Source: Polyangiales bacterium
Lineage (GTDB): Bacteria > Myxococcota_A > Polyangia > Polyangiales > JADJMO01
Assembly (NCBI GenBank): GCA_046593995.1
Contig: JBKJQC010001264.1
Coordinates: 1-50,887, forward strand
Reading direction: 5' to 3'
DNA length: 50,887 nucleotides
Part shown: in pieces, positions 1 to 50,887 of the stretch
Position numbering within the stretch: position 1 is the first letter of the stretch
Layout: each line of letters begins with the position of its first letter
Position numbers and translations under genes: made by a program
Notes under the pieces: model-generated
Told to the model about the DNA's origin: nothing
Database searches by the model: none
Seen by the model: the letters and a program-made list of their open reading frames with translations, nothing else

Positions 1-187
1 GCGCACGCATGAGGCGGATGAACGCGGCCTTTCGCGGGTACGCGAGCTCGTACGCCGCCCACTCGGCCTCCGAGCGCTTGAACGTGATCCAGTTGTAGAT
101 CGTCCCAGCCACGGCCAGGCCGATCATCCAAAGGATCCCGCGCGCGACAGGGTGCGCCGTGAGCCACGTTTCGATGGCAGCGAGCAT
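1..187 (-). CDS. small membrane protein, N-terminal part only (ORF runs off the left edge)
   Basis: ATG at 187-185 preceded by CCGGAG. Reads MLAAIETWLTAHPVARGILWMIGLAVAGTIYNWITFKRSEAEW... with one hydrophobic helix and G/C-ending codons. Confidence 0.5.
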   Translation of the reverse strand, partial: MLAAIETWLTAHPVARGILWMIGLAVAGTIYNWITFKRSEAEWAAYELAYPRKAAFIRLMRA

Positions 188-223
188 TGAAGACTCCGGA
201 CCCCGCGTCATGCGGGAGTTGAC

Positions 224-685
224 TCAGTACGAGGGCGCGAGGCCCTCGACGACCTGCAGCGTGGTGCCTTCCCAGGTCTCCACGGTGTCGTCGTCGTACG
301 TGACTTCGATCTGAACGATGTGCTGCCCGAGCTGCAGCTCGAGAGACTGCTCCGGCGTGTACGCGATCGTGACCTTGCCGAGGTCCTCGTCGAGCACGGT
401 CATCCCACGCGACTCCTCGGCCACGCTTACCGCAGCCTGCAGGTGTCGGCGCTCCCACCTCACGGTGGCGCCGGCGAGCGATTGCGGCGTACCGCCGACC
501 AGGAGCTGCCACTGCGCCTTGCCCTCGATGAGGCTGTCGCCGCGGACGATGCGCAGGGTGCGAGTGCTCACGACTTCCTCCGATTCGACCATGACGACGG
601 CGCGCTTGCCGGGTGCCGTGAAGACCAGCGCGCGCGCGCCGAGTTGCGGAGGCGTGTCGTAAAGCGAGCGCAGGGCGAGGAGCAT
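224..685 (-). CDS. virion protein with BppU-N-like Ig/beta-sandwich domain (fibre accessory)
   Basis: 153-aa ORF with ATG start, last gene of the fibre cluster. Its pattern (RIVRGDS..ATVRW..IEVTYDDD) resembles the C-terminal 109 aa of ORF 48010..49803. Confidence 0.7.
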   Translation of the reverse strand: MLLALRSLYDTPPQLGARALVFTAPGKRAVVMVESEEVVSTRTLRIVRGDSLIEGKAQWQLLVGGTPQSLAGATVRWERRHLQAAVSVAEESRGMTVLDEDLGKVTIAYTPEQSLELQLGQHIVQIEVTYDDDTVETWEGTTLQVVEGLAPSY

Positions 686-716
686 TACGACCTACCGGCT
701 GACACAATCTTCGACA

Positions 717-2405
717 TCAGTACCCCAGCGCCGTTTTTACGTAGCCCTTGTAGGCAGTGTGACCGGCCGGATCCGGGTGGATGCCGTCAGTCGTCGAGAC
801 CACCCACGCCGTCGTGTCGACTACGACCGGTGCTGGCGACCACGCGCTGCGCGCGGCCACGGCAGCGTCAATCTCCGCACGGAACGCGGCCTCAGTCGCA
901 TCCGCGATGTCCGCTCGCACGAGCGGATAGGCCATGTACATCTTGCACGACGGCTTCAGCGCGTGAATCTCATCCATGAGCGACGCGAGCTTGGCGCCCC
1001 ACGTCGCTGCGGCGGTGCCGTAATCGTTCGTTCCGATCGCGCTCCAGAATTCGTTGGTGGTCGTGCCGTCCATGCCCGCGGCGAAGATGGCCGCGATCGT
1101 CGCGACCGTGTCCCCGGTGAGGCTCCGGCCCGAGTACGCCTCGATCGTGACGCCGCCGGGGAAGTCCCGGCGCAGGAGATGATCCCACCCCTCGGTCAAG
1201 GGGAATGTTGCGTAGTAGCCGGACGAGATCGAATCGCCGTAGACCACGAGCCGACGCGAAGGAGCACTCGCCGTAGACAGCGTCGTCGTCAGTGCCGCAG
1301 CCGTGGGCACGCGGATCGCGCGGAGCTGCGCGCCGTTCCCCGTGCCGAGTTGCCGACCGTTGATCACGTTGATCGTTTTTGTGCCTGCCGCAATCGCGGT
1401 GAACGTACCCGAGCAGAAAACGCTGCTGGTGGGGGCGCCGACGGTGGTTTCCGCCTTGTGCGACGTCGTGGAGATCAAGTCCAAGTCCCCAACAAATCCG
1501 CCAGCGTCGACGGGCACGAAGTCATAGGCGATTTTCGCGGCGTCGGTGACGAGGCGAACGCGCGCGAACATCGAGCGCCGCGTGCCATACGACTGCGCCT
1601 CGTTGTAAGCGCTGTCGTTGAAGTGCGACGTGTCGAGCGGGAAGCGACGCTCGCCGATGTCTGTGCGCGTGATCGTACCGGTCTTCGTGAGTGTGAAGCC
1701 GCCGACGCTACACGTGGTCGTGGACGCGGAGCCGTCCCAGTCGGTCTCGGCACGCCACAAGAACGCGAGGTCGGCGTCTGCGAGCAGCGCGGCGGGGAAG
1801 TGATTGCGATCGAACGTCGTCTGGTGCAACGCCGTGTACGCCTGCAACTCGGCGTCCGTGAGTACGCGGTTGATGATGGCGATCGCTATCAGGCCGATAC
1901 TGCAGGGGCCGCCGTACGTGAGCCAGGGGCTGTTTCCGATCGTGAAGATCGCGGACGCGCTCGGGGCGTTCCAGCTGAACGCGGCACTCGTGCGGATCGC
2001 TTCTCCGGCAGTACACCAGCGGAGCGCGCTCGTTCCGTTCGACGGGACCACAACGCCGACCGCAACGCGGTTGCCTGCGTTCAGGGTCAGCGCCGCGGCG
2101 CTCGATGCGCCGCCTGCGCCGTGGCCGACGATGTACGGCGTATCGCCGCTCACAAAATCGATCGTCCAACCGTTCACGCCTCCGACCTCGCAGAATGCGA
2201 CCGGTTCGACGTTCGACCCTACGGCGGTCGTCGGCTTCTCGACGATGACGAGCATCGTCTTGCCAGGACCGAAGCTCGGCCCGGTCCCGACAGGCGCGGC
2301 GAAACGCGCCGTCCCGGTCGCAGTGATGGCCGCCCCGGTGTAATCAACCAGATTGCTCGACCGCTGCCCGGCGACGAACGGCAGCGCGATCCCGATCCCG
2401 ATCAT
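717..2405 (-). CDS. tail fibre/spike protein: LamG-like N-terminus plus C-terminal SGNH/GDSL hydrolase
   Basis: 562 aa. SGNH blocks VVYGDSISSG, AIGTNDYG and TTDGIHPDPAGH sit in the last ~190 aa. INRVLTDAELQAY is typical of Laminin_G_3-type domains. Lies in the fibre cluster. Confidence 0.85.
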   Translation of the reverse strand: MIGIGIALPFVAGQRSSNLVDYTGAAITATGTARFAAPVGTGPSFGPGKTMLVIVEKPTTAVGSNVEPVAFCEVGGVNGWTIDFVSGDTPYIVGHGAGGASSAAALTLNAGNRVAVGVVVPSNGTSALRWCTAGEAIRTSAAFSWNAPSASAIFTIGNSPWLTYGGPCSIGLIAIAIINRVLTDAELQAYTALHQTTFDRNHFPAALLADADLAFLWRAETDWDGSASTTTCSVGGFTLTKTGTITRTDIGERRFPLDTSHFNDSAYNEAQSYGTRRSMFARVRLVTDAAKIAYDFVPVDAGGFVGDLDLISTTSHKAETTVGAPTSSVFCSGTFTAIAAGTKTINVINGRQLGTGNGAQLRAIRVPTAAALTTTLSTASAPSRRLVVYGDSISSGYYATFPLTEGWDHLLRRDFPGGVTIEAYSGRSLTGDTVATIAAIFAAGMDGTTTNEFWSAIGTNDYGTAAATWGAKLASLMDEIHALKPSCKMYMAYPLVRADIADATEAAFRAEIDAAVAARSAWSPAPVVVDTTAWVVSTTDGIHPDPAGHTAYKGYVKTALGY

Positions 2406-2409
2406 CGCA

Positions 2410-2958
2410 TCACCCGATCAGCAGCATGTCCGCTGCCGTGCTGGTCGCGAGAATGCGCTTGAAGCGGTACGGAAGTCGGCCGCTGCTCGGGATGTTCTTG
2501 AACGTGCGAGACGCGGTGTCGTCGGAGTAGAGGTAGCCGACGACGGTGCCGCCGGTGCCGATGAAGAGCTCGCGGTGGACGGTTGCGATGTCGGATGCAG
2601 CGGGGACGACGACTGTCGATGTCGCGCCAGAGCCGAGGCCGAGGACGCCCGTGAGCACGCTGGCGAGCGTGGTCTCGGTCGCGCGAAGACCGAGAGCCGT
2701 GAGGATGCTCGCGAGCTTCGTGTCGAGCCCGGCGATCGCCGCGAGCTGGTCGAGGAACGCCTTCGCCGACACGACGAGCCCCTTGTCCGCGTCGACCGCG
2801 TCGGCGATGGCCTTCACGCGCGCATGCGAGTTGGCGTCGATCGGGTCGCTGCTCACGACGCGCTGCCGATGCACCGTGCCGGACGCGGTCGTCACAGCAT
2901 CGGCGTCGATCTTCTTGCCGGTGCCGTCTTTCGCTACGCCTACGAATGCATCAGACAT
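2410..2958 (-). CDS. hypothetical tail-fibre-associated protein
   Basis: 182-aa ORF with ATG start and plausible composition. Its stop is 5 nt upstream of the next start. Confidence 0.7.
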   Translation of the reverse strand: MSDAFVGVAKDGTGKKIDADAVTTASGTVHRQRVVSSDPIDANSHARVKAIADAVDADKGLVVSAKAFLDQLAAIAGLDTKLASILTALGLRATETTLASVLTGVLGLGSGATSTVVVPAASDIATVHRELFIGTGGTVVGYLYSDDTASRTFKNIPSSGRLPYRFKRILATSTAADMLLIG

Positions 2959-3104
2959 CGGTCACGCTCCTCACGGCGATACAGTCCAACAGCTCGCCCC
3001 ATCAGCACGCGCTCGGCCGCGCCCACCGCAGGCCTCGTGCGGCGCACGAAGGCCACGGTCGACTCCTCGAGCTCGTCACGCCCTTTTACCAACACGTCAC
3101 CGCA

Positions 3105-4352
3105 TCACAGGTTGCTCGCTGTGCCGGCGACGCGAAGGGTCTCGATCACCGACGCCCCCCACCGGTAGGTGGTGGCCGCGATGCCTGTCACGCGGATGCG
3201 CACGAGACCCGCGCTGACGTCGTAGGTGGCCGCGCACGCGTCACCGGACGCTGCGAGCGTGGTCACGACGGATCCGATCAGCGTGCATACCGACGCAGCG
3301 ACCTTGTACGTCGCGGTGATGCCGATCGAGAACCCGGACGAGCCGTCCGTCTTCGTCGCCATGACCACCGACGAGATTACGCGGATGCCCGTGACGATTC
3401 TGTTCGGCAGTTCCTTAAGCGTCGTCTGCGTCGCGTCCGTCGTGTCGATCTCGAACACCTGCGAGTACTCGCCGGCCGTGCCGTCGTTGTCCTCGACGAA
3501 GTTGTCGCCACTCGTCGCGGTGCTCATTCCGACAGCGCCAATGAACCGCGCGACGCAAGCTCCAGAGGTCCCCGTCGACACGATGCTGCCTGTCGCGGTG
3601 AACGACGTCGCCGTCAGCGCGCCGACCGCGCACGTGCCGGTAGTCGAGACGTTCAGGCTCCCGAGCGCGAACGTCGTCGTCGACATCGTCGCGCGGGTCG
3701 TACCGGCGATCTTCCAGCCGTAGGTGCCCGCGGTTCCGCCCGCCGCGGGCGACGGAATCACCCACTCCATCGCCGCGCTGTTGCGGTTGGTGCCCGTCGC
3801 GCTCGCCCACGGCGCCTGCGACGTGAACACGGTGTTGGTCGTCGCGAAGTCGCCGACGACCGTATCGTGCCCGTACGCCGCGGCCGCGAATCGACCCCAC
3901 GAGATCCCGAGCTCGCTCAGCGTGACAATCGGGAAGGTCAGCGGCGGGCCGCCGCTCGCCGTGTAGAACGAGAACGTGTCGGCCGACGTCCAGGCCTGGC
4001 CGTACGGGATCTGGCCGGTTGGCGGCGGGACGGCGCCGGTGACCGAGACGAGCCCCTCGACGATTGCGGTGATGTGCAGCGCGGTGCCGCTCGGGACCGA
4101 GACGGACGTCCCGGTGGGCCCGACGACGGTCACCGAGAAGCCACCCGTGGTCGCGTTCTTGAACACCCAGTCGTCGCCGACGTCGGTACGAGCGAGCCGA
4201 ACGGTGCGCGCAGTTGTGATGGCCCCCGTGAACACGAGGAGCTTCGCGACGCAGGTGTCCTCGTCGACGAACGTCTCGGCGGCCGTGTTGGTGACGGGGA
4301 CAGGCGCGTAGCCACCGAAGCGGTGCAGGCGCGACATCCAGCTCGAAGTCAT
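3105..4352 (-). CDS. tail fibre protein
   Basis: 415 aa, Thr/Ser/Gly/Ala-rich beta-type sequence. GAGGAG lies upstream of ATG 4352. Positioned downstream of the baseplate genes. Confidence 0.8.
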   Translation of the reverse strand: MTSSWMSRLHRFGGYAPVPVTNTAAETFVDEDTCVAKLLVFTGAITTARTVRLARTDVGDDWVFKNATTGGFSVTVVGPTGTSVSVPSGTALHITAIVEGLVSVTGAVPPPTGQIPYGQAWTSADTFSFYTASGGPPLTFPIVTLSELGISWGRFAAAAYGHDTVVGDFATTNTVFTSQAPWASATGTNRNSAAMEWVIPSPAAGGTAGTYGWKIAGTTRATMSTTTFALGSLNVSTTGTCAVGALTATSFTATGSIVSTGTSGACVARFIGAVGMSTATSGDNFVEDNDGTAGEYSQVFEIDTTDATQTTLKELPNRIVTGIRVISSVVMATKTDGSSGFSIGITATYKVAASVCTLIGSVVTTLAASGDACAATYDVSAGLVRIRVTGIAATTYRWGASVIETLRVAGTASNL

Positions 4353-4365
4353 GGTGCGGAGCTCC

Positions 4366-5199
4366 TCACGGACGGAACACTTGGACGGTCCACTCGGTCG
4401 GACCGCGGACCCACGATGCGGTCGTGCCGTCGCCCTTCACCTGCAGGCGCACACGCGTCGTCCCCGTCGCGACTGCCGTGTGCATGATCTGGTGCGCGAA
4501 GATGCTCTGCGCGACACCCGCGCCCGTAGGGAGGGCGGAACTCTGACTTAGTGTCTCGTCGTAGGCCGTGCCGGTCGCTACGCCAGCGAAGTCGTCGACG
4601 AATTGCATCCGCGCAAATGCCTCGCCCGTCCCTGCCGCAGCGATGGCGAGACCGAAGCGGCAGAACGCGAAGACCAGGTCGCCGGTGACAATGCCCGAGA
4701 CGTCGATGTACGTGCCGATGCTCGAGGTTCCCACGTAGACCGCGCTGTTGATCGACTCCGCCGTGCCGAGGCCGACCCCGCCGATGCGTGCGCCCTTCAC
4801 GAACCGGTTCGGCACCGGCTCGACGACCTTGCCGCCGACGAGCGTGGGGAACGACGTGTAGCCGCTGAGCACCCACATGCCGCCTGGCGCACCCGCGGCG
4901 ATCAAGTACGGCGACTGCGCCGTGAGGACGAGTCCCTGGGTGAATCGATACAGGCCGTAACCTGGAACCGCGCAGTGCTCGCCGTCGGCCATGCCAGTCA
5001 GCGCAGCCATCGCGGCGATGCTCGCGGCGTCTCGGATCTTGAGCGCACCCGCCGCGAGGCGCGCGTTGATGAACGCGCAGGTGTTGGCGAGCGGCTGCGC
5101 GACGGCGGCGACCGAGGCACCAGTTACACCTTCGCCATCGTTCGGGCGTGGGACGATGTTGATGTCGTTCGAGGCGACGGGAGTGACGGTCGTCGGCAT
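4366..5199 (-). CDS. tail fibre / receptor-binding protein candidate
   Basis: 277-aa ORF directly after the baseplate I-like gene, with fibre-like composition. Confidence 0.7.
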   Translation of the reverse strand: MPTTVTPVASNDINIVPRPNDGEGVTGASVAAVAQPLANTCAFINARLAAGALKIRDAASIAAMAALTGMADGEHCAVPGYGLYRFTQGLVLTAQSPYLIAAGAPGGMWVLSGYTSFPTLVGGKVVEPVPNRFVKGARIGGVGLGTAESINSAVYVGTSSIGTYIDVSGIVTGDLVFAFCRFGLAIAAAGTGEAFARMQFVDDFAGVATGTAYDETLSQSSALPTGAGVAQSIFAHQIMHTAVATGTTRVRLQVKGDGTTASWVRGPTEWTVQVFRP

Positions 5200-5211
5200 G
5201 CAGAGCCTCTC

Positions 5212-5895
5212 TCAGAGCGCGGGGACAGGGATGTACGCGACGCGTGCCAGTCCGCCGTCAGGGTCACCGTCGGTCGCGCCGTTCGCTTCGATCACGTCGC
5301 CGGCGAGCACGATGGCGATCCACTCGCAGTAGGCGTGCGCGGGCTTCTGCTTCCGCACGAGCTGCTGCAGGAGCGCGAGCAGGCGAGGGTCACCGTTGAC
5401 CCCGTAGAGCTGCCCTCCGCCGTAGATCGATCCGTCCCCGTACCTCGAGGCGAAGTCGGTGCCGAACGGATGTGGATGGCGAAGGATCACGTTGATCCAG
5501 CGCGCGCGTGCCGGTGTCGCTGAGTACCGTCCCCATCCCGGCGTGAACGACTCGCGGACCTCGACGTTTGTCATGCCGAGCCCGGCGAACGCGTCGACGA
5601 TCCCCTTCTCCGTGCCCGCCCATTCCGCGAGGTGCCACGAGAGCTTGAGCCGCTCGCGATACTCGTTCGCGTATTCGCCGGGCGCCTGAGGCCATCCGAG
5701 GCTGTCCCCGATCAGCGCCAACGCATCGTCGGGACACGTGCCGATGTACCGCGCACGCACCGCGCGGCGCGCCATCATGATCATGTCCTGCTTGAGGACG
5801 CCGAGCGCCTCGTGCCAGCGCTTCGCCCACGGGCCGAGCTGCCACGCCGGTGCGGCGCGCGGCTGGTACTCGTAGTACGGCAGCGGTTCGGGCAT
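5212..5895 (-). CDS. baseplate/tail protein, P2 gpI / Mu gp48-like (DUF2313-type)
   Basis: The real start MPEPLPYYEY is at 5895, in an ATGA overlap with the J-like stop. The upstream 345 aa of track ORF 5212..6930 are Arg-rich shadow. Sits next to the J-like gene. Confidence 0.8.
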   Translation of the reverse strand: MPEPLPYYEYQPRAAPAWQLGPWAKRWHEALGVLKQDMIMMARRAVRARYIGTCPDDALALIGDSLGWPQAPGEYANEYRERLKLSWHLAEWAGTEKGIVDAFAGLGMTNVEVRESFTPGWGRYSATPARARWINVILRHPHPFGTDFASRYGDGSIYGGGQLYGVNGDPRLLALLQQLVRKQKPAHAYCEWIAIVLAGDVIEANGATDGDPDGGLARVAYIPVPAL

Positions 5896-7031
5896 CAGAC
5901 GCTCACGTAGGTGAGGGAGAGGCTCAGCGTCGCGACGCCGCTCAGCGACGGCGTGACGTCGTCGGTGCCTGGCAGCATCGGGGTGACGCCGTCCGCCTTC
6001 ATGGGCGTGAAGTTCAAGACGCCGCCTGCGGCCATGACGCGTTCGATGAGCTCGGACACGAACATCTGCCCGCCGATCGCGAGGCTCGAGAAGTACGCCG
6101 CCAGGCTGGCGTTGATTTGCTGCTCGGCGCTCTGGCGATAGGCAGCACGGACACGGACGGTGCCGCGAAGGCTGACGACGTAGGCGACCGCGGCGATCGT
6201 CTGAACGAGGGTACCGAGCGGGCGACGCAACTGGATGGCGGCGACGGCCGCCGTCAGCGCTGCGGCGGTCGGAACCCCGGATGCCGATGCGACGATGACG
6301 GTCACAGCGAACGCGGGCGGCACGGCCAGCGGATCCTCTTGAACGCGCACACGTGTGATCGTGGGATCCGAGTCGAGCGCGTGCTTCACGTAGCTGTCGG
6401 TCGGCCCGGTCGACGCGAACGTCGCGAACTTCGTCGTCAAGCGCACCCGAAGGCTTTCGTCGGCTTCCTCGTCCGCCCCGTCGACGGTGCGCCACGAGCC
6501 ACCGCTCGCTGCGCTGAGCGCGAGGCCCGGCACCGGGGACGCCATGCGGAGCGTCGAGGCGTCGACGTTGTACGCCGCTCCAGGCTTCTCCGCGGCGATC
6601 GAGAACGTCACGGCGGTGTTCGGGTTGCCGGTGACCGCCGTCACGTTCCGGAAAATGACGTCCGGATCGGCAGTCGTGGTGATCACGAGCTCGCCGGCCG
6701 CGTAGGGGTACGGGGTACCGGCTGACTCCGTGAGCGTGATCGCCCCGACCGTCTGCTGCGCGAGCTTTCGCTGCTCCTGGTAGAACTCCTTCGCGTGCAG
6801 CGTCAGGCCTGCGCCGGTCGCCGTCGACGTGAGGCCCATGAGGCCGACGTTGGCGATGTCCTGCGACAGCCCGGCGAGGACCTCCGCGTCGTACTCGATC
6901 AGACCACGAGGCTCGTCGGTCTCTCCCCACGCAGTCGTCGGGAAGGCGGCGCTCGCGAAGATGCCGAGAGCGACCGTCACGACCTGGTCGCGCGTGAGCG
7001 GCGTGACGATGTCGGCGAAGAGTACGGACAT
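5895..7031 (-). CDS. baseplate J-like protein
   Basis: About 378 aa. ATG at 7031 (MSVLFADIV) lies 1 nt after the upstream stop; the track start at 7043 is TTG. Size and position are typical of the gpJ/gp47 family. Confidence 0.85.
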   Translation of the reverse strand: MSVLFADIVTPLTRDQVVTVALGIFASAAFPTTAWGETDEPRGLIEYDAEVLAGLSQDIANVGLMGLTSTATGAGLTLHAKEFYQEQRKLAQQTVGAITLTESAGTPYPYAAGELVITTTADPDVIFRNVTAVTGNPNTAVTFSIAAEKPGAAYNVDASTLRMASPVPGLALSAASGGSWRTVDGADEEADESLRVRLTTKFATFASTGPTDSYVKHALDSDPTITRVRVQEDPLAVPPAFAVTVIVASASGVPTAAALTAAVAAIQLRRPLGTLVQTIAAVAYVVSLRGTVRVRAAYRQSAEQQINASLAAYFSSLAIGGQMFVSELIERVMAAGGVLNFTPMKADGVTPMLPGTDDVTPSLSGVATLSLSLTYVSV

Positions 7032-7032
7032 G

Positions 7033-7452
7033 TCAGCTCGCAATTCCGGCGGAGAGGATTTCGAGCGTGAGGGCCGAGACCTCGATCACGAGACGGAACG
7101 GTCCGTCCGCAGTGACGAGCGCTGCTTCGATTCGCAGTCGACGCGTCGAACTGTCGTAGGTGACGGTCACGTCCGCGGCTCGGACGCGCTCGTCTCCGAG
7201 GCACTCCGTCCGCACGTGAGCGGCGATCATCAGGAGCGGCGCCTGCGACCGCGCGTCGAAGCCCTCGTTCACCATCTCGCGGACGTCGAAGCCCACGCCG
7301 AGAGCCCACGAGAGCGTCTTCCGGCGAGTGACGAGGCGACGGAGCACCGAGTGCGCGACAGCGGTGTTGCCGGTGACCCGGTGAAAGTACGGGTCGAGAT
7401 CTGGCCCGCTCGCGGTCCAGAGGGTCGCGATGCCGGTGCCGAGGTCTGCCAT
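7033..7452 (-). CDS. baseplate wedge protein (gpW/gp25-like by position)
   Basis: 139-aa ORF with ATG start, immediately upstream of the J-like gene. Confidence 0.65.
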   Translation of the reverse strand: MADLGTGIATLWTASGPDLDPYFHRVTGNTAVAHSVLRRLVTRRKTLSWALGVGFDVREMVNEGFDARSQAPLLMIAAHVRTECLGDERVRAADVTVTYDSSTRRLRIEAALVTADGPFRLVIEVSALTLEILSAGIAS

Positions 7453-7457
7453 GGTGA

Positions 7458-7991
7458 TCAGATCGGGAAGAACGTCGGAAGAATCGCGGCTGTCGCCGGC
7501 GACTCGGTCAGCAGCATCACGCCCTGCACGCGCGCGCCCGGCAGCCCGCCATTGATCCCGCCGCTGACGAGCGCCGCGAGCTCGGAGCCGACGGCCGCAG
7601 CGGTGCTGTCGACCTTGAAGACGTGGACGCCGCCGGCGGAGAGCGCGCCGTTGAGCGTCGTGAGGATCGACTCGAGCTGGACACGGAACACGTCGAGCGC
7701 GAGGAACTTGGCGCCGAAGGACAGGTTCGCCTCGATCAGGGGCTGCGGGATCGAGGTGATGATGTTGGCGATCTGCGAGAGCGCGCTCGCCGCGGCCGCT
7801 GCGATCGCAGCCGCGAGGTCCGCCGGGTTCGGCAGCGTCGCCAGCAGCGCGACGTTCGCGTTGATCTGCCCCGTCAGCTCGGCGAGCCTCGCGAGGAGGT
7901 CGGTAATCATCTGCGTGAGCGCCGGGAGCACCAGCGGGATCGCGAGGTTGGCGGACGCGAGGCTCGTCGTCGTGATGTACGTGACGGCCAT
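7458..7991 (-). CDS. hypothetical baseplate protein (Ala/Leu-rich)
   Basis: Real start MAVTYITTTS is at 7991, 3 nt after the upstream stop. The N-terminal 131 aa of the track ORF are shadow. Confidence 0.65.
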   Translation of the reverse strand: MAVTYITTTSLASANLAIPLVLPALTQMITDLLARLAELTGQINANVALLATLPNPADLAAAIAAAAASALSQIANIITSIPQPLIEANLSFGAKFLALDVFRVQLESILTTLNGALSAGGVHVFKVDSTAAAVGSELAALVSGGINGGLPGARVQGVMLLTESPATAAILPTFFPI

Positions 7992-7993
7992 GG

Positions 7994-9109
7994 TCAGCCC
8001 GCCTTCACGATCGCAGAGCCGCGGAGGATGTACCCGGTGATCGGAAGTGAAGCGGTGCCGGTCGTGAGGCTCGCGACGGCAGCGGCCGTCAGCAGCACGA
8101 CGACGCTGTCGCCGATGCACGCGACACCGCGTGTGCCGTCGCCGAGCTTCACGAGATCGGCGGCGAGCTGGATCTCGATGACCGACGACGTCTCCCAGCC
8201 GGTGACCGCAGGCTTCGAAGGGTCGCCCTCGAGGAACTCGACGAACACGCGGGCGCCCGGCCGGACCTTCGCGCTCACACCGGGGATGCCGTAGCGCACC
8301 GGCACCTGCGTGAGCTGCGGGATCCGCTTGCTGTCGGGAACGAGGTCGAGCGATCCGTCTGGATGCTGCACGACGATGCGGCACGGGTAGGCCGCACGCA
8401 TGTCGAGCCGCGGGCCGAGCAGATTCTCGATGGTGCGAACGATGGACTCGAAGAGCGACCGCCTCGCGAACGAGGCTTCGACGCGCATCGCCGACCCGTC
8501 GATCGTGGTGCGGACGTAGGTGATTTGCTTGCCGTCGATCGTGACGTTCGCGTCCAGCGTCGGGTCATCCGTGACGAGGACCAGGGTGCGTTGCACGGGG
8601 TCCTCGTCGAGGAGCTCGTGGTCCAGCGTCCGCGCGGGGAACTTCGGAACACCGACCCAGATGGTGCCGTCGGCGAGCGTTCGCCAGATCGCGCCAAGGG
8701 GCCGGAGCAAGTCCGACAGGACCGACGAGCAGGGACCTGCCGCGCGATTCCACGATGCGAGGGTGCGGCCGGTGACGGCGGGATCGGACGACTCCGAGAG
8801 GGTTTCGCCCGCGGCGCGCAGGATGTCGGTCGCCACGACGCGGAGCGAGGTGCCGCGGTATGGCTTCGCCGGGAGCTCCTTCGCGAGCCCGCCGGCGCCG
8901 CCGACGAGACGCAGCGTGATCCGGCTATGGACGTTGCCGGGGTTCACGACCGTGCCGGACAGGACGAGGCCGCCGTCGATGGTGAGCGTCGCGCGCCCTG
9001 TTGGGGCCACGGGGGCGTCGAGCTCGAGCAGCGCGTGCCATGCGCCGTCGAGCGGACGATTGATTTCGCACGAGACCACGCGCTCGCCGTTGAGGAGTGC
9101 GGTGCTCAC
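7994..9109 (-). CDS. baseplate hub with C-terminal gpV/Mu gp45-like spike domain
   Basis: GTG 9109 is in a GTGA overlap with the upstream stop. The C-terminal segment VRYGIPGVSAKVRPGARVFVEFLEGDPSKPAVTGW is typical of baseplate assembly protein V OB-folds. Confidence 0.75.
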   Translation of the reverse strand: MSTALLNGERVVSCEINRPLDGAWHALLELDAPVAPTGRATLTIDGGLVLSGTVVNPGNVHSRITLRLVGGAGGLAKELPAKPYRGTSLRVVATDILRAAGETLSESSDPAVTGRTLASWNRAAGPCSSVLSDLLRPLGAIWRTLADGTIWVGVPKFPARTLDHELLDEDPVQRTLVLVTDDPTLDANVTIDGKQITYVRTTIDGSAMRVEASFARRSLFESIVRTIENLLGPRLDMRAAYPCRIVVQHPDGSLDLVPDSKRIPQLTQVPVRYGIPGVSAKVRPGARVFVEFLEGDPSKPAVTGWETSSVIEIQLAADLVKLGDGTRGVACIGDSVVVLLTAAAVASLTTGTASLPITGYILRGSAIVKAG

Positions 9110-9636
9110 TTGGTCTCCCAAGGCTTCGGGGGCGGCGGGGGCGGCGGCTTCTTCGACGAGGACAAGAGATCACCGGGGAGGTCCGCGTCCGTGATCTTCT
9201 TCGCGACGCTCTTGGTCGTCTTCGGCGGGGCCGCCCACTGCGTGCACGAGAGCTCCGCGACGTACGTGTCGGCCGACGCGTTGTCCGGCCACTTGATCTT
9301 CTCGACCACCATCGACGCTACGTCTGCGTCCTGCAGCATCGGGTGTGACACTGCGATGCCCTGCTCCCGAGACGCCTCGCGGACGTACCGGCAGATCGCG
9401 CGGATGGTGTTGAGCCCGTCTGCGTTCGAGCCGGTGAGTCGGATCGAGAACGTCGCGAGCTCGTCACCAGTGAAGCGGATCGACGCGCCGTTCCGCCCGC
9501 GAGCCTTCGGCTTGTCGTAGCTCGAGCTCGTCTCGAGGCCGAAGAGGTGCGCACGGATCACCGACTCCTTGACGAGGATGGTCCCGATCGTGACCTGCCA
9601 GGCGTTCGGGTCCTGACGCGGAGTGGGGATGGACAT
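9106..9636 (-). CDS. tail/baseplate protein of unknown function with C-terminal poly-proline tract
   Basis: 176 aa. Its ATG shares 1 nt with the tape-measure stop (TGATG). Ends in ...KKPPPPPPPKPWETK. Confidence 0.7.
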   Translation of the reverse strand: MSIPTPRQDPNAWQVTIGTILVKESVIRAHLFGLETSSSYDKPKARGRNGASIRFTGDELATFSIRLTGSNADGLNTIRAICRYVREASREQGIAVSHPMLQDADVASMVVEKIKWPDNASADTYVAELSCTQWAAPPKTTKSVAKKITDADLPGDLLSSSKKPPPPPPPKPWETK

Positions 9637-11474
9637 CAGGCCCCGCCCTCGGTGTTCATCTCAGCGAAGTAGGCGTTCACCTCCGCGCGCACGGACTTGC
9701 CGATTTCTCGCGCGCTCGCGTTCGAGCCCCCGACCTGGACGATGATGTCGCCGATCGACATGGACCGAGGTGCCCCACCCGAGCTCGAGCCCGACGCTGC
9801 GAGCGACGAGAGCGTCATCTTCGGGGGCGTGACGGCCATGCGCATCGCCGCCTGCATGGCGGCGGCCTTGTTGTCGACGCCCTTCTCGACGCCGCCGACG
9901 GCGTGCTCGCCGTACGGGACCATGCGCTTCGCGGGGCTCGCGATGCCGAGCGTCTTCTTCACGGTGTCCGGGAGCAGGTCGATGAGCCCCTTGAACTTCG
10001 AAATTAGCCCCGCCCACGCGCCCTTCAGGCCTTCCCAGATGCCGTCGGCGATGCTCTTCCCGAAGCTCTTGAAGCCTTCCCACACCGAGCCGAGGTACGT
10101 GAAGAGCCGGTCGAACGCGCCACTGACCCACGCGACTATGTTGTCGAAGGCCTGTGGGATGAGCTTGATCTCGCGCCAGAGCTCCGCGAAGAACATCGCG
10201 AGGAGCTGCACGACACCGAGGACGACGGCCGCGATCGCGCCGAAGCCGATGATGACGGCGCCGAGTGCGAACCCGACGACCTTGCCGAGCGTCTTGAGCG
10301 AGTCGATCCAGAACGTCGACTTCTCGCCGCCCATGTCGAGCTGCACCATCAGATCCTTGATCGGCTGCAGGATGAACATGAGCCCCTCGCCGAGGCCGCC
10401 GAACAGCGCGCCCGTCAGATCCGCGGTCACCTCGAGGAAGCTCGCGAAGCCCTCGACGGCGGAGATCACGTCGTCGACGCTGACCTTCGAGAGCATGTCG
10501 CCGATCGCGGTCGAGATCTTCTGCAGGAGACCAATGAACCGCTTCCCCGTGGCGGACGCTGGATCGAGCGCCGCGACCAGCGCGCCAAGCGCCTTCCTCG
10601 CCGGCTCGAGTGCGCTCGATGCGTCGAGCGCGTTCAGCAGCCGTCCCGGCGCCGACTTCAGCGATTCGAGGACGCCGGGGAGCGTGTTCTTCGCGAAGTC
10701 CTGAGCAACGCCGCCGAGCTCCTTGCCGCTCGTCTCCGTGATGGTCTTGAGGGCCGCCGCCTGGAGCTTCGCGACGTCCAGCGAGCCGCTCTTGATCGCG
10801 GCTTCGATGTCCTCGGCCGCATCGCCAGACGACCCTACAGCGACGCCGAGGATGTCGCGCAGCTTGGCCGTGTTGAGCCCCGCCGCGCCCATCGCGGCGA
10901 TGCTCTTGGCGCCGAGCTTGCCCTTGTCGTCGAGATCCGAGAACGCGGAGACGAGCGCCGCCGTGTCGTGGCCCATCGCGCCGAGGTCGGCGGCGCCCTG
11001 GATGATCTTGAACGCGCTCGCGACCGAATGGCCCTTGCCGACGAGCTTCGTAAGCTGCTTCTGGATCTCGTCCGGATCGTTGCCGAGGATCGACGCGAGC
11101 GAGTTGATGTCCTGCGTCGCGGCGTCGAACGCCTTCGTGTCCTTGATGACTTGCTTGAGCTGGAAATCCAGCTTCTCGCCGTCGATCGCGTCCTCGATGG
11201 CGAACTTCGCGAAGGCCGCACCCGCGCCGGCGGCCGCGACCGCGATGCCCGCGAGACCAGTCATTGCCATCGGCGCGAGCTGCGTCGCGAAGACGGAGCC
11301 GACGGACTTCGCGACCTTCCCGAGCTTCGTCATCCCGCGCGAGGCCGCGCCGGTGAGCTTGTCGAGGTTGATCCCCTTCATGGAGGACTGCACGCCCTTG
11401 AGCGACTTCGCGACGTTGCGCGCGGGGGCGGTCGCCTTATCGACGATTTCCAAAACCCACTTCAAGTCCGCCAT
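9636..11474 (-). CDS. tail tape measure protein
   Basis: 612 aa, Ala/Gly/Lys-rich helical sequence with hydrophobic central segments. Lies directly downstream of the G/GT chaperone pair. Confidence 0.9.
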   Translation of the reverse strand: MADLKWVLEIVDKATAPARNVAKSLKGVQSSMKGINLDKLTGAASRGMTKLGKVAKSVGSVFATQLAPMAMTGLAGIAVAAAGAGAAFAKFAIEDAIDGEKLDFQLKQVIKDTKAFDAATQDINSLASILGNDPDEIQKQLTKLVGKGHSVASAFKIIQGAADLGAMGHDTAALVSAFSDLDDKGKLGAKSIAAMGAAGLNTAKLRDILGVAVGSSGDAAEDIEAAIKSGSLDVAKLQAAALKTITETSGKELGGVAQDFAKNTLPGVLESLKSAPGRLLNALDASSALEPARKALGALVAALDPASATGKRFIGLLQKISTAIGDMLSKVSVDDVISAVEGFASFLEVTADLTGALFGGLGEGLMFILQPIKDLMVQLDMGGEKSTFWIDSLKTLGKVVGFALGAVIIGFGAIAAVVLGVVQLLAMFFAELWREIKLIPQAFDNIVAWVSGAFDRLFTYLGSVWEGFKSFGKSIADGIWEGLKGAWAGLISKFKGLIDLLPDTVKKTLGIASPAKRMVPYGEHAVGGVEKGVDNKAAAMQAAMRMAVTPPKMTLSSLAASGSSSGGAPRSMSIGDIIVQVGGSNASAREIGKSVRAEVNAYFAEMNTEGGA

Positions 11475-11485
11475 GCGCGCTCCGG

Positions 11486-11964
11486 TCAGCTGTCGAGGAA
11501 GTCGACGACCTTCGCCATGAACCGCGCGATCAGGCGCGCGCCGACGGTGTCGTCCTCGTCACCCGTGCGGTCCCGGAATGCCTGGAGGCACTCGCCCTGG
11601 ACCGCGAGATCGGTCACCGCTTCTTCCCAGCGGTGTTGAATCCTTTTCCCACGGCTTCGAGCGCCTCCTTCGAGGCATCGAGAACCATCGCGCCGAGCAC
11701 CTCGAAGATCATCGGATGGACGTCGAGGACGTCGTCGAGCTCCTGCGGCGTGTGCGAGACGCAGCAGGACTTCGCGATCTCCTCCATCGCGGCGAACATC
11801 TCGGGGCCCTTGCCACCACCCATCTGGGTCGCGGCGAGGAAGTTGCGCATCTCGCGCCCGCGCGCCTTGCGGCAGACGAACGTCACGAGCTCGCCGCCGA
11901 GATGGACGGTCTTGGTCGCGACGTCGTTGCCGAACGCCGCGCGGCACTCGTCGAGGGTCCTCAT
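11486..11964 (-). CDS. tail assembly chaperone GT-like product made by -1 frameshift
   Basis: After the slip at 11650-11644 the -1 frame reads ...GKRIQHRWEEAVTDLAVQGECLQAFRDRTGDEDDTVGARLIARFMAKVVDFLDS, stopping at 11486. That is the only plausible part of track ORF 11486..11947. Confidence 0.7.
11614..11964 (-). CDS. tail assembly chaperone (G-like)
   Basis: 116 aa from MRTLDECRAAF (ATG 11964). Sits between the tube and tape-measure genes. The upstream part of track ORF 11614..12336 is shadow. Confidence 0.8.
   Translation of the reverse strand: MRTLDECRAAFGNDVATKTVHLGGELVTFVCRKARGREMRNFLAATQMGGGKGPEMFAAMEEIAKSCCVSHTPQELDDVLDVHPMIFEVLGAMVLDASKEALEAVGKGFNTAGKKR
11644..11650 (-). promoter_or_regulatory. 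programmed -1 ribosomal frameshift heptamer G GGA AAA
   Basis: The minus strand reads GTG GGA AAA GGA in the zero frame, an X XXY YYZ heptamer. It lies 10 codons before the G stop, and the -1 frame stays open to 11486. Confidence 0.7.
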
Positions 11965-11972
11965 CGGCTCCC

Positions 11973-12434
11973 TCAGGTCCCCGGTCCGAAGCGCCGGTCG
12001 ATCATCGGGAGGCCGTCCTCGAGGATGTCGAGGGCACAGAACGCGATCTTCTTCTCGGTCGCCGCCGAGCCCTTGCTCGACGTGCTGTCTGCCTCGGTGA
12101 GCCCCTCGAACTTCACCTCGACGGACCGCACCGGGCTGCCGGGAGTGGAGTCGATGAGCGCGACGCGCCCTTTGCAGTCCATCGGCGCGACGCCGTACAT
12201 GGAGCGGATGCGCGCCTTGAGCTTCTCCCAATACGGGAGGAGCACGGTCATCGAGAGCTCGTAGTCGGCGTCGCCCTCTGTCACGCCGAGCGGGTTGCGC
12301 GCCATGCCGCGCACCTTCTCGCGGTCGATGGCGCACTTCCAGTTGACCTCACCGACGCCGAGGAGCGCGAGCCCCAGGACCGAGCAGGTCTTCGTCGTGT
12401 GCGAGGGGAACTTGCCCGTTGCGGTCTGCAGCAT
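11973..12434 (-). CDS. tail tube protein
   Basis: 153 aa with ATG start, between the sheath and the chaperone genes. Confidence 0.8.
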   Translation of the reverse strand: MLQTATGKFPSHTTKTCSVLGLALLGVGEVNWKCAIDREKVRGMARNPLGVTEGDADYELSMTVLLPYWEKLKARIRSMYGVAPMDCKGRVALIDSTPGSPVRSVEVKFEGLTEADSTSSKGSAATEKKIAFCALDILEDGLPMIDRRFGPGT

Positions 12435-12509
12435 GTGAGCGACTCCAAAAGCAGAGGCGCCGCGCTACGGGTGATCCCGCAGAACGGCGCCATGTTCGAG
12501 CTGTGAGGA

Positions 12510-13955
12510 TCAGGCGGCGGTCGCGACGAGGGTGCTCGTGTAGCCGAGGGTGAGGACGATCTCCTTCATGTAGAAGAGCGGCTGCACGCGGACCTCGATC
12601 TTGATCTGCTTGTTGCGGATGTCGCTGTTCCGACCGATGCGGCCGGTGACGCCCGACACATGGCCCACGAGCGCGGCCTCGAGGGCGTCCGTGATGTCCC
12701 CGTCCATCACGAGCGCATCCGCCTCGCGGATCTTGCCGGTCGTCGCGTCCGCGAAGCGCGTGTCGTTGAGATAGTCGAGGGCCTTGTTGCGGGCCGTCTT
12801 GCTCGCCGTGTTGATCACGCGAACGAGCTGCGAGAGACCGTAGTCGGAGCCCGACGCCGCGAAGGTGTTGCCCTGCGTGACGTAGAAGCCCTCGCGCCCA
12901 GAGACTCGGCGAAGCGTGGTGTACCGGAACGTGTCGAGCGCCGTCGAAGCTTCCTCGTCGTGCTCGATGCCGGAGACGCGGATCGCGCCCGACAGCAAGC
13001 GCCCGAGGTCCTCGCTGATCGGCGACTGCGACAGGCGCTCGGTCACCGGGAAGATCGCCGACCGTCGGTAGCTGAGTCCGTCGAGGTCCGAGACCTTGGT
13101 GCAGTAGCCCGCGGCGATGAGGGTCCGCTTCTCCTCGAGGGCGGGAGCCGCGGCGATCAGCGCAGCGCGCCACGTCGCGAGCCCGGCTGCGCTCGTGGCG
13201 ACGGGGCTCGGCGCCTCCATCACCGCCACGGTGTAGCGGTACAGGGTCGCGAGCGAGGAAAGTTTCGTCTTGATCACCGCGAAGGTCGCCGCCATCGCCG
13301 TGGCGCGGTCGGCGTCCGTCGCGCCGGCGTTCGCGTTCACGACCGAGACGACCCCCACGTCGCGGCCGCTCGCGATCAGTGCGTCGAGCGCGTCCGTGAT
13401 GTTCGTGTTCGTGAGGCCCGGCGCCGTGCACGTGAACGTGTACTTGTTGTCGACCGCGTAGTTCGTCCCGGTCGCGAAGTTCAGCGTCACGCCGTTCGGC
13501 ATGAGGTACGTCGCTGCGGTGACGATCTCGGGCGAGTAGGTCACGCCCCCGTCGAGCGAGTACTTGAAGGTCGCCGTGCCGCGGGCACCCGCCTGGACGA
13601 TCTGCACGATGCCGCTCGCGTCGTCCGTGGGCACACCCGTCAGGGTCACGACCGGCGGCGAGGTGCCTGCGGAGGTGACTGCGCTGTTTGCGCCCGCGGT
13701 GGACGCGGTGGTTCCGACGAGGATGATCGGACCGTGGTCCTCCGTCGCGCACAGGCTCGCGACCAACTCCGCGCCCTTTCCGACGCCGACCGCCGCGATG
13801 ACCTCCGCGGGCGACGCGTTGTTGAAGTCGTAGAGCGTGCCCGCGACGGCGAGCGTCGAGTGCCCGATGACGCACACGATGCCGTCGGTCTGCGACGCCG
13901 CGATGCCGAGGTTGCCGTCCTGCAGTCCGACCGTGGCCTTGGGGAACGTGGGCAT
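12510..13955 (-). CDS. contractile tail sheath protein
   Basis: 481 aa, first gene of the sheath-tube-G/GT-TMP block. Carries the ~90-aa module shared with the capsid proteins (residues ~92-180). Confidence 0.9.
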   Translation of the reverse strand: MPTFPKATVGLQDGNLGIAASQTDGIVCVIGHSTLAVAGTLYDFNNASPAEVIAAVGVGKGAELVASLCATEDHGPIILVGTTASTAGANSAVTSAGTSPPVVTLTGVPTDDASGIVQIVQAGARGTATFKYSLDGGVTYSPEIVTAATYLMPNGVTLNFATGTNYAVDNKYTFTCTAPGLTNTNITDALDALIASGRDVGVVSVVNANAGATDADRATAMAATFAVIKTKLSSLATLYRYTVAVMEAPSPVATSAAGLATWRAALIAAAPALEEKRTLIAAGYCTKVSDLDGLSYRRSAIFPVTERLSQSPISEDLGRLLSGAIRVSGIEHDEEASTALDTFRYTTLRRVSGREGFYVTQGNTFAASGSDYGLSQLVRVINTASKTARNKALDYLNDTRFADATTGKIREADALVMDGDITDALEAALVGHVSGVTGRIGRNSDIRNKQIKIEVRVQPLFYMKEIVLTLGYTSTLVATAA

Positions 13956-14015
13956 GATCTCTCCGTCGGCGCGCGCGATTGCGGCCTTGCTCGTGTCGTT
14001 GTTCGTCGGGCGGCG

Positions 14016-14195
14016 TCAGGTCGTGGCGAGCACGCGCGCGGCGACGAGCTCGCGGAAGCGCTCCCAGTCACCGGCGTCGAACGCAGCGCGGATCGCCGTT
14101 GCGTGTTCGATCTCTTCAGGGGTCGCCGGATCGCAGACGTCGCAGAAGCCTTCGTCCTGGCACTCTTCGCAGTCCGGCTTCCACTCGTCGCTCAC
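14016..14195 (-). CDS. small Cys-rich protein (zinc-ribbon-like)
   Basis: GTG 14195 is in a GTGA overlap with the upstream stop. 59 aa: VSDEWKPDCEECQDEGFCDVCDPATPEEIEH... with G/C-ending codons. Confidence 0.5.
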   Translation of the reverse strand: MSDEWKPDCEECQDEGFCDVCDPATPEEIEHATAIRAAFDAGDWERFRELVAARVLATT

Positions 14196-14716
14196 GGTCC
14201 ACCCACGTCGGGCTCGCCGGCGTCGAGGATCCCGTCCCCGAAGATGCCTTGCGATCCGTCGATCGCGACCGTCTCGATCACCACGGGGACGAACCGCGCC
14301 GTCGGCATGTCGGTCTCGAAGACCGGGACCCGCACCATGACAGGCACGGTGAGGACCCATCCATTCAGACCGTCCTCGGAGGGCAGCGCGTCGACCGTGC
14401 CGATCTCGTAGTGGACGGCCTCCGTCTGGAAGAGCGCGCTCACGAGGTTCACGAGCAGCGCCCACGCCTGGTCGAACGTGCCGTGCCAGCAGTGGACCTC
14501 GAACGTCATGGCGACGTCGACGAGGCCACGTGGGTAGTCGCCGACCTCCATCGCGGCCCCCGGGGTTCCCGTCGTGGGGACCCACACGTAGCGAGGCGGA
14601 GCTCCGTTCGCCGACAGGTGCTTCGCGCCGAAGTAGCTCTTTACCTCGGTCGCGCTCTCGAGGAGCGCGGCGACCGGTTCGAAGATGTCCGCCTGCGGGT
14701 TCGTCGGAGCGGGCAT
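14192..14716 (-). CDS. neck / tail terminator-type protein
   Basis: 174 aa with ATG start, positioned between the head-tail joining genes and the sheath. Confidence 0.65.
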   Translation of the reverse strand: MPAPTNPQADIFEPVAALLESATEVKSYFGAKHLSANGAPPRYVWVPTTGTPGAAMEVGDYPRGLVDVAMTFEVHCWHGTFDQAWALLVNLVSALFQTEAVHYEIGTVDALPSEDGLNGWVLTVPVMVRVPVFETDMPTARFVPVVIETVAIDGSQGIFGDGILDAGEPDVGGP

Positions 14717-14720
14717 GGGG

Positions 14721-15149
14721 TCAGGTCTTCACGAGTGCAAACCACTCGGTGTTGAGGCGCGCCGTGACGCGATCTGCCCACGGCTTCGGCATCGCCTTCT
14801 TCGGCAGGATGCGGCGCGCGGGGAGCTTCCACTTCGTTCCCTGCTTCTTCGCGCCGCGCTGGTGGATGAGCGAGACCTTGTCCGCGACGCGGATCTCGAA
14901 GCCCCGCTTCGCTCGGATCTTGAGGCGCATCCGGCCCGCGTAGCTCCGGAGCGCGACGCCCCCGGTCTTGAGCTTCTTCCAGGTCCGCCCCTGCGGGTTC
15001 TTACCGGCCTGGGCGCCCTCGACGGCGAGACGGTGCGTCTCGTCCGCGAACGCCTGCACGCTGTTGCGCACGAGCTCCTCGGACGCGATGCGACCGGTCG
15101 CCGAGATGATCTTCTCGAGCGAGCGGTAGTCGCCTTTCGGCTTCGTCAT
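14721..15149 (-). CDS. virion morphogenesis / head-tail joining protein
   Basis: About 142 aa, basic. ATG 15149 overlaps the upstream TGA (TGATG); a GTG 3 nt upstream is also possible. Confidence 0.65.
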   Translation of the reverse strand: MTKPKGDYRSLEKIISATGRIASEELVRNSVQAFADETHRLAVEGAQAGKNPQGRTWKKLKTGGVALRSYAGRMRLKIRAKRGFEIRVADKVSLIHQRGAKKQGTKWKLPARRILPKKAMPKPWADRVTARLNTEWFALVKT

Positions 15150-15556
15150 CACCAGCCTCGAGGCGTGTCAGACGCGACGACGAAATCCTCTTCGGCGTCG
15201 TCCGGTGTCGAGTCGACGATACCCACGGGCGAGACGCGACCGGCGGCAACTCCCTCGAGCCACCGCTGCGCCTCGTCACGTCGCGCCTGCCAGACCGCGC
15301 CTGCCGGCGTCTCGGGATTGATCCCCACGACGACCGTCATCACGTCCCAGCCAGAGAGCTGCGCGACCGCCAGACGTAGGTCGTCACCCCACGCAGTGAT
15401 CGGCAGGGTGTATCTGCCCGAGGCCGCGAGGTAGCCCTCGGCGTAGACCGAGCGCTTCGTGAGGATCCCGTTCAGGGTCGCGACGGGGATCTCCGCCGTG
15501 ACCGCGGCGGGAACGCCCACCTGCGCGAGGTCTCCGATCGCGGCGAATTGGGACAC
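15149..15556 (-). CDS. DUF1320 / Mu gp36-like head-tail connector protein
   Basis: 135 aa with GTG start. The pattern ...YLAASGRYTLPI...AVAQLSGWDV...RRDEAQRWLEGVAAG fits the gp36 family as I recall it. Confidence 0.7.
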   Translation of the reverse strand: MSQFAAIGDLAQVGVPAAVTAEIPVATLNGILTKRSVYAEGYLAASGRYTLPITAWGDDLRLAVAQLSGWDVMTVVVGINPETPAGAVWQARRDEAQRWLEGVAAGRVSPVGIVDSTPDDAEEDFVVASDTPRGW

Positions 15557-15557
15557 G

Positions 15558-16256
15558 TCAGACGAGCTCGCCGGTGACCGAAGCCGTGACGATCGGTGTT
15601 GCGCTGCCGCCGACGACGGCGACGCAGCGCATGTACCGGTCCAGGCCGACGAACTGCTTGCGCTCGTAGCCCGCGGTCTTGGCGGTCCAGACGTTGTCGA
15701 CGGCGGCGGCCGCGTTCTCCACGTTGAGCGTGACGCCGGTCGTCTCGCCGGTCACTGGGTCGAGCATCTCGATCGTCGCAGCGGTGAGCTGCTCGGCGGA
15801 GTATGTCTTCCCGCCGTCGAGCGAGTACTTGATCTTCGAGGTACCGCGCGCGCCGAGGAGCGTGCAGAGGACCTTGAGGTTGATGTACCGGTTCGGCGTC
15901 CCCGTGAGGGTGATGTCGGGCGGCGTGGTGCCCGCTTCGGTGACGGCCCCCATCGCGAGTGAGACGTCGGTCTTCTGGTCGAAGTCTGCGAGCGACCGCC
16001 AGGAGGTCAGGCCATCCGGCGACGTCTCGACGTAGACGTCGAGTGTCGGGTTCGTGCCGCTCTTCGCGGTGACCTCGAGAGTCAGCCGCGCGCACGAGCT
16101 CCCGCCGCACTCCACGACGGGACCGATCGTCTGGCCGGCGGCCAACGCGGCGAGGACGAGCAGCGCGATCGCCGGCGCGTGGACGAACTTGCCGCTCTCG
16201 GTCTTGTAGCCCGTGGCGGAGTTTTCGAAGGGCTTCGTGGTGACGTTTCTCGGCAT
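15558..16256 (-). CDS. capsid accessory/decoration-type protein carrying the shared module
   Basis: 232 aa with ATG start. Residues 101-196 are near-identical in stretches to MCP residues 231-327 (AMGAVTEAGTTPPDITLTGTPNR vs AMSAVTPAGTTPPVITLTGTPNR). Confidence 0.75.
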   Translation of the reverse strand: MPRNVTTKPFENSATGYKTESGKFVHAPAIALLVLAALAAGQTIGPVVECGGSSCARLTLEVTAKSGTNPTLDVYVETSPDGLTSWRSLADFDQKTDVSLAMGAVTEAGTTPPDITLTGTPNRYINLKVLCTLLGARGTSKIKYSLDGGKTYSAEQLTAATIEMLDPVTGETTGVTLNVENAAAAVDNVWTAKTAGYERKQFVGLDRYMRCVAVVGGSATPIVTASVTGELV

Positions 16257-16258
16257 GA

Positions 16259-16531
16259 TCAGATCTCCGCGGCGGCAATCGCCGCTGTCGCTTCACTGCG
16301 GGTCAGGCCCGCATCCAGGAGCTCGTCGACGTCCGCGCCGAACACGTCCTCGATCGCGGAGTACCCAGCGGCGACGAGCTCGGCGCGCGCCGGGAAGTTG
16401 AGTGGCAGCGCCGTACCAGGCACGCCCTTCTGCATGCCATGCCACGCCGCATCGAGCGCGCGGTCGCTGTTGCTCCGAGCGGCGAGCCGCTTGAGCAGGT
16501 AGTAGCGACGCGAGCTCGAGACGGTGGACAC
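16259..16531 (-). CDS. hypothetical head protein
   Basis: 90 aa with GTG start, between the MCP and the accessory protein. Confidence 0.6.
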   Translation of the reverse strand: MSTVSSSRRYYLLKRLAARSNSDRALDAAWHGMQKGVPGTALPLNFPARAELVAAGYSAIEDVFGADVDELLDAGLTRSEATAAIAAAEI

Positions 16532-16545
16532 CGGCTACGTCCTGC

Positions 16546-17733
16546 TCAGAGGACGCCGGCGTTGTGGCGCAGCTTGATGATCCCGGTTTTCTTGCTTCCG
16601 GGCGCGCGCTTGTAGCGGAGCGCCGCGTAGTACAGCCACATCGCCGCGAGGTCGGCGTTGCGCGAGATGTCGACGTCTTCCTTGAGCGTGAGCTCGGCGC
16701 CGTTGAACCAGAACGCGATCGCGCCCTTCTTGCAGATCAGAGAGGTGTACTTGCCGATCGACTTCGCGGTCCACACGTTGTTCACCGCGGCGTTGCCCGC
16801 CGCGATGTTCAGCGTGACGCCCGTGGTCTCGTTCTCGTTGAGCGGGTCGGTGATGAGGATCGTCGCAGCGGTCAGCGTCGCAACGCTGAAGGTGTTCCCG
16901 CCGTCGATCGACCACTTCACCCTCGAGGTGCCGAGCGCACCGAGCACGGTGCACTCGACCCTCAGATCGATCGGCCTGTTCGGCGTGCCGGTGAGGGTGA
17001 TCACCGGCGGCGTGGTCCCGGCCGGGGTCACGGCGCTCATCGCGGAGCCATCGAAGAGCATGCGGTCGCTCTGGATCACCGGGATCCCAGCGAGGCGCGG
17101 GAGCGAACCGCTGACAGCGTCGACCCAAAGCGGGCGACCCGCCGTGTCCTTCGCGCGGCGGAGGTCGCCCATCGTCCGCGAGTGAACGACCAGGCCGGCG
17201 ATGTCTTCGGAGTCGTCACCCCAGAGCTCGGTCCCGTCGCAGAGCAGGTCCCAGTCGAGCACCCGCGGCACGGTCGCCGAGTACTTGTCGACGACGAGCT
17301 GCCCGGTGCCGGACGCCACGGCCGCCGCGATCGCCGCCGAGTCCATCTTCCGACGGACCGAGCGGAGCGTCTGGCGCTTGCCCTCCTCGTAGATGTCCTT
17401 CCCCACGCTCGCCATCTCGGCCCAGCGCGTCGTGTTGAACATCAAGCCGGCAGCAGCGATGGTCGCCTGCTCCTTGCTCTGACCGAACGTCTTCGCCGTG
17501 AGCGCGTCGCCGTCGGCCGCCACGTCCTCGAACTCGCCGATCGAGTCGAAGTACGGGACGTTGATCGTCTCGCCGACGCGGCTTTCACCCGCGGGCATGT
17601 CGGGGCGCACGACGACGACGCCGGCGGCGGCCATCGGGGAATCGATGAACGCGTTCTTGTCCTTCCACGCGCCCTCGAGCGCCTCGTTCCAGTGCTCCGC
17701 GATGACGACGCTCGACTTGGTGACGTTGGCCAT
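16546..17733 (-). CDS. major capsid protein (HK97-fold type) with inserted domain
   Basis: 395 aa. ATG 17733 has CCGGAGA upstream. Follows the protease/scaffold gene. Confidence 0.9.
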   Translation of the reverse strand: MANVTKSSVVIAEHWNEALEGAWKDKNAFIDSPMAAAGVVVVRPDMPAGESRVGETINVPYFDSIGEFEDVAADGDALTAKTFGQSKEQATIAAAGLMFNTTRWAEMASVGKDIYEEGKRQTLRSVRRKMDSAAIAAAVASGTGQLVVDKYSATVPRVLDWDLLCDGTELWGDDSEDIAGLVVHSRTMGDLRRAKDTAGRPLWVDAVSGSLPRLAGIPVIQSDRMLFDGSAMSAVTPAGTTPPVITLTGTPNRPIDLRVECTVLGALGTSRVKWSIDGGNTFSVATLTAATILITDPLNENETTGVTLNIAAGNAAVNNVWTAKSIGKYTSLICKKGAIAFWFNGAELTLKEDVDISRNADLAAMWLYYAALRYKRAPGSKKTGIIKLRHNAGVL

Positions 17734-17868
17734 GATTCAGTGTCTCCGGGCCTCGCGAAGAGGACGGCTAAGCCCGTCGCCAACGTGGCGCGGGTGAGGT
17801 CTTGGGTCCGTGGCGACTGGCACGCGCGCGCGACGGCGCGCGGCGTGGCTCGTGAGCGCTTCCGCTCG

Positions 17869-19275
17869 TTACTTGCCCGTGCGGCTCTTGAAGTCGGCCC
17901 GCATCGCTTCGTAGAGATCGGGGTTCTCGGTCTTCAGCGCGGCGCGCTCGCCGGGCGCCATGTCGTCGTACGTCTTGCCCTTGTGCGTCGAGCCGAGCAC
18001 GGTCTTCTGCGACGGCTCTTCGACCTCCTTCGCGATGAGGTGAGGGACGGGTGCGGCGTCCTTCGCGAACTCGCGGAGCTGCTCGAGCGTCATCTTCGAC
18101 GCGAGCTTCTCCATGTGCGCGGTCAGCTTGCCGTCGCCACGCAGCGTCGCGAGGAGCGTCTTGCGGTCGTTCTCCTGGAGCTGACCGAGCGCGGCGGCGA
18201 GATCCTTCTCGAGCTGCTCGACGCGCGCGGCATCCGACTTCGCCGTCTCGATCGCACCGACGGCCTTGATGGTCGACTTCTCGCCGGCGGCCGCGAGGAG
18301 CTCGTCGCGTTCGCCTCGCGCGGTCTCGCGGTCCTTCACCGCAGCGGTGAGGTCCTCCTCCGAGCAATCGGCGCCGAGGCCGCAGATCATCGCGAGGGTC
18401 GTGACGAGGGTGAGCTTCGCGGCCATTTTCGTGCGTGCCTTTCCTGTGCTGCTGCTGCGCGTGCGCTCGACGAGCGCCGCGATGGTGCCTTCGAGCGAGC
18501 CGATCCGATCGACCATGCCCGCCTTGAGCGCCGCCTCGCCGAGGAGGACGCCGCCCTTTCCGAACTTCTCGAGCACGGTGTCGACGTCGGTGTCGCGGTT
18601 GCGGGCGACGGTCGCGACGAAGATGTCCGCCATGGCGTCGACGCGCGCCTGGATGAGCGAGCGGCCGCTCTTCGTCGAGACGTCGGCGCGCTTGTTCGGC
18701 GACTGGCTCGAGACGATCTCGATGTCCTTTGCCGACTCGCCTTCGGGCTTCGACATCGCCATCACCACGCCGATCGAGCCGACGCTGCCGGTGCGGTCGA
18801 TGACGATTTCGTCGGCCGCGGTGGCAATCCAATACGCGGCGCTCGCGCCCATGCCGCCGACATAGGCGACGACCGGCTTCACGCCGCGGGCCTCGAAGAT
18901 CTGCTGCGCGAACTCGTGGATCCCGTTCACCTCGCCGCCAGGGCTGTCGATGTCGAGGAGGATCGAGTCGACGTTCGGATCTTCCAGCGCGGCGCGGAAG
19001 TCGCGGGCCAGGATCTGCACCGACGTCATCGGGCCGCTGATGTCGTCGAACGCGTTCGCGCGTCGGAAGACCGGACCGATCACGGGGATGACCGCGACAC
19101 CGTCGCGGGTCGTGACCGTGCGCGTGTTCTCGAGCGGCCGACCGAGCCGCGCAGCAACGGCCTCCGGACCGTCGCCTTCGCGGTTCGCGATCTCGAGAAT
19201 GGTCGTCAGCGTGTGCGTGTCGAGCGCCCACGCAAGGCTCGCCGCGATCTGGAAGGCCTTGTGCATCGTGGTCAC
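17869..19275 (-). CDS. S49 (SppA/ClpP-like) prohead protease fused to a scaffolding domain
   Basis: 468 aa. GTG 19275 is in a GTGA overlap with the portal stop. Contains LLDIDSPGGEV and GGMGASAAYWIA. The C-terminal ~185 aa are helical and charged, like a scaffold. Confidence 0.9.
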   Translation of the reverse strand: MTTMHKAFQIAASLAWALDTHTLTTILEIANREGDGPEAVAARLGRPLENTRTVTTRDGVAVIPVIGPVFRRANAFDDISGPMTSVQILARDFRAALEDPNVDSILLDIDSPGGEVNGIHEFAQQIFEARGVKPVVAYVGGMGASAAYWIATAADEIVIDRTGSVGSIGVVMAMSKPEGESAKDIEIVSSQSPNKRADVSTKSGRSLIQARVDAMADIFVATVARNRDTDVDTVLEKFGKGGVLLGEAALKAGMVDRIGSLEGTIAALVERTRSSSTGKARTKMAAKLTLVTTLAMICGLGADCSEEDLTAAVKDRETARGERDELLAAAGEKSTIKAVGAIETAKSDAARVEQLEKDLAAALGQLQENDRKTLLATLRGDGKLTAHMEKLASKMTLEQLREFAKDAAPVPHLIAKEVEEPSQKTVLGSTHKGKTYDDMAPGERAALKTENPDLYEAMRADFKSRTGK

Positions 19276-20561
19276 CCTTCGGTCTCGTCGTCTTCGCCGT
19301 CGTCGTGAGCGGGCACGGGGGCCGGCTCGTCAGGCTGCGCCGTCTCGTGCTCGTCCTCGCTGGGAGACGGCTCGGGCGCCGGTGTCGACGTGACCGAGAT
19401 CTCGTCGCCGCCGTCCACCTTCGCGTAGCCGTGGCGCTCACGCGCCTCGTTCAGCGAGATGATGCCCGCCTGCTTCAACATCGATGTCGCCTGTGCCCGC
19501 GTCTGCTCGACCGCCGCGGCACCGCGCTTGTCTTCGAGGGTGGACGTGTCCCGGACGGGCCACGGCGCGGCAGCGCGTGATCCGAAGTTCGACTCCGCCC
19601 AAGGCGCGAGCACCTGGTCGTGCGCCATCGTCGACGTCGTTTCGTTGTCCGACTTCGTTTTGCCGAGCGCGACGTCCTTGTGAATCGCGGCCGCTCCCTG
19701 ATTGCCGGTGGCCCCCGCCATCGTGGTCAGGTTCTGCCCAAGGATGGCCACCGCGTAGCCGTTGTCCGCGGCATCGATCTGCGCCTTGAACGTCTCCCAG
19801 TTGCGGGCCGTGCTCTCGAGGAGCTTCAGGTCCATGCCGGCGGGGAGCGGCACGACGGCCTTGCGACCGAGGTTCCGGAGGTCCGTGGCGATCTGCGCGC
19901 GCTCCGGCTTTCCGGTCGGGACGCCGGTCGCGACGAGGATGCCGTGCCCCTTCGTCTCGCTGTGCGCCGGCCAGTCGGTGAGCGCGTAGGCCTTCAGCAA
20001 TGCCCACCGCGAGAGCGCGCGCCAGGCGCCGAACGCCCACGGGCGCGAGACACCGTATGGCGTGTAGAGCACCCACTCGCCGGTGCCGGTGATTACCGGC
20101 GTCTTCTTTCCGTCCTGACCGATGAACAACCACCGCTGGTTGTCGTCGTCCCACTCGAGGTTCCGCGGGTTCTTCGTTACGAGGCGCGGGATGTCGCGAC
20201 CGGCCGCGTTGATCGTCCAGAGGAGCTGCGCGACGCCGACGCCGAGCACGAGCCCCCACATGTGCAGGCGCTTGAACTCCGTATCGTCGAAGATCGACCA
20301 GTAGTCTTCCTTCGCTTCGAGCTGTCGGATCGCTCGCTTGCTGCGCCCCTCGAAGGTGAGCGGCAGACCGAGCAGCGTGTCCGTCCGCGTGTCGAGGACC
20401 GCCTTGATTCGGTCGTCCCCGATCATCGTCTCGCAGAGCTCGCCGGCGAGACGCAGGTGTCCGCCATCGGCGGAGACCTCCGCTGCTCGCAGGAGCGCCG
20501 GCGTCCACTGGATGTGCGACCGCGAACGCGGCTCGATGACTTCGATCGCGCGTGCGGCCAT
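19272..20561 (-). CDS. portal protein (Mu gp29/DUF935-like)
   Basis: 429 aa, directly downstream of terL, with an acidic C-terminus. Confidence 0.85.
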   Translation of the reverse strand: MAARAIEVIEPRSRSHIQWTPALLRAAEVSADGGHLRLAGELCETMIGDDRIKAVLDTRTDTLLGLPLTFEGRSKRAIRQLEAKEDYWSIFDDTEFKRLHMWGLVLGVGVAQLLWTINAAGRDIPRLVTKNPRNLEWDDDNQRWLFIGQDGKKTPVITGTGEWVLYTPYGVSRPWAFGAWRALSRWALLKAYALTDWPAHSETKGHGILVATGVPTGKPERAQIATDLRNLGRKAVVPLPAGMDLKLLESTARNWETFKAQIDAADNGYAVAILGQNLTTMAGATGNQGAAAIHKDVALGKTKSDNETTSTMAHDQVLAPWAESNFGSRAAAPWPVRDTSTLEDKRGAAAVEQTRAQATSMLKQAGIISLNEARERHGYAKVDGGDEISVTSTPAPEPSPSEDEHETAQPDEPAPVPAHDDGEDDETEG

Positions 20562-20576
20562 GGTGCGGTGTTCTCG

Positions 20577-22028
20577 CTATCGGTTGCCCCACGTGCCGAG
20601 CAGTGAGGAGTCCCAGCCGGTGCCGTCACCCGTCGTCGACGTGTCGGGCGCCGTCTCGAAGGTCGAGAGCGCGAGCGCGTCGGCGTGGTCAGGGGAACGG
20701 CCGAGCCGCGCAACGAGGTCGCGCTTGCTCTCGAGCCGGATGCGCAGGCGCGCGTCGGTGTCCTGCTTGATGCTCGTGAGCTGCGTCTGCAGCTCGGAGC
20801 TCGGAGGTAGCGCGCCTGTCGGAAGCCACTCCTTGAGCGAGCCGTAGACCTCTGCTCGCCGGTCCACGAAGTTCGGGTGCGTGCTCTTGTCTTGTGACAT
20901 CAGCTCGACGATCCCGACCGTGATGCCGTTCGGGAACTCGGCGCGCTTCAGCACGTCCGCGACGCCGTTGTTGTTCGTCTGATCGATCTTCGCTCTGACG
21001 TACTCGCCCGGCCGCGCGTGCTCGACGATCAAGCGCAGGACCCTGTTGGCGACCTGCACGTTGTCGTGCTTCTTCAGCTCGACGAGCCGCACCCAGTTGC
21101 CGCGTCGCACTGCGATGACCGTGCTGTCGTCGCCGCCACGCGCAGGGTCGACTCCGAGGCGGAGAGGCTCGGCCAGGTCCTGCGATGAGGGCTCCTCGGT
21201 CCACCTCTCCTGCGCGGCCGCGACCATCTGCAGCGAGAGGAACGCGTGCTCGTCCTGCGCGCAGAACTCGCCGAGGATCTTCACCTGGAAGTCCCAGCTC
21301 TTCTCGCCCCAGTCCGCGCGCTTCTCCGCGATGTACGAGGGGAGCGCGAGCCCGGGGACGTACCGCTCGCCCGTGACGTTCGGCGACGCGGTGCTCGGGA
21401 TGTGCACTCCCTTCCAGGAGCGCGCCTCCGTGTGGAACGCGTCGTAGAACTTCCCGTGCGTGCGCGTCGGGTTTCCCGCGAGCACGATCTTGCCGCCGCC
21501 TGCGCGGTTGCCGTCGAGCGCGCGGATGATCGTGTCCGGGATGCCGGGCGCCTCGTCGAGGACGAAGGCCTGGTCCTCGCCTGAGTGCCCGAGGAACTTC
21601 TCGGTCTGCCGGCCACCGCCGTCGGCGGAGAAGCCGAAGATGCGGCGCCGAGGCGACCAGACGATCCCGGACTGCGTGTCGAGGTGAGGCTCACCCCCGA
21701 GCGGGTAGCGCGCCTCCTCGCGCATGCGGAGCATCTCCGCATACACGCCCGTCTTCCCTTGCAGGTCCGACGGCAGACAGAAGATGACCTTGCCGAGGGG
21801 TCGCGTGCACACCCACCAGAGAGAGAAGACGGCGAGGCCGGCGGTCTTGCTCACCTTCTGGCCGGCGCGGCACGCGACACGGTCGTGGTCGCGGATGGCG
21901 TGCAGGAACTCCCGGTACTTCGACCAGGGTGCGATTCCGAGGACGTGCTCTCCGAAGCCGACGGGGTCGTGACGGAAGTGACGGAAGGCGTCGAGCTCGA
22001 GATCGTGCGCGTCGGTGACGGCGTTCAT
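20577..22028 (-). CDS. terL: terminase large subunit
   Basis: 483 aa from MNAVTDAHDL; ATG 22028 is in an ATGA overlap with the terS stop. Walker-A-like RAGQKVSKT, Walker B AFVLDEAPG, nuclease segment LGVDPARGGDDSTVIAV. Confidence 0.9.
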   Translation of the reverse strand: MNAVTDAHDLELDAFRHFRHDPVGFGEHVLGIAPWSKYREFLHAIRDHDRVACRAGQKVSKTAGLAVFSLWWVCTRPLGKVIFCLPSDLQGKTGVYAEMLRMREEARYPLGGEPHLDTQSGIVWSPRRRIFGFSADGGGRQTEKFLGHSGEDQAFVLDEAPGIPDTIIRALDGNRAGGGKIVLAGNPTRTHGKFYDAFHTEARSWKGVHIPSTASPNVTGERYVPGLALPSYIAEKRADWGEKSWDFQVKILGEFCAQDEHAFLSLQMVAAAQERWTEEPSSQDLAEPLRLGVDPARGGDDSTVIAVRRGNWVRLVELKKHDNVQVANRVLRLIVEHARPGEYVRAKIDQTNNNGVADVLKRAEFPNGITVGIVELMSQDKSTHPNFVDRRAEVYGSLKEWLPTGALPPSSELQTQLTSIKQDTDARLRIRLESKRDLVARLGRSPDHADALALSTFETAPDTSTTGDGTGWDSSLLGTWGNR

Positions 22029-22693
22029 GCGGAGCTCGCGGCGGCCAGGGCGTCGAGCGCCGCGACGAGCGGTCGGCCGAGCGCGGCCCGCCGCGACGTC
22101 GAGACAGTGGCCAGGGCGTCGGCCACCTCGAGGAGGTCGGCGAGTACTCGAGGCACCGCGACCGTGAGCCACGTCTCCGGAGCGTCGGCCCGAAGCTCCT
22201 TGTCCTTCGCGTAGGCGGCCGACATGACGTCAGCGAGCCCGGTCTTCGTGCCCTCTCGCTTCCGCTCTGCGGAGGCCAGGGCCTCGGTCGTCTTCAGGAC
22301 CGTGGCGAGCGTGCCGAGGGATCGGAGGTAGGCCTGCGCGTTGCCGGCCTGCGCGAACCGACCAGCGACCTCGGCGAGCTTCAGGGCCTCGCGCTTCAGG
22401 AGCTCGCCGGCGGTGAGGCCTTCGTCCTTCACCGGCTCGATGGAGGCCAGCGGCGTCGAGAGCGACGCGGACCGCTCCATGAACTTCAGCACCGCAACAT
22501 GCGAGAGCGGCGGAGCAAGTCGGTGTTCCTTGGATACCAGCGCAGCGATCTCGCGCGCCGGCCGGCCGTCCTTCCCGAGCCGCGTGATGGATGCGCCGAT
22601 CTTCTCGGTGATGCGGCCCTTCAGCGAGCGCGCAGGCCGCGTTTCCTTGGCCTTCGGGCGGGGCTTGGTACGTACCCGCTTGGTTTTGGCCAT
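22025..22693 (-). CDS. terS: terminase small subunit candidate (basic N-terminus plus HTH)
   Basis: 222 aa, first gene of the late operon, overlapping the terL start. Contains MAKTKRVRTKPRPKAKE... and GRPAREIAALVSKEH. Confidence 0.65.
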   Translation of the reverse strand: MAKTKRVRTKPRPKAKETRPARSLKGRITEKIGASITRLGKDGRPAREIAALVSKEHRLAPPLSHVAVLKFMERSASLSTPLASIEPVKDEGLTAGELLKREALKLAEVAGRFAQAGNAQAYLRSLGTLATVLKTTEALASAERKREGTKTGLADVMSAAYAKDKELRADAPETWLTVAVPRVLADLLEVADALATVSTSRRAALGRPLVAALDALAAASSA

Positions 22694-23043
22694 CTATGGG
22701 AGAAGGGGGCGCCTCTCAGGGAGGGGCCGGGGGGCCGTTTTTTTTCGACCCGGGGTGGGTCCTGCGACCCCCGCTGCAGCCTCGAGGGCCGGCGGGCGCG
22801 TCCACCATGGAGAGACGGAGAGGAGCGACCGACGACGCCGAGGAGGCTTGGCGCGAAAGGGAGGGGCCCCACCGCCGTCGGCCGCTCTCTCAGCCTGCCC
22901 AAACAATGAGGCTTCTAGGGGGGCTAATCAAACGACGAAACACGACGAGACGCGACACGTGCCGCCACGTCGCGCCACAACACGACAAGACGCGCCGGAC
23001 ATGGCACTCTCCAGCTTGAGGCGGGGCACGGAAGGGCAGGGGC

Positions 23044-23292
23044 ATGCTCAACGCGGGCGAAGGGGCGGGGACCAGCGGGGATGTGGAGACCGACCGCCGG
23101 GCGGCCGTAGGGCAACGCCCTGACTGCGTCGGGTGGAAGGAGATCGCCGAGGCTCTTGGGCTGCCGGTGAGGACCGTGCAGCGCTACGAGGGCGCGGGTC
23201 TACCGATCACGAACTGGGGTCTTGGCAGGGTGGCGGCGTACGCGGACCGTCTGCGAGCGTGGGCGGCGACGCCACGTCGACGAGCCGCCTGA
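23044..23292 (+). CDS. HTH DNA-binding protein (MerR/excisionase-type)
   Basis: Contains WKEIAEALGLPVRTVQRYEGAGLPI. This is the only plus-strand gene in the left 34 kb. The start is uncertain. Confidence 0.55.
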   Translation: MLNAGEGAGTSGDVETDRRAAVGQRPDCVGWKEIAEALGLPVRTVQRYEGAGLPITNWGLGRVAAYADRLRAWAATPRRRAA

Positions 23293-23300
23293 TCTGGCGA

Positions 23301-23915
23301 TCAGTACGGCGCGAGCTTGAGCGTGCACGAGCACTGAATCTTCGGAGCCGTCGACGCGTACCAGATGAAGGTCTGGGCGCCGGACTCGATCTCCTTGCGC
23401 GCGGTCTTGATCACGAACTCGTTCTGGTCCCGAATCTCGCGGTGCAGTCTCACGGCGGCGTCGAGGCAGAACGGTGCACCGGCATCGAGGTCGCCATCGG
23501 CGACCTTCACCGAACTCGGCAAGCACGTCGCATAGATCACGAAAGAAACCGGTGGCGGAGCGATGTCCGCACCAGCGTCGACAGGTGCTGTCACGCCACC
23601 GTCGACGAGCGCGTCCATCCCGGCCTTGGTGCGACGAAGGTCCTCCTTGATCTCCTTCAGGTCGCCGCGCAGATCGTTCTTCACCTCGTCGACCTTTTTC
23701 TCCAGGGTCGACAGTTTCTCTAGCGCGCGCCCAACATCGACGGCGTAGTGCAACATGCCCAGAAGAGCGGCGACCGATGTGATGACAGCGGCCCAAACAA
23801 TCTTCGCGTCGCGATCGGTGACCACCTCCTTCGCCGTCGTGGGGGTGGTGGCGTCGGCGGCCTGCACCGCGCCTCCGAGCGGAGGCGTCGGGGGCGGCGC
23901 GTTCGGCGTGGACAT
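23301..23915 (-). CDS. membrane-anchored coiled-coil protein with Cys-containing C-terminal domain
   Basis: ATG 23915 (MSTPNAPPPTPP); track ATG 24017 is an alternative. TM helix IVWAAVITSVAALLGMLHYAV, then heptad-like LEKLSTLEKKVDEVKNDLRGDLKEIKEDL. Confidence 0.65.
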   Translation of the reverse strand: MSTPNAPPPTPPLGGAVQAADATTPTTAKEVVTDRDAKIVWAAVITSVAALLGMLHYAVDVGRALEKLSTLEKKVDEVKNDLRGDLKEIKEDLRRTKAGMDALVDGGVTAPVDAGADIAPPPVSFVIYATCLPSSVKVADGDLDAGAPFCLDAAVRLHREIRDQNEFVIKTARKEIESGAQTFIWYASTAPKIQCSCTLKLAPY

Positions 23916-24077
23916 ATACCGGCGAGTGTCACCTGGTTGCGCCCCGGAGCTCAACCCTGCGCGGCACAGTCCGCCTGCGTCGCAGTTCGGTGCCCACAAA
24001 ACACACGCATCGTTCATCGCGAGGCGTTCGATGCCGACCTCACCGCCCCGATGCCGATGTGTGTTCTTGCGCAGGCT

Positions 24078-25094
24078 TCATGGTCTTGCTCCTTGCATGC
24101 GGGGCCTACCGCACGCGTCGCATGACGGCCAGCTCGAGGCGTCGGCGACCAGTCGCGCGTGGTCGCAATGAGGGCGCTCGCCGGCGACGATCGCAGCGAT
24201 GACGTCTGTGCCGTGAGCAATGGGCTCGGCGGCGATCGCGCCGATGCACACGACGACCTCGACTTCGCGCCCAAGATCCTCGAGGGACGCGGGAGGCACG
24301 AGCAGGTGCTGCCGCTCGCGATGGTTCGCGTCCGACAGGTCGACGGCTCGTAGGCGATCGCGGAAGGCGTCGCGCGCGCGACCGAGGTCCTTCGCGACGA
24401 GGCTCGTGACGACCTTCCTGCGGTCCTCTCCGGCGTCGATCTCCAGATGCTCGACGGCGATCGCGAGCAGCAGCATCGGCTTCACGCGCGCGAGCTCGAG
24501 CTGCCCGGGCCGGACCTTCAGAGGAGCGAGCAACTCGAAGGCGCCCGCGATCGCCCCCTCGCGCTCGAGCTCGCGGACCTTCGGTGCGACAGATGCTGCC
24601 CCGCCGTCGCCCTGGGAGGCGATCTGCACGTGCATCACCTCCAGGAGCTCGCGCTCGCGCTTCGTGAGGGTCTGCCAGACGACGAAGGCTGCGTGCTGGT
24701 GCTCGTCGTAGCTCGGTTCGTAGGCTCGAGTGCTCGTCGGCGCCGAACCGCCGCCAAGGGCCTTCCGGTCGATCATGCGGCCGAGGTTCCCCCCGACCCC
24801 GCGCACGGACGCGTGCGCATCGCCTCGCGTCGCCACCGCGCGCACGACCGCGATCTCGTTCGGCCATCGCCACGGCGTGGGCCCGTCGTCCTTCGCCTTC
24901 GCCGGCGAGACACCGCGCGCGCGCTCCGTCGCCCACGCGACCATCGGCCCGACGAACATGCGTTCGGCGATGGCGTTGTCGACCTGACGGTCCTCCCGAC
25001 GCGCGAGCGCCGCGAGCGAGTGCTCCTGCTGCCGCTGCTCCTCGACGGCAGCGGCCATGACGTCTTCGACATGGACTCGTTGTCTACGCGCCAT
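24078..25094 (-). CDS. hypothetical protein (338 aa), function unknown
   Basis: Real start MARRQRVHVEDV is at 25094; the upstream 56 aa of the track ORF are shadow. G/C-ending codons throughout. Confidence 0.65.
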   Translation of the reverse strand: MARRQRVHVEDVMAAAVEEQRQQEHSLAALARREDRQVDNAIAERMFVGPMVAWATERARGVSPAKAKDDGPTPWRWPNEIAVVRAVATRGDAHASVRGVGGNLGRMIDRKALGGGSAPTSTRAYEPSYDEHQHAAFVVWQTLTKRERELLEVMHVQIASQGDGGAASVAPKVRELEREGAIAGAFELLAPLKVRPGQLELARVKPMLLLAIAVEHLEIDAGEDRRKVVTSLVAKDLGRARDAFRDRLRAVDLSDANHRERQHLLVPPASLEDLGREVEVVVCIGAIAAEPIAHGTDVIAAIVAGERPHCDHARLVADASSWPSCDACGRPRMQGARP

Positions 25095-25271
25095 CAGCTC
25101 TGCTCCATCGCGACATGCGCGTAACCGCGCGTCGCTGTTGTCGTGACTCGTGCATGGTCGACGCGTCGCCGCGACCCGGTCTCGAGGCGCTGCACCGACG
25201 TGGCTGCCAGTCGTGCAGCGAGAGCTCCCGAGCGGCCCGATCGCGCTGCGACCTCGACGCACACCCTCAAC

Positions 25272-25468
25272 CGCGTCCCGGAGGTGCGTCCCAGGGGGGG
25301 TGCGTCCCGAAGGGCCCCCCCCTTAAGGGGGACGCACGGGACGCAGCGGGAAAACAAGCTGCGTCCTGCAAGAAATCGGGGGACGCGCTTTCGGGACGCA
25401 GTGAGATCCTCAGTAGGATCTGGGTGCGTCCCCAAAGTTTTGAAACACGGGACGCGTTTCGGGACGCA
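25272..25468. repeat. iteron field: 11 copies of TGCGTCCC/GGGACGCA (putative origin or operator array)
   Basis: Perfect copies at 25285, 25301, 25425 (TGCGTCCC) and 25329, 25338, 25393, 25461 (GGGACGCA). One-mismatch copies at 25272, 25360, 25380, 25449. Also a 7-bp inverted repeat at 25404-25421 and an A/T-richer patch at 25433-25447. Confidence 0.7.
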
Positions 25469-25494
25469 CCTCGAGGTCATGGTAGCGGTGGGTT

Positions 25495-26694
25495 TCACGA
25501 CGCGACCTCGTCGCTGGGTACGACACCGTCCTCGTCATCGAAATGCTCGAACCAGAACCCGTCGTCTCCCTTCTTCACGACCTGCTCGCTCACGAGCTCG
25601 CGCCACGTCTTCCGGATGTCCTCGACCTTGCCCGTGACTACCCCCTCGAGGTTCCGTTGCGAGCGAATCGATCCGCGCCTTATGGCCATAAGGATATTCA
25701 CTCTGAGCGCGTGGAGCGTCGCCTCACGCCCGCCGGACGCGCGTCCAGACTGCAGCACGCGCACGACCTGCAGGCCTCGCACGGGCACACCATCGCGACG
25801 GAGCATGCCCTTCACGTCGACAGGCGCAGCCTCGATCTTGTACTGAAAATCCTGAACGATCCCATCGTCTCCGTCATCGTCCGCGGCGTCGCGCGTGCGC
25901 GTGGCCGTGCGCACCTCACCGCGTGCGACCTCGCCCGTGAACGACCAGACGACGCCCGCCGCTTGCTTGATCGCGGACGATCCGCGGGGATCGGTCTGCT
26001 GCACCTTGCCGCCCTTGCCGTCGCTAACGTCTTTTCCCGTGTGCGCGATAATGATGACCGTGCACGTCTCCGCATCGGACGCGTCCATGATCGCCTTCAT
26101 CACGGAGCGCGCGTCGGAGGCCTTGTTTTCGTCGAGATCCGACGCTGCGAGCAGCCCGGAGAGCGCGTCGACGATGACCAGATCGAAGTGCTTGAAGATC
26201 GAACGCCAGTGCGCCACGTCGGTGGGATTGAACTTGGGCTCGAGCGTTGCCATATCGCTGAGCGACAAAAGTGACGGCTTGATCGGCAGCGCCATGCCGA
26301 CCGACAGGCGTCGGTACCGGCGGCGCGTCGCCCGTAGCCCCTGGTCGGTGTCGATGTGAAGCACCCTGCGTCGCGCACCTTCCTGCACGAGCCCACCGAG
26401 CGCTGACTGTCCGTTCTGCAGCGCGAGCGCAATCGCCTGCACGACGTAGGTCTTGCCGACGCCACCAGCGCCAGCGATCAGCGCTGGACGCCCGGGGGCA
26501 AGCATCAGGCTGCGCACCATCCAGTCGATCGGCTCTTCGATCGCCGGGTAGTCCTCGTTCCGGATGAGGAGGCCGAGGAACTTCGTCGTGCGTGCGTCCT
26601 CTTCGACCTTCGCGCGCGCAGCCGCGCGCCGGAACTCCTCCGCGTACGGATGGTTCTCGGTCTCGAGCGACCCCAACGGCATCGCCGCGTTCAC
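25495..26694 (-). CDS. RepA-like RecA-family ATPase (AAA_25-type replicative helicase/initiator)
   Basis: GTG 26694 is in a GTGA overlap; ATG 26682 is an alternative. Walker A GAGGVGKT, Walker B DLVIVDAL, and IIIAHTGKD. Confidence 0.85.
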   Translation of the reverse strand: MNAAMPLGSLETENHPYAEEFRRAAARAKVEEDARTTKFLGLLIRNEDYPAIEEPIDWMVRSLMLAPGRPALIAGAGGVGKTYVVQAIALALQNGQSALGGLVQEGARRRVLHIDTDQGLRATRRRYRRLSVGMALPIKPSLLSLSDMATLEPKFNPTDVAHWRSIFKHFDLVIVDALSGLLAASDLDENKASDARSVMKAIMDASDAETCTVIIIAHTGKDVSDGKGGKVQQTDPRGSSAIKQAAGVVWSFTGEVARGEVRTATRTRDAADDDGDDGIVQDFQYKIEAAPVDVKGMLRRDGVPVRGLQVVRVLQSGRASGGREATLHALRVNILMAIRRGSIRSQRNLEGVVTGKVEDIRKTWRELVSEQVVKKGDDGFWFEHFDDEDGVVPSDEVAS

Positions 26695-27320
26695 GTGCGC
26701 CTCCGGGCGAGCGTCACGCCGGCGAGGCACGCAGCGACCTCGAGCACGCGACCGAACTCGCGACGGAGCTCGAGGCGGTGCACCGCAGCGATCAGGGAGA
26801 ACACGTCGCCGCCGTTCTGGCAGCCGTGGCACTTCACCTGGAGCGTCCCGTCTTTGCCGACGCGCACCGAGCAGGACGGCGTCCGCTCCTTGTGGAACGG
26901 GCAGAGCACCATCACGCCGCGGGGCTGCCGGCGCGAGCGACGCGTGAGGCCGAGCAGGTGCAGCACGGTCGCCGGGTCCGAGAGCCGGCGGCGGATCTGC
27001 CGGACCTGGTCCTTCCCGTCGTCGTGATCTCGGCCGGCCTGCCGCGCGCGTTCACGCGCCTCGATCTCCGCGATCGCGTCCGCCCGCATGTCGAGCTCGA
27101 GCACGAGCCCGACGGCGATCCTGGTTGCGTCGTCGAGGTTTCGGGCCTGCGTGGAGCTCGTGACGAACCGTTCGCGGTTCTCGTCGTACACGGTCACCGC
27201 CCCGCGGGCGGGGACGAACGTCGCAGGCATGTCCTCGTGCGCGAGCACCTGCCCGCCTGACAGCGTGAACCAACGCGCAGTGATCGCGATCGCAGGTGTC
27301 GTGTCGCCCAGATCCCACAT
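26691..27320 (-). CDS. CHC2 (DnaG-type) zinc-finger protein without recognisable TOPRIM domain
   Basis: 209 aa. C-terminal motif CPFHKERTPSCSVRVGKDGTLQVKCHGCQNGGDVFSL. Confidence 0.8.
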   Translation of the reverse strand: MWDLGDTTPAIAITARWFTLSGGQVLAHEDMPATFVPARGAVTVYDENRERFVTSSTQARNLDDATRIAVGLVLELDMRADAIAEIEARERARQAGRDHDDGKDQVRQIRRRLSDPATVLHLLGLTRRSRRQPRGVMVLCPFHKERTPSCSVRVGKDGTLQVKCHGCQNGGDVFSLIAAVHRLELRREFGRVLEVAACLAGVTLARRRT

Positions 27321-27336
27321 CCGACGTGTCCCTCCC

Positions 27337-27675
27337 TCAAGCTCGCTGCGGGACCACTGCCATCAGATGACCAACAACCGTCGCGGCGGAGCGCGCAAGC
27401 ACGCGCGCGCGCTCCATGTCCGCGCGCGCGGCTTCGTGCATTGCCGTCTTCTCGACGATGAAAAAGTGCGTCGACTGAGACGGGAGCGTCGCGACCACGA
27501 CGCGACGCCCGTGGTCCGCGAGCTGCGCCTCGGACACGAAGCAGGCGTGGCCACGGAACTCGGCCGCGCCATCGCCACGACGAACCACAGCGCCCCAACC
27601 GGCCGAACCGCGGAGCCCACCGTCGATCGGTACGACGTGCACCGCGAACGCGATCTGATAGGGCGCACCGTTCAC
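27337..27675 (-). CDS. hypothetical protein
   Basis: GTG 27675 is in a GTGA overlap. 112 aa: VNGAPYQIAFAVHVVPIDGG... The rest of track ORF 27337..28077 is shadow. Confidence 0.55.
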   Translation of the reverse strand: MNGAPYQIAFAVHVVPIDGGLRGSAGWGAVVRRGDGAAEFRGHACFVSEAQLADHGRRVVVATLPSQSTHFFIVEKTAMHEAARADMERARVLARSAATVVGHLMAVVPQRA

Positions 27676-28031
27676 GAGCTCGCTCCCGCGCGACAGCGCT
27701 CGAGCGACGCCGCGAACTCTTCCTCGGTCGTCACCACGCCAACGAACCAGCCGAGCGCCCGCCAGGCCCGGTGTACGGCGTCCTGGTGCGCCTTCGGCTT
27801 CTTGCCCGGCACCTTGAGCTCCCAGCCCGCGGCGCGCCCGTCGACGGAGCCCACGAGATCCGGCGACCCTTCGCCGAGGCCGAACGTCAGGTGGCCGGGC
27901 CCGAACGGATTCGGGACCGTCTTGACCGTGTTCACGAGCAGAAGCACGCCCGGCTCCGCGCCGAAGCGCAGCAGGATGCGGTTCTGCAGCTGCGCTTCCT
28001 CGTTCGAGGGGAGCGCACGCACGGGCCTCAT
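27672..28031 (-). CDS. VRR-NUC domain nuclease
   Basis: ATG 28031 is in an ATGA overlap. 119 aa with GSPDLVGS...GWELKVPGKKPKAHQ (D...ExK). Confidence 0.8.
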   Translation of the reverse strand: MRPVRALPSNEEAQLQNRILLRFGAEPGVLLLVNTVKTVPNPFGPGHLTFGLGEGSPDLVGSVDGRAAGWELKVPGKKPKAHQDAVHRAWRALGWFVGVVTTEEEFAASLERCRAGASS

Positions 28032-29389
28032 CGCGACCCCGCTGCGCGCGCAGCCGGCGCGGCCGGCTCGTACCCACGACCGAACCGCTTCTTGAACTCG
28101 GCCTCCGCCCAATTCCGTGCCGCGCCCTCGCGCATGCGCCGCCGCGTCTTCGCCACGTGGACGAGGCTGAAGAAGTACGACGCGTCGCGGTCCGCTTGCG
28201 ACAGGCCGTCGAGACGCTGCTCGCGAAGCGCCTCGCGCTCCTCGCGCGTCAGCACGCGCGGCAACTTCGTCTCGGCCACCGTCATGTCCACGCGCTCGCC
28301 GCATCGAGGACACCGGACGGCGGGACGGAAGATCGCCGCGCAGGCCATGCAGCGCCGGAGCGATGTGAGCTTCTCGGTCCGGCGGGGCTTCCCGCCCAGC
28401 GACCACACGCGGTCCTCGTCGGGGAGCCCGTGGAGGTTCACCGACCCGCGCAGGTCGTAGACGGTGCAGCGCGTCTTGCCGGTGGCGGGCGAAGGGCGGA
28501 GCCCTCGGCCGATCGCCTGCAGAAGCGCGCTCGTCACGCCGAAGTCGCGCGCGAGGATGATCCCCTCGATCGCGGGCAGGTCGAACCCCTCGATGAAGAC
28601 GTTCACCGAGACGAGCACTCGCACGGAACCTTCTGTGACCGCGGCGCGAAGGCGCGCGCGCTCGGGTCGTGGCGTGTCGCCGCTGACCACGGCGGCGGGG
28701 ATCCCGCGCGCGTTGAACCCGTAGGCGACCCACTCTGCATGGTTCACCGTCGCCGTGAACACGAGAGCCCGCTTCCCCGGCATCGCCCGCTCGTATGCGT
28801 CGACGGGCTCCGAGAGCAGCGCGTCCGTCGGCTCCGTCGTCGCGAGGACGTCGCAGGGCACCAGGTGCTTCGCGACGGTGAGCTCGCGGACCGAGGGCCC
28901 GAGCACCAACTCCTCGAACACGTCGCCGAGGGGCTGCCCGTCGCCACGCTGCGGCGTCGCCGTGAGACCGAGGATGAACGCGTGCGGGTAGGCCTCGAGG
29001 ACCGCGCGCACGGTCGACGCCATCGCACGGTGGCACTCGTCGACGATGACGAGGTTGGCGGCCGGGCGCTCGCCGCGCGCGTGGAGCGTCTGCAGGCTGC
29101 AGACCTGGACGGGCGCGAGCGGTTCCGCACGACGCCCGGCCTGCACGAAGCCGGCGTAGATCCCGGCCTCGGTGAGGCGCTGGTGCGTGTCCTCGATCAG
29201 GCTGTCGAGGTGCGCGGCGAACACCACCTTGTTCCCGCGCGCGAGCGAGCGGCGGATGATCTCCGACGCCGTCGCGGTCTTTCCCCCGCCCGTCGGCAGC
29301 TGCATCACGACGCTGCGACGCCCACGAGCGAACGCTCGCGAACATCGCGCGACGAGATCCTGCTGGTACGGACGGAGGACGATCGTCAT
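28028..29389 (-). CDS. SF2 DEAD/DEAH-box helicase
   Basis: 453 aa. Motifs LPTGGGKT, IVDECH, LTATP, QAIGRGLR, plus a C-terminal CxxC...CxxC. Confidence 0.9.
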   Translation of the reverse strand: MTIVLRPYQQDLVARCSRAFARGRRSVVMQLPTGGGKTATASEIIRRSLARGNKVVFAAHLDSLIEDTHQRLTEAGIYAGFVQAGRRAEPLAPVQVCSLQTLHARGERPAANLVIVDECHRAMASTVRAVLEAYPHAFILGLTATPQRGDGQPLGDVFEELVLGPSVRELTVAKHLVPCDVLATTEPTDALLSEPVDAYERAMPGKRALVFTATVNHAEWVAYGFNARGIPAAVVSGDTPRPERARLRAAVTEGSVRVLVSVNVFIEGFDLPAIEGIILARDFGVTSALLQAIGRGLRPSPATGKTRCTVYDLRGSVNLHGLPDEDRVWSLGGKPRRTEKLTSLRRCMACAAIFRPAVRCPRCGERVDMTVAETKLPRVLTREEREALREQRLDGLSQADRDASYFFSLVHVAKTRRRMREGAARNWAEAEFKKRFGRGYEPAAPAARAAGSR

Positions 29390-30075
29390 CCGCTCACTCC
29401 GGCGAGCCGGCGAACATCGGGAGGCCCGTATCCGTGATCACCTTGGTGCGAACGCCCGCGAACGCGTCTCGCACGATCTCGCTCGGCTGGAAGAGGTGGT
29501 ACGAGAAGATCGGCCGGCCCGTTCTGCATCTGGAACCGCACGCGCGCCTCGACGCGGTACATGGTTCCGTTCTCGAAGACCGGGAGCTTCAGGAGGAAGG
29601 CGCGCGGGATCGTCGTGCTCGCGGTGTCGTTCTCGAGCTTCGAGATGAGCGAGCCCTCGCCGGTCGTCGGGTTGATGATCCGCGAGAACTCGCCCTTCGT
29701 GCGCACTGTCAGGTTCCGCGCCATGAGCAGCACGTCGGCGGGCTTCGCCACGTCCTTCTCGGTAGCCTCTGGGCTCGCGAGGTCCGTCATGTTCGCGTCG
29801 ATGAACTCGCCGAACTGGTCCTGCGTCATCGCCTTGCCGTCGTTCGCGATCCAGAGCTCCCACTGGTCCGAGAGCGGGCAGTCGTAGATCGAGCGATGCT
29901 CGCCCCAGCGCGCGCCGCTGTCGCTTCCTGCGCGGTGGTAGTCGAGGACGGCGGTGAGTTTGGTGTTCACTACGTCCGCAAAGACGACGGAGTCGGCGTC
30001 CTTGAAGCGGTTCGCGTCGCCGCCGCAGCCACCGCTCTTCAGCTCCGTGAAACCATTCGTCGTCGGGTTCGCCAT
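29386..30075 (-). CDS. DUF2303 (YfdQ-like) protein, apparent +1 frame break near the 3-prime end
   Basis: ATG 30075 with GAGGAG upstream. After codon ~185 (29518-29520) the annotated frame becomes Arg/Pro junk. The +1 frame reads GRPIFSYHLFQPSEIVRDAFAGVRTKVITDTGLPMFAGSPE and stops at 29394. Confidence 0.75.
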   Translation of the reverse strand: MANPTTNGFTELKSGGCGGDANRFKDADSVVFADVVNTKLTAVLDYHRAGSDSGARWGEHRSIYDCPLSDQWELWIANDGKAMTQDQFGEFIDANMTDLASPEATEKDVAKPADVLLMARNLTVRTKGEFSRIINPTTGEGSLISKLENDTASTTIPRAFLLKLPVFENGTMYRVEARVRFQMQNGPADLLVPPLPAERDRARRVRGRSHQGDHGYGPPDVRRLAGVSG

Positions 30076-30086
30076 GTTCGTGCTCC

Positions 30087-30410
30087 TCACGCCTGCGGCT
30101 TCAGCGCCGTGACGTTCCTCAGTGGCATCTGCTTCGGGTCGTTGCGCGTCGTGTTGCCCTCTTCGTCCGTGTAGAAGAGGGTCGGCCCGGTCGCGGGTGC
30201 GGGGAGCTTGCTCGTGACCTTCGCGTCGACGCGGAGCATCGAGCCGCGTTCGAGCTTGGCGGAGAGCTTGATCGTCAGCTCGCCGGGCTTGTTCACCTCG
30301 CGGACCTTCTTCACGAGCTCGGCCCAGAGCGCCGTGAGCTGTTCGTGAACGTGGCCGTCGTCGAGGTCGGTCAGGACCTCCTCGAAGTTCCTCAGATCGT
30401 TCTTCGCCAT
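30087..30410 (-). CDS. hypothetical protein
   Basis: 107 aa from MAKNDLRNFEEV (ATG 30410, AGGAG upstream). The upstream part of the track ORF is shadow. Confidence 0.7.
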   Translation of the reverse strand: MAKNDLRNFEEVLTDLDDGHVHEQLTALWAELVKKVREVNKPGELTIKLSAKLERGSMLRVDAKVTSKLPAPATGPTLFYTDEEGNTTRNDPKQMPLRNVTALKPQA

Positions 30411-30415
30411 CGTGG

Positions 30416-30619
30416 TCAGATCTCCTTCTTCGGTTCTGCGCCACGGTCGGCGCCGGGCTTGTTCAGGTGACAGAACATCTGCGGCTCGCCGTCGATCACG
30501 AGCAGCGCGGGACGGCCCTCCGCTTCGGCGAGAAGGAAGACGTTCACCGCGTCGTCGGCATGCGCGTAGTGCGCGGTGCCGTGCTCGAGCTGCACGGCGT
30601 GGCGGAGGGTGGTCGGCAT
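30416..30619 (-). CDS. hypothetical protein
   Basis: 67 aa from MPTTLRHAVQLEHG. ATG 30619 shares 1 nt with the methyltransferase stop. Confidence 0.6.
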   Translation of the reverse strand: MPTTLRHAVQLEHGTAHYAHADDAVNVFLLAEAEGRPALLVIDGEPQMFCHLNKPGADRGAEPKKEI

Positions 30620-31161
30620 CACTCGACCTCCAGGATCCCGACGGTCGGCGGGCGCCCGTTCCAGACCGCCCAGAAGTAGTCGGTCGCGTCGGTGCCCTTG
30701 CCGGTGAACGAGGGACGCTTCGGGAGGACGTAGACGCTCGGCGTGTTGCGCCGCATCCACGGCGCACGCTTCTGGGACGCGAGCCAGGGGAGGCGGAGGA
30801 GCATCGCGACGGTGCCGCCGAGGCGAACTTCGAGGAGTGCCTTCTGCACGAACTCCATCGCGAACGCGTACGGCGGGTTCGTGAGGATCAGGCGCGGCCG
30901 TTCCCAGCCGACGGTGAGCGCATCAGAGCAGCGGGAACCGCTCTTCGCTGCGCGCTCCTCGTCGCTCTCGATGCCTTCAACGACTGCGTCTGGCCACGTC
31001 TCGCGCAGCACGCGGAGGATCGCTCCGTCTCCGGCGCACGGATCGAGCATCGTGTCGCCCTCGCCGGCGGGGCCGTAGTGCAGGCCGTAGCGGCAGACGT
31101 GCGGGAGGATCGCCCTCACGGCCCAGGCCGGAGTCGCGAAGAAGTCGTCTGGGTGGCGCAC
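30619..31161 (-). CDS. DNA N6-adenine (NPPY-type) methyltransferase
   Basis: Motif I MLDPCAGDGAIL and motif IV ILTNPPYA. Coding-like third positions begin only near GTG 31161. The track start GTG 31260 gives 33 codons with poor G/C3. Confidence 0.8.
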   Translation of the reverse strand: MRHPDDFFATPAWAVRAILPHVCRYGLHYGPAGEGDTMLDPCAGDGAILRVLRETWPDAVVEGIESDEERAAKSGSRCSDALTVGWERPRLILTNPPYAFAMEFVQKALLEVRLGGTVAMLLRLPWLASQKRAPWMRRNTPSVYVLPKRPSFTGKGTDATDYFWAVWNGRPPTVGILEVE

Positions 31162-31256
31162 GTACCCCGTCTTGGCGCCGTGTCCGGGTCGTGGCTGACC
31201 AAGAACTCGCGCACACGCTCGAGCTGCTGATTCGCGAACGGGGGCTCGGGTGAGCG

Positions 31257-31868
31257 TCACCGAACAGCGCGCAGTCCGCGTAGGCGTCGCTGCGCGCTCG
31301 CTTGCGGATGCTCTCCGCTACCTCGATCGCTGTCGTAGACGTTCTCCATGCCGTGCAAGGCGTACGCGTCGATGCGGGCGTGGCTCCACTGGGTCATGGG
31401 GGTGTTGTCGATCACGCGGATCACGCGCGTCGGTCGTCCGCTCCTTCGCGCCGTGGTGTTCGCGGCGGTCGCGTTCTCGACGCCGTCGTGTTCGCTCACG
31501 ACCACGCCGCGCTTGTCGACGACGCGACAGCGTGAAGGCGAAGGGGCCGGGAGAGACGCGCCGGCTTCCTTCTGTGTCGGGTCTTCCCCCTCGAGCGTCT
31601 CCTCGAGGGCGTGATCGGTAGTAGGGCTCGCGTCCGAGGAGCTCGCGCTCTCTTCGCTCGCACGCGGTCCGCCATGGACAGGGACCTCCTTCCCTTTGCG
31701 CGTTCGCACGCGCGTCACCTTGGGCGGCCAGATGACCGCGCCGAGGATCGCCTCGGGGTCGTCGAGCAGCGTGTCGACGAGCTCGGCCACGACGCGCTCG
31801 ACCGAACGCACCGGCGAGGGCGTGCGTGCGGCGCTCGACGGCGCGAACCACGGGAGCGCGGCGGGCAC
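31257..31868 (-). CDS. hypothetical protein; 3-prime ~70 nt look out of frame
   Basis: GTG 31868 lies 3 nt after the upstream TAA. G/C3 is good down to ~31330 and then collapses; see finding. Confidence 0.55.
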   Translation of the reverse strand: MPAALPWFAPSSAARTPSPVRSVERVVAELVDTLLDDPEAILGAVIWPPKVTRVRTRKGKEVPVHGGPRASEESASSSDASPTTDHALEETLEGEDPTQKEAGASLPAPSPSRCRVVDKRGVVVSEHDGVENATAANTTARRSGRPTRVIRVIDNTPMTQWSHARIDAYALHGMENVYDSDRGSGEHPQASAQRRLRGLRAVR

Positions 31869-31871
31869 GGC

Positions 31872-32378
31872 TTACTTCGCCTCCGCCATCAGGGTGGCGA
31901 TCAGGCGCATCGCGGCAGCGCCCTTCGGTCCGAGATTCGGCGAAGCCTGCAGCGCGTTCACGACCTCGCGCACCTTGGCGAGCGCCATCGTGAGCGTGGC
32001 CTCGAGTTCGACGAACGCGGCGATCTCCTCCGGCCGGTAGGTGACCGAGGTGCAGTCCTCGAGGCCGTCACCCGCGGCGTGGGCTGCGGGCGTCGGCGCG
32101 GACGCTGCGGGGGCCGTCGGGCGCGGAGTCCCGCTTCGCTTCGGCGCGCTTCGAGGCGCGGAGTCCCGCTTCGCTTCGGCGCGCTTCGAGGCGACTCGCA
32201 GGGTGGCCCAGTCGTAGTTGCGGGCGTTCAGCTTTTCGGCGTGCAGCCGGCCAGTGAGCACGAGCTTCGAGAGCGTCGCCGACAGCGAGCCTTCGGTCAG
32301 GCCGGCGCGCTTCGCTAGCACCTCGCGATCGACGATGCCCTCGCCGACCGCCTCGATGATTTTCTCTGCTCCGGTCAT
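31872..32378 (-). CDS. winged-helix DNA-binding protein
   Basis: ATG 32378 is in an ATGA overlap with the SLT stop. Reads MTGAEKIIEAVGEGIVDREVLAKRAGLTEGSLSATLSKLVLTGRL, followed by a basic/Pro-Ala linker. Confidence 0.7.
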   Translation of the reverse strand: MTGAEKIIEAVGEGIVDREVLAKRAGLTEGSLSATLSKLVLTGRLHAEKLNARNYDWATLRVASKRAEAKRDSAPRSAPKRSGTPRPTAPAASAPTPAAHAAGDGLEDCTSVTYRPEEIAAFVELEATLTMALAKVREVVNALQASPNLGPKGAAAMRLIATLMAEAK

Positions 32379-32782
32379 TCGCATCCCCCCGCCGCTCGGC
32401 AGCGGCTCTCGACCAACCTCTTCGCCCCGTCGCAGCGACCCGAGGCGAACGCGCGCCACGCGCCGAGTTCGGACCCGCACGCAGTGCGCAAGACCCCGAT
32501 CAGGCGAAGCGCCGATCGGTACCCCTCGCGCGCGTCGCACCGGGCCTCCTCGGCGCCGTGCACCTGCATCAAGCCGATGGCGCGGCCGTGGTCACCCTCG
32601 GCGCATGCGTCCCACCGCGACTCCGACCAGGACCAGACGAGCAGCAGGCGAGCGGTCGCAGGATCGTCGGGCCCGACCACGTCGACGATCGCCTCGATCG
32701 CGGCGAGCCCGCGCGGCATCGTCGTCGCGATCGACGTGGACTCGCGCGCGAGGAGCACCAGGAGGAGCAGGTGCAGGCTCAC
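32375..32782 (-). CDS. lytic transglycosylase (SLT domain) with N-terminal hydrophobic signal/anchor
   Basis: 135 aa. Contains WSWSESRWDACAEGDHGRAIGLMQV (catalytic Glu context). The N-terminus is MSLHLLLLVLLA. Confidence 0.85.
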   Translation of the reverse strand: MSLHLLLLVLLARESTSIATTMPRGLAAIEAIVDVVGPDDPATARLLLVWSWSESRWDACAEGDHGRAIGLMQVHGAEEARCDAREGYRSALRLIGVLRTACGSELGAWRAFASGRCDGAKRLVESRCRAAGGCE

Positions 32783-32946
32783 GGCGGACCGCCGACGATC
32801 GAGAGACAGACGACGAACACGGCGGCGATCACGAGCGCCACGAGCGCGGCGTTGACGATGTCGAGGCTGACCGATCGCCGTTGCGCGTTCAGTCGCTGTT
32901 CAGTGCGCTGGGGGGGCCGCGAGCAGCCGCCGCGGTGCGCGCTCAC
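32779..32946 (-). CDS. small single-pass membrane protein
   Basis: GTGA overlaps at both ends. 55 aa ending ...SLDIVNAALVALVIAAVFVVCLSIVGGPP. Below the track size cut-off. Confidence 0.5.
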   Translation of the reverse strand: MSAHRGGCSRPPQRTEQRLNAQRRSVSLDIVNAALVALVIAAVFVVCLSIVGGPP

Positions 32947-33206
32947 AGGTCACCGCGCGCGATTGCCGCTCGCCACTCGCGCACGGCGCCGACGATTTCC
33001 TCGAACTCGTCGTCCTTCACGAACAGCAGGTCGACGACACGGATGGTCTTGCGGTCGGCCTCGCCGGCGGTCGCGCACGCATCGAGGTGGCTGCGATCTT
33101 GGTCGGCGGCGGCCGCCCACTCGATCCGGCTGCGCACCGAAATCGCGTGCGACACGATCTCGGCGATCCGCTCGCGCCACCGAAGGTGATGGACCTGCGA
33201 GCGCAC
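32943..33206 (-). CDS. hypothetical protein
   Basis: Only the last 87 aa of track ORF 32943..33500 are plausible (VRSQVHHLRWRERIAEIVSHAISV...). GTG 33206 is the first in-frame start there. Confidence 0.5.
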   Translation of the reverse strand: MRSQVHHLRWRERIAEIVSHAISVRSRIEWAAAADQDRSHLDACATAGEADRKTIRVVDLLFVKDDEFEEIVGAVREWRAAIARGDL

Positions 33207-33298
33207 GGCGCGGCGCCCTACGACTGAACGCGCGAGGGGTTTCGCGCGTGCGGTACTGGGACCGGGCTCAGCCGCAGCCTCACGATGCGGTGGATGTT

Positions 33299-33427
33299 TC
33301 ACCACATCCCCCTGGCATCGGCGCGCGCGAGGTCGCGGAACGCCTGCGCGATGTCGACGATGACGAGCGCCGTCGTCACTGCAACGCGGGCAGGGCCGAG
33401 GACGAGGATCGTGAGGGCGTCGATCAT
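33299..33427 (-). CDS. small hydrophobic protein
   Basis: ATG 33427 with ACAGGAGACCCC upstream. 42 aa: MIDALTILVLGPARVAVTTALVIVDIAQAFRDLARADARGMW, with G/C-ending codons. Confidence 0.5.
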   Translation of the reverse strand: MIDALTILVLGPARVAVTTALVIVDIAQAFRDLARADARGMW

Positions 33428-33527
33428 GGGGTCTCCTGTGGCTGCGGTGACGAGGACTGCGGCGACGCAAGCTTGGTTTTGGGCCGATCAAAGCCCGCAA
33501 CGCTGGGGGGCGCGCGGGCGGGGCGAG

Positions 33528-34382
33528 TCAGTCGTTCGTGCCGGTGCCGGGCTTCTTGATCGAGATCGCTACGACGTTGAACATGTCGGGCTGCGTCGGC
33601 GGTTTCGGCTGGCGATCCGACGCGATGTCGCGTGCCGTCAGCAGCATGCTCGCGAGCTTGCGCGTCGCCTCGCCCTCCGCTCCACCGACAGGAAGCAGTC
33701 CCCACGCGCGGAACGAATGGCCGACCGCGTCGCGCAGTTCGCGCTCGCCCTTCTTGTGCCGCGACTTCCATGTCGGCACCGTCCGAGGTTCGCCGGTCCA
33801 GAGGTCTGCGTACTCGCGCAGCTGGCTGCGGATCGCGTTCGCTCCCGCACGGCCGATGACGCCACCGAACGTGGACGGCTGCGCCGCGAACTTCTTGTCG
33901 ATCGCGTCGAGCATGCGAAGTTCCAGCGACGCCTCGCGACGCTCGGCACGCTCCTCCATCGCGAGCATTGCTGTCGCGAATCGGTCGAACGCGGCGCCGA
34001 TCATCAGCGTGACGTGCGACGCGTCTGGATCCTGATCGCGTCGACCGAAGAAGTGGACCGCGAGCGCGTCGGCGCACTCGTTCTGGTAGCGCTCCAACTT
34101 CGGACGAACGGCAGGGGCGACGCGCGACGCCTCGATCGTCGCGAGCCACATCGGCAGCGACTTGAGGTCGATGCAGAACGTGTCTTGCAATCGGCCAGCG
34201 TCGTCACGAACAGAGACCATCTCTGTTCGTGCCCACGCCTTGGATCCGAGCTTCACGCGCTGACCATCAGCGTTGACACCGAGCACCTCGCACACGCGCT
34301 TGATCGGGACGAGCACGCGACCGCTCGCATCGCGAGCGGCGAGCAGTTCGTCACCGTGGAAGTTCACCTTCACGAGATCCAT
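33528..34382 (-). CDS. phage antirepressor (Ant/P22 AR N-terminal-type)
   Basis: ATG 34382 (MDLVKVNFHGDELLAARDASGRVLVPIKRVCEVLGV...); track GTG 34409 is an alternative. Lies downstream of the cro-like gene. Confidence 0.75.
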   Translation of the reverse strand: MDLVKVNFHGDELLAARDASGRVLVPIKRVCEVLGVNADGQRVKLGSKAWARTEMVSVRDDAGRLQDTFCIDLKSLPMWLATIEASRVAPAVRPKLERYQNECADALAVHFFGRRDQDPDASHVTLMIGAAFDRFATAMLAMEERAERREASLELRMLDAIDKKFAAQPSTFGGVIGRAGANAIRSQLREYADLWTGEPRTVPTWKSRHKKGERELRDAVGHSFRAWGLLPVGGAEGEATRKLASMLLTARDIASDRQPKPPTQPDMFNVVAISIKKPGTGTND

Positions 34383-34442
34383 CACCGACACCTCTCTCTC
34401 GTGCGCCACTGCAAACCCCGGCGCGCGTGCGGGGAGAGCGGG

Positions 34443-34721
34443 TCAGGTGCCGGTGGGGCGCTCGGCGGGGACGTCGGCGACCGTCTCACGCGGGAGCGAT
34501 GCGATCTCGTCGGCGGTGAGCCAGTCCTCGATCGCGATTCCGAATCGACGGTGCAGGTACTCCACCTCGACGAGCCCAGGCGTGCGCTCGCGGGTGAGCC
34601 AACGCGACACGAGTCCGCGCGCGACGCCCATCTCCTGTTCGAGCAGGTACTTTCGAATGCCTGAGGACGAGATCGCCTCGGCTAGCAGTTCAGGCCCGCG
34701 CCCCGCGGATCGCTTCGGCAT
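34443..34721 (-). CDS. Cro-like XRE-family HTH regulator
   Basis: 92 aa with HTH LLEQEMGVARGLVSRWLTRERTPG. Divergent from the CI-like gene. Its ATG lies only 6 nt from the predicted -10. Confidence 0.8.
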   Translation of the reverse strand: MPKRSAGRGPELLAEAISSSGIRKYLLEQEMGVARGLVSRWLTRERTPGLVEVEYLHRRFGIAIEDWLTADEIASLPRETVADVPAERPTGT

Positions 34722-34727
34722 GCCGGC

Positions 34728-34756
34728 ATCTTGTGACGCTCGTCAGATTCTGTCAA
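34728..34756 (-). promoter_or_regulatory. leftward early promoter (-35 TTGACA, 17-nt spacer, -10 CAAGAT)
   Basis: The minus strand reads TTGACA GAATCTGACGAGCGTCA CAAGAT GCCGGC ATG. The operator palindrome fills the spacer. Confidence 0.5.
34733..34746. promoter_or_regulatory. operator O1, GTGAC-GCTC-GTCAG
   Basis: Inverted repeat TGACG..CGTCA inside the leftward promoter spacer. Confidence 0.5.
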
Positions 34757-34788
34757 GTGTCACACGCTCGACGCGCGTTCCGAGTCCT

Positions 34789-34802
34789 CTGACACTCGTC
34801 AG
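34789..34802. promoter_or_regulatory. operator O2, CTGAC-ACTC-GTCAG
   Basis: Perfect 5-bp arms ending 2 nt before the GTG of the CI-like gene. Same consensus as O1. Confidence 0.5.
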
Positions 34803-34803
34803 G

Positions 34804-35424
34804 GTGTCGAACCGAACGCCGACCACGGTCGAGGAATTGCGCGAAAAGCTCGCCGCGGCCGACGTGACCGAGGAGATGCGAGAGGTCGTCGAGCGACTGT
34901 TCCGCGCCGTGCATCACGCGATGAACCTGCGCGGCGTAAAGATGTACCGACTTGAGGAAGAGGGTAGCGAGTCAGGCAAGGGTCGAGGTCACCTCACGCG
35001 CGTCTTCGCTGGCGAGCGAGCCGATCTTGAAGTGATGACGCTCAAGAGGTACGCGCGAGCGTGCGGTGTGCGCGAGGCTTGGCTTGTCAGCGGCGATGGC
35101 CTGATGCTCGATGCGCCGACCCGCACCGTCGAACTGAACGCGCGCTACCCGCACCTTGCCGCAGCGGTTCGCGTCGCTGAGCTTGAAGGGGTCGACCCAA
35201 GTGTCCTCGAGACCGTTCAGCGCGACGCCCTCAAGTCGTCCGACGATCCCTTGCCGTCGGTGTGGATCAAGCGGATCGACGGCGAGGCCAACTACCAGCG
35301 TCGGCGCGCGATGGAGGATCCCGACGTCGATGCCGCGAAGGTCGAGCGCGATCGACTCCGAGCACTGGACGAAGAAAAGACGAGCAAACCGAACCTGACG
35401 AAGAAACCGAAGGGGAAGAAGTGA
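34804..35424 (+). CDS. CI-like repressor (XRE HTH, no S24 peptidase domain)
   Basis: GTG 34804 is the first start where G/C3 becomes coding-like. HTH MTLKRYARACGVREAWLVSG, basic C-terminus. The upstream 177 aa of the track ORF are antisense shadow. Confidence 0.75.
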   Translation: MSNRTPTTVEELREKLAAADVTEEMREVVERLFRAVHHAMNLRGVKMYRLEEEGSESGKGRGHLTRVFAGERADLEVMTLKRYARACGVREAWLVSGDGLMLDAPTRTVELNARYPHLAAAVRVAELEGVDPSVLETVQRDALKSSDDPLPSVWIKRIDGEANYQRRRAMEDPDVDAAKVERDRLRALDEEKTSKPNLTKKPKGKK

Positions 35425-36014
35425 TGCGCGCGATCGTCCTGGTCGCGGTCGTGGCGATCGGATGTACGAAGCCGAAGCGCTCCGACGACCTCGCGGCGCC
35501 AACCGAACCAGTTGCGACTGTCGACCCGAACATGGGGAAGCATGCCGCATGGCTGAAAGCGTCGATCGCGAATCCTGAGACGCCGGAAGCTGGGCTCACG
35601 TCGAAGGACAAGTCGAGCGATCACTACGAGTTCAGCCTAAAGCACGACGGGTGCGCCGTACGACTGACGTACGACACCGCCAAGTGGGCATCGTATCGGG
35701 TGGCGGCGGAATACGAGGAACGTTGCCGACCCGAGGTGATGGTCGGTCTCCTTGTGCAAGAGGGCGAACCGATCACGTACCCGATGCCAAAAATCTTCCA
35801 CGTGAAGTGGTACCGGGTGACCGCTGGGCCGATGGCTGGTCACGTCGTTGGGGTCGACTACGATCGGTTCAAGAAGCCAACGGCGTGGCGGATGATGTCC
35901 GAGGCTTGGGTATGCCGCGAGAAGCACGGCAACGAGCACCTGACCGCGCGCGTGCAGCACGTGATGTCGAAGAAGCCGTGCAACGACTACAAGGGCAACG
36001 ACGCTTCCAAGTAG
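35424..36014 (+). CDS. lipoprotein (superinfection-exclusion candidate)
   Basis: ATG 35424 overlaps the repressor stop (TGATG). Signal peptide and lipobox MRAIVLVAVVAIGC. 196 aa. Confidence 0.8.
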   Translation: MRAIVLVAVVAIGCTKPKRSDDLAAPTEPVATVDPNMGKHAAWLKASIANPETPEAGLTSKDKSSDHYEFSLKHDGCAVRLTYDTAKWASYRVAAEYEERCRPEVMVGLLVQEGEPITYPMPKIFHVKWYRVTAGPMAGHVVGVDYDRFKKPTAWRMMSEAWVCREKHGNEHLTARVQHVMSKKPCNDYKGNDASK

Positions 36015-36087
36015 CCCTCGGACATTCTCGCGCCCGTCCCGAACCTGTCCACAGGACAGCCGGCGCGCGAGGGCGTCTCCTTGGTGG

Positions 36088-36687
36088 ATGGACGCATGGG
36101 ACCACGAAGGCAACGCGCGCTCGATCTACGCGGAAGCCGACGCTGACCCGCTAGATCCACCCGGGCCGCACGGCCTTGCGCGGATGCTCGGCATCATCCT
36201 TCGCTTCGACTGCTCGCGGATGATCGGAGGCGCACAACTATGCGTCGTTGCCGGCCGTGACACCATCTTCGTTCGCCCCGGTGCGGGACCGATCATCGAG
36301 GGCGCGCGCATCTACCACGAGATCGCGGAGCGTCATCTGCGCGGCTCGCAGGACGAGCACCTAGAGCGCGCGTGCGACGAGCTTGCCTACCACCTCCGCA
36401 TGCCGCGTCCGGCGTTTCAATCGCTGTTGTCGATCGTCGGTGAGGATCTCGCCGAGCTCGCGGCACCGTGGCCCGCATCGCAGACGGGCGCGGCCCTGAG
36501 GCTACTCGAGGTCACCGGCACGCCCGGCGTAGTGGTCACGCCCGGTGACGTGCGCGCGCGCGGCGAGTGGGTATGGCCGCCGGCAGACGAGGTGCGCCGG
36601 CTCGCGCGGGCCAAGCGGCTCCCCGACGGGGTGACGCGGATCCGCATCACCGACCGGCCCGGATCTGCCGTCCTGCTCGCCGCCTGA
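36088..36687 (+). CDS. ImmA/IrrE-like (DUF955-type) protein with non-canonical metal motif
   Basis: Its architecture parallels ImmA: LARMLGI..., TIFVRPG, ARIYHEIAERHL in place of HExxH, then ERACDELAYHLRMPRPAF and LAELAAPWPASQTGAALRLLE. Confidence 0.6.
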   Translation: MDAWDHEGNARSIYAEADADPLDPPGPHGLARMLGIILRFDCSRMIGGAQLCVVAGRDTIFVRPGAGPIIEGARIYHEIAERHLRGSQDEHLERACDELAYHLRMPRPAFQSLLSIVGEDLAELAAPWPASQTGAALRLLEVTGTPGVVVTPGDVRARGEWVWPPADEVRRLARAKRLPDGVTRIRITDRPGSAVLLAA

Positions 36688-36697
36688 AGAAACAAGT

Positions 36698-36733
36698 CTG
36701 TCGCTTGACAGATTCTGACAGGTGACATAGGTT
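36698..36733 (+). promoter_or_regulatory. rightward early promoter (-35 TTGACA 36705-36710, -10 TAGGTT 36728-36733) with palindrome CTGTC-GCTT-GACAG
   Basis: 17-nt spacer. 18 of 23 nt are identical to the leftward promoter core. Precedes the 36778-45687 operon. Confidence 0.5.
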
Positions 36734-36777
36734 CTCTCTCACCCGAGGCGCCCACCGCCCCGGCCGACGAGGACCCG

Positions 36778-37002
36778 ATGCCGACCCCTTATCTCATCGC
36801 CTACCGCACGCCCCGTGGCTGCGTGCTCTGCGTGTCGTGCTTCGACGCGCAGGAGTTGACCCACGGCGCCGAGCTGACCGAAGCGGACGACGACGCTCAC
36901 GCGGACTGCGACGTGTGCGGCCGTCCGATCTGCGACGAGTCGAGCAACGAGGACGCGGACGACGCGGTGTACGCGAGCGCGCATCGCCCGGAGGCCGCGT
37001 GA
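36778..37002 (+). CDS. small acidic Cys-rich protein
   Basis: 74 aa with GAGGA upstream. Contains CVLCVSC...CDVCGRPIC. Confidence 0.6.
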   Translation: MPTPYLIAYRTPRGCVLCVSCFDAQELTHGAELTEADDDAHADCDVCGRPICDESSNEDADDAVYASAHRPEAA

Positions 37003-37490
37003 TGGGCAAGCGTCGCGCTGAGCATGTCGCGCTGGGACACATCGTCCAGCGATGCACGAATCCGCGTCATCCTGACTGGCCGAACTACGGCGGTCGAGGA
37101 ATCGTCGTTGCCGACGAATGGCGCGGGCGTGGAGGCTTCGATCGCTTCCTCGCGCACGTCGGGCCGAAGCCGACGGCCGGTCACTCCATCGATCGCATCG
37201 ACAATGACCGCGGGTACGAGCCCGGCAACGTGCGCTGGGCGACGCGTTCGGAGCAGAACCAGAACACGCGCAGCAACGTGTTCGTCACCTTCAACGGTGA
37301 GACGCACACCCTCAGCGTGTGGGCCAAACGCTACGGGATGCCGCAGAACCGACTCCGCGAACGTCTGCTGATCGGCTGGACGTTCGAGCGTGCCGTCTCC
37401 GAACCGGTGGTTCCGATCGCCGAACGCGTCCGTCGCGCTGAAGAAGGCCGTCGCGCCCGGCGTGCGCATGGGCCGACGGTGTCCCCGTGA
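37002..37490 (+). CDS. HNH endonuclease-like protein
   Basis: ATG 37002 (TGATG overlap). Contains NYGGRGIVVADEW...GHSIDRIDNDRGYEPGNVRWATRSEQNQN. Confidence 0.8.
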   Translation: MGKRRAEHVALGHIVQRCTNPRHPDWPNYGGRGIVVADEWRGRGGFDRFLAHVGPKPTAGHSIDRIDNDRGYEPGNVRWATRSEQNQNTRSNVFVTFNGETHTLSVWAKRYGMPQNRLRERLLIGWTFERAVSEPVVPIAERVRRAEEGRRARRAHGPTVSP

Positions 37491-37723
37491 GCGCGTCCAC
37501 CCACCGCGAACGCGAACGTCAGCGAGCGCGCGACGAGATCGACACGCCCGACCTGACCACGTGCCCGAAGTGCGAGGCCGAGGACCGGCGCGAGACACGC
37601 CGCGGCGTCGCCACGTGCGACGAGTGCGGCCACAACTGGACCCCGGGCGACGACGACGACAACGGCCCACCCTCGGGCCACTCGTGCGGCTGCACGACCT
37701 ACCGGTGCGGGTGTGGCCCGTGA
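37487..37723 (+). CDS. zinc-ribbon protein
   Basis: GTG in a GTGA overlap. 78 aa with CPKC...CDEC and a Cys-rich tail. Confidence 0.6.
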   Translation: MSASTHRERERQRARDEIDTPDLTTCPKCEAEDRRETRRGVATCDECGHNWTPGDDDDNGPPSGHSCGCTTYRCGCGP

Positions 37724-38145
37724 GCGCGCGAGTGGCTCTCCACCACCTGCACAGCCTCCTCGCCGACCTCGCGCCGGACGCGATCCAGACCGTCGCCCAG
37801 CCCGAAGCGAACCTTCGCGCGCTCGTCCTGCTCTACCTCCGCGCGTCGGACGCGTTCGCCAGCGGCCCAAGACTCGCCGTCGACGAGGCTGCGTGGCAGG
37901 CCGGCTTCGCGATGATGGCCGCCGCGAAGCGCGCGCTCTGCCACTACTGCGTGGACCACGGTGCGCCCGCCGGCGTCGAGCCGCGCGTCGTCGAGGCCGT
38001 CAACGACATCGCGGCGACCTGGGTCGCGGTCGAGGTCCGTGATCGGATGTCGATGCCGGACGTGCGCCGCGACGCGATCGAGTCGTCGCTCTTCGGGCCG
38101 CTGGTGCGCGGGATCGACGTGCTCACGTCCTGGGTGCGCGCGTGA
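37720..38145 (+). CDS. hypothetical protein
   Basis: GTG 37720 is in a GTGA overlap. 141 aa: VSARVALHHLHSLLADLAPD... The upstream part of the track ORF is shadow. Confidence 0.65.
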   Translation: MSARVALHHLHSLLADLAPDAIQTVAQPEANLRALVLLYLRASDAFASGPRLAVDEAAWQAGFAMMAAAKRALCHYCVDHGAPAGVEPRVVEAVNDIAATWVAVEVRDRMSMPDVRRDAIESSLFGPLVRGIDVLTSWVRA

Positions 38146-38261
38146 TCCGCCTCGTCATCGGGACCTACTCCCGCGGGACGTGGCGCGTGCGCGTGAACGG
38201 CGTCATCGGCGAGGGTCGATCGATCGCTCAGGCGATGGAATCAGCGGAGGCAGGCCAGTGA
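38142..38261 (+). CDS. micro-ORF (39 aa)
   Basis: GTGA overlaps at both ends. Reads VIRLVIGTYSRGTWRVRVNGVIGEGRSIAQAMESAEAGQ. Confidence 0.4.
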   Translation: MIRLVIGTYSRGTWRVRVNGVIGEGRSIAQAMESAEAGQ

Positions 38262-39361
38262 GCCGGCTCGATCGCGCGATCGCCGCGCTTCCCAGCGACA
38301 TGGACCCGTTCGAGCACGCCCGCGCGCGCGCGATGCTGAACGCGTACGTCGGCTTCTGGGACGCCGAGGACTGCGAAGTCCTCGCGGTCGAACGCGAGTT
38401 CTTCGCCGACCTGACGCGCCCCGACGGCACGGTCGACCCCGACTGGCTCCTCGGCGGCAAGATCGATCTCGCGCTCCGCTGGCGTGGGCGTGTTCGCCTG
38501 TTCGACCACAAGACCTCGAGCGAGGACGTGAGCCCCGGCTCGACGTTCCGCGGTCGTCTGACGCTCAATTCACAGGCGTCGCAGTACATGATCGGCGGTC
38601 GCGCCATCGGCATCGACGCGGAGGACTTCGTGTTCGACGTCCTCGGGAAGCCCGGGATCGATCCGGCGAAGGCAACGCCGGCAGAGAAGCGCCAGTACGT
38701 GATCCGCGAGGGGCAGACGGCGGCTGCGAAAGCCATCGTCGCGGCCCTCCACCCCGACTCGAAGTGGGGCGACCTCCCGCAGCTGGACAAGGCGACGCTC
38801 GCGATCGCGAACCCGACGGTGTTCCGGCTCCATGCCGACCACCGCGAGCGCGACGAGTACCCGGCGGAGTTCTTCGCGCGGTGTTGCGAGAAGATCGCCG
38901 AGAACCTCGATCGCTACATCGCGCAGATCGACATCACGCGCACGGAGGACGAGCTCGCGGAGTACATGCGGACGCTGTACGTCGACTCGACGCTCATCGA
39001 CACGGTGCGCGAGTTCGGCCTCGTGTCTCGCAACGAGGGGTCGTGTTTCCAGTTCGGCGGCCGCCCCTGCGACTACCACCCGGTCTGCTCGGCGACGGCG
39101 AGCATCGACGACGCGACGAAGTACGTCCGTCGCGGCGCGCACGAGGAGCTCGTGCACGCGCCTCCGCCCGGCAAGCGCCTGCTGACCGTGTCGCGCCGCG
39201 CCTCGTTCAACAGCTGCCGGCAGCGACACGACTACCGCTACGAGCGCGGCATCGCGGCGGTCGAGCGCGCCGACGTCCTCGCGTTTGGCACCGCGGTGCA
39301 CACGGCCGTCGAAGCGTACTGGCTCGCGCGTACGCCGGAGAGCGTGCGCCGGGCCGCCTGA
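38258..39361 (+). CDS. PD-(D/E)XK Cas4/RecB-like exonuclease
   Basis: 367 aa from VSRLDRAIAAL. Contains GGKIDLAL...LFDHKTS, plus an N-terminal Cys and a C-terminal CFQFGGRPCDYHPVC (4-Cys cluster pattern). Confidence 0.8.
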   Translation: MSRLDRAIAALPSDMDPFEHARARAMLNAYVGFWDAEDCEVLAVEREFFADLTRPDGTVDPDWLLGGKIDLALRWRGRVRLFDHKTSSEDVSPGSTFRGRLTLNSQASQYMIGGRAIGIDAEDFVFDVLGKPGIDPAKATPAEKRQYVIREGQTAAAKAIVAALHPDSKWGDLPQLDKATLAIANPTVFRLHADHRERDEYPAEFFARCCEKIAENLDRYIAQIDITRTEDELAEYMRTLYVDSTLIDTVREFGLVSRNEGSCFQFGGRPCDYHPVCSATASIDDATKYVRRGAHEELVHAPPPGKRLLTVSRRASFNSCRQRHDYRYERGIAAVERADVLAFGTAVHTAVEAYWLARTPESVRRAA

Positions 39362-39404
39362 TTTGGAGTGAGTGAGTCCGAACGTCGAACAGAAGGAGAT
39401 CGCA

Positions 39405-40400
39405 ATGGCAGCAGTGGCAGTGGCAGGAAACGGAGTCGTCCGCGCGGGCAGCGTGCTCGGACACGTGAAGGTCGGACGCGTCGAGAAGTCCCCGCGCGTG
39501 CTCCTCTACTCGAGGGAGAAGATCGGCAAGACCGGTTTTGCGGCCGGCTCGCCGTCGCCGATCTTCCTCTGCTCGGAGCTCGGCACTGAGGAGTACGACG
39601 TCGCGCGCATCGCGATCACCGACTGGACGCAGTGCACGACGGTCGTCGACGCGCTGACGACTGAGCCCCACGGATACAAGACGCTCGTAATCGACACGCT
39701 CGATCACCTCGAAGCGGTGCTGCATCGCTACATCCTCGCGAACGACCCGAAGGGCGCGTCGTCGATGGTGACCGCGGCGGGCGGCTACGGAAAGGCGTTC
39801 AAGATCGCGACCGAGGCGATGCGCAAGCTCGCGTCGAAGCTCGACATCATCACCGAGAGACGCGGGATGAACGTGGTGCTGCTCGCGCACGCGCACATCA
39901 AGAAGTTCAACGACCCGCAGTCGGACGGCTGGGACCAGTACCGCCTGAAGATGCACGAGGAGGTCGCCGGCTTCTGGCGCGAGTGGGTCGACGCGGTCCT
40001 CTTCGCAAACCTCGATATCGCGGTGAAGGAAGACCCGAACGACCGTACCCGCGCGACCGGCACCGGCGATCGCTACATCTACACCACACCCCCGCGCGAC
40101 GCCGCGTTCGAGGCCGGCAACCGCTTCGCGCTGCCTCCGAAGATCAAGCTGCGCTGGTCCGCGTTCGAGGAAGCGCTTCGCGCGAGCAACGCGCTCCGTG
40201 TCGAGCTCGGACAGCTCGTCCCCAAGCTCCCCTCGGACAAGCGCGCAGCAGCGCAGCAGAAAGCCATCGAAGCGAAGGACTTCGATGCGCTGAAAGACAT
40301 CGTCGAGAAGGCACGCGCGCACGTCGCGACGCCGAGCACCACCACCACCACCGCACCCACCACCGTCACCAGCAACGAGCAGAAAGAGCAGAGCAAATGA
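39405..40400 (+). CDS. Sak4-like AAA_24 ATPase (recombinase family)
   Basis: ATG 39405 with GAAGGAGAT upstream. Contains LLYSREKIGKTGF and VIDTLDHLE, with a Thr-rich tail. Confidence 0.8.
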   Translation: MAAVAVAGNGVVRAGSVLGHVKVGRVEKSPRVLLYSREKIGKTGFAAGSPSPIFLCSELGTEEYDVARIAITDWTQCTTVVDALTTEPHGYKTLVIDTLDHLEAVLHRYILANDPKGASSMVTAAGGYGKAFKIATEAMRKLASKLDIITERRGMNVVLLAHAHIKKFNDPQSDGWDQYRLKMHEEVAGFWREWVDAVLFANLDIAVKEDPNDRTRATGTGDRYIYTTPPRDAAFEAGNRFALPPKIKLRWSAFEEALRASNALRVELGQLVPKLPSDKRAAAQQKAIEAKDFDALKDIVEKARAHVATPSTTTTTAPTTVTSNEQKEQSK

Positions 40401-40879
40401 GCGCACTTCCCATCGGCAAGTACATGGCCGTCGCCCTCCCCGAGAGCGCGACCGAGGGCGAGACTCCGAACACCGGCACCCCCTTCATCGAGATCAACTT
40501 CCGGGTGACCTCGGAGGATCACCACGACGAGGAGATGAAGAAGACCTTCTGGCTCACCGAGAAGGCGTCCGAGTACGTGGTCGCCGAACTCCGTGCGTGC
40601 GGGTGCACCTTCCCCGGCGGGGACATCACGAACCTCGAGGGGCTCGGCACGCGCGAGGTCGAGCTCGTCGTGCAGCGGCAGAAGCCGAAGCCCGGCGAGA
40701 TGGAGTCGCGGTTCACCGAGATCCGCTTCATCAACGATCCGAACGCGCCTCGTGGTGCGAAGCCGATCGCCGACGACAAGAAGCAGGCGCTCCGCGAGAA
40801 GCTGCGCGCGGCGGTGATGGAAGCAAAGGCGAAGGCCGGTGAGCCGATCGGTACCGGCTCCGACGACATTCCGTTCTGA
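40397..40879 (+). CDS. SSB-like protein (DUF669-type) with C-terminal DDIPF tip
   Basis: ATGA overlap with the Sak4-like stop. 160 aa ending ...GTGSDDIPF. Confidence 0.8.
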   Translation: MSALPIGKYMAVALPESATEGETPNTGTPFIEINFRVTSEDHHDEEMKKTFWLTEKASEYVVAELRACGCTFPGGDITNLEGLGTREVELVVQRQKPKPGEMESRFTEIRFINDPNAPRGAKPIADDKKQALREKLRAAVMEAKAKAGEPIGTGSDDIPF

Positions 40880-41009
40880 CCTACCCATCTCGGGAGCCCG
40901 AGCCTCGCGCTCGGGCCTTCGAGTCGATCCATCACGCGCGAGCGGGTCCCTCCGCTGCCGTGTGGTGGGTCGAGTCGAGGGCAACGTGACGACGAGGAGG
41001 AACACGACG

Positions 41010-41633
41010 ATGAGCGAGAAGGTGAATCATCCGCGGCACTACACGTCGCACCCGTCCGGGGTCGAGGCCATCGACATCGTCGAGCCCCTCACGTTCAACG
41101 TCGGGAACGCGATCAAGTACGTGTTCCGCGCCGGCCTGAAGGGCGACGTCGCGGAGGACCTGCGCAAGGCGCTCTGGTACTTGCGTCGCGAGCTGAAGCG
41201 GCTCGGTGCGCTCGGAGCGTTCGGGGCGCCCTGCTCGCGAGCGGCGACGACGGCTGCGGCGCGTCTCCTCGCGCACGGTGACGACGGTGTGCTCGGCGAT
41301 GTCGTGCGGACGCTCGTTGTCAGCGACTACATCACCGTGACGCAAATCATGCGCGCCGTGCACATCGTCGAAGCCGCGATCGAGCGCGCCCTCAGCGAGA
41401 CCACGTCCACCGCGAGAGTCGCGATCGAGCAGGGCGACGCCGACGAGATCGCCGCGCAGCGTCGCGCGCACGGGTCGCTCGAGTCGCAGCCGGGCGTCGG
41501 CACGGGGCAGGTGATCCCGCGCCCGCGCGCTTCGTCGTGTCCGGCGTGCTTCAACCTGCCCGCACTGCCGGGTGAGACGGCGCCGTGTCGCGTGTGCGGT
41601 GGCGTGAACGACCGACGGGCGGTGGGCGCGTGA
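41010..41633 (+). CDS. DUF3310-family protein
   Basis: ATG 41010 with GAGGAGG upstream. Contains HPRHYTSHPSGVEAIDIVEPLTFNVGNAIKYVFRAGLKGDVAEDLRKALWYL. Confidence 0.8.
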   Translation: MSEKVNHPRHYTSHPSGVEAIDIVEPLTFNVGNAIKYVFRAGLKGDVAEDLRKALWYLRRELKRLGALGAFGAPCSRAATTAAARLLAHGDDGVLGDVVRTLVVSDYITVTQIMRAVHIVEAAIERALSETTSTARVAIEQGDADEIAAQRRAHGSLESQPGVGTGQVIPRPRASSCPACFNLPALPGETAPCRVCGGVNDRRAVGA

Positions 41634-41728
41634 TCGCGACGCGGCTGCGTGACGCGAAGGGTGGTGACTGGTCGGAATGGCCCGAGGACCTCCGCGTGCG
41701 CGAGTGGCCCGAGGTGCGTCATGCCTGA
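41630..41728 (+). CDS. micro-ORF (32 aa), tentative
   Basis: GTGA overlap at the start, G/C-ending codons, overlaps the next ATG by 8 nt. Confidence 0.3.
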   Translation: MIATRLRDAKGGDWSEWPEDLRVREWPEVRHA

Positions 41729-42065
41729 ACGCGTCGCCATCGTCGGTTCGCGTGGCTGGCAGAACGTCGCCGCGATCCGCTCGTTCGTCGCATCGCTCCC
41801 CGATGCGACCGTGGTGATCAGCGGCGGAGCCCTCGGCGTCGACTCGATCGCCGAGCAGGCTGCGCGGTCGCGCGGGCTCGCGGTCATCGTGCACTTCCCC
41901 GACTATGCGCGATTCGGAGGCAAGGCGCCGCTCGAACGAAACAAGCTGATCGTCGCCGACGCGGATCGCGTGGTGGCGTTCTGGGACGGCCGATCGACAG
42001 GGACGGCACACGCCATTGGACTCGCTACGAAGGCCGGCAAGCCGGTGGAGGTGCGTCATGCGTGA
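41721..42065 (+). CDS. SLOG/DUF2493-family protein
   Basis: ATG 41721 with GAGGTG upstream. Contains VAIVGSRGW...VVISGGALGVDSIAEQAA. Confidence 0.75.
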   Translation: MPERVAIVGSRGWQNVAAIRSFVASLPDATVVISGGALGVDSIAEQAARSRGLAVIVHFPDYARFGGKAPLERNKLIVADADRVVAFWDGRSTGTAHAIGLATKAGKPVEVRHA

Positions 42066-42186
42066 TCGACACGATGGGAACCGCCGCTCGCAGTGGTGGC
42101 GCGGTCCGCTCGCGACGCTGTCGCTCTGGTGCGCGGCGGTAGTGATCAGGCTGCCGACGTACAAGCGCGAGGAGGCGAAGCGATGA
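42058..42186 (+). CDS. small membrane protein (42 aa)
   Basis: ATG 42058 with GGAGGTG upstream, and an ATGA overlap with the next start. Reads MRDRHDGNRRSQWWRGPLATLSLWCAAVVIRLPTYKREEAKR. Confidence 0.45.
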   Translation: MRDRHDGNRRSQWWRGPLATLSLWCAAVVIRLPTYKREEAKR

Positions 42187-42380
42187 AGGCGAAGCGCGTC
42201 ACAGGCTCGACGCACGCCGACCGCGAGCGGCGCGCGAACCGCGCTGTTCACGAGTGGATGCAGAACTACTGCGTGACTTCGCTAGGCAGGGACGAGATCG
42301 AAGCTCTTCGGCTCGTCATCTCTTGCGAGATCCGCCTCGCCATCGAGGCGGACCGCCGCGCACGAAAGGCCCGAGTCTGA
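42183..42380 (+). CDS. hypothetical protein
   Basis: ATG 42183 with GAGGAGG upstream. 65 aa. Confidence 0.6.
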   Translation: MKAKRVTGSTHADRERRANRAVHEWMQNYCVTSLGRDEIEALRLVISCEIRLAIEADRRARKARV

Positions 42381-42733
42381 TGGCCGACATGACCGACCGC
42401 GAACGCGCGTTGATCGACGGCGTTGCGCAGGACGAACGCAACGAGGCGCGGCGCACGTCCACCATCGCACGAGACGATCTGCGCGAGCTGGCGCAGGAGT
42501 CGGCCGAAAGTATTGCCGCTCGGTTCATCGAGCCCGGCATGCGTGTCGTTGTCGCCGTGACGACCGAGGACGGCGCGTGGATCGGCGTGGGCACGAACAC
42601 CAGCCGCAAGGATACGGAGACTGTCCTCACCGCGGCGCTCCACGGCGGGGACCGTCAGTACCGGCGTGAGAGCTGCCCCATCGCTCATCATGCCACCGAC
42701 TGCGATTGCGGTGGCGCAGGTGGCTCGCGATGA
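42380..42733 (+). CDS. hypothetical protein
   Basis: ATG 42380 (TGATG overlap). 117 aa: MADMTDRERALIDGVAQDERNE... Confidence 0.65.
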   Translation: MADMTDRERALIDGVAQDERNEARRTSTIARDDLRELAQESAESIAARFIEPGMRVVVAVTTEDGAWIGVGTNTSRKDTETVLTAALHGGDRQYRRESCPIAHHATDCDCGGAGGSR

Positions 42734-42784
42734 CGTCGAGTGTTGTGTGAGGCGTGAAACGACACGAAAGCAACGGAGGACACG

Positions 42785-43018
42785 ATGGTTCGAGCGAAGA
42801 TGCGGTGTCAGAGCGTGGTGGTGAATGGCGAGAACGAGCAGGTCTCGCTGCATCCGGTCTACGACGAACAGAACAAGTCGTGGTCGAAGTGGACGCCGGC
42901 GGGAAGCGTCAGCCTGACGATCAACAACCCCGACGCGCAGGGGAAGTTCAAGGCCGACGAGATCTACTACGTCGACTTCACCGTCGCGCCTGCGACCGAA
43001 GCGGCGGAGAGCAAGTGA
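42785..43018 (+). CDS. hypothetical phage protein
   Basis: 77 aa with GGAGG upstream and non-shadow composition. Confidence 0.75.
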   Translation: MVRAKMRCQSVVVNGENEQVSLHPVYDEQNKSWSKWTPAGSVSLTINNPDAQGKFKADEIYYVDFTVAPATEAAESK

Positions 43019-43392
43019 ACCGGCGCGAGCGGCAGCGCGCGGGCGTTGCCGCTCGCGATGGTCTTCCAATGGGAACGAACTTCTACGCGCGCACGAACAA
43101 CTGCGAGGCTTGCCACCGCTGCGACCGCCTGCACATCGGCAAGTCCAGCGTCGGCTGGCGCTTCTGCTTCCGCTCGTACGACGAATGGCGCCCGAGCAGC
43201 GTCGAGGAGTGGCGCACGTTCCTCGCCCGTGAGGATGTGGCGATCGTCGACGAGTACGGCGAGACGCATGGGAAGGATGCGTTCTGGAGTCGGGTCGAGG
43301 CCAAGCAGACGCACCGTTCGCACGACGGCGGCAGCGTTGTCTCGTACGCGCATGACGACGTGGCGGACCTGTGCGAACGGGAGTTCTCGTGA
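43015..43392 (+). CDS. hypothetical Cys/His-containing protein
   Basis: GTG 43015 is in a GTGA overlap; ATG 43069 (MGTNFYARTNNCEACHRCDRLHIGKSS) is the alternative start. Confidence 0.7.
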   Translation: MNRRERQRAGVAARDGLPMGTNFYARTNNCEACHRCDRLHIGKSSVGWRFCFRSYDEWRPSSVEEWRTFLAREDVAIVDEYGETHGKDAFWSRVEAKQTHRSHDGGSVVSYAHDDVADLCEREFS

Positions 43393-43838
43393 CGTCGGTC
43401 TTCACCGCCCGGATCGACACGCGCGATCTGGACGCGCTGAACGTCACGCGCAAGTCCGCCGGGCCCGACGGATTGCCGTTCGCACCGTCGTGGCCGCTGC
43501 TCCAGAGCGGCCTCGCTGGCATGCGCGCGGCCGTCGAGAACTGGCAATGCGCGCAAACGATGGAAGGCCGACGCATCGCCGGCGGCGACTACTTCGCGAT
43601 CTACGACCGCGCCTACCGCGAGGAGATGCGCCAGAGCTACGTCGAGCATCGCGCCGTCTGGGACGCGCTGCTCGCCCGGACGCGCGTCGTCCTCACCTGC
43701 TACTGCGTCGACCACCTGCTCTGCCACCGGTCGCTCCTCGCGCACGACATCCTGCCCGCGCTCGGGGCGGTGTACGGCGGCGAGCTCTCGCGACCGAAGG
43801 CGCAGGGCGACTTGTTCGGAAAGGAGCCGGGACCGTGA
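43389..43838 (+). CDS. DUF488-family protein
   Basis: GTG 43389 is in a GTGA overlap. Contains LTCYCVDHLLCHRSLLA. Confidence 0.75.
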   Translation: MTSVFTARIDTRDLDALNVTRKSAGPDGLPFAPSWPLLQSGLAGMRAAVENWQCAQTMEGRRIAGGDYFAIYDRAYREEMRQSYVEHRAVWDALLARTRVVLTCYCVDHLLCHRSLLAHDILPALGAVYGGELSRPKAQGDLFGKEPGP

Positions 43839-44203
43839 GCGCCTTTGCTCGTGAGTTGATCGAGGAGTTCCGTCGCGCCTTGCGTGAGGACCCGACCTTC
43901 GCGCGCGAGCTCCGCGACATGCTCGGCGCCCCTGCTCCCGTCGGCGGCGATCCGACCGACCCGGTTGCGAAGCCGCTCGCCGCGCGACTGCTCGGGATCC
44001 ATCAGACGACGCTCGACCGCGCCGTGCGCCACGGATGCCCAGTGACGCGCTTCAACGGACGTAAGCGGTTCGACATGGCCGCCGTCCGCGAGTGGTTCGC
44101 GGCGCAGAAGTCGAAGAGGGCGCCGTCCGCGACCACGCCAGACAACGACCCGATCAACGTCGACCACGTGGTGCGCCAGCTCGGAATGCGTCGGAGGGCC
44201 TGA
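43835..44203 (+). CDS. xis: excisionase-type HTH protein
   Basis: GTG 43835 with AAGGAG upstream. Contains LLGIHQTTLDRAVRHGCPVTRFNGRKRFDMAAVREWF. Immediately upstream of int. Confidence 0.7.
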   Translation: MSAFARELIEEFRRALREDPTFARELRDMLGAPAPVGGDPTDPVAKPLAARLLGIHQTTLDRAVRHGCPVTRFNGRKRFDMAAVREWFAAQKSKRAPSATTPDNDPINVDHVVRQLGMRRRA

Positions 44204-44205
44204 CC

Positions 44206-45687
44206 GTGCCGAACGAGCGAACGGGTACGATCGAGTGGAAGCGAGGCGTGGCCTACGCCCGCGTGTGGCTCGACCGCCCGGACGGCACGAAGCAGCGTAA
44301 GCGCGTGAAGCTCGGCACCCGTGACCCGAAGGTCGCCGAGCGGATGCTCGCGAAGGTCAACGGCATGATCGCGCGCGGCGATCTCGTCGCCGACGACGGC
44401 GCGGTGGAGGCTGGGCCCGACGAGTTCCGCGCGTTCGCCGAGCAGTGGGTGACGAACCGGAAGACGCGGAAGGTCGCGATGGCTCCCGACGAGCACATCA
44501 ACCTGAGGCGGCACGTGTACGAGGTGCAGACCGAGGGACGCGCGTTCGGGACGATGTGCCTGATCGACGTGCGCCCGCGCCACATCGTCGCGGTCCTGCA
44601 GGCGGTGATCGACGAGGGGCTGGCCAAGGGCACGGTCGACCACGTGAAGCGGCTGCTCTCCCGCATCTTCCGCGCGGCTGTCGGGAAGGACCTGATCCTC
44701 GCGAACCCCGTCACGGCCGCGGACACCCCCCGGATCCCGGACGCCCAGAAGACCGAGAAGGAGCGCGAGATCCTCACGGACGCCGAGGTCGCGCAGTTCC
44801 TCGAGTGCGGAAAGGTCGACCTCGAGCTCCGCATGATGTCGCTCGTCGCGCGCACGCTCGGTGGCGGGCGCACGAGCGACGTGAACCGCTGGGCCTGGAC
44901 GCACATCGACACGCGCACGTTCGAGGTGTGCACCATCCCACGGAGCAAGACCGGCAAGCCGCAGCGCATCGAGATCCCTGAGATGCTTCGCCCGTTCCTT
45001 GCCGCGTGGTGGATCGGCGCAGGCAAGCCGGCAGGCGGCCCCGTGTTCCCGGTGACGAGGGGGAAGCGGAAGGGCGAGTTCCGCGCCACCCGCGGCGTGA
45101 GCTACGCGAAGCGCCTGCGACGCGCGCTGAAGGTCGCCGGCGTCTTCCGCACCGAGCTCCACCAGGAGACGGAGACGACGCTCCCCGTCGACTTCCACTC
45201 GTTCCGGCGCGCGTTCGCCACGGCGCTCGCCGAGGCTGGGGTCAATGAGCAGAAGGCGATGGCTCTCGCCTCGCACTCAGACCCGAAGACCCACCAGCGC
45301 TACGTGATGAAGACGCGCGCCATGATGCGGATTCCGGCCGCCGCGCTCCCGTCCTTCAATGGCGGGACCGAGAACGATGAGGCCCCCGCGGGGGACAGTT
45401 CCGCAGAGGCCTCGCCGCAAACCGCTTTATTCGGAGCGGGAAACGGGATTCGAACCCGCGACCCTCAGCTTGGGAAGCTGGATAGCGCTTCGGATCGCTC
45501 GGGAAAGCTCGACGATCGAGGCTTCACCCTACCACGGCGGGTGCCGTTCGGGGACGCGTGCTTCACGTGGCTTCGGTGCGATGGGTCCCCGCTGTCCCCA
45601 TGGGACGCCGTCCGAGGACCAGCGTTTGAGCTACGGCGCGGCCGCGTGATTCATATCGTCGAAGAGCGGCTTGGAGGCCTGACATGA
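44206..45687 (+). CDS. int: tyrosine integrase; ORF continues through the att core
   Basis: GTG 44206. AP2-like arm-binding N-terminus (GTIEWKRGVAYARVWLDRPDGTKQRKRV). Catalytic motifs GGGRTSD, HSFRRAFATAL and ASHSDPKTHQRYV (Tyr codon at 45301-45303). Confidence 0.9.
   Translation: MPNERTGTIEWKRGVAYARVWLDRPDGTKQRKRVKLGTRDPKVAERMLAKVNGMIARGDLVADDGAVEAGPDEFRAFAEQWVTNRKTRKVAMAPDEHINLRRHVYEVQTEGRAFGTMCLIDVRPRHIVAVLQAVIDEGLAKGTVDHVKRLLSRIFRAAVGKDLILANPVTAADTPRIPDAQKTEKEREILTDAEVAQFLECGKVDLELRMMSLVARTLGGGRTSDVNRWAWTHIDTRTFEVCTIPRSKTGKPQRIEIPEMLRPFLAAWWIGAGKPAGGPVFPVTRGKRKGEFRATRGVSYAKRLRRALKVAGVFRTELHQETETTLPVDFHSFRRAFATALAEAGVNEQKAMALASHSDPKTHQRYVMKTRAMMRIPAAALPSFNGGTENDEAPAGDSSAEASPQTALFGAGNGIRTRDPQLGKLDSASDRSGKLDDRGFTLPRRVPFGDACFTWLRCDGSPLSPWDAVRGPAFELRRGRVIHIVEERLGGLT
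45433..45481 (-). other. attP-like core: 3-prime ~49 nt of a tRNA-Gly(CCC) gene (not a complete tRNA)
   Basis: The minus strand reads CCAGC TTCCCAA GCTGA GGGTC GCGGG TTCGAAT CCCGT TTCCCGC T CC. The upstream sequence has no GCGGGAA acceptor strand and no D-arm. Confidence 0.7.
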
Positions 45688-45960
45688 CCACTCCCGTCAG
45701 TGCGCCACGCCCGGTGCAGAAGTGCGCTTGCGGCGCGGACTGCGGTCATCACGTTTCGCAACGTGCGGGTCATCCGCATCACGACCTACGCGAAGGTGAG
45801 GGCGACATGACGGATTCGGTCAGTGCGGTCGACCTCATTCCGCCGGGGTCGTTCAGCGACTGGCGCAAGGCCGGCGTGCCCGTGCGGGAGGGGCACCAGT
45901 GAGCGTGGTCCACCTGTCGACGATCCCTTTCCGCGCGTGCCCGCAGCATCTGCCGAAATA

Positions 45961-45999
45961 ACGAAAACCCCGGCCCCACCCTTGCGGGCAGGACCGGGG
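45961..45999 (-). terminator. rho-independent terminator of the minus-strand lysis/late transcript
   Basis: The minus strand reads CCCCGGTCCTGCCCGCAAGGGTGGGGCCGGGG followed by TTTTCGTTATTT, about 130 nt after the stop at 46129. Confidence 0.55.
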
Positions 46000-46128
46000 C
46001 TACGTCCGCGCGCGCGGAGGGAGGAACGCGCACGCTGGATCTGTCAGCACTCCGGCCGCGGCATCGTCGTCGCGAGCCACCAACACAACCGGTCGGCCAT
46101 CTCCTCGGAGACCTCGCACTCGATGGTG

Positions 46129-46614
46129 TCATTCGCCCCCGTCGCGCCGACGGCGTGGTGGCGGGTGGTCCGAGTCCGGAGGATCCTCGCGCGGCACGCC
46201 GAGCGCGGGCCGACGCTGCGCTGCCGGTGGCGGGAGCTGCTCGGACCAGCCGATCGCGGGATGCGAGCCGGTGCGTTCGTTCACGACGTCGCCAACGATC
46301 GCCGCGATGCTGCGGCGCACGCCCTCGGCAATCGGGCGTTCCTGCGAGCCGTGCGCCTCGAGCCCGCGCTGGATGCCGGCGACGCGCACGGCCAGAGCCG
46401 CGACCGCGCTCTCGATCTGGTCGGTGCGGTTCGCGATGCCGAGTCGGATCTTGCTGTCCCGCTGCTCGTCGGGGTCGCCGTTTACCGCGCGATGTAGCGC
46501 GGGAATCTTGCCGACGTCATCGACGCGGCGAAACGCCCAGTAGGCTGCGCCAGCCGCGGCGCTGAGAGCTCCGCACACTACGATCAGGGTCGAGAGGTCG
46601 ATCGTGATCTGCAT
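46129..46614 (-). CDS. N-terminally anchored membrane protein (holin or i-spanin candidate)
   Basis: ATG 46614. MQITIDLSTLIVVCGALSAAAGAAYWAF, then a helical soluble part. Last gene of the lysis block. Confidence 0.7.
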   Translation of the reverse strand: MQITIDLSTLIVVCGALSAAAGAAYWAFRRVDDVGKIPALHRAVNGDPDEQRDSKIRLGIANRTDQIESAVAALAVRVAGIQRGLEAHGSQERPIAEGVRRSIAAIVGDVVNERTGSHPAIGWSEQLPPPAAQRRPALGVPREDPPDSDHPPPRRRRDGGE

Positions 46615-46702
46615 GGATTCTCTCGGCGTGGGCAACGGTGGCGACGGAAGCCGCGTACACGCACGCGGCAGACAATTGGAGCGCGGCGTCGACGATGGTC
46701 AT
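46517..46702 (-). CDS. possible small TM peptide coupled to the endolysin stop (only the first ~28 codons look coding)
   Basis: ATGA overlap at 46699-46702. Reads MTIVDAALQLSAACVYAASVATVAHAE. G/C3 collapses where the next gene starts. Confidence 0.3.
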   Translation of the reverse strand: MTIVDAALQLSAACVYAASVATVAHAERIHADHDRPLDPDRSVRSSQRRGWRSLLGVSPRR

Positions 46703-47568
46703 GCGATGGGATCCTCGTCGGTCTTGATCGTGTGCTCGCCCTCGGGGACCTCGATGCCCACCGGGCCTTCGAACGTGCCGAGCGGCTCGCGGACCGCGCG
46801 CATGCTCTGCGAGCTCCGCGTGCGCGCCTGCGTGGTGTCCGGCAGCGTGTCGGGGATGGGGGTCGCGTCGTCGTCGCGCAGGCATCGCGCGTAGCCGTCG
46901 GCCGTCGCAACGTTGTAGTCCGCGTCCACGCCGTTCGGGAGCACGCATCCGCCGTCGCCGTCGAACTGCCACACCCACTCGGGAATGCCGCGCGAGCGCC
47001 ACGGATAGGGCAGCCTGGCGGTCGGCAGCGTCGGCGGCGAAGAGGCGCACGTGGTGCGGTCGGCGAGCGCGACCCGCGGGTACTGCGAGTGCCACAGGCC
47101 GTAGCTCACGAGCTCGTCTACCAGCTCGCGGGACACGAGCCGGTCGAAGTCCCGGTCGGCGGCGACGAGCTGTGCGACGTACCAGTCGCCGGTGTAGACC
47201 AGCGCGTCGCCAAGCAGATGGCGCGCACGGCGGAGCGCTTTCAACGCGTGGAGGACGAGCGCCTCCCCGCTGTGCTTCGTCGACGGCTCCTCCCAGTCGA
47301 TCGCCGCGTGGAGCTCGCCGCGGTCGCCGGCGGCGTCGAGCGTGCGCGCGAGGTGCTCGGCCTGCAGCGTGGGATCCGAGTCGGTCAGCCAGTGGTAGGC
47401 GCCGCGCGGGATGTGACCGCGGCTGGCGGTCCAGTTCTGCGAGAACCGCGGATCGAGCCCGAGCCCGTGCGTCGCCTTGATCCACGCGTACATGGCGCCC
47501 GAGCGCGCGACGTCGGCCCAGGGGACGACCGCCTGCCAGCGGGACACGTCGATGCCGATGAGGCTCAC
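46699..47568 (-). CDS. GH25 muramidase endolysin with unassigned C-terminal domain
   Basis: GTG 47568 is in a GTGA overlap. Contains IGIDVSRWQ, GAYHWL and AAIDWEEP. 289 aa. The upstream 97 aa of the track ORF are shadow. Confidence 0.9.
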   Translation of the reverse strand: MSLIGIDVSRWQAVVPWADVARSGAMYAWIKATHGLGLDPRFSQNWTASRGHIPRGAYHWLTDSDPTLQAEHLARTLDAAGDRGELHAAIDWEEPSTKHSGEALVLHALKALRRARHLLGDALVYTGDWYVAQLVAADRDFDRLVSRELVDELVSYGLWHSQYPRVALADRTTCASSPPTLPTARLPYPWRSRGIPEWVWQFDGDGGCVLPNGVDADYNVATADGYARCLRDDDATPIPDTLPDTTQARTRSSQSMRAVREPLGTFEGPVGIEVPEGEHTIKTDEDPIA

Positions 47569-47852
47569 GGCGTCACCTCCGGGAGATCGACGGTGGTCCC
47601 CGCGAGCGGGTGCGTGCAGTCCGAGAGGAACTGGATGCGGCCGTCGGTCACGAACGAGTGGCAGACCATCGGTCGCACGGACGCTGCGCGCGCTTCGTCG
47701 GTCTCCGCGTCGAGGTCCCAGTCCTTCCACCGCACGAGGATCGACGGCGTGAACGTGGGGCGGTCGAACGAGCCGTTGAATCCCCACGCGCGAGGGCCGG
47801 TGACGGGCAGCACGTGGTGGTCGCCGCATCCGGGGCAGTCGATGCGGACCAT
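47565..47852 (-). CDS. DUF6527-like Cys-rich protein
   Basis: ATG 47852. Reads MVRIDCPGCGDHHVLPV...PTFTPSILV...CHSFVTDGRIQFLSDCTH. Confidence 0.7.
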   Translation of the reverse strand: MVRIDCPGCGDHHVLPVTGPRAWGFNGSFDRPTFTPSILVRWKDWDLDAETDEARAASVRPMVCHSFVTDGRIQFLSDCTHPLAGTTVDLPEVTP

Positions 47853-47887
47853 GTCGCAATCGCCGCCCACGACTCGCTTCGCCCGGC

Positions 47888-48013
47888 TCACGCCCACCCC
47901 AGCAGGTCCGCGACGAGCTCGCGCGGGTGCAGGATGGCGGACACGAGGCAGCGGCCGAGGGTCCACAGGTCCTGGCGCACGCTGTTCAGCATCGCGGCGA
48001 GGAGCGCCTTCAT
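47888..48013 (-). CDS. micro-ORF (41 aa)
   Basis: ATGA overlap with the upstream stop. Every codon ends in G or C. Reads MKALLAAMLNSVRQDLWTLGRCLVSAILHPRELVADLLGWA. Confidence 0.55.
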   Translation of the reverse strand: MKALLAAMLNSVRQDLWTLGRCLVSAILHPRELVADLLGWA

Positions 48014-49803
48014 GGCGTCGCCGGGTCCAACACGGTGATGGTGAAGACCCCTTCGCTCGGGAACGTCAGCACCGAGAGGTCGGCGAACGTCACGACGACC
48101 CAACCGACGTAGGTGGTCTCGTCCAGCGCGGCCGTCTCCACGGCCGTCCACGTCGCGCGCACCGTGCCGGCCGCAGCCGAGACGATGGTCATCGTCTTCG
48201 TCGTGACGGTGGTGCCGCTCTTCGGCCGCATCTTCAGGACCGCCGTCGCGCCCGTGAGATTCTGCGCGACCGCTGGAGTGCCTGCCTTCAGGGTGAGGTC
48301 GACGTCGGGCTTCGAGTCGCCGCGAGTCAGTTTGTAGCTCATGGGGAAAACCGTCCTTGGTGAGTGGGAAGCAACGGCCAACGCGCGCGGCGCGATCGAG
48401 ACGTCGATCGAGCGCGGTGCGGCGCTGACGACGGCCAACGCGCGCGGCGCCGTGGCGACGACATCCACCGCGCGCGGTGAAGCGTCGCCGGCGAAGACGG
48501 CCAGCCGAGGAGGCGACGTGGCGACGACGACGACACGGGACATCTCGGAGACCTCCACTACGCGCCGCTCGTGGGCGACGACCAACGTCAGCGGGCACTT
48601 CCCGGCCGTGGCCCCGAAGACGGCGAGCGCGTCAGAGTTAGCCGGGCAGATCGCCGAGCCGGCGCTCGTACCGTCAAGAGCTGAGCCCGTGGAGATGAAG
48701 CACGCAGCGGTCGCGGAGCCCTGTGTCGAGCAGGTTGCGGACACGAGCCCCGAGGCGCTCGCGCCGGTGATCGCGCTCGCGAGAGCCGCAGCGAAGATCT
48801 CCGCGCGCGACGAGCCGAGCGCGCCGCCCGCAGCCGCTGCGCTCGTCAGGACCGCTTGCTCGAGCGCGTCCGCCGCGGTGGCGCTCGCCGAGGGGAGTGC
48901 CGTCGCTGGCACCGCGATCGTGACGCCGGTGTCTGCAGCCGCCGAGCCGGTCGGCATCGCGGTCGCGGAGCTCGCGGCGGTCGCTGCCGACGTCGCGGAG
49001 GCAGCGACGTCACCAGAGCAGGACCCGCAAGCGGCGAAGGCACCTGTCGACGACGCTGAGCCGGTTGCGCCGCCGACGGCGCTCGTCAGGACCGTCTGAG
49101 CGGCTGCGTCAGATGCGGTGGCGGTCGCCGCGCTGGTTGCCGTCGCGCCGCTGGCGGAGCTGCTGGTGGTCTCCGCGCTCCCGACGGTCCGCGATGTGGC
49201 TGTGCTCGAGACGCTGCAGTTCGAGGTCAGCGATCCCGAGCTCGACGAGTCGGCCGAGCAGGTCGCGGCCGGAGCCATGGAGATCGCCGAGGATCCGGAG
49301 CAGGTAGCCCCGCCGATCGCCGCGGCCTGCGCCTCGACGACGATCGGTAGGGTCGCGGTGGATGTCGCCGCCGCGCCACCGATCGAGGTCGCGCACGTGG
49401 ACACCGCGACAGACGTCGAGACCGACGCGGTCCCCGAGGCGTGTGCCGCCGCAGCGGTGGTCTGGCTTGAGGTGGTCGCCCCGGCGCACGTCACCGAGCT
49501 CGTCGAGGTGGCCGTGGTGGCGTTCGACGACGAAGGAGCGGCCGAGCAGATCGCGCCGGAGACCAAGGTGGCAGAGACCGTCCCCGAGACCGAGTCGTGC
49601 GACCGCGAGGCCGTCCCGCCGCTGGCCGTGGCCTGGGCGGCGTATACAACCAGTGCGAACGCCACCGCGACGGCACCGGCCTGGGCCGCGGAGCTGCCCG
49701 CCGCAGTCCACCCCGAGGACGACGAGCTCGTGGCGCTGCCGCCCGCCGTCGCGAGCGTGGTGAGCGACGCGGCGCCTCCCTGAGCCGCGAGCAGGAGGGA
49801 CAT
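48010..49803 (-). CDS. Ala/Ser/Thr-rich fibre-like protein with tandem PRxLAV repeats and C-terminal BppU-N-like domain
   Basis: 597 aa. Its ATG follows the upstream TAA directly (TAAATG), and its stop overlaps the next ATG. The last 109 aa (MSYKLTRGDSKPDVDL...) are globular. Confidence 0.7.
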   Translation of the reverse strand: MSLLLAAQGGAASLTTLATAGGSATSSSSSGWTAAGSSAAQAGAVAVAFALVVYAAQATASGGTASRSHDSVSGTVSATLVSGAICSAAPSSSNATTATSTSSVTCAGATTSSQTTAAAAHASGTASVSTSVAVSTCATSIGGAAATSTATLPIVVEAQAAAIGGATCSGSSAISMAPAATCSADSSSSGSLTSNCSVSSTATSRTVGSAETTSSSASGATATSAATATASDAAAQTVLTSAVGGATGSASSTGAFAACGSCSGDVAASATSAATAASSATAMPTGSAAADTGVTIAVPATALPSASATAADALEQAVLTSAAAAGGALGSSRAEIFAAALASAITGASASGLVSATCSTQGSATAACFISTGSALDGTSAGSAICPANSDALAVFGATAGKCPLTLVVAHERRVVEVSEMSRVVVVATSPPRLAVFAGDASPRAVDVVATAPRALAVVSAAPRSIDVSIAPRALAVASHSPRTVFPMSYKLTRGDSKPDVDLTLKAGTPAVAQNLTGATAVLKMRPKSGTTVTTKTMTIVSAAAGTVRATWTAVETAALDETTYVGWVVVTFADLSVLTFPSEGVFTITVLDPATP

Positions 49804-50451
49804 TTATACGCGCTCGTCCCACTCGAGCGATCCGCCGAGACCGAGACCGATCACGGCCGCGGCGATCAGACGGATGGCGAGCCCTTCGCCTGGAGCGAGC
49901 TCGAGGTAGCTCGCCGGCTGGTTGCTCTGCACCAGGTCGAAGTCGAGCTCGGAGATCGAGCCCGTCACGGAGAGCGGCAGGCGGATGGTGTGGAGCGCGC
50001 CCGACGTGTCGAAGACCGCGCTCGTGAGCGTGAGGACGCCGCTCTTCTGCTGGATGTTCGCGTCGGCGATGACGCTCGCGGTGTAGGCCGTGCGCTTCTT
50101 CACGCGCCCGACAGTCGTGCCGGTCGTTGGGTTGACGTTCGTGCCGTATCGAATCAGCTCGTATCCGGACGTCGTCGCAGCCGCTGCCGTTCCGTCGAAG
50201 AGGACTCGGCCGCGGATCGCGCGGATGTAGACGGTGCGACCCGACCCCGTGGGGTTGGTCATCGCGAAGACGGCCGACGCAGACGCATCTGCCGCGGTGT
50301 GCCGGATGCTTAGGTTCGCCAGGTACGAGCCGGTCGGAGACGGATCGACCGCGTTGCCGGCGGAGTCGTAGATGATCACGCGCGCCGCCTTCGGCGTCGT
50401 GTCGACCTCTTGCTTCGTGCCGCTCGGCGAGCCGACCAGTTCAATCGCCAT
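49804..50451 (-). CDS. hypothetical virion protein (beta-rich)
   Basis: 215 aa with ATG start and plausible composition, tightly packed with its neighbours. Confidence 0.75.
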   Translation of the reverse strand: MAIELVGSPSGTKQEVDTTPKAARVIIYDSAGNAVDPSPTGSYLANLSIRHTAADASASAVFAMTNPTGSGRTVYIRAIRGRVLFDGTAAAATTSGYELIRYGTNVNPTTGTTVGRVKKRTAYTASVIADANIQQKSGVLTLTSAVFDTSGALHTIRLPLSVTGSISELDFDLVQSNQPASYLELAPGEGLAIRLIAAAVIGLGLGGSLEWDERV

Positions 50452-50454
50452 CGA

Positions 50455-50739
50455 TCACACCCATACCCATGCGACGGTCCAGAGCCCGTACGCGAGACCA
50501 CCAAGATCTCGCGCATGCGCGTAAATCGTGAAGCCCGTGGCCGCGACGATCGTGCCGGCGACGATGCGCGGCCCGTCGTGTCGATGTTCGTCGGCGCTAT
50601 GATCCGCGGTCGCCGTGGGCACGAGCCAGGCCTCGACGAACGAGCCCGCGACGATGCCGGCCTGACCGGTGACCACAACGCTCGCCTCGGTCGACCCCGG
50701 CCACGCGCCGAAGTCGACCGTCGTCGTTCCCGTGGCCAC
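50455..50739 (-). CDS. hypothetical protein
   Basis: 94 aa with GTG start, 3 nt after the upstream stop. Confidence 0.65.
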   Translation of the reverse strand: MATGTTTVDFGAWPGSTEASVVVTGQAGIVAGSFVEAWLVPTATADHSADEHRHDGPRIVAGTIVAATGFTIYAHARDLGGLAYGLWTVAWVWV

Positions 50740-50742
50740 CCG

Positions 50743-50887
50743 TCAGTCCTCGTCGATCGTGAGCGCCGACGCGGGGATCGTGAGCGTGCCGCCGATGTTC
50801 ACGACCTGGCGGTAGCTCTTCGCGACGCGCATGAGGCCGGTGCCGTCGGTCGTCAGGTCGATCGCCACGCCGCCCGCGGTGGCCGCG
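50743..50887 (-). CDS. C-terminal end of a virion protein (ORF enters from the right edge)
   Basis: Reads ...AATAGGVAIDLTTDGTGLMRVAKSYRQVVNIGGTLTIPASALTIDED, with a stop at 50743-50745. Confidence 0.6.
   Translation of the reverse strand, partial: AATAGGVAIDLTTDGTGLMRVAKSYRQVVNIGGTLTIPASALTIDED

Follow-up and report, generated by a model that had tools for sequence, protein, structure and literature searches.

A ~95-residue beta domain shared by the major capsid protein, an accessory virion protein and the tail sheath of a temperate myovirus-type phage

Results

The locus and its module copies

The stretch of DNA analysed here (the window) comprises 50,887 nt from a Polyangiales bacterium. 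The three-copy carrier is a temperate myovirus-type phage, and the GC content is 68% genome-wide and about 93% at third codon positions (GC3). A ~95-residue all-beta module occurs once in each of three minus-strand virion genes, namely those of the major capsid protein (MCP), an accessory protein and the tail sheath. The features are as follows.

11973..12434, minus strand: probable tail tube gene (153 aa), directly downstream of the sheath gene and identified from its position
12510..13955, minus strand: tail sheath gene (481 aa), DUF2586 / phrog_907
13419..13694, minus strand: module copy 3, sheath residues ~88-179; profile i-E 1.1e-37
15149..15556, minus strand: gp36-like head-tail adaptor gene (135 aa); weak phrog_195 'head-tail adaptor' match, no module
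15558..16256, minus strand: accessory virion protein (232 aa); beta-sandwich host domain (~1-100 and 199-232) split by module copy 2
15663..15956, minus strand: module copy 2, accessory residues ~101-198; profile i-E 3.4e-40
16259..16531, minus strand: 90-aa gene between the MCP and accessory genes; no family match
16546..17733, minus strand: MCP gene (395 aa, HK97 fold); PF05065, TIGR01554, phrog_247
16747..17046, minus strand: module copy 1, MCP residues ~230-329; profile i-E 3.9e-37

An earlier note on this DNA had placed the shared segment at MCP residues 236-327 (16753-17028), accessory residues 106-196 (15669-15941) and sheath residues 92-180 (13416-13682), all on the minus strand, and these coordinates were right. 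A six-frame scan of the window with a profile from 51 family members found exactly three copies (i-E 4e-37 to 3e-40) and no fourth, nothing else falling below E=1. The three pairs were compared by BLASTP with compositional adjustment. MCP 231-327 was 66% identical to accessory 101-196 (E=5e-37), the MCP and sheath modules were 44% identical (E=2e-17), and the accessory and sheath modules were 50% identical (E=5e-17). The proposed homology is borne out by these values and survives the correction for composition, and we conclude from the alignments that the three segments are copies of one homologous module. The description of the capsid pair as nearly identical over ~25 residues was overstated: the count by hand was about 22 of 30, and the identity over the whole module was 66%.

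The MCP passed the cut-offs of PF05065 (30.3 bits; cut-off 24.2) and TIGR01554 (29.4 bits; cut-off 27.5) and matched phrog_247 'major head protein' (E=7e-16). Module aside, it was collinear end to end with the proteins annotated as MCP in phages Riverbug and MMP17. The closest solved structure was SPP1 gp13 (4an5), for which the aligned part is residues 1-227 only. The sheath matched PF10758 DUF2586 at profile positions 2-383 of 386 (110.5 bits, cut-off 26.4; E=1.4e-31) and phrog_907 'tail sheath' at positions 3-372 of 376 (E=2.4e-26); aligned over its full length, it shared 30-35% identity with the proteins annotated as sheath in MMP7, MMP17 and Riverbug. Sheath is also the annotation of its homologs in MMP17, Mx4 and FP_Mushu; no solved structure for it was detectable by sequence search. 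Thus, the labels MCP and sheath given in the earlier note stand, while 'capsid accessory' is taken from gene position only. The order of sheath, 153-aa gene and tape measure is that of relatives, and genes of 145-158 aa likewise follow the sheath gene in the loci L001, L007 and L008 and in Riverbug, MMP17, Mx4 and Mushu. PMC9230969 lists both MMP17 and Mushu under Myoviridae.

Pfam, NCBIfam and PHROGs profile searches gave no family match for the whole accessory protein. With the module cut out, its host domain matched the C-terminal part of phrog_9522 'major tail protein', and its N-terminal part resembled the N-terminal domain of the gp36-like adaptor of L001 (E=1e-7). The AF2 model of the accessory protein was all-beta (pLDDT 84). 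Of the L001 protein matching PF07030 Phage_Mu_Gp36, the C-terminal half resembles the 135-aa adaptor by eye. P0060 (321 aa) and P0013 (412 aa) are in-frame fusions of the product of the 90-aa gene, for which family searches returned no match, with the accessory protein, and counterpart small genes follow the MCP gene in L001, L007, L009, Riverbug and MMP17. We regard the 90-aa gene as functionally linked to the accessory protein.

Insertion of the module into its host proteins

The module is an insertion and not part of the family core, as evidenced by module-free relatives of the MCP and accessory protein and by the lack of corresponding columns in the DUF2586 profile. The insertion point in the MCP lies after residue ~229, about 65 residues ahead of the C-terminus, which in profile terms is position ~321 of 385 in TIGR01554 and residue ~325 of 385 in the RcGTA capsid. 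The MCPs of Thermus phage Riverbug (286 aa) and Meiothermus phage MMP17 (287 aa) have a clean gap at the module; all seven MCP orthologs (37-55% identity) carry it. For the accessory protein, a 130-aa ortholog (L007, 6720-7112) is module-free with the two flanks joined directly, and the module is also missing from the stand-alone orthologs in L010, L013-L016, L019, L023 and L035. In the sheath, the insertion follows the N-terminal ~88 residues. Sheath residues 1-93 aligned with DUF2586 profile positions 2-91 and residues 175-481 with positions 102-383, so that only about 10 profile positions stand opposite 81+ module residues, and the DUF2586 score rose to 113.2 bits when the module was cut out. 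Taken at the level of sequence, the module is a true insertion in all three host proteins, as the earlier note had supposed.

Across 25 IMG/VR loci and further contigs, every combination of the accessory module present, absent or missing together with the whole gene occurred; the MCP and sheath modules were retained. Every locus with the MCP module also had the sheath module where the contig includes the sheath.

Fold and Asp-box of the module

The excised MCP module gave an AF2 model with a pLDDT of 93.8, consisting of eight strands and all-beta. Judging from this model, the three segments are an autonomous ~95-residue domain. The module contains an Asp-box hairpin, K-[YW]-S-x-D-G-G-x-T-[YFW], which fits S-x-D-x-G-x-T-W and stands in the sequence of every copy (WSIDGGNTF, YSLDGGKTY and YSLDGGVTY). 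The module profile aligned with sialidase Asp-boxes in the PDB over 15-20 residues, and the family member P0016 scored 26.9 bits against BNR, the cut-off of which is 27. Each module has one Asp-box, and the model shows one small sandwich rather than a repeated-motif beta-propeller. The near-invariant positions, mostly Gly, Pro, Ala and Thr together with the Asp-box, have a structural look, and they include no evident patch of conserved aromatic or charged residues such as sugar-binding domains typically have.

In Pfam, two of the three excised modules were without any family at E<=10, and the sole match of the third was a weak Sortilin-Vps10 (E=0.038). Foldseek of the module model against the PDB gave no match at E<1e-3 (best E=0.2). 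The best PDB fold matches were of the FlgL/flagellin type (5zj0, 5ziz and 7c7z; TM ~0.5, probability 0.8-0.9), and a weak BFVD match was to an 'SbsA Ig-like domain-containing protein' (E=8.7e-3, TM 0.63). The PDB and BFVD fold searches returned no significant match to carbohydrate-binding or Ig-like structures, and no P22 coat or I-domain entry was among the 50 PDB matches listed. The Ig-like or Hoc-type identity suggested in the earlier note therefore found no significant backing, given the lack of a Pfam Ig match and of a significant PDB match for the excised module in Foldseek.

The module family and its hosts

A family profile search drawing on 1.84 billion proteins retrieved hundreds of full-length copies at E<1e-10. 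The family comprises 1,615 representative proteins at E<=1e-3, repeat-protein artefacts included, and 497 at <=1e-10. The giant SprB/BNR proteins in the representative search are summed weak hairpin matches with no significant single domain. Pfam, NCBIfam and PHROGs hold no model of the module. Among the best 150 matches and 11 further proteins, the hosts were ~70 DUF2586 sheaths, 28 MCPs, 15 accessory proteins and 46 others. Other host proteins were a DUF3383/phrog_205 sheath, a fibre-like protein, an E1_FCCH protein and a Baseplate_J protein with two copies. Sheaths and accessory proteins carry between one and three copies in tandem. The sheath copy is widely distributed, occurring in phages of Thermus, Meiothermus, Myxococcus and Faecalibacterium. 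Occurring in several unrelated families, in variable copies, and absent from some orthologs, the module has the distribution of a promiscuous virion domain, and we consider the family a large set of promiscuous, shuffled phage-virion domains.

Age of the copies

Same-host modules were 75-80% identical across phages, and the copies within this genome were 52-67% identical. A chance or compositional resemblance of Thr/Gly/Ala-rich segments in a high-GC genome has a probability close to nil. The 68% GC and the richness of the segments in T, G, A and V would favour it, but the composition-adjusted E values (5e-37 to 2e-17), the family-wide copies at E<1e-10 and the confident AF2 model oppose it; it was rejected on adjusted BLASTP, profile retrieval and the model. 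The earlier note had read the capsid pair as a recent duplication and proposed a DNA alignment to look for gene conversion. It is extremely unlikely that recent intragenomic duplication or gene conversion homogenised the capsid and accessory copies within the genome. Such an event would agree with the 66% protein identity of the pair, which is above the identity of either to the sheath copy, and with the NJ tree, in which the accessory modules of the window and L001 stand beside the MCP modules of the window and L001 (bootstrap 45%). However, the orthologous modules of the window and L001 were 79% (MCP) and 80% (accessory) identical, as against 67% between MCP and accessory modules inside the genome. 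The two MCPs overall were only 54% identical. MCP orthologs down to 37% identity carry the module. The DNA of the capsid pair was 71.5% identical, the longest identical run was 15 nt, and 22 of the 64 identical residues were encoded by different codons, at ~93% GC3. By nearest neighbours, 8 of 26 MCP modules were closest to an accessory module, and MCP-accessory identity within genomes (diagonal 35-66%) was not above the between-genome values.

Given the higher same-host identity and the divergence of the DNA, any copying predates the split from L001. We take the module to be old, not a recent graft. An older MCP-to-accessory copy in the common ancestor with L001 is possible and weakly supported. 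Each copy has come down with its host gene since before divergence from the known relatives; of the three, that in the sheath is the oldest and most widespread, and those in the MCP and the accessory protein make up one subfamily.

Discussion

The P22 coat protein I-domain is an insertion domain in an HK97-fold MCP, an autonomous beta domain that is absent from related MCPs. Like it, the module comes in toward the end of the MCP, with most of the A-domain before it and the C-terminal strands behind it, an equivalence of site that comes from profile coordinates and not from a structure. Unlike it, the module had no fold-search match and is shared with tail proteins; to our knowledge, the P22 I-domain is not. 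BNR/Asp-box (PF02012) proteins include sialidases, Vps10/sortilin and the sulfite-oxidase dimerisation domain. The module motif fits their consensus and there is the weak Sortilin-Vps10 match, whereas the module has one motif, no beta-propeller repeats and a similarity confined to the hairpin. The module also resembles FlgL/flagellin-type variable outer domains as a putative surface domain between conserved N- and C-terminal assembly segments; those matches reach only E 0.2-0.3 at 13% identity and are thus no evidence of homology.

Ig-like domains (I-set, FN3 and BIG2) on tailed-phage virion proteins were reportedly described by Fraser et al. in 2006 and 2007, as cited in PMC5292684 and PMC9230969. 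Examples are T4 Hoc, T5 pb10 and the C-terminal domain of lambda gpV. Like these domains, the module is a beta-sandwich of ~90-100 residues on capsid, decoration, sheath/tube, baseplate and fibre proteins, varies in copy number, is dispensable in orthologs and is exchanged between phages. Unlike them, it has an Asp-box, no Pfam Ig-type match and no significant PDB fold match, and it is internal with short linkers instead of a terminal appendage and is more conserved than its hosts. By analogy, the module probably works as phage Ig-like domains do, exposed and in weak adhesion. The claim that sharing between head and tail is unusual holds in part: for Ig-like domains it is a known phage habit (PMC5292684, PMC9230969), and the sheath copy is widespread and old. 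In the sheath, the module follows an N-terminal core segment as in the 'type 2' two-domain sheaths in passages of Evseev et al. 2022 (PMC9230969), where MMP17 (472 aa) and FP_Mushu (481 aa) are listed as two-domain sheaths; both of these sheaths contain the module. The passages of PMC9230969 on extra sheath domains make no mention of recurrence in capsid, accessory or baseplate proteins.

We favour, at somewhat better than even chances, an autonomous promiscuous domain that is inherited with each host gene and displayed as a generic decoration with weak adhesion. The module would be displayed outside the head and tail, most likely for adhesion, weak and multivalent, to polymers on surfaces of the host or its environment, and the accessory protein would be a decoration protein made of two such shuffled domains. 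Ig-like domains elsewhere are exposed phage decorations with proposed carbohydrate binding (PMC5292684). In the sheath models of passages in PMC9230969, additional domains lie away from the tube, and the insertion site in our sheath matches this position of outward-facing extra beta-sandwich domains. The accessory host domain also forms the C-terminal end of a 'major tail protein' family, which we counted for the decoration reading. Conservation is higher in the module than in its host, both in MCPs (56% vs 39%) and in sheaths (52.7% vs 36.3%); this is not what a decoration under loose constraint would typically show, and it is a hint of a structural role or a specific partner.

This conservation is shared ground for the other readings. 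A structural cement, with module contacts between capsomers, sheath discs or accessory protein and MCP stabilising the virion, is unlikely but a serious contender. The MCP insertion site appears topologically comparable with the P22 I-domain, all loci with the MCP module have the sheath module where the contig has the sheath, and disc stabilisation by extra sheath domains is discussed in a passage of PMC9230969. However, the module-free close MCP relatives come from viable cultured phages (Riverbug and MMP17), the 50 PDB matches listed hold no P22 I-domain fold, and the variable copy number of one to three in sheaths and accessory proteins, together with an accessory copy or whole gene that is dispensable, is a poor fit with a precise lattice contact. 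Homotypic docking, in which module-module pairing recruits the accessory protein to the capsid, and perhaps the sheath, and the shared sequence reflects co-evolving surfaces, seems very improbable. It could draw on the single MCP-accessory subfamily, the 8 of 26 nearest neighbours, the grouping of accessory modules, in the window and in L001, with the MCP modules of the same genome and the high conservation; that grouping, however, has a bootstrap of only 45%, and within-genome MCP-accessory identity is no higher than between genomes. In L007, L010, L013-L016, L019, L023 and L035, moreover, a module-free accessory protein accompanies a module-bearing MCP, so its host domain must bind alone, if binding occurs. 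That the module is no passive Ig-like ornament but a new fold family, kept under unusually strong constraint and better conserved than the capsid and sheath cores around it owing to a specific conserved partner, is a doubtful proposition. The partner could be the module itself, which would then join head, accessory protein and sheath to one another or bundle virions, or a ligand common to hosts in Acidobacteriota, Deinococcota, Myxococcota and Firmicutes.

Small exposed phage domains affect where phages stick, their stability and their engineering for display. The present analysis defines a large domain family that has no Pfam, NCBIfam or PHROGs model and no solved structure, and that evolves more slowly than its carriers. 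For annotation, one to three module copies account for capsid and sheath proteins, hundreds in number, that are labelled 'hypothetical' or are over-long, and the clean cases of presence and absence in three hosts identify sites in an HK97 capsid protein and a sheath that are naturally permissive to insertion. Since shared head and tail beta-sandwich domains are already established, this is an incremental step, except in the case that a specific partner underlies the conservation. In that case, a module coat on head and tail would represent a distinct adsorption or assembly strategy.

The module in the late operon of a temperate phage

The module-bearing genes are part of the minus-strand late operon of a temperate phage. 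The features of the operon and the integrase are listed below.

9636-11474: tape measure
Between tape measure and sheath in gene order: probable tube gene, 153 aa
12510-13955, minus: sheath, 481 aa; PF10758 (DUF2586) threshold passed; matches phrog_907 'tail sheath'
Between sheath and gp36-like adaptor: a 174-aa gene and a Neck1/tail-completion-like gene, the latter nearer the adaptor
15149-15556, minus: gp36-like adaptor
15558-16256, minus: accessory gene, 232 aa
16259-16531, minus: 90-aa gene between the MCP and accessory genes; no family match
16546-17733, minus: MCP, 395 aa; PF05065 and TIGR01554 above curated thresholds
17869-19275, minus, late operon: protease/scaffold
19272-20561, minus, late operon: portal
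44092-45687: tyrosine integrase

Other genes of the window encode a GH25 lysin, a helicase and an AAA_24 protein. A DNA search with positions 12000-18000 gave no match among cultured phages. A 562-aa protein of the distal tail region (717-2405, minus strand) ends in a GDSL/SGNH esterase domain (PF13472, E=6e-11) and is a possible tail fibre or spike that modifies receptors.

The earlier note had described one module shared by the MCP, the accessory protein and the sheath, and its coordinates translated exactly to the residues it quoted. The three-way similarity is real and far beyond chance. It held under composition-adjusted BLASTP, in which identity was 66% between the MCP and accessory copies (E=5e-37), 44% between the MCP and sheath copies (E=2e-17) and 50% between the accessory and sheath copies (E=5e-17). 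When the six-frame translation of the window was searched with a family profile based on 51 diverse sequences, exactly three copies were recovered (16747-17046, 15663-15956 and 13419-13694), with no further copy below E=1.

The module is an insertion in each host protein

We compared each host protein with its relatives. As the earlier note had proposed, the module proved to be an insertion and not a standard part of each family, as evidenced by module-free MCP and accessory orthologs and by a DUF2586 profile without columns for the module. The MCPs of the Thermus phage Riverbug (286 aa) and the Meiothermus phage MMP17 (287 aa) aligned with the window MCP from the first residue to the C-terminus, with a single clean gap at window residues ~229-331. 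The alignment with SPP1 gp13, the best solved MCP relative, stopped at window residue 227. Against TIGR01554 and the RcGTA capsid, the break fell at about position 321-325 of 385. From these alignments we infer that the MCP insertion site lies past most of the A-domain, about 65 residues from the C-terminus.

For the accessory protein, the syntenic gene of the related locus L007 (6720-7112) encodes 130 aa without the module. Its '...FTQRTAAG' runs straight into 'SQRLSAGGFDKYARAKA...', and it is these two stretches that flank the module in the window. Further accessory proteins without the module, of 123-160 aa, were found in L010, L013-L016, L019, L023 and L035.

When the sheath is aligned to the DUF2586 profile, residues 1-93 cover positions 2-91 and residues 175-481 cover positions 102-383, so that at least 81 intervening residues face about ten profile columns. 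The sheath without the module scored 113.2 bits against DUF2586, versus 110.5 bits for the whole protein, and the excised module gave no match to DUF2586. Every inspectable sheath homolog carried the module, including those of cultured phages of Thermus, Meiothermus, Myxococcus (Mx4) and Faecalibacterium (FP_Mushu). Relative to the family core, the sheath module is thus an insertion of old date and wide distribution. Since no insertion-free DUF2586 sheath was found among close homologs, the insertion status of this copy rests on the Pfam and PHROG profiles. One candidate, P0192 (342 aa), was rejected as it is N-terminally truncated within the module.

Age and inheritance of the copies

The module was present in all seven MCP orthologs retrieved (37-55% identity). 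A syntenic contig, L001 (NCBI assembly GCA_040384045.1), carries all three copies. Between the window and L001, the copies in the same host protein shared 79% (MCP), 80% (accessory) and 62% (sheath) identity; within the window, the MCP copy shared 67% with the accessory copy and 52% with the sheath copy. In a matrix of six genomes, same-host copies were again closer across genomes than copies within one genome, and no within-genome rise in MCP-accessory module identity, a signal of co-evolution, was found. At the DNA level, the MCP and accessory copies were 71.5% identical with a longest identical run of 15 nt, and 22 of their 64 identical residues used different codons despite a GC3 of about 93%. 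These results contradict the recent duplication suggested by the earlier note, and the DNA comparison it had called for revealed no recent gene conversion in this pair. The module has been vertically inherited in each host protein of the window phage.

In a neighbor-joining tree, the sheath modules separated as a clade from a second clade of MCP and accessory modules. The accessory modules of the window and L001 were placed beside their own MCP modules, not beside other accessory modules (45% bootstrap). It is possible, but unproven, that the MCP module was copied into the accessory gene long ago, in an ancestor common to the two phages.

Distribution across related loci

The loci surveyed were IMG/VR loci and contigs fetched by other routes. 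The sheath carried the module in every surveyed locus with a sheath on the contig. The MCP carried it in all surveyed loci except Riverbug and MMP17, the IMG/VR loci having been retrieved through module-derived patterns. Among cultured phages, none was found whose MCP has the module. The accessory protein occurred with the module, without it, or was absent entirely. Three IMG/VR contigs encode a fourth carrier, an ORF of 272 aa located between the accessory gene and the sheath:

L013, 6133-6948: fourth-carrier ORF, 272 aa, host unassigned
L014, 3280-4095: the same
L015, 3268-4083: the same

A search of GTDB genomes with the MCP alignment gave no match. The three-copy alignment gave a single match, a Bryobacteraceae (Acidobacteriota) MAG (contig L035, JBDKSR010000453.1), and no other GTDB representative genome had a relative. 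In the prophage-like region of this MAG, the MCP and the sheath contain the module and the accessory protein lacks it. The match hints at Acidobacteriota hosts for this phage group.

Fold of the module

The module is an autonomous domain. AlphaFold2, given the MCP copy and the 51-sequence alignment, modelled eight beta strands and no helix (pLDDT 93.8, pTM 0.83). Foldseek found nothing at E<1e-3 in the PDB; the closest folds were FlgL outer domains (TM ~0.5, E~0.2). In BFVD there was one strong match, a 472-aa viral protein (E=4.6e-6, TM 0.77) that, judging by its size, may be a Meiothermus-phage sheath; an 'SbsA Ig-like domain' protein came next, as a weak match. Positions 40-60 of the module profile form a textbook Asp-box and align to sialidase Asp-boxes. 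When the PDB was searched with the 51-sequence profile, the matches were to sialidases, over the Asp-box hairpin alone, apart from a marginal one to 9n2z 'LM2363'. With a single module, only designed-armadillo matches appeared, and these were discarded as spurious sums of many sub-threshold stretches.

A second shuffled domain in the accessory protein

The accessory protein was modelled as all-beta (pLDDT 84). Foldseek with the whole model gave no significant match, only weak jelly-roll-like ones (TM<0.3). Searches with the host domain (residues 1-100 and 199-232) hit phrog_9522 'major tail protein', in its C-terminal part, and phrog_427. In L001 (6862-7584), the domain forms an N-terminal fusion with the gp36-like head-tail adaptor. 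The PHROG matches and this fusion indicate that the host domain, too, is a surface-type domain subject to shuffling, and so the second shuffled beta-sandwich in the protein. Many relatives have it as a stand-alone protein (123-160 aa), e.g. L007 6720-7112. A functional link between the 90-aa gene and the accessory protein is implied by their in-frame fusion in P0060 (321 aa) and P0013 (412 aa).

Size and hosts of the module family

The excised module matched no family in Pfam, NCBIfam or PHROGs. When 1.84 billion representative proteins were scanned in full with HMMER, there were 1,615 matches at E<=1e-3, a total that includes repeat-protein artefacts (giant SprB/BNR proteins), and 497 at E<=1e-10. 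Giant SprB/BNR/CHU_C repeat proteins (P0012, P0024, P0028, P0034, P0042 and others) looked like cellular homologs but were rejected. They top the list only because many weak Asp-box matches sum, and none has a significant single domain; the list is therefore a trap for anyone building the family from it.

We classified 159 proteins, comprising the best 150 of the scan and 11 from other searches, two being in both sets. About 70 were DUF2586 sheaths, 28 MCPs, 15 accessory-type proteins and 46 others. Sheaths and accessory proteins carried a single copy or two or three in tandem, with sheaths of ~560-580 and ~670-700 aa in the tandem cases. Other hosts were as follows.

P0104, 534 aa: DUF3383/phrog_205 sheath
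P0124, 874 aa: tail-fibre-like protein
P0039, 812 aa: E1_FCCH-domain protein
P0210, 557 aa: Baseplate_J protein, two module copies
P0023 and P0099: large proteins of unassigned type

Three accessory-type proteins, P0021, P0019 and P0074 (400-413 aa), have three tandem modules each. These occupy another loop of the same host domain, the one preceding the last strand and not the one following the 'FxQxTD' strand. Only one of these proteins was part of the nearest-neighbour census, and two of its three modules had sheath-type modules as their closest relatives. The different loop and the sheath-like neighbours point to independent insertion events.

Role of the module

Several virion proteins carry the module as a loop insertion, orthologs can dispense with it, and its copy number varies. 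It would be exposed on both head and tail; the sheath insertion site is where published models put outward-facing extra domains (PMC9230969). The module is probably a decoration, most likely one that would give weak multivalent adhesion, as proposed for the Ig-like domains on Hoc, pb10 and gpV (PMC5292684). The main rival is that it would act as a stabilising lattice contact. Among MCP orthologs, mean identity was 56% in the module versus 39% in the HK97 body; among DUF2586 sheaths, it was 52.7% versus 36.3% in the host, and the module was the higher in 690 of 741 pairs. Evolution slower than that of its hosts is unexpected for a decoration domain. Conservation above the hosts speaks for a specific constraint, so that the lattice contact and a more novel reading stay open beside decoration.

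A literature search found nothing on DUF2586 and nothing relevant on the Asp-box with phage capsid. The earlier interpretation holds in part: there is an insertion module, its origin is not recent, and in kind the phenomenon has precedents. The module belongs to a known class of promiscuous phage surface domains, and it defines a sizeable, uncatalogued family without a solved structure.

Follow-up and report, generated by a model that had tools for sequence, protein, structure and literature searches.

In the myxophage Mx8, attP lies within the integrase gene, and integration provides int with a new 3' end that modifies the enzyme rather than inactivating it; Mx9 has been described as working along similar lines, with one int gene and two attB sites (PMC6070905). 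In the Mx8 record (D86464), intP occupies 1154-2755 and the annotated core, 2387-2415, is located 113 codons before the intP stop. Read antisense, this core corresponds to the T-arm and acceptor end of a tRNA, which we take to be derived from a tRNA-Asp gene. For Mx9, Julien is said to have found in 2003 that attP is likewise placed within int, with the attB sites in tRNA-Gly genes; no Mx9 record in the phage collection was matched by the integrase protein or the core described below. Crossover subsites in tRNA genes have been classified by Islander (PMC4383910), and in most tRNA-targeting elements the tRNA fragment is positioned in non-coding DNA beside int. SSV-type ('suicidal') archaeal integrases also hold attP inside the integrase ORF (PMC7253208, PMC4383910), and integration there splits the integrase gene in two (PMC7253208).

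The data presented here support the view that the phage under study represents a new, distantly related case of the known Mx8-type attP-within-int arrangement, with tRNA-Gly(CCC) as the target. The window, i.e. the whole stretch of DNA that was analysed (a single contig of 50,887 nt), is a temperate phage genome of ~51 kb with 68% GC (Table 1). Close phage relatives were not detected among deposited phages: no deposited terminase exceeds 31% identity to that of our phage, and Mx8 and one virus are the only matches of the integrase (Int) at E <=1e-5. Int is preceded by an xis-like helix-turn-helix gene, the matching PHROG family being labelled 'excisionase and transcriptional regulator', and the equivalent gene of a relative (L121), also located before int, contains PF12728 HTH_17, in agreement with the first-pass annotation, which had read the left flank as xis/int. 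The terminator and lysis gene that the same annotation had placed on the right were recovered as well, as an intrinsic-terminator-like hairpin, which closes a minus-strand late/lysis operon converging on int, and as a GH25 endolysin, because of which the right flank is assigned to the phage. GC content is somewhat raised right of 46 kb (0.71-0.72), and host genes abutting the core are absent from the entire window. The stop of int overlaps the start of a small ORF, an overlap likewise present in a relative (L124); searches of PHROG and Pfam gave no match for this ORF. Circularity of the contig is weakly supported: no terminal repeat was found at the contig ends, and a minus-strand ORF (GC3 0.85) spans the joined ends, reaching just 11 codons past the junction.

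Table 1. Positions of the features discussed, numbered from the first letter of the window.
Feature	Coordinates	Strand	Remarks
Tail-fibre-like genes	717-2958	minus	PHROG / Pfam matches
Major capsid protein	16546-17733	minus	PHROG / Pfam matches
Portal	19272-20561	minus	PHROG / Pfam matches
Large terminase	20577-22172	minus	PHROG / Pfam matches
Exonuclease	37961-39361	plus	PHROG / Pfam matches
Sak4-like annealing protein	39372-40400	plus	PHROG / Pfam matches
xis-like helix-turn-helix gene	43841-44203	plus	start approximate, stop 44201-44203; PHROG 66, E = 8e-7
int, lambda-type tyrosine integrase ORF, 493 aa	44206-45687	plus	GTG start, TGA stop 45685-45687
Catalytic tyrosine codon TAC, Y366	45301-45303	plus	sequence and invariant alignment column
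Very probable attP core	45433-45480	minus	48 nt identical to tRNA-Gly(CCC) positions 28-75
Anticodon stem-loop part of core	45465-45480	minus	loop TTGGGAA at 45470-45476
Int C-terminal tail, 68 codons + stop	45481-45687	plus	beyond the core
Small ORF, 72 aa	45684-45902	plus	overlaps int stop as ATGA; GGAGG 7 nt upstream
Intrinsic-terminator-like hairpin	45966-46001	minus	16 pairs, then T-run
Membrane-protein-like ORF	46129-46635	minus	
GH25 endolysin	46699-47859	minus	Pfam Glyco_hydro_25, E = 2e-16; PHROG endolysin families

The GTG start of int at 44206 was adopted because an NCBI-derived protein of 493 aa (P0001) represents the same ORF with the same stop. Pfam identifies Phage_integrase (PF00589, E = 3.9e-11) and Phage_int_M in Int, and the R-K-H-R-H-Y set typical of tyrosine recombinases is complete, with R222, K248, H331, R334 and Y366 invariant and H357 conserved in >=90% of a 30-sequence alignment. 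The AlphaFold2 (AF2) model displays a confident fold for residues 1 to ~390, for which the top Foldseek matches are full-length lambda Int chains (E = 4e-13, 374-404 aligned columns); an apparent lambda-Int-like three-domain fold would be shared with the lambda/P4-type integrases of tRNA-targeting elements. In this model, residues 8-57 form a three-stranded sheet and a helix, the lambda-Int-like fold terminates ~25 residues past the catalytic tyrosine, and an arm-binding-like N-domain, the core-binding domain and the catalytic domain all appear to be contained within residues 1 to ~390. Pfam returned no arm-domain match in Int, and among candidate arm-type DNA repeats around the core the largest 9-mer family has 4 copies, vs 4-7 in shuffled sequence.

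A fragment of a tRNA-Gly(CCC) gene is located antisense within the int ORF, ~130 nt past the catalytic tyrosine codon, and this placement, as well as the int stop at 45685-45687, agrees with the first-pass annotation. The presence of the fragment is confirmed far beyond chance: the window contains a single copy of the core, and 100 shuffles contain none. Read along the minus strand from 45480, it comprises four of the five bases of the anticodon stem 5' strand, the loop TTCCCAA, whose anticodon CCC corresponds to plus-strand GGG at 45472-45474, the anticodon stem 3' strand, a variable loop (GGGTC), a T-arm at 45443-45459 (GCGGG-TTCGAAT-CCCGT) and the 3' side of the acceptor (TTCCCGC), which is followed by the discriminator T and CC; the 48-nt identity includes two G at 45433-45434 matching the CC of an encoded CCA. 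On the plus strand the core encodes Int residues ~410-425, GAGNGIRTRDPQLGKL. The fragment had been proposed to extend from 45481 to 45433; the left edge holds, but identity on the right stops at 45480 (tRNA position 28), and base 45481 would produce a C27-A43 mismatch. Beyond 45480 the window continues with the unrelated GATAGCGCTTCGG in place of the tRNA 5' half, and neither the acceptor 5' strand nor a D-arm is present upstream of the fragment, as the first-pass annotation had stated. A complete tRNA was rejected: ARAGORN called no tRNA over the whole window, and the Rfam tRNA covariance model gave a partial match of 16 bits to the fragment, vs a gathering score of 29.

The intact gene exists elsewhere. 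An exact copy of the 46-mer 45435-45480 was found in at least 118 species-representative genomes of several phyla, the matches listed including Bacteroidota, Rhodothermales, Myxococcota, Anaeromyxobacter, Acidobacteriota and others, and in 117 of the 118 loci listed it is continued by the tRNA 5' half ATGCTCTACC..GAGCTAyTCCCGC, comprising the D-arm and the 5' acceptor strand. At such loci of bacterial genomes ARAGORN called complete tRNA-Gly(CCC) genes, and records elsewhere annotate core-matching sequence as tRNA-Gly. A 3' tRNA segment that lacks the 5' part and adjoins int is the signature of a tRNA-targeting attP, and identity starting from the anticodon stem corresponds to Islander subsite 'A'. 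Judging from this class 'A' sublocation, the anticodon stem-loop of the core is the predicted region of strand exchange.

Comparison with related integrases, obtained from a search of 5.8 billion proteins that yielded 226 homologues of Int at E <=1e-10, shows the free and the integrated state of the same arrangement in three and two relatives, respectively. The homologues span 301-799 aa, with strikingly variable C-terminal tails. The free phage L124 (P0003), with an Int that is 57% identical to that of our phage over the full length and 65% in the best local alignment, carries inside int a 46-nt core that is identical, right boundary included, and is flanked on either side by phage genes; ARAGORN called no tRNA in this phage. 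In L121 (P0008), a 44-nt version of the core resides inside int between phage genes; here ARAGORN reports a 'tRNA-Gly' at the core and Rfam nothing at the gathering score. The third free phage, L119 (P0002, 66% identical Int), contains the core with 2 mismatches, both in the T-loop. When the attP regions are aligned 4-way at the DNA level, the core alone is conserved and the flanks diverge; in three relatives the identity block spans the tRNA from the anticodon stem 5' strand through to the 3' end, and in L121 it reaches position 30. In the integrated relatives L122 (P0024) and L123 (P0079), with Int proteins 41-43% identical to ours, the integrated junctions are directly seen: int reads through a complete, ARAGORN-called tRNA-Gly(CCC), including its 5' half, giving ...GIRTRDPQLGKLMLYQLSYSR..., and ordinary cellular host genes follow. 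A chromosomal copy, L136 (P0045), has an int that ends inside a complete tRNA-Val. Across 17 int loci, Mx8 included, a strict T-arm is present exactly once per locus in 14; it always runs antisense and lies within the int tail or directly next to it. A peptide motif of tRNA-derived tails was observed in the tails of 97 of 120 homologues; the figure is indicative only, as the catalytic box GGMRTxD also fits the pattern and spoils the control. Read-through of the core by int is not universal in the lineage. No stop precedes 45433 in our phage, as opposed to its closest homologue, P0002, whose int stop TGA is situated exactly at the left edge of the core.

Based on these comparisons, we propose with high confidence that 45433-45480 is the attP core, copied from the 3' portion of a tRNA-Gly(CCC) gene of the host and lying antisense in the 3' extension of int. 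With a tRNA in minus-strand orientation, the int-proximal junction of an integrated copy carries a complete tRNA, made up of the host 5' half and the core, as in L122 and L123; by its geometry, int followed by the fragment only is therefore not the tRNA-regenerating junction of a single prophage, and represents either the attP state or, much less likely, the internal junction of a tandem array. The earlier reading of an attP context rather than a phage/host junction is borne out, since the fragment stands alone after int with phage genes on both flanks.

The proposed integration would proceed as follows. The integrase would recombine the core with its exact counterpart in the host tRNA gene, strand exchange most likely taking place in the anticodon-loop region, a crossover position that we infer from the tRNA sublocation. 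An intact tRNA-Gly would be restored beside int, the displaced 3' fragment would come to lie at the other end of the prophage, and the tail codons 45481-45687 would be moved to that far end. Translation of the prophage int would then continue, antisense to the tRNA, across its 5' half (MLYQLSYSR...) and on into host DNA up to the first stop. Since the int ORF contains no stop before 45685, the prophage version would lose its last 68 codons, and since phage and host share the core sequence, the protein would change only after 45480: integration would exchange Int residues 426-493 (DSASD...LGGLT) for MLYQLSYSR and host-encoded residues, giving a predicted hybrid tail of 16-307 codons in candidate hosts with >=64% GC. 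From this geometry, a different C-terminus upon integration is predicted, as had been suggested from the sequence; the originally estimated loss of 70-85 codons does not hold, the actual number being 68 plus the stop. The predicted attL is ...AACCGCTTTATTCGG + core + ATGCTCTACCAACTGAGCTAyTCCCGC, and the predicted attR is host sequence downstream of tRNA-Gly + core + GATAGCGCTTCGGATC....

We infer that the host is a high-GC bacterium, possibly a member of Myxococcota. Naming it from the core failed because the 46-mer is identical across several phyla. None of the 118 tRNA loci listed has an integrase of this family near tRNA-Gly, the 25-mers of both phage junctions gave 0 matches in the metagenome and viral collections, and attL or attR junctions of the phage or a near-identical relative were absent from the same loci and collections.

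The Int tail beyond the core differs from the body of the gene in composition, with a GC3 of 0.68 vs 0.92. Over all frames of the phage genome, stops make up 1.4% of codons, and an open run would arise by chance with P = 0.31 for 85 codons and P = 0.17 for 128 codons. Pfam gave no match for the tail, and in the AF2 model residues 401-464 and 466-493 have pLDDT <50 and no secondary structure (tail block means 31-48). The tail has no similarity to those of the relatives and matches neither of the two C-terminal modules conserved among them; an HMM built from five relatives' tails gave no score for it, and six-frame scans of the phage for the conserved tails were negative. The small ORF at 45684-45902 likewise has no homology to the conserved tails (HMM -0.7 bits, equalled or beaten by 469 of 1000 shuffles). 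The core peptide itself is not under protein-level selection, because relatives read the core in all three frames (GIRTRDPQLGK, KRDSNPRPSAWEA and ETGFEPATLSLGS). Beyond it, P0003-P0006 and P0008 regain a common end motif, (S/T)FxELxDxxLxLGGxS, and at least 11 other relatives, past differing cores, share a module of ~50 residues ending NVVxL...R.KR. We note that the latter module is helical and that the former ends SFDELMDxxLxLGGxS.

We read the tail of this phage as a product of tolerated read-through across the att region, not as a conserved domain with a regulatory role, because of the chance probabilities of 0.17-0.31, the low GC3, the lack of tail homology and the stop of P0002 at the core. 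The rival explanation is a functional switch of the Mx8 type, in which the tail works in the phage form of the integrase and its removal by integration alters activity or specificity and stabilises lysogeny. This we consider possible, though doubtful. It would agree with the modified behaviour of the Mx8 integrase after acquiring its new 3' end (PMC6070905), with the conservation of the relatives' C-terminal modules beyond cores that differ, with the recovery of the conserved end motif by some relatives that read the same core in another frame, and with the small ORF starting on the int stop (ATGA, with GGAGG upstream), which suggests that ribosomes reach 45687. However, the tail of our phage fits neither conserved module, has a weak codon-position bias, is modelled as disordered and devoid of a Pfam domain, is of a length that stays open by chance in 17-31% of cases, and is dispensed with by the closest relative, whose int ends before the core. 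The conserved modules past the core in several relatives nevertheless argue that, across the wider family, the tail can have a function.

The remaining alternatives concern the assignment as attP. A tandem array at one tRNA-Gly gene, with int of an element B, the fragment and the right arm of an element A, would also yield int and the fragment only, and tandems of two or more are documented (125 of 3919 Islander islands; PMC4383910); the slight rise of GC right of 46 kb to 0.71-0.72 would be compatible with two elements. Such an array is very unlikely, however, as the contig represents a single phage-sized unit whose minus-strand late operon leaves at the start and resumes at the end, the core is present in one copy with no host genes, and L124 and L121 display the same layout inside contiguous phage operons. 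Similarly improbable is a relic, i.e. a phage that no longer integrates and a fragment that decays in a drifting ORF. The lack of an integrated copy among the 118 listed tRNA loci and in the metagenome and viral collections would fit, but 48 of 48 bases match living tRNA-Gly(CCC) genes while the flanks differ from one relative to the next, all catalytic residues are retained, and the xis-like gene is present. Finally, a functional phage tRNA or tRNA-like RNA transcribed antisense to int, as the ARAGORN call over the equivalent place in L121 might suggest, can be practically dismissed: ARAGORN finds none in the window, Rfam none at the gathering score here or in L121, and the 5' acceptor strand and D-arm are missing.

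Compared to the described systems, the phage shares with Mx8 an int that reads antisense through a tRNA 3' fragment 3' of the catalytic tyrosine codon, a likeness that the first-pass annotation had already drawn, as well as a long tail past the core (113 codons in Mx8 vs 69 here) and a genome of ~50 kb with 68% GC. Int itself is a remote homologue of Mx8 IntP, with 25% identity across 284 residues in the N-terminal part (pairwise E = 6e-12), and the cores differ, with 48 bp reaching the anticodon stem of tRNA-Gly(CCC) here as opposed to 29 bp covering the T-arm and acceptor end in Mx8. The functional effect of the tail swap is established for Mx8; in our phage the layout is known from sequence, and an Mx8-like change of Int activity would, by analogy, be conceivable but rather unlikely. 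As in other tRNA-targeting elements, the 3' tDNA fragment is part of attP beside int, with the difference that the int ORF covers it. The gene is not split as in the SSV type: the core is 130 nt past the tyrosine codon and the fold ends near residue 390, leaving the catalytic fold intact so that the post-catalytic tail alone is exchanged.

In conclusion, the attP of an uncultured high-GC phage is cleanly defined here at the sequence level, with positions 28-75 of tRNA-Gly(CCC) as the target, which makes it possible to spell out attB together with the prophage junctions and the hybrid integrase that are predicted. This is of relevance for software that delimits prophages, for integrase/attP cassettes as genetic tools and for integrase annotation, where variable 'C-terminal domains' may be translated tRNA genes. 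For the single phage the finding is confirmatory rather than surprising, and the wider family pattern represents the more interesting lead, as int covering or abutting an antisense tRNA piece in 14 of 17 loci indicates that an integrase rewriting its own C-terminus is no one-off peculiarity of Mx8. We tentatively suggest, as a possibility less favoured than its converse, that in this integrase family, which is large, high in GC and mostly metagenomic, reading int through the att core is a selected trait, of which the tail of our phage would be a lineage-specific version. If so, each integration would reversibly remove a working integrase domain, and the Mx8-like IntP-to-IntX switch would be general.

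Comparison of the reading frames of the core in the window (45433-45480) with those in L124 (9231-9276), the locus of the relative P0003, and in other integrase homologues shows that the tRNA-Gly(CCC) sequence is translated in all three frames across family members, yielding GIRTRDPQLGK, KRDSNPRPSAWEA or ETGFEPATLSLGS. On the antisense strand of the core, all three frames are likewise open. In L119, which carries the closest relative of the window's integrase, the left edge of the core coincides exactly with the TGA stop codon of int. Past the att core, the integrase tails of several relatives group into conserved modules, neither of which is found in the tail of the window. The second of these is helical-looking, with the pattern ..AL..A...AGRFD.V..LA.EL..RRLAR..NVV.L...R.KR, and is present in L132-L134, where the strict tRNA T-arm pattern was not detectable.

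Features of the window, of the related locus L119 and of the integrase tails (P, homologous proteins; L, loci)
Feature	Location	Strand	Remarks
ORF, 86 codons	window 1-223 joined to 50853-50887	minus	across joined window ends; GC3 0.85, hydrophobic stretch
Gene with P22 antirepressor N-terminal domain	window 33528-34409	minus	E = 6e-27
Perfect 12-nt palindrome CCCCCGCGGGGG	window 45383-45394		~40 nt left of core
Direct repeat, 24 nt	window 45681-45704 and 45804-45827		copies 79% identical
ORF, 72 aa	window 45684-45902		opened by ATG of first repeat, overlapping int stop (ATGA)
UvrD-type helicase gene and AAA_15/AAA_21 ATPase gene	L119, within 6142-10292		directly right of attP
Tail module ending (S/T)FxELxDxxLxLGGxS	P0003-P0006, P0008 (L124, L121)
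Second tail module, ~50 residues	P0020, P0039, P0050, P0063, P0086, P0094, P0118; L128, L132-L134

The DNA around the core of the window holds further elements. At the palindrome, GGGGGAC is invariant in four relatives and codes for the conserved PAGD. It could represent either a site in the DNA or a motif of the protein. Both copies of the direct repeat, of which no further copy occurs elsewhere within the window, contain an ATG with a Shine-Dalgarno-like run ahead of it, and a homologue search with the 72-residue ORF returned none. The helicase and ATPase genes of L119 form a Gabija-like pair, which may represent defence cargo beside the attachment site. The ORF across the joined ends of the window hints at a circular or circularly permuted genome. 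The antirepressor-domain gene adjoins the lowest-GC stretch of the window (34001-36000; GC 0.64 vs about 0.68 elsewhere).

Core-like sequence was also detected in other records. L046, a contig of a Deltaproteobacteria MAG, matches the exact 46-nt core at 2498-2543, with the 5' half of the tRNA absent and no integrase of the family found within 8 kb; this copy may be the fragment that integration of another element displaced to the distal junction. The same tRNA-Gly piece, at 95.7% identity over 46 nt, is located in the unrelated Bacteroides phage BS-TP2 (PQ571275.1, 5885-5930) under a 'hypothetical protein' annotation, and may constitute another ORF-covered attP. In L121, the locus of P0008, ARAGORN called a complete tRNA-Gly(CCC) at 7238-7313, over the attP fragment inside int, and placed the anticodon at 36, an unusual position. 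This call is probably a false positive, because Rfam gives no match to it at the gathering score, and it is probably a pitfall for annotation pipelines.
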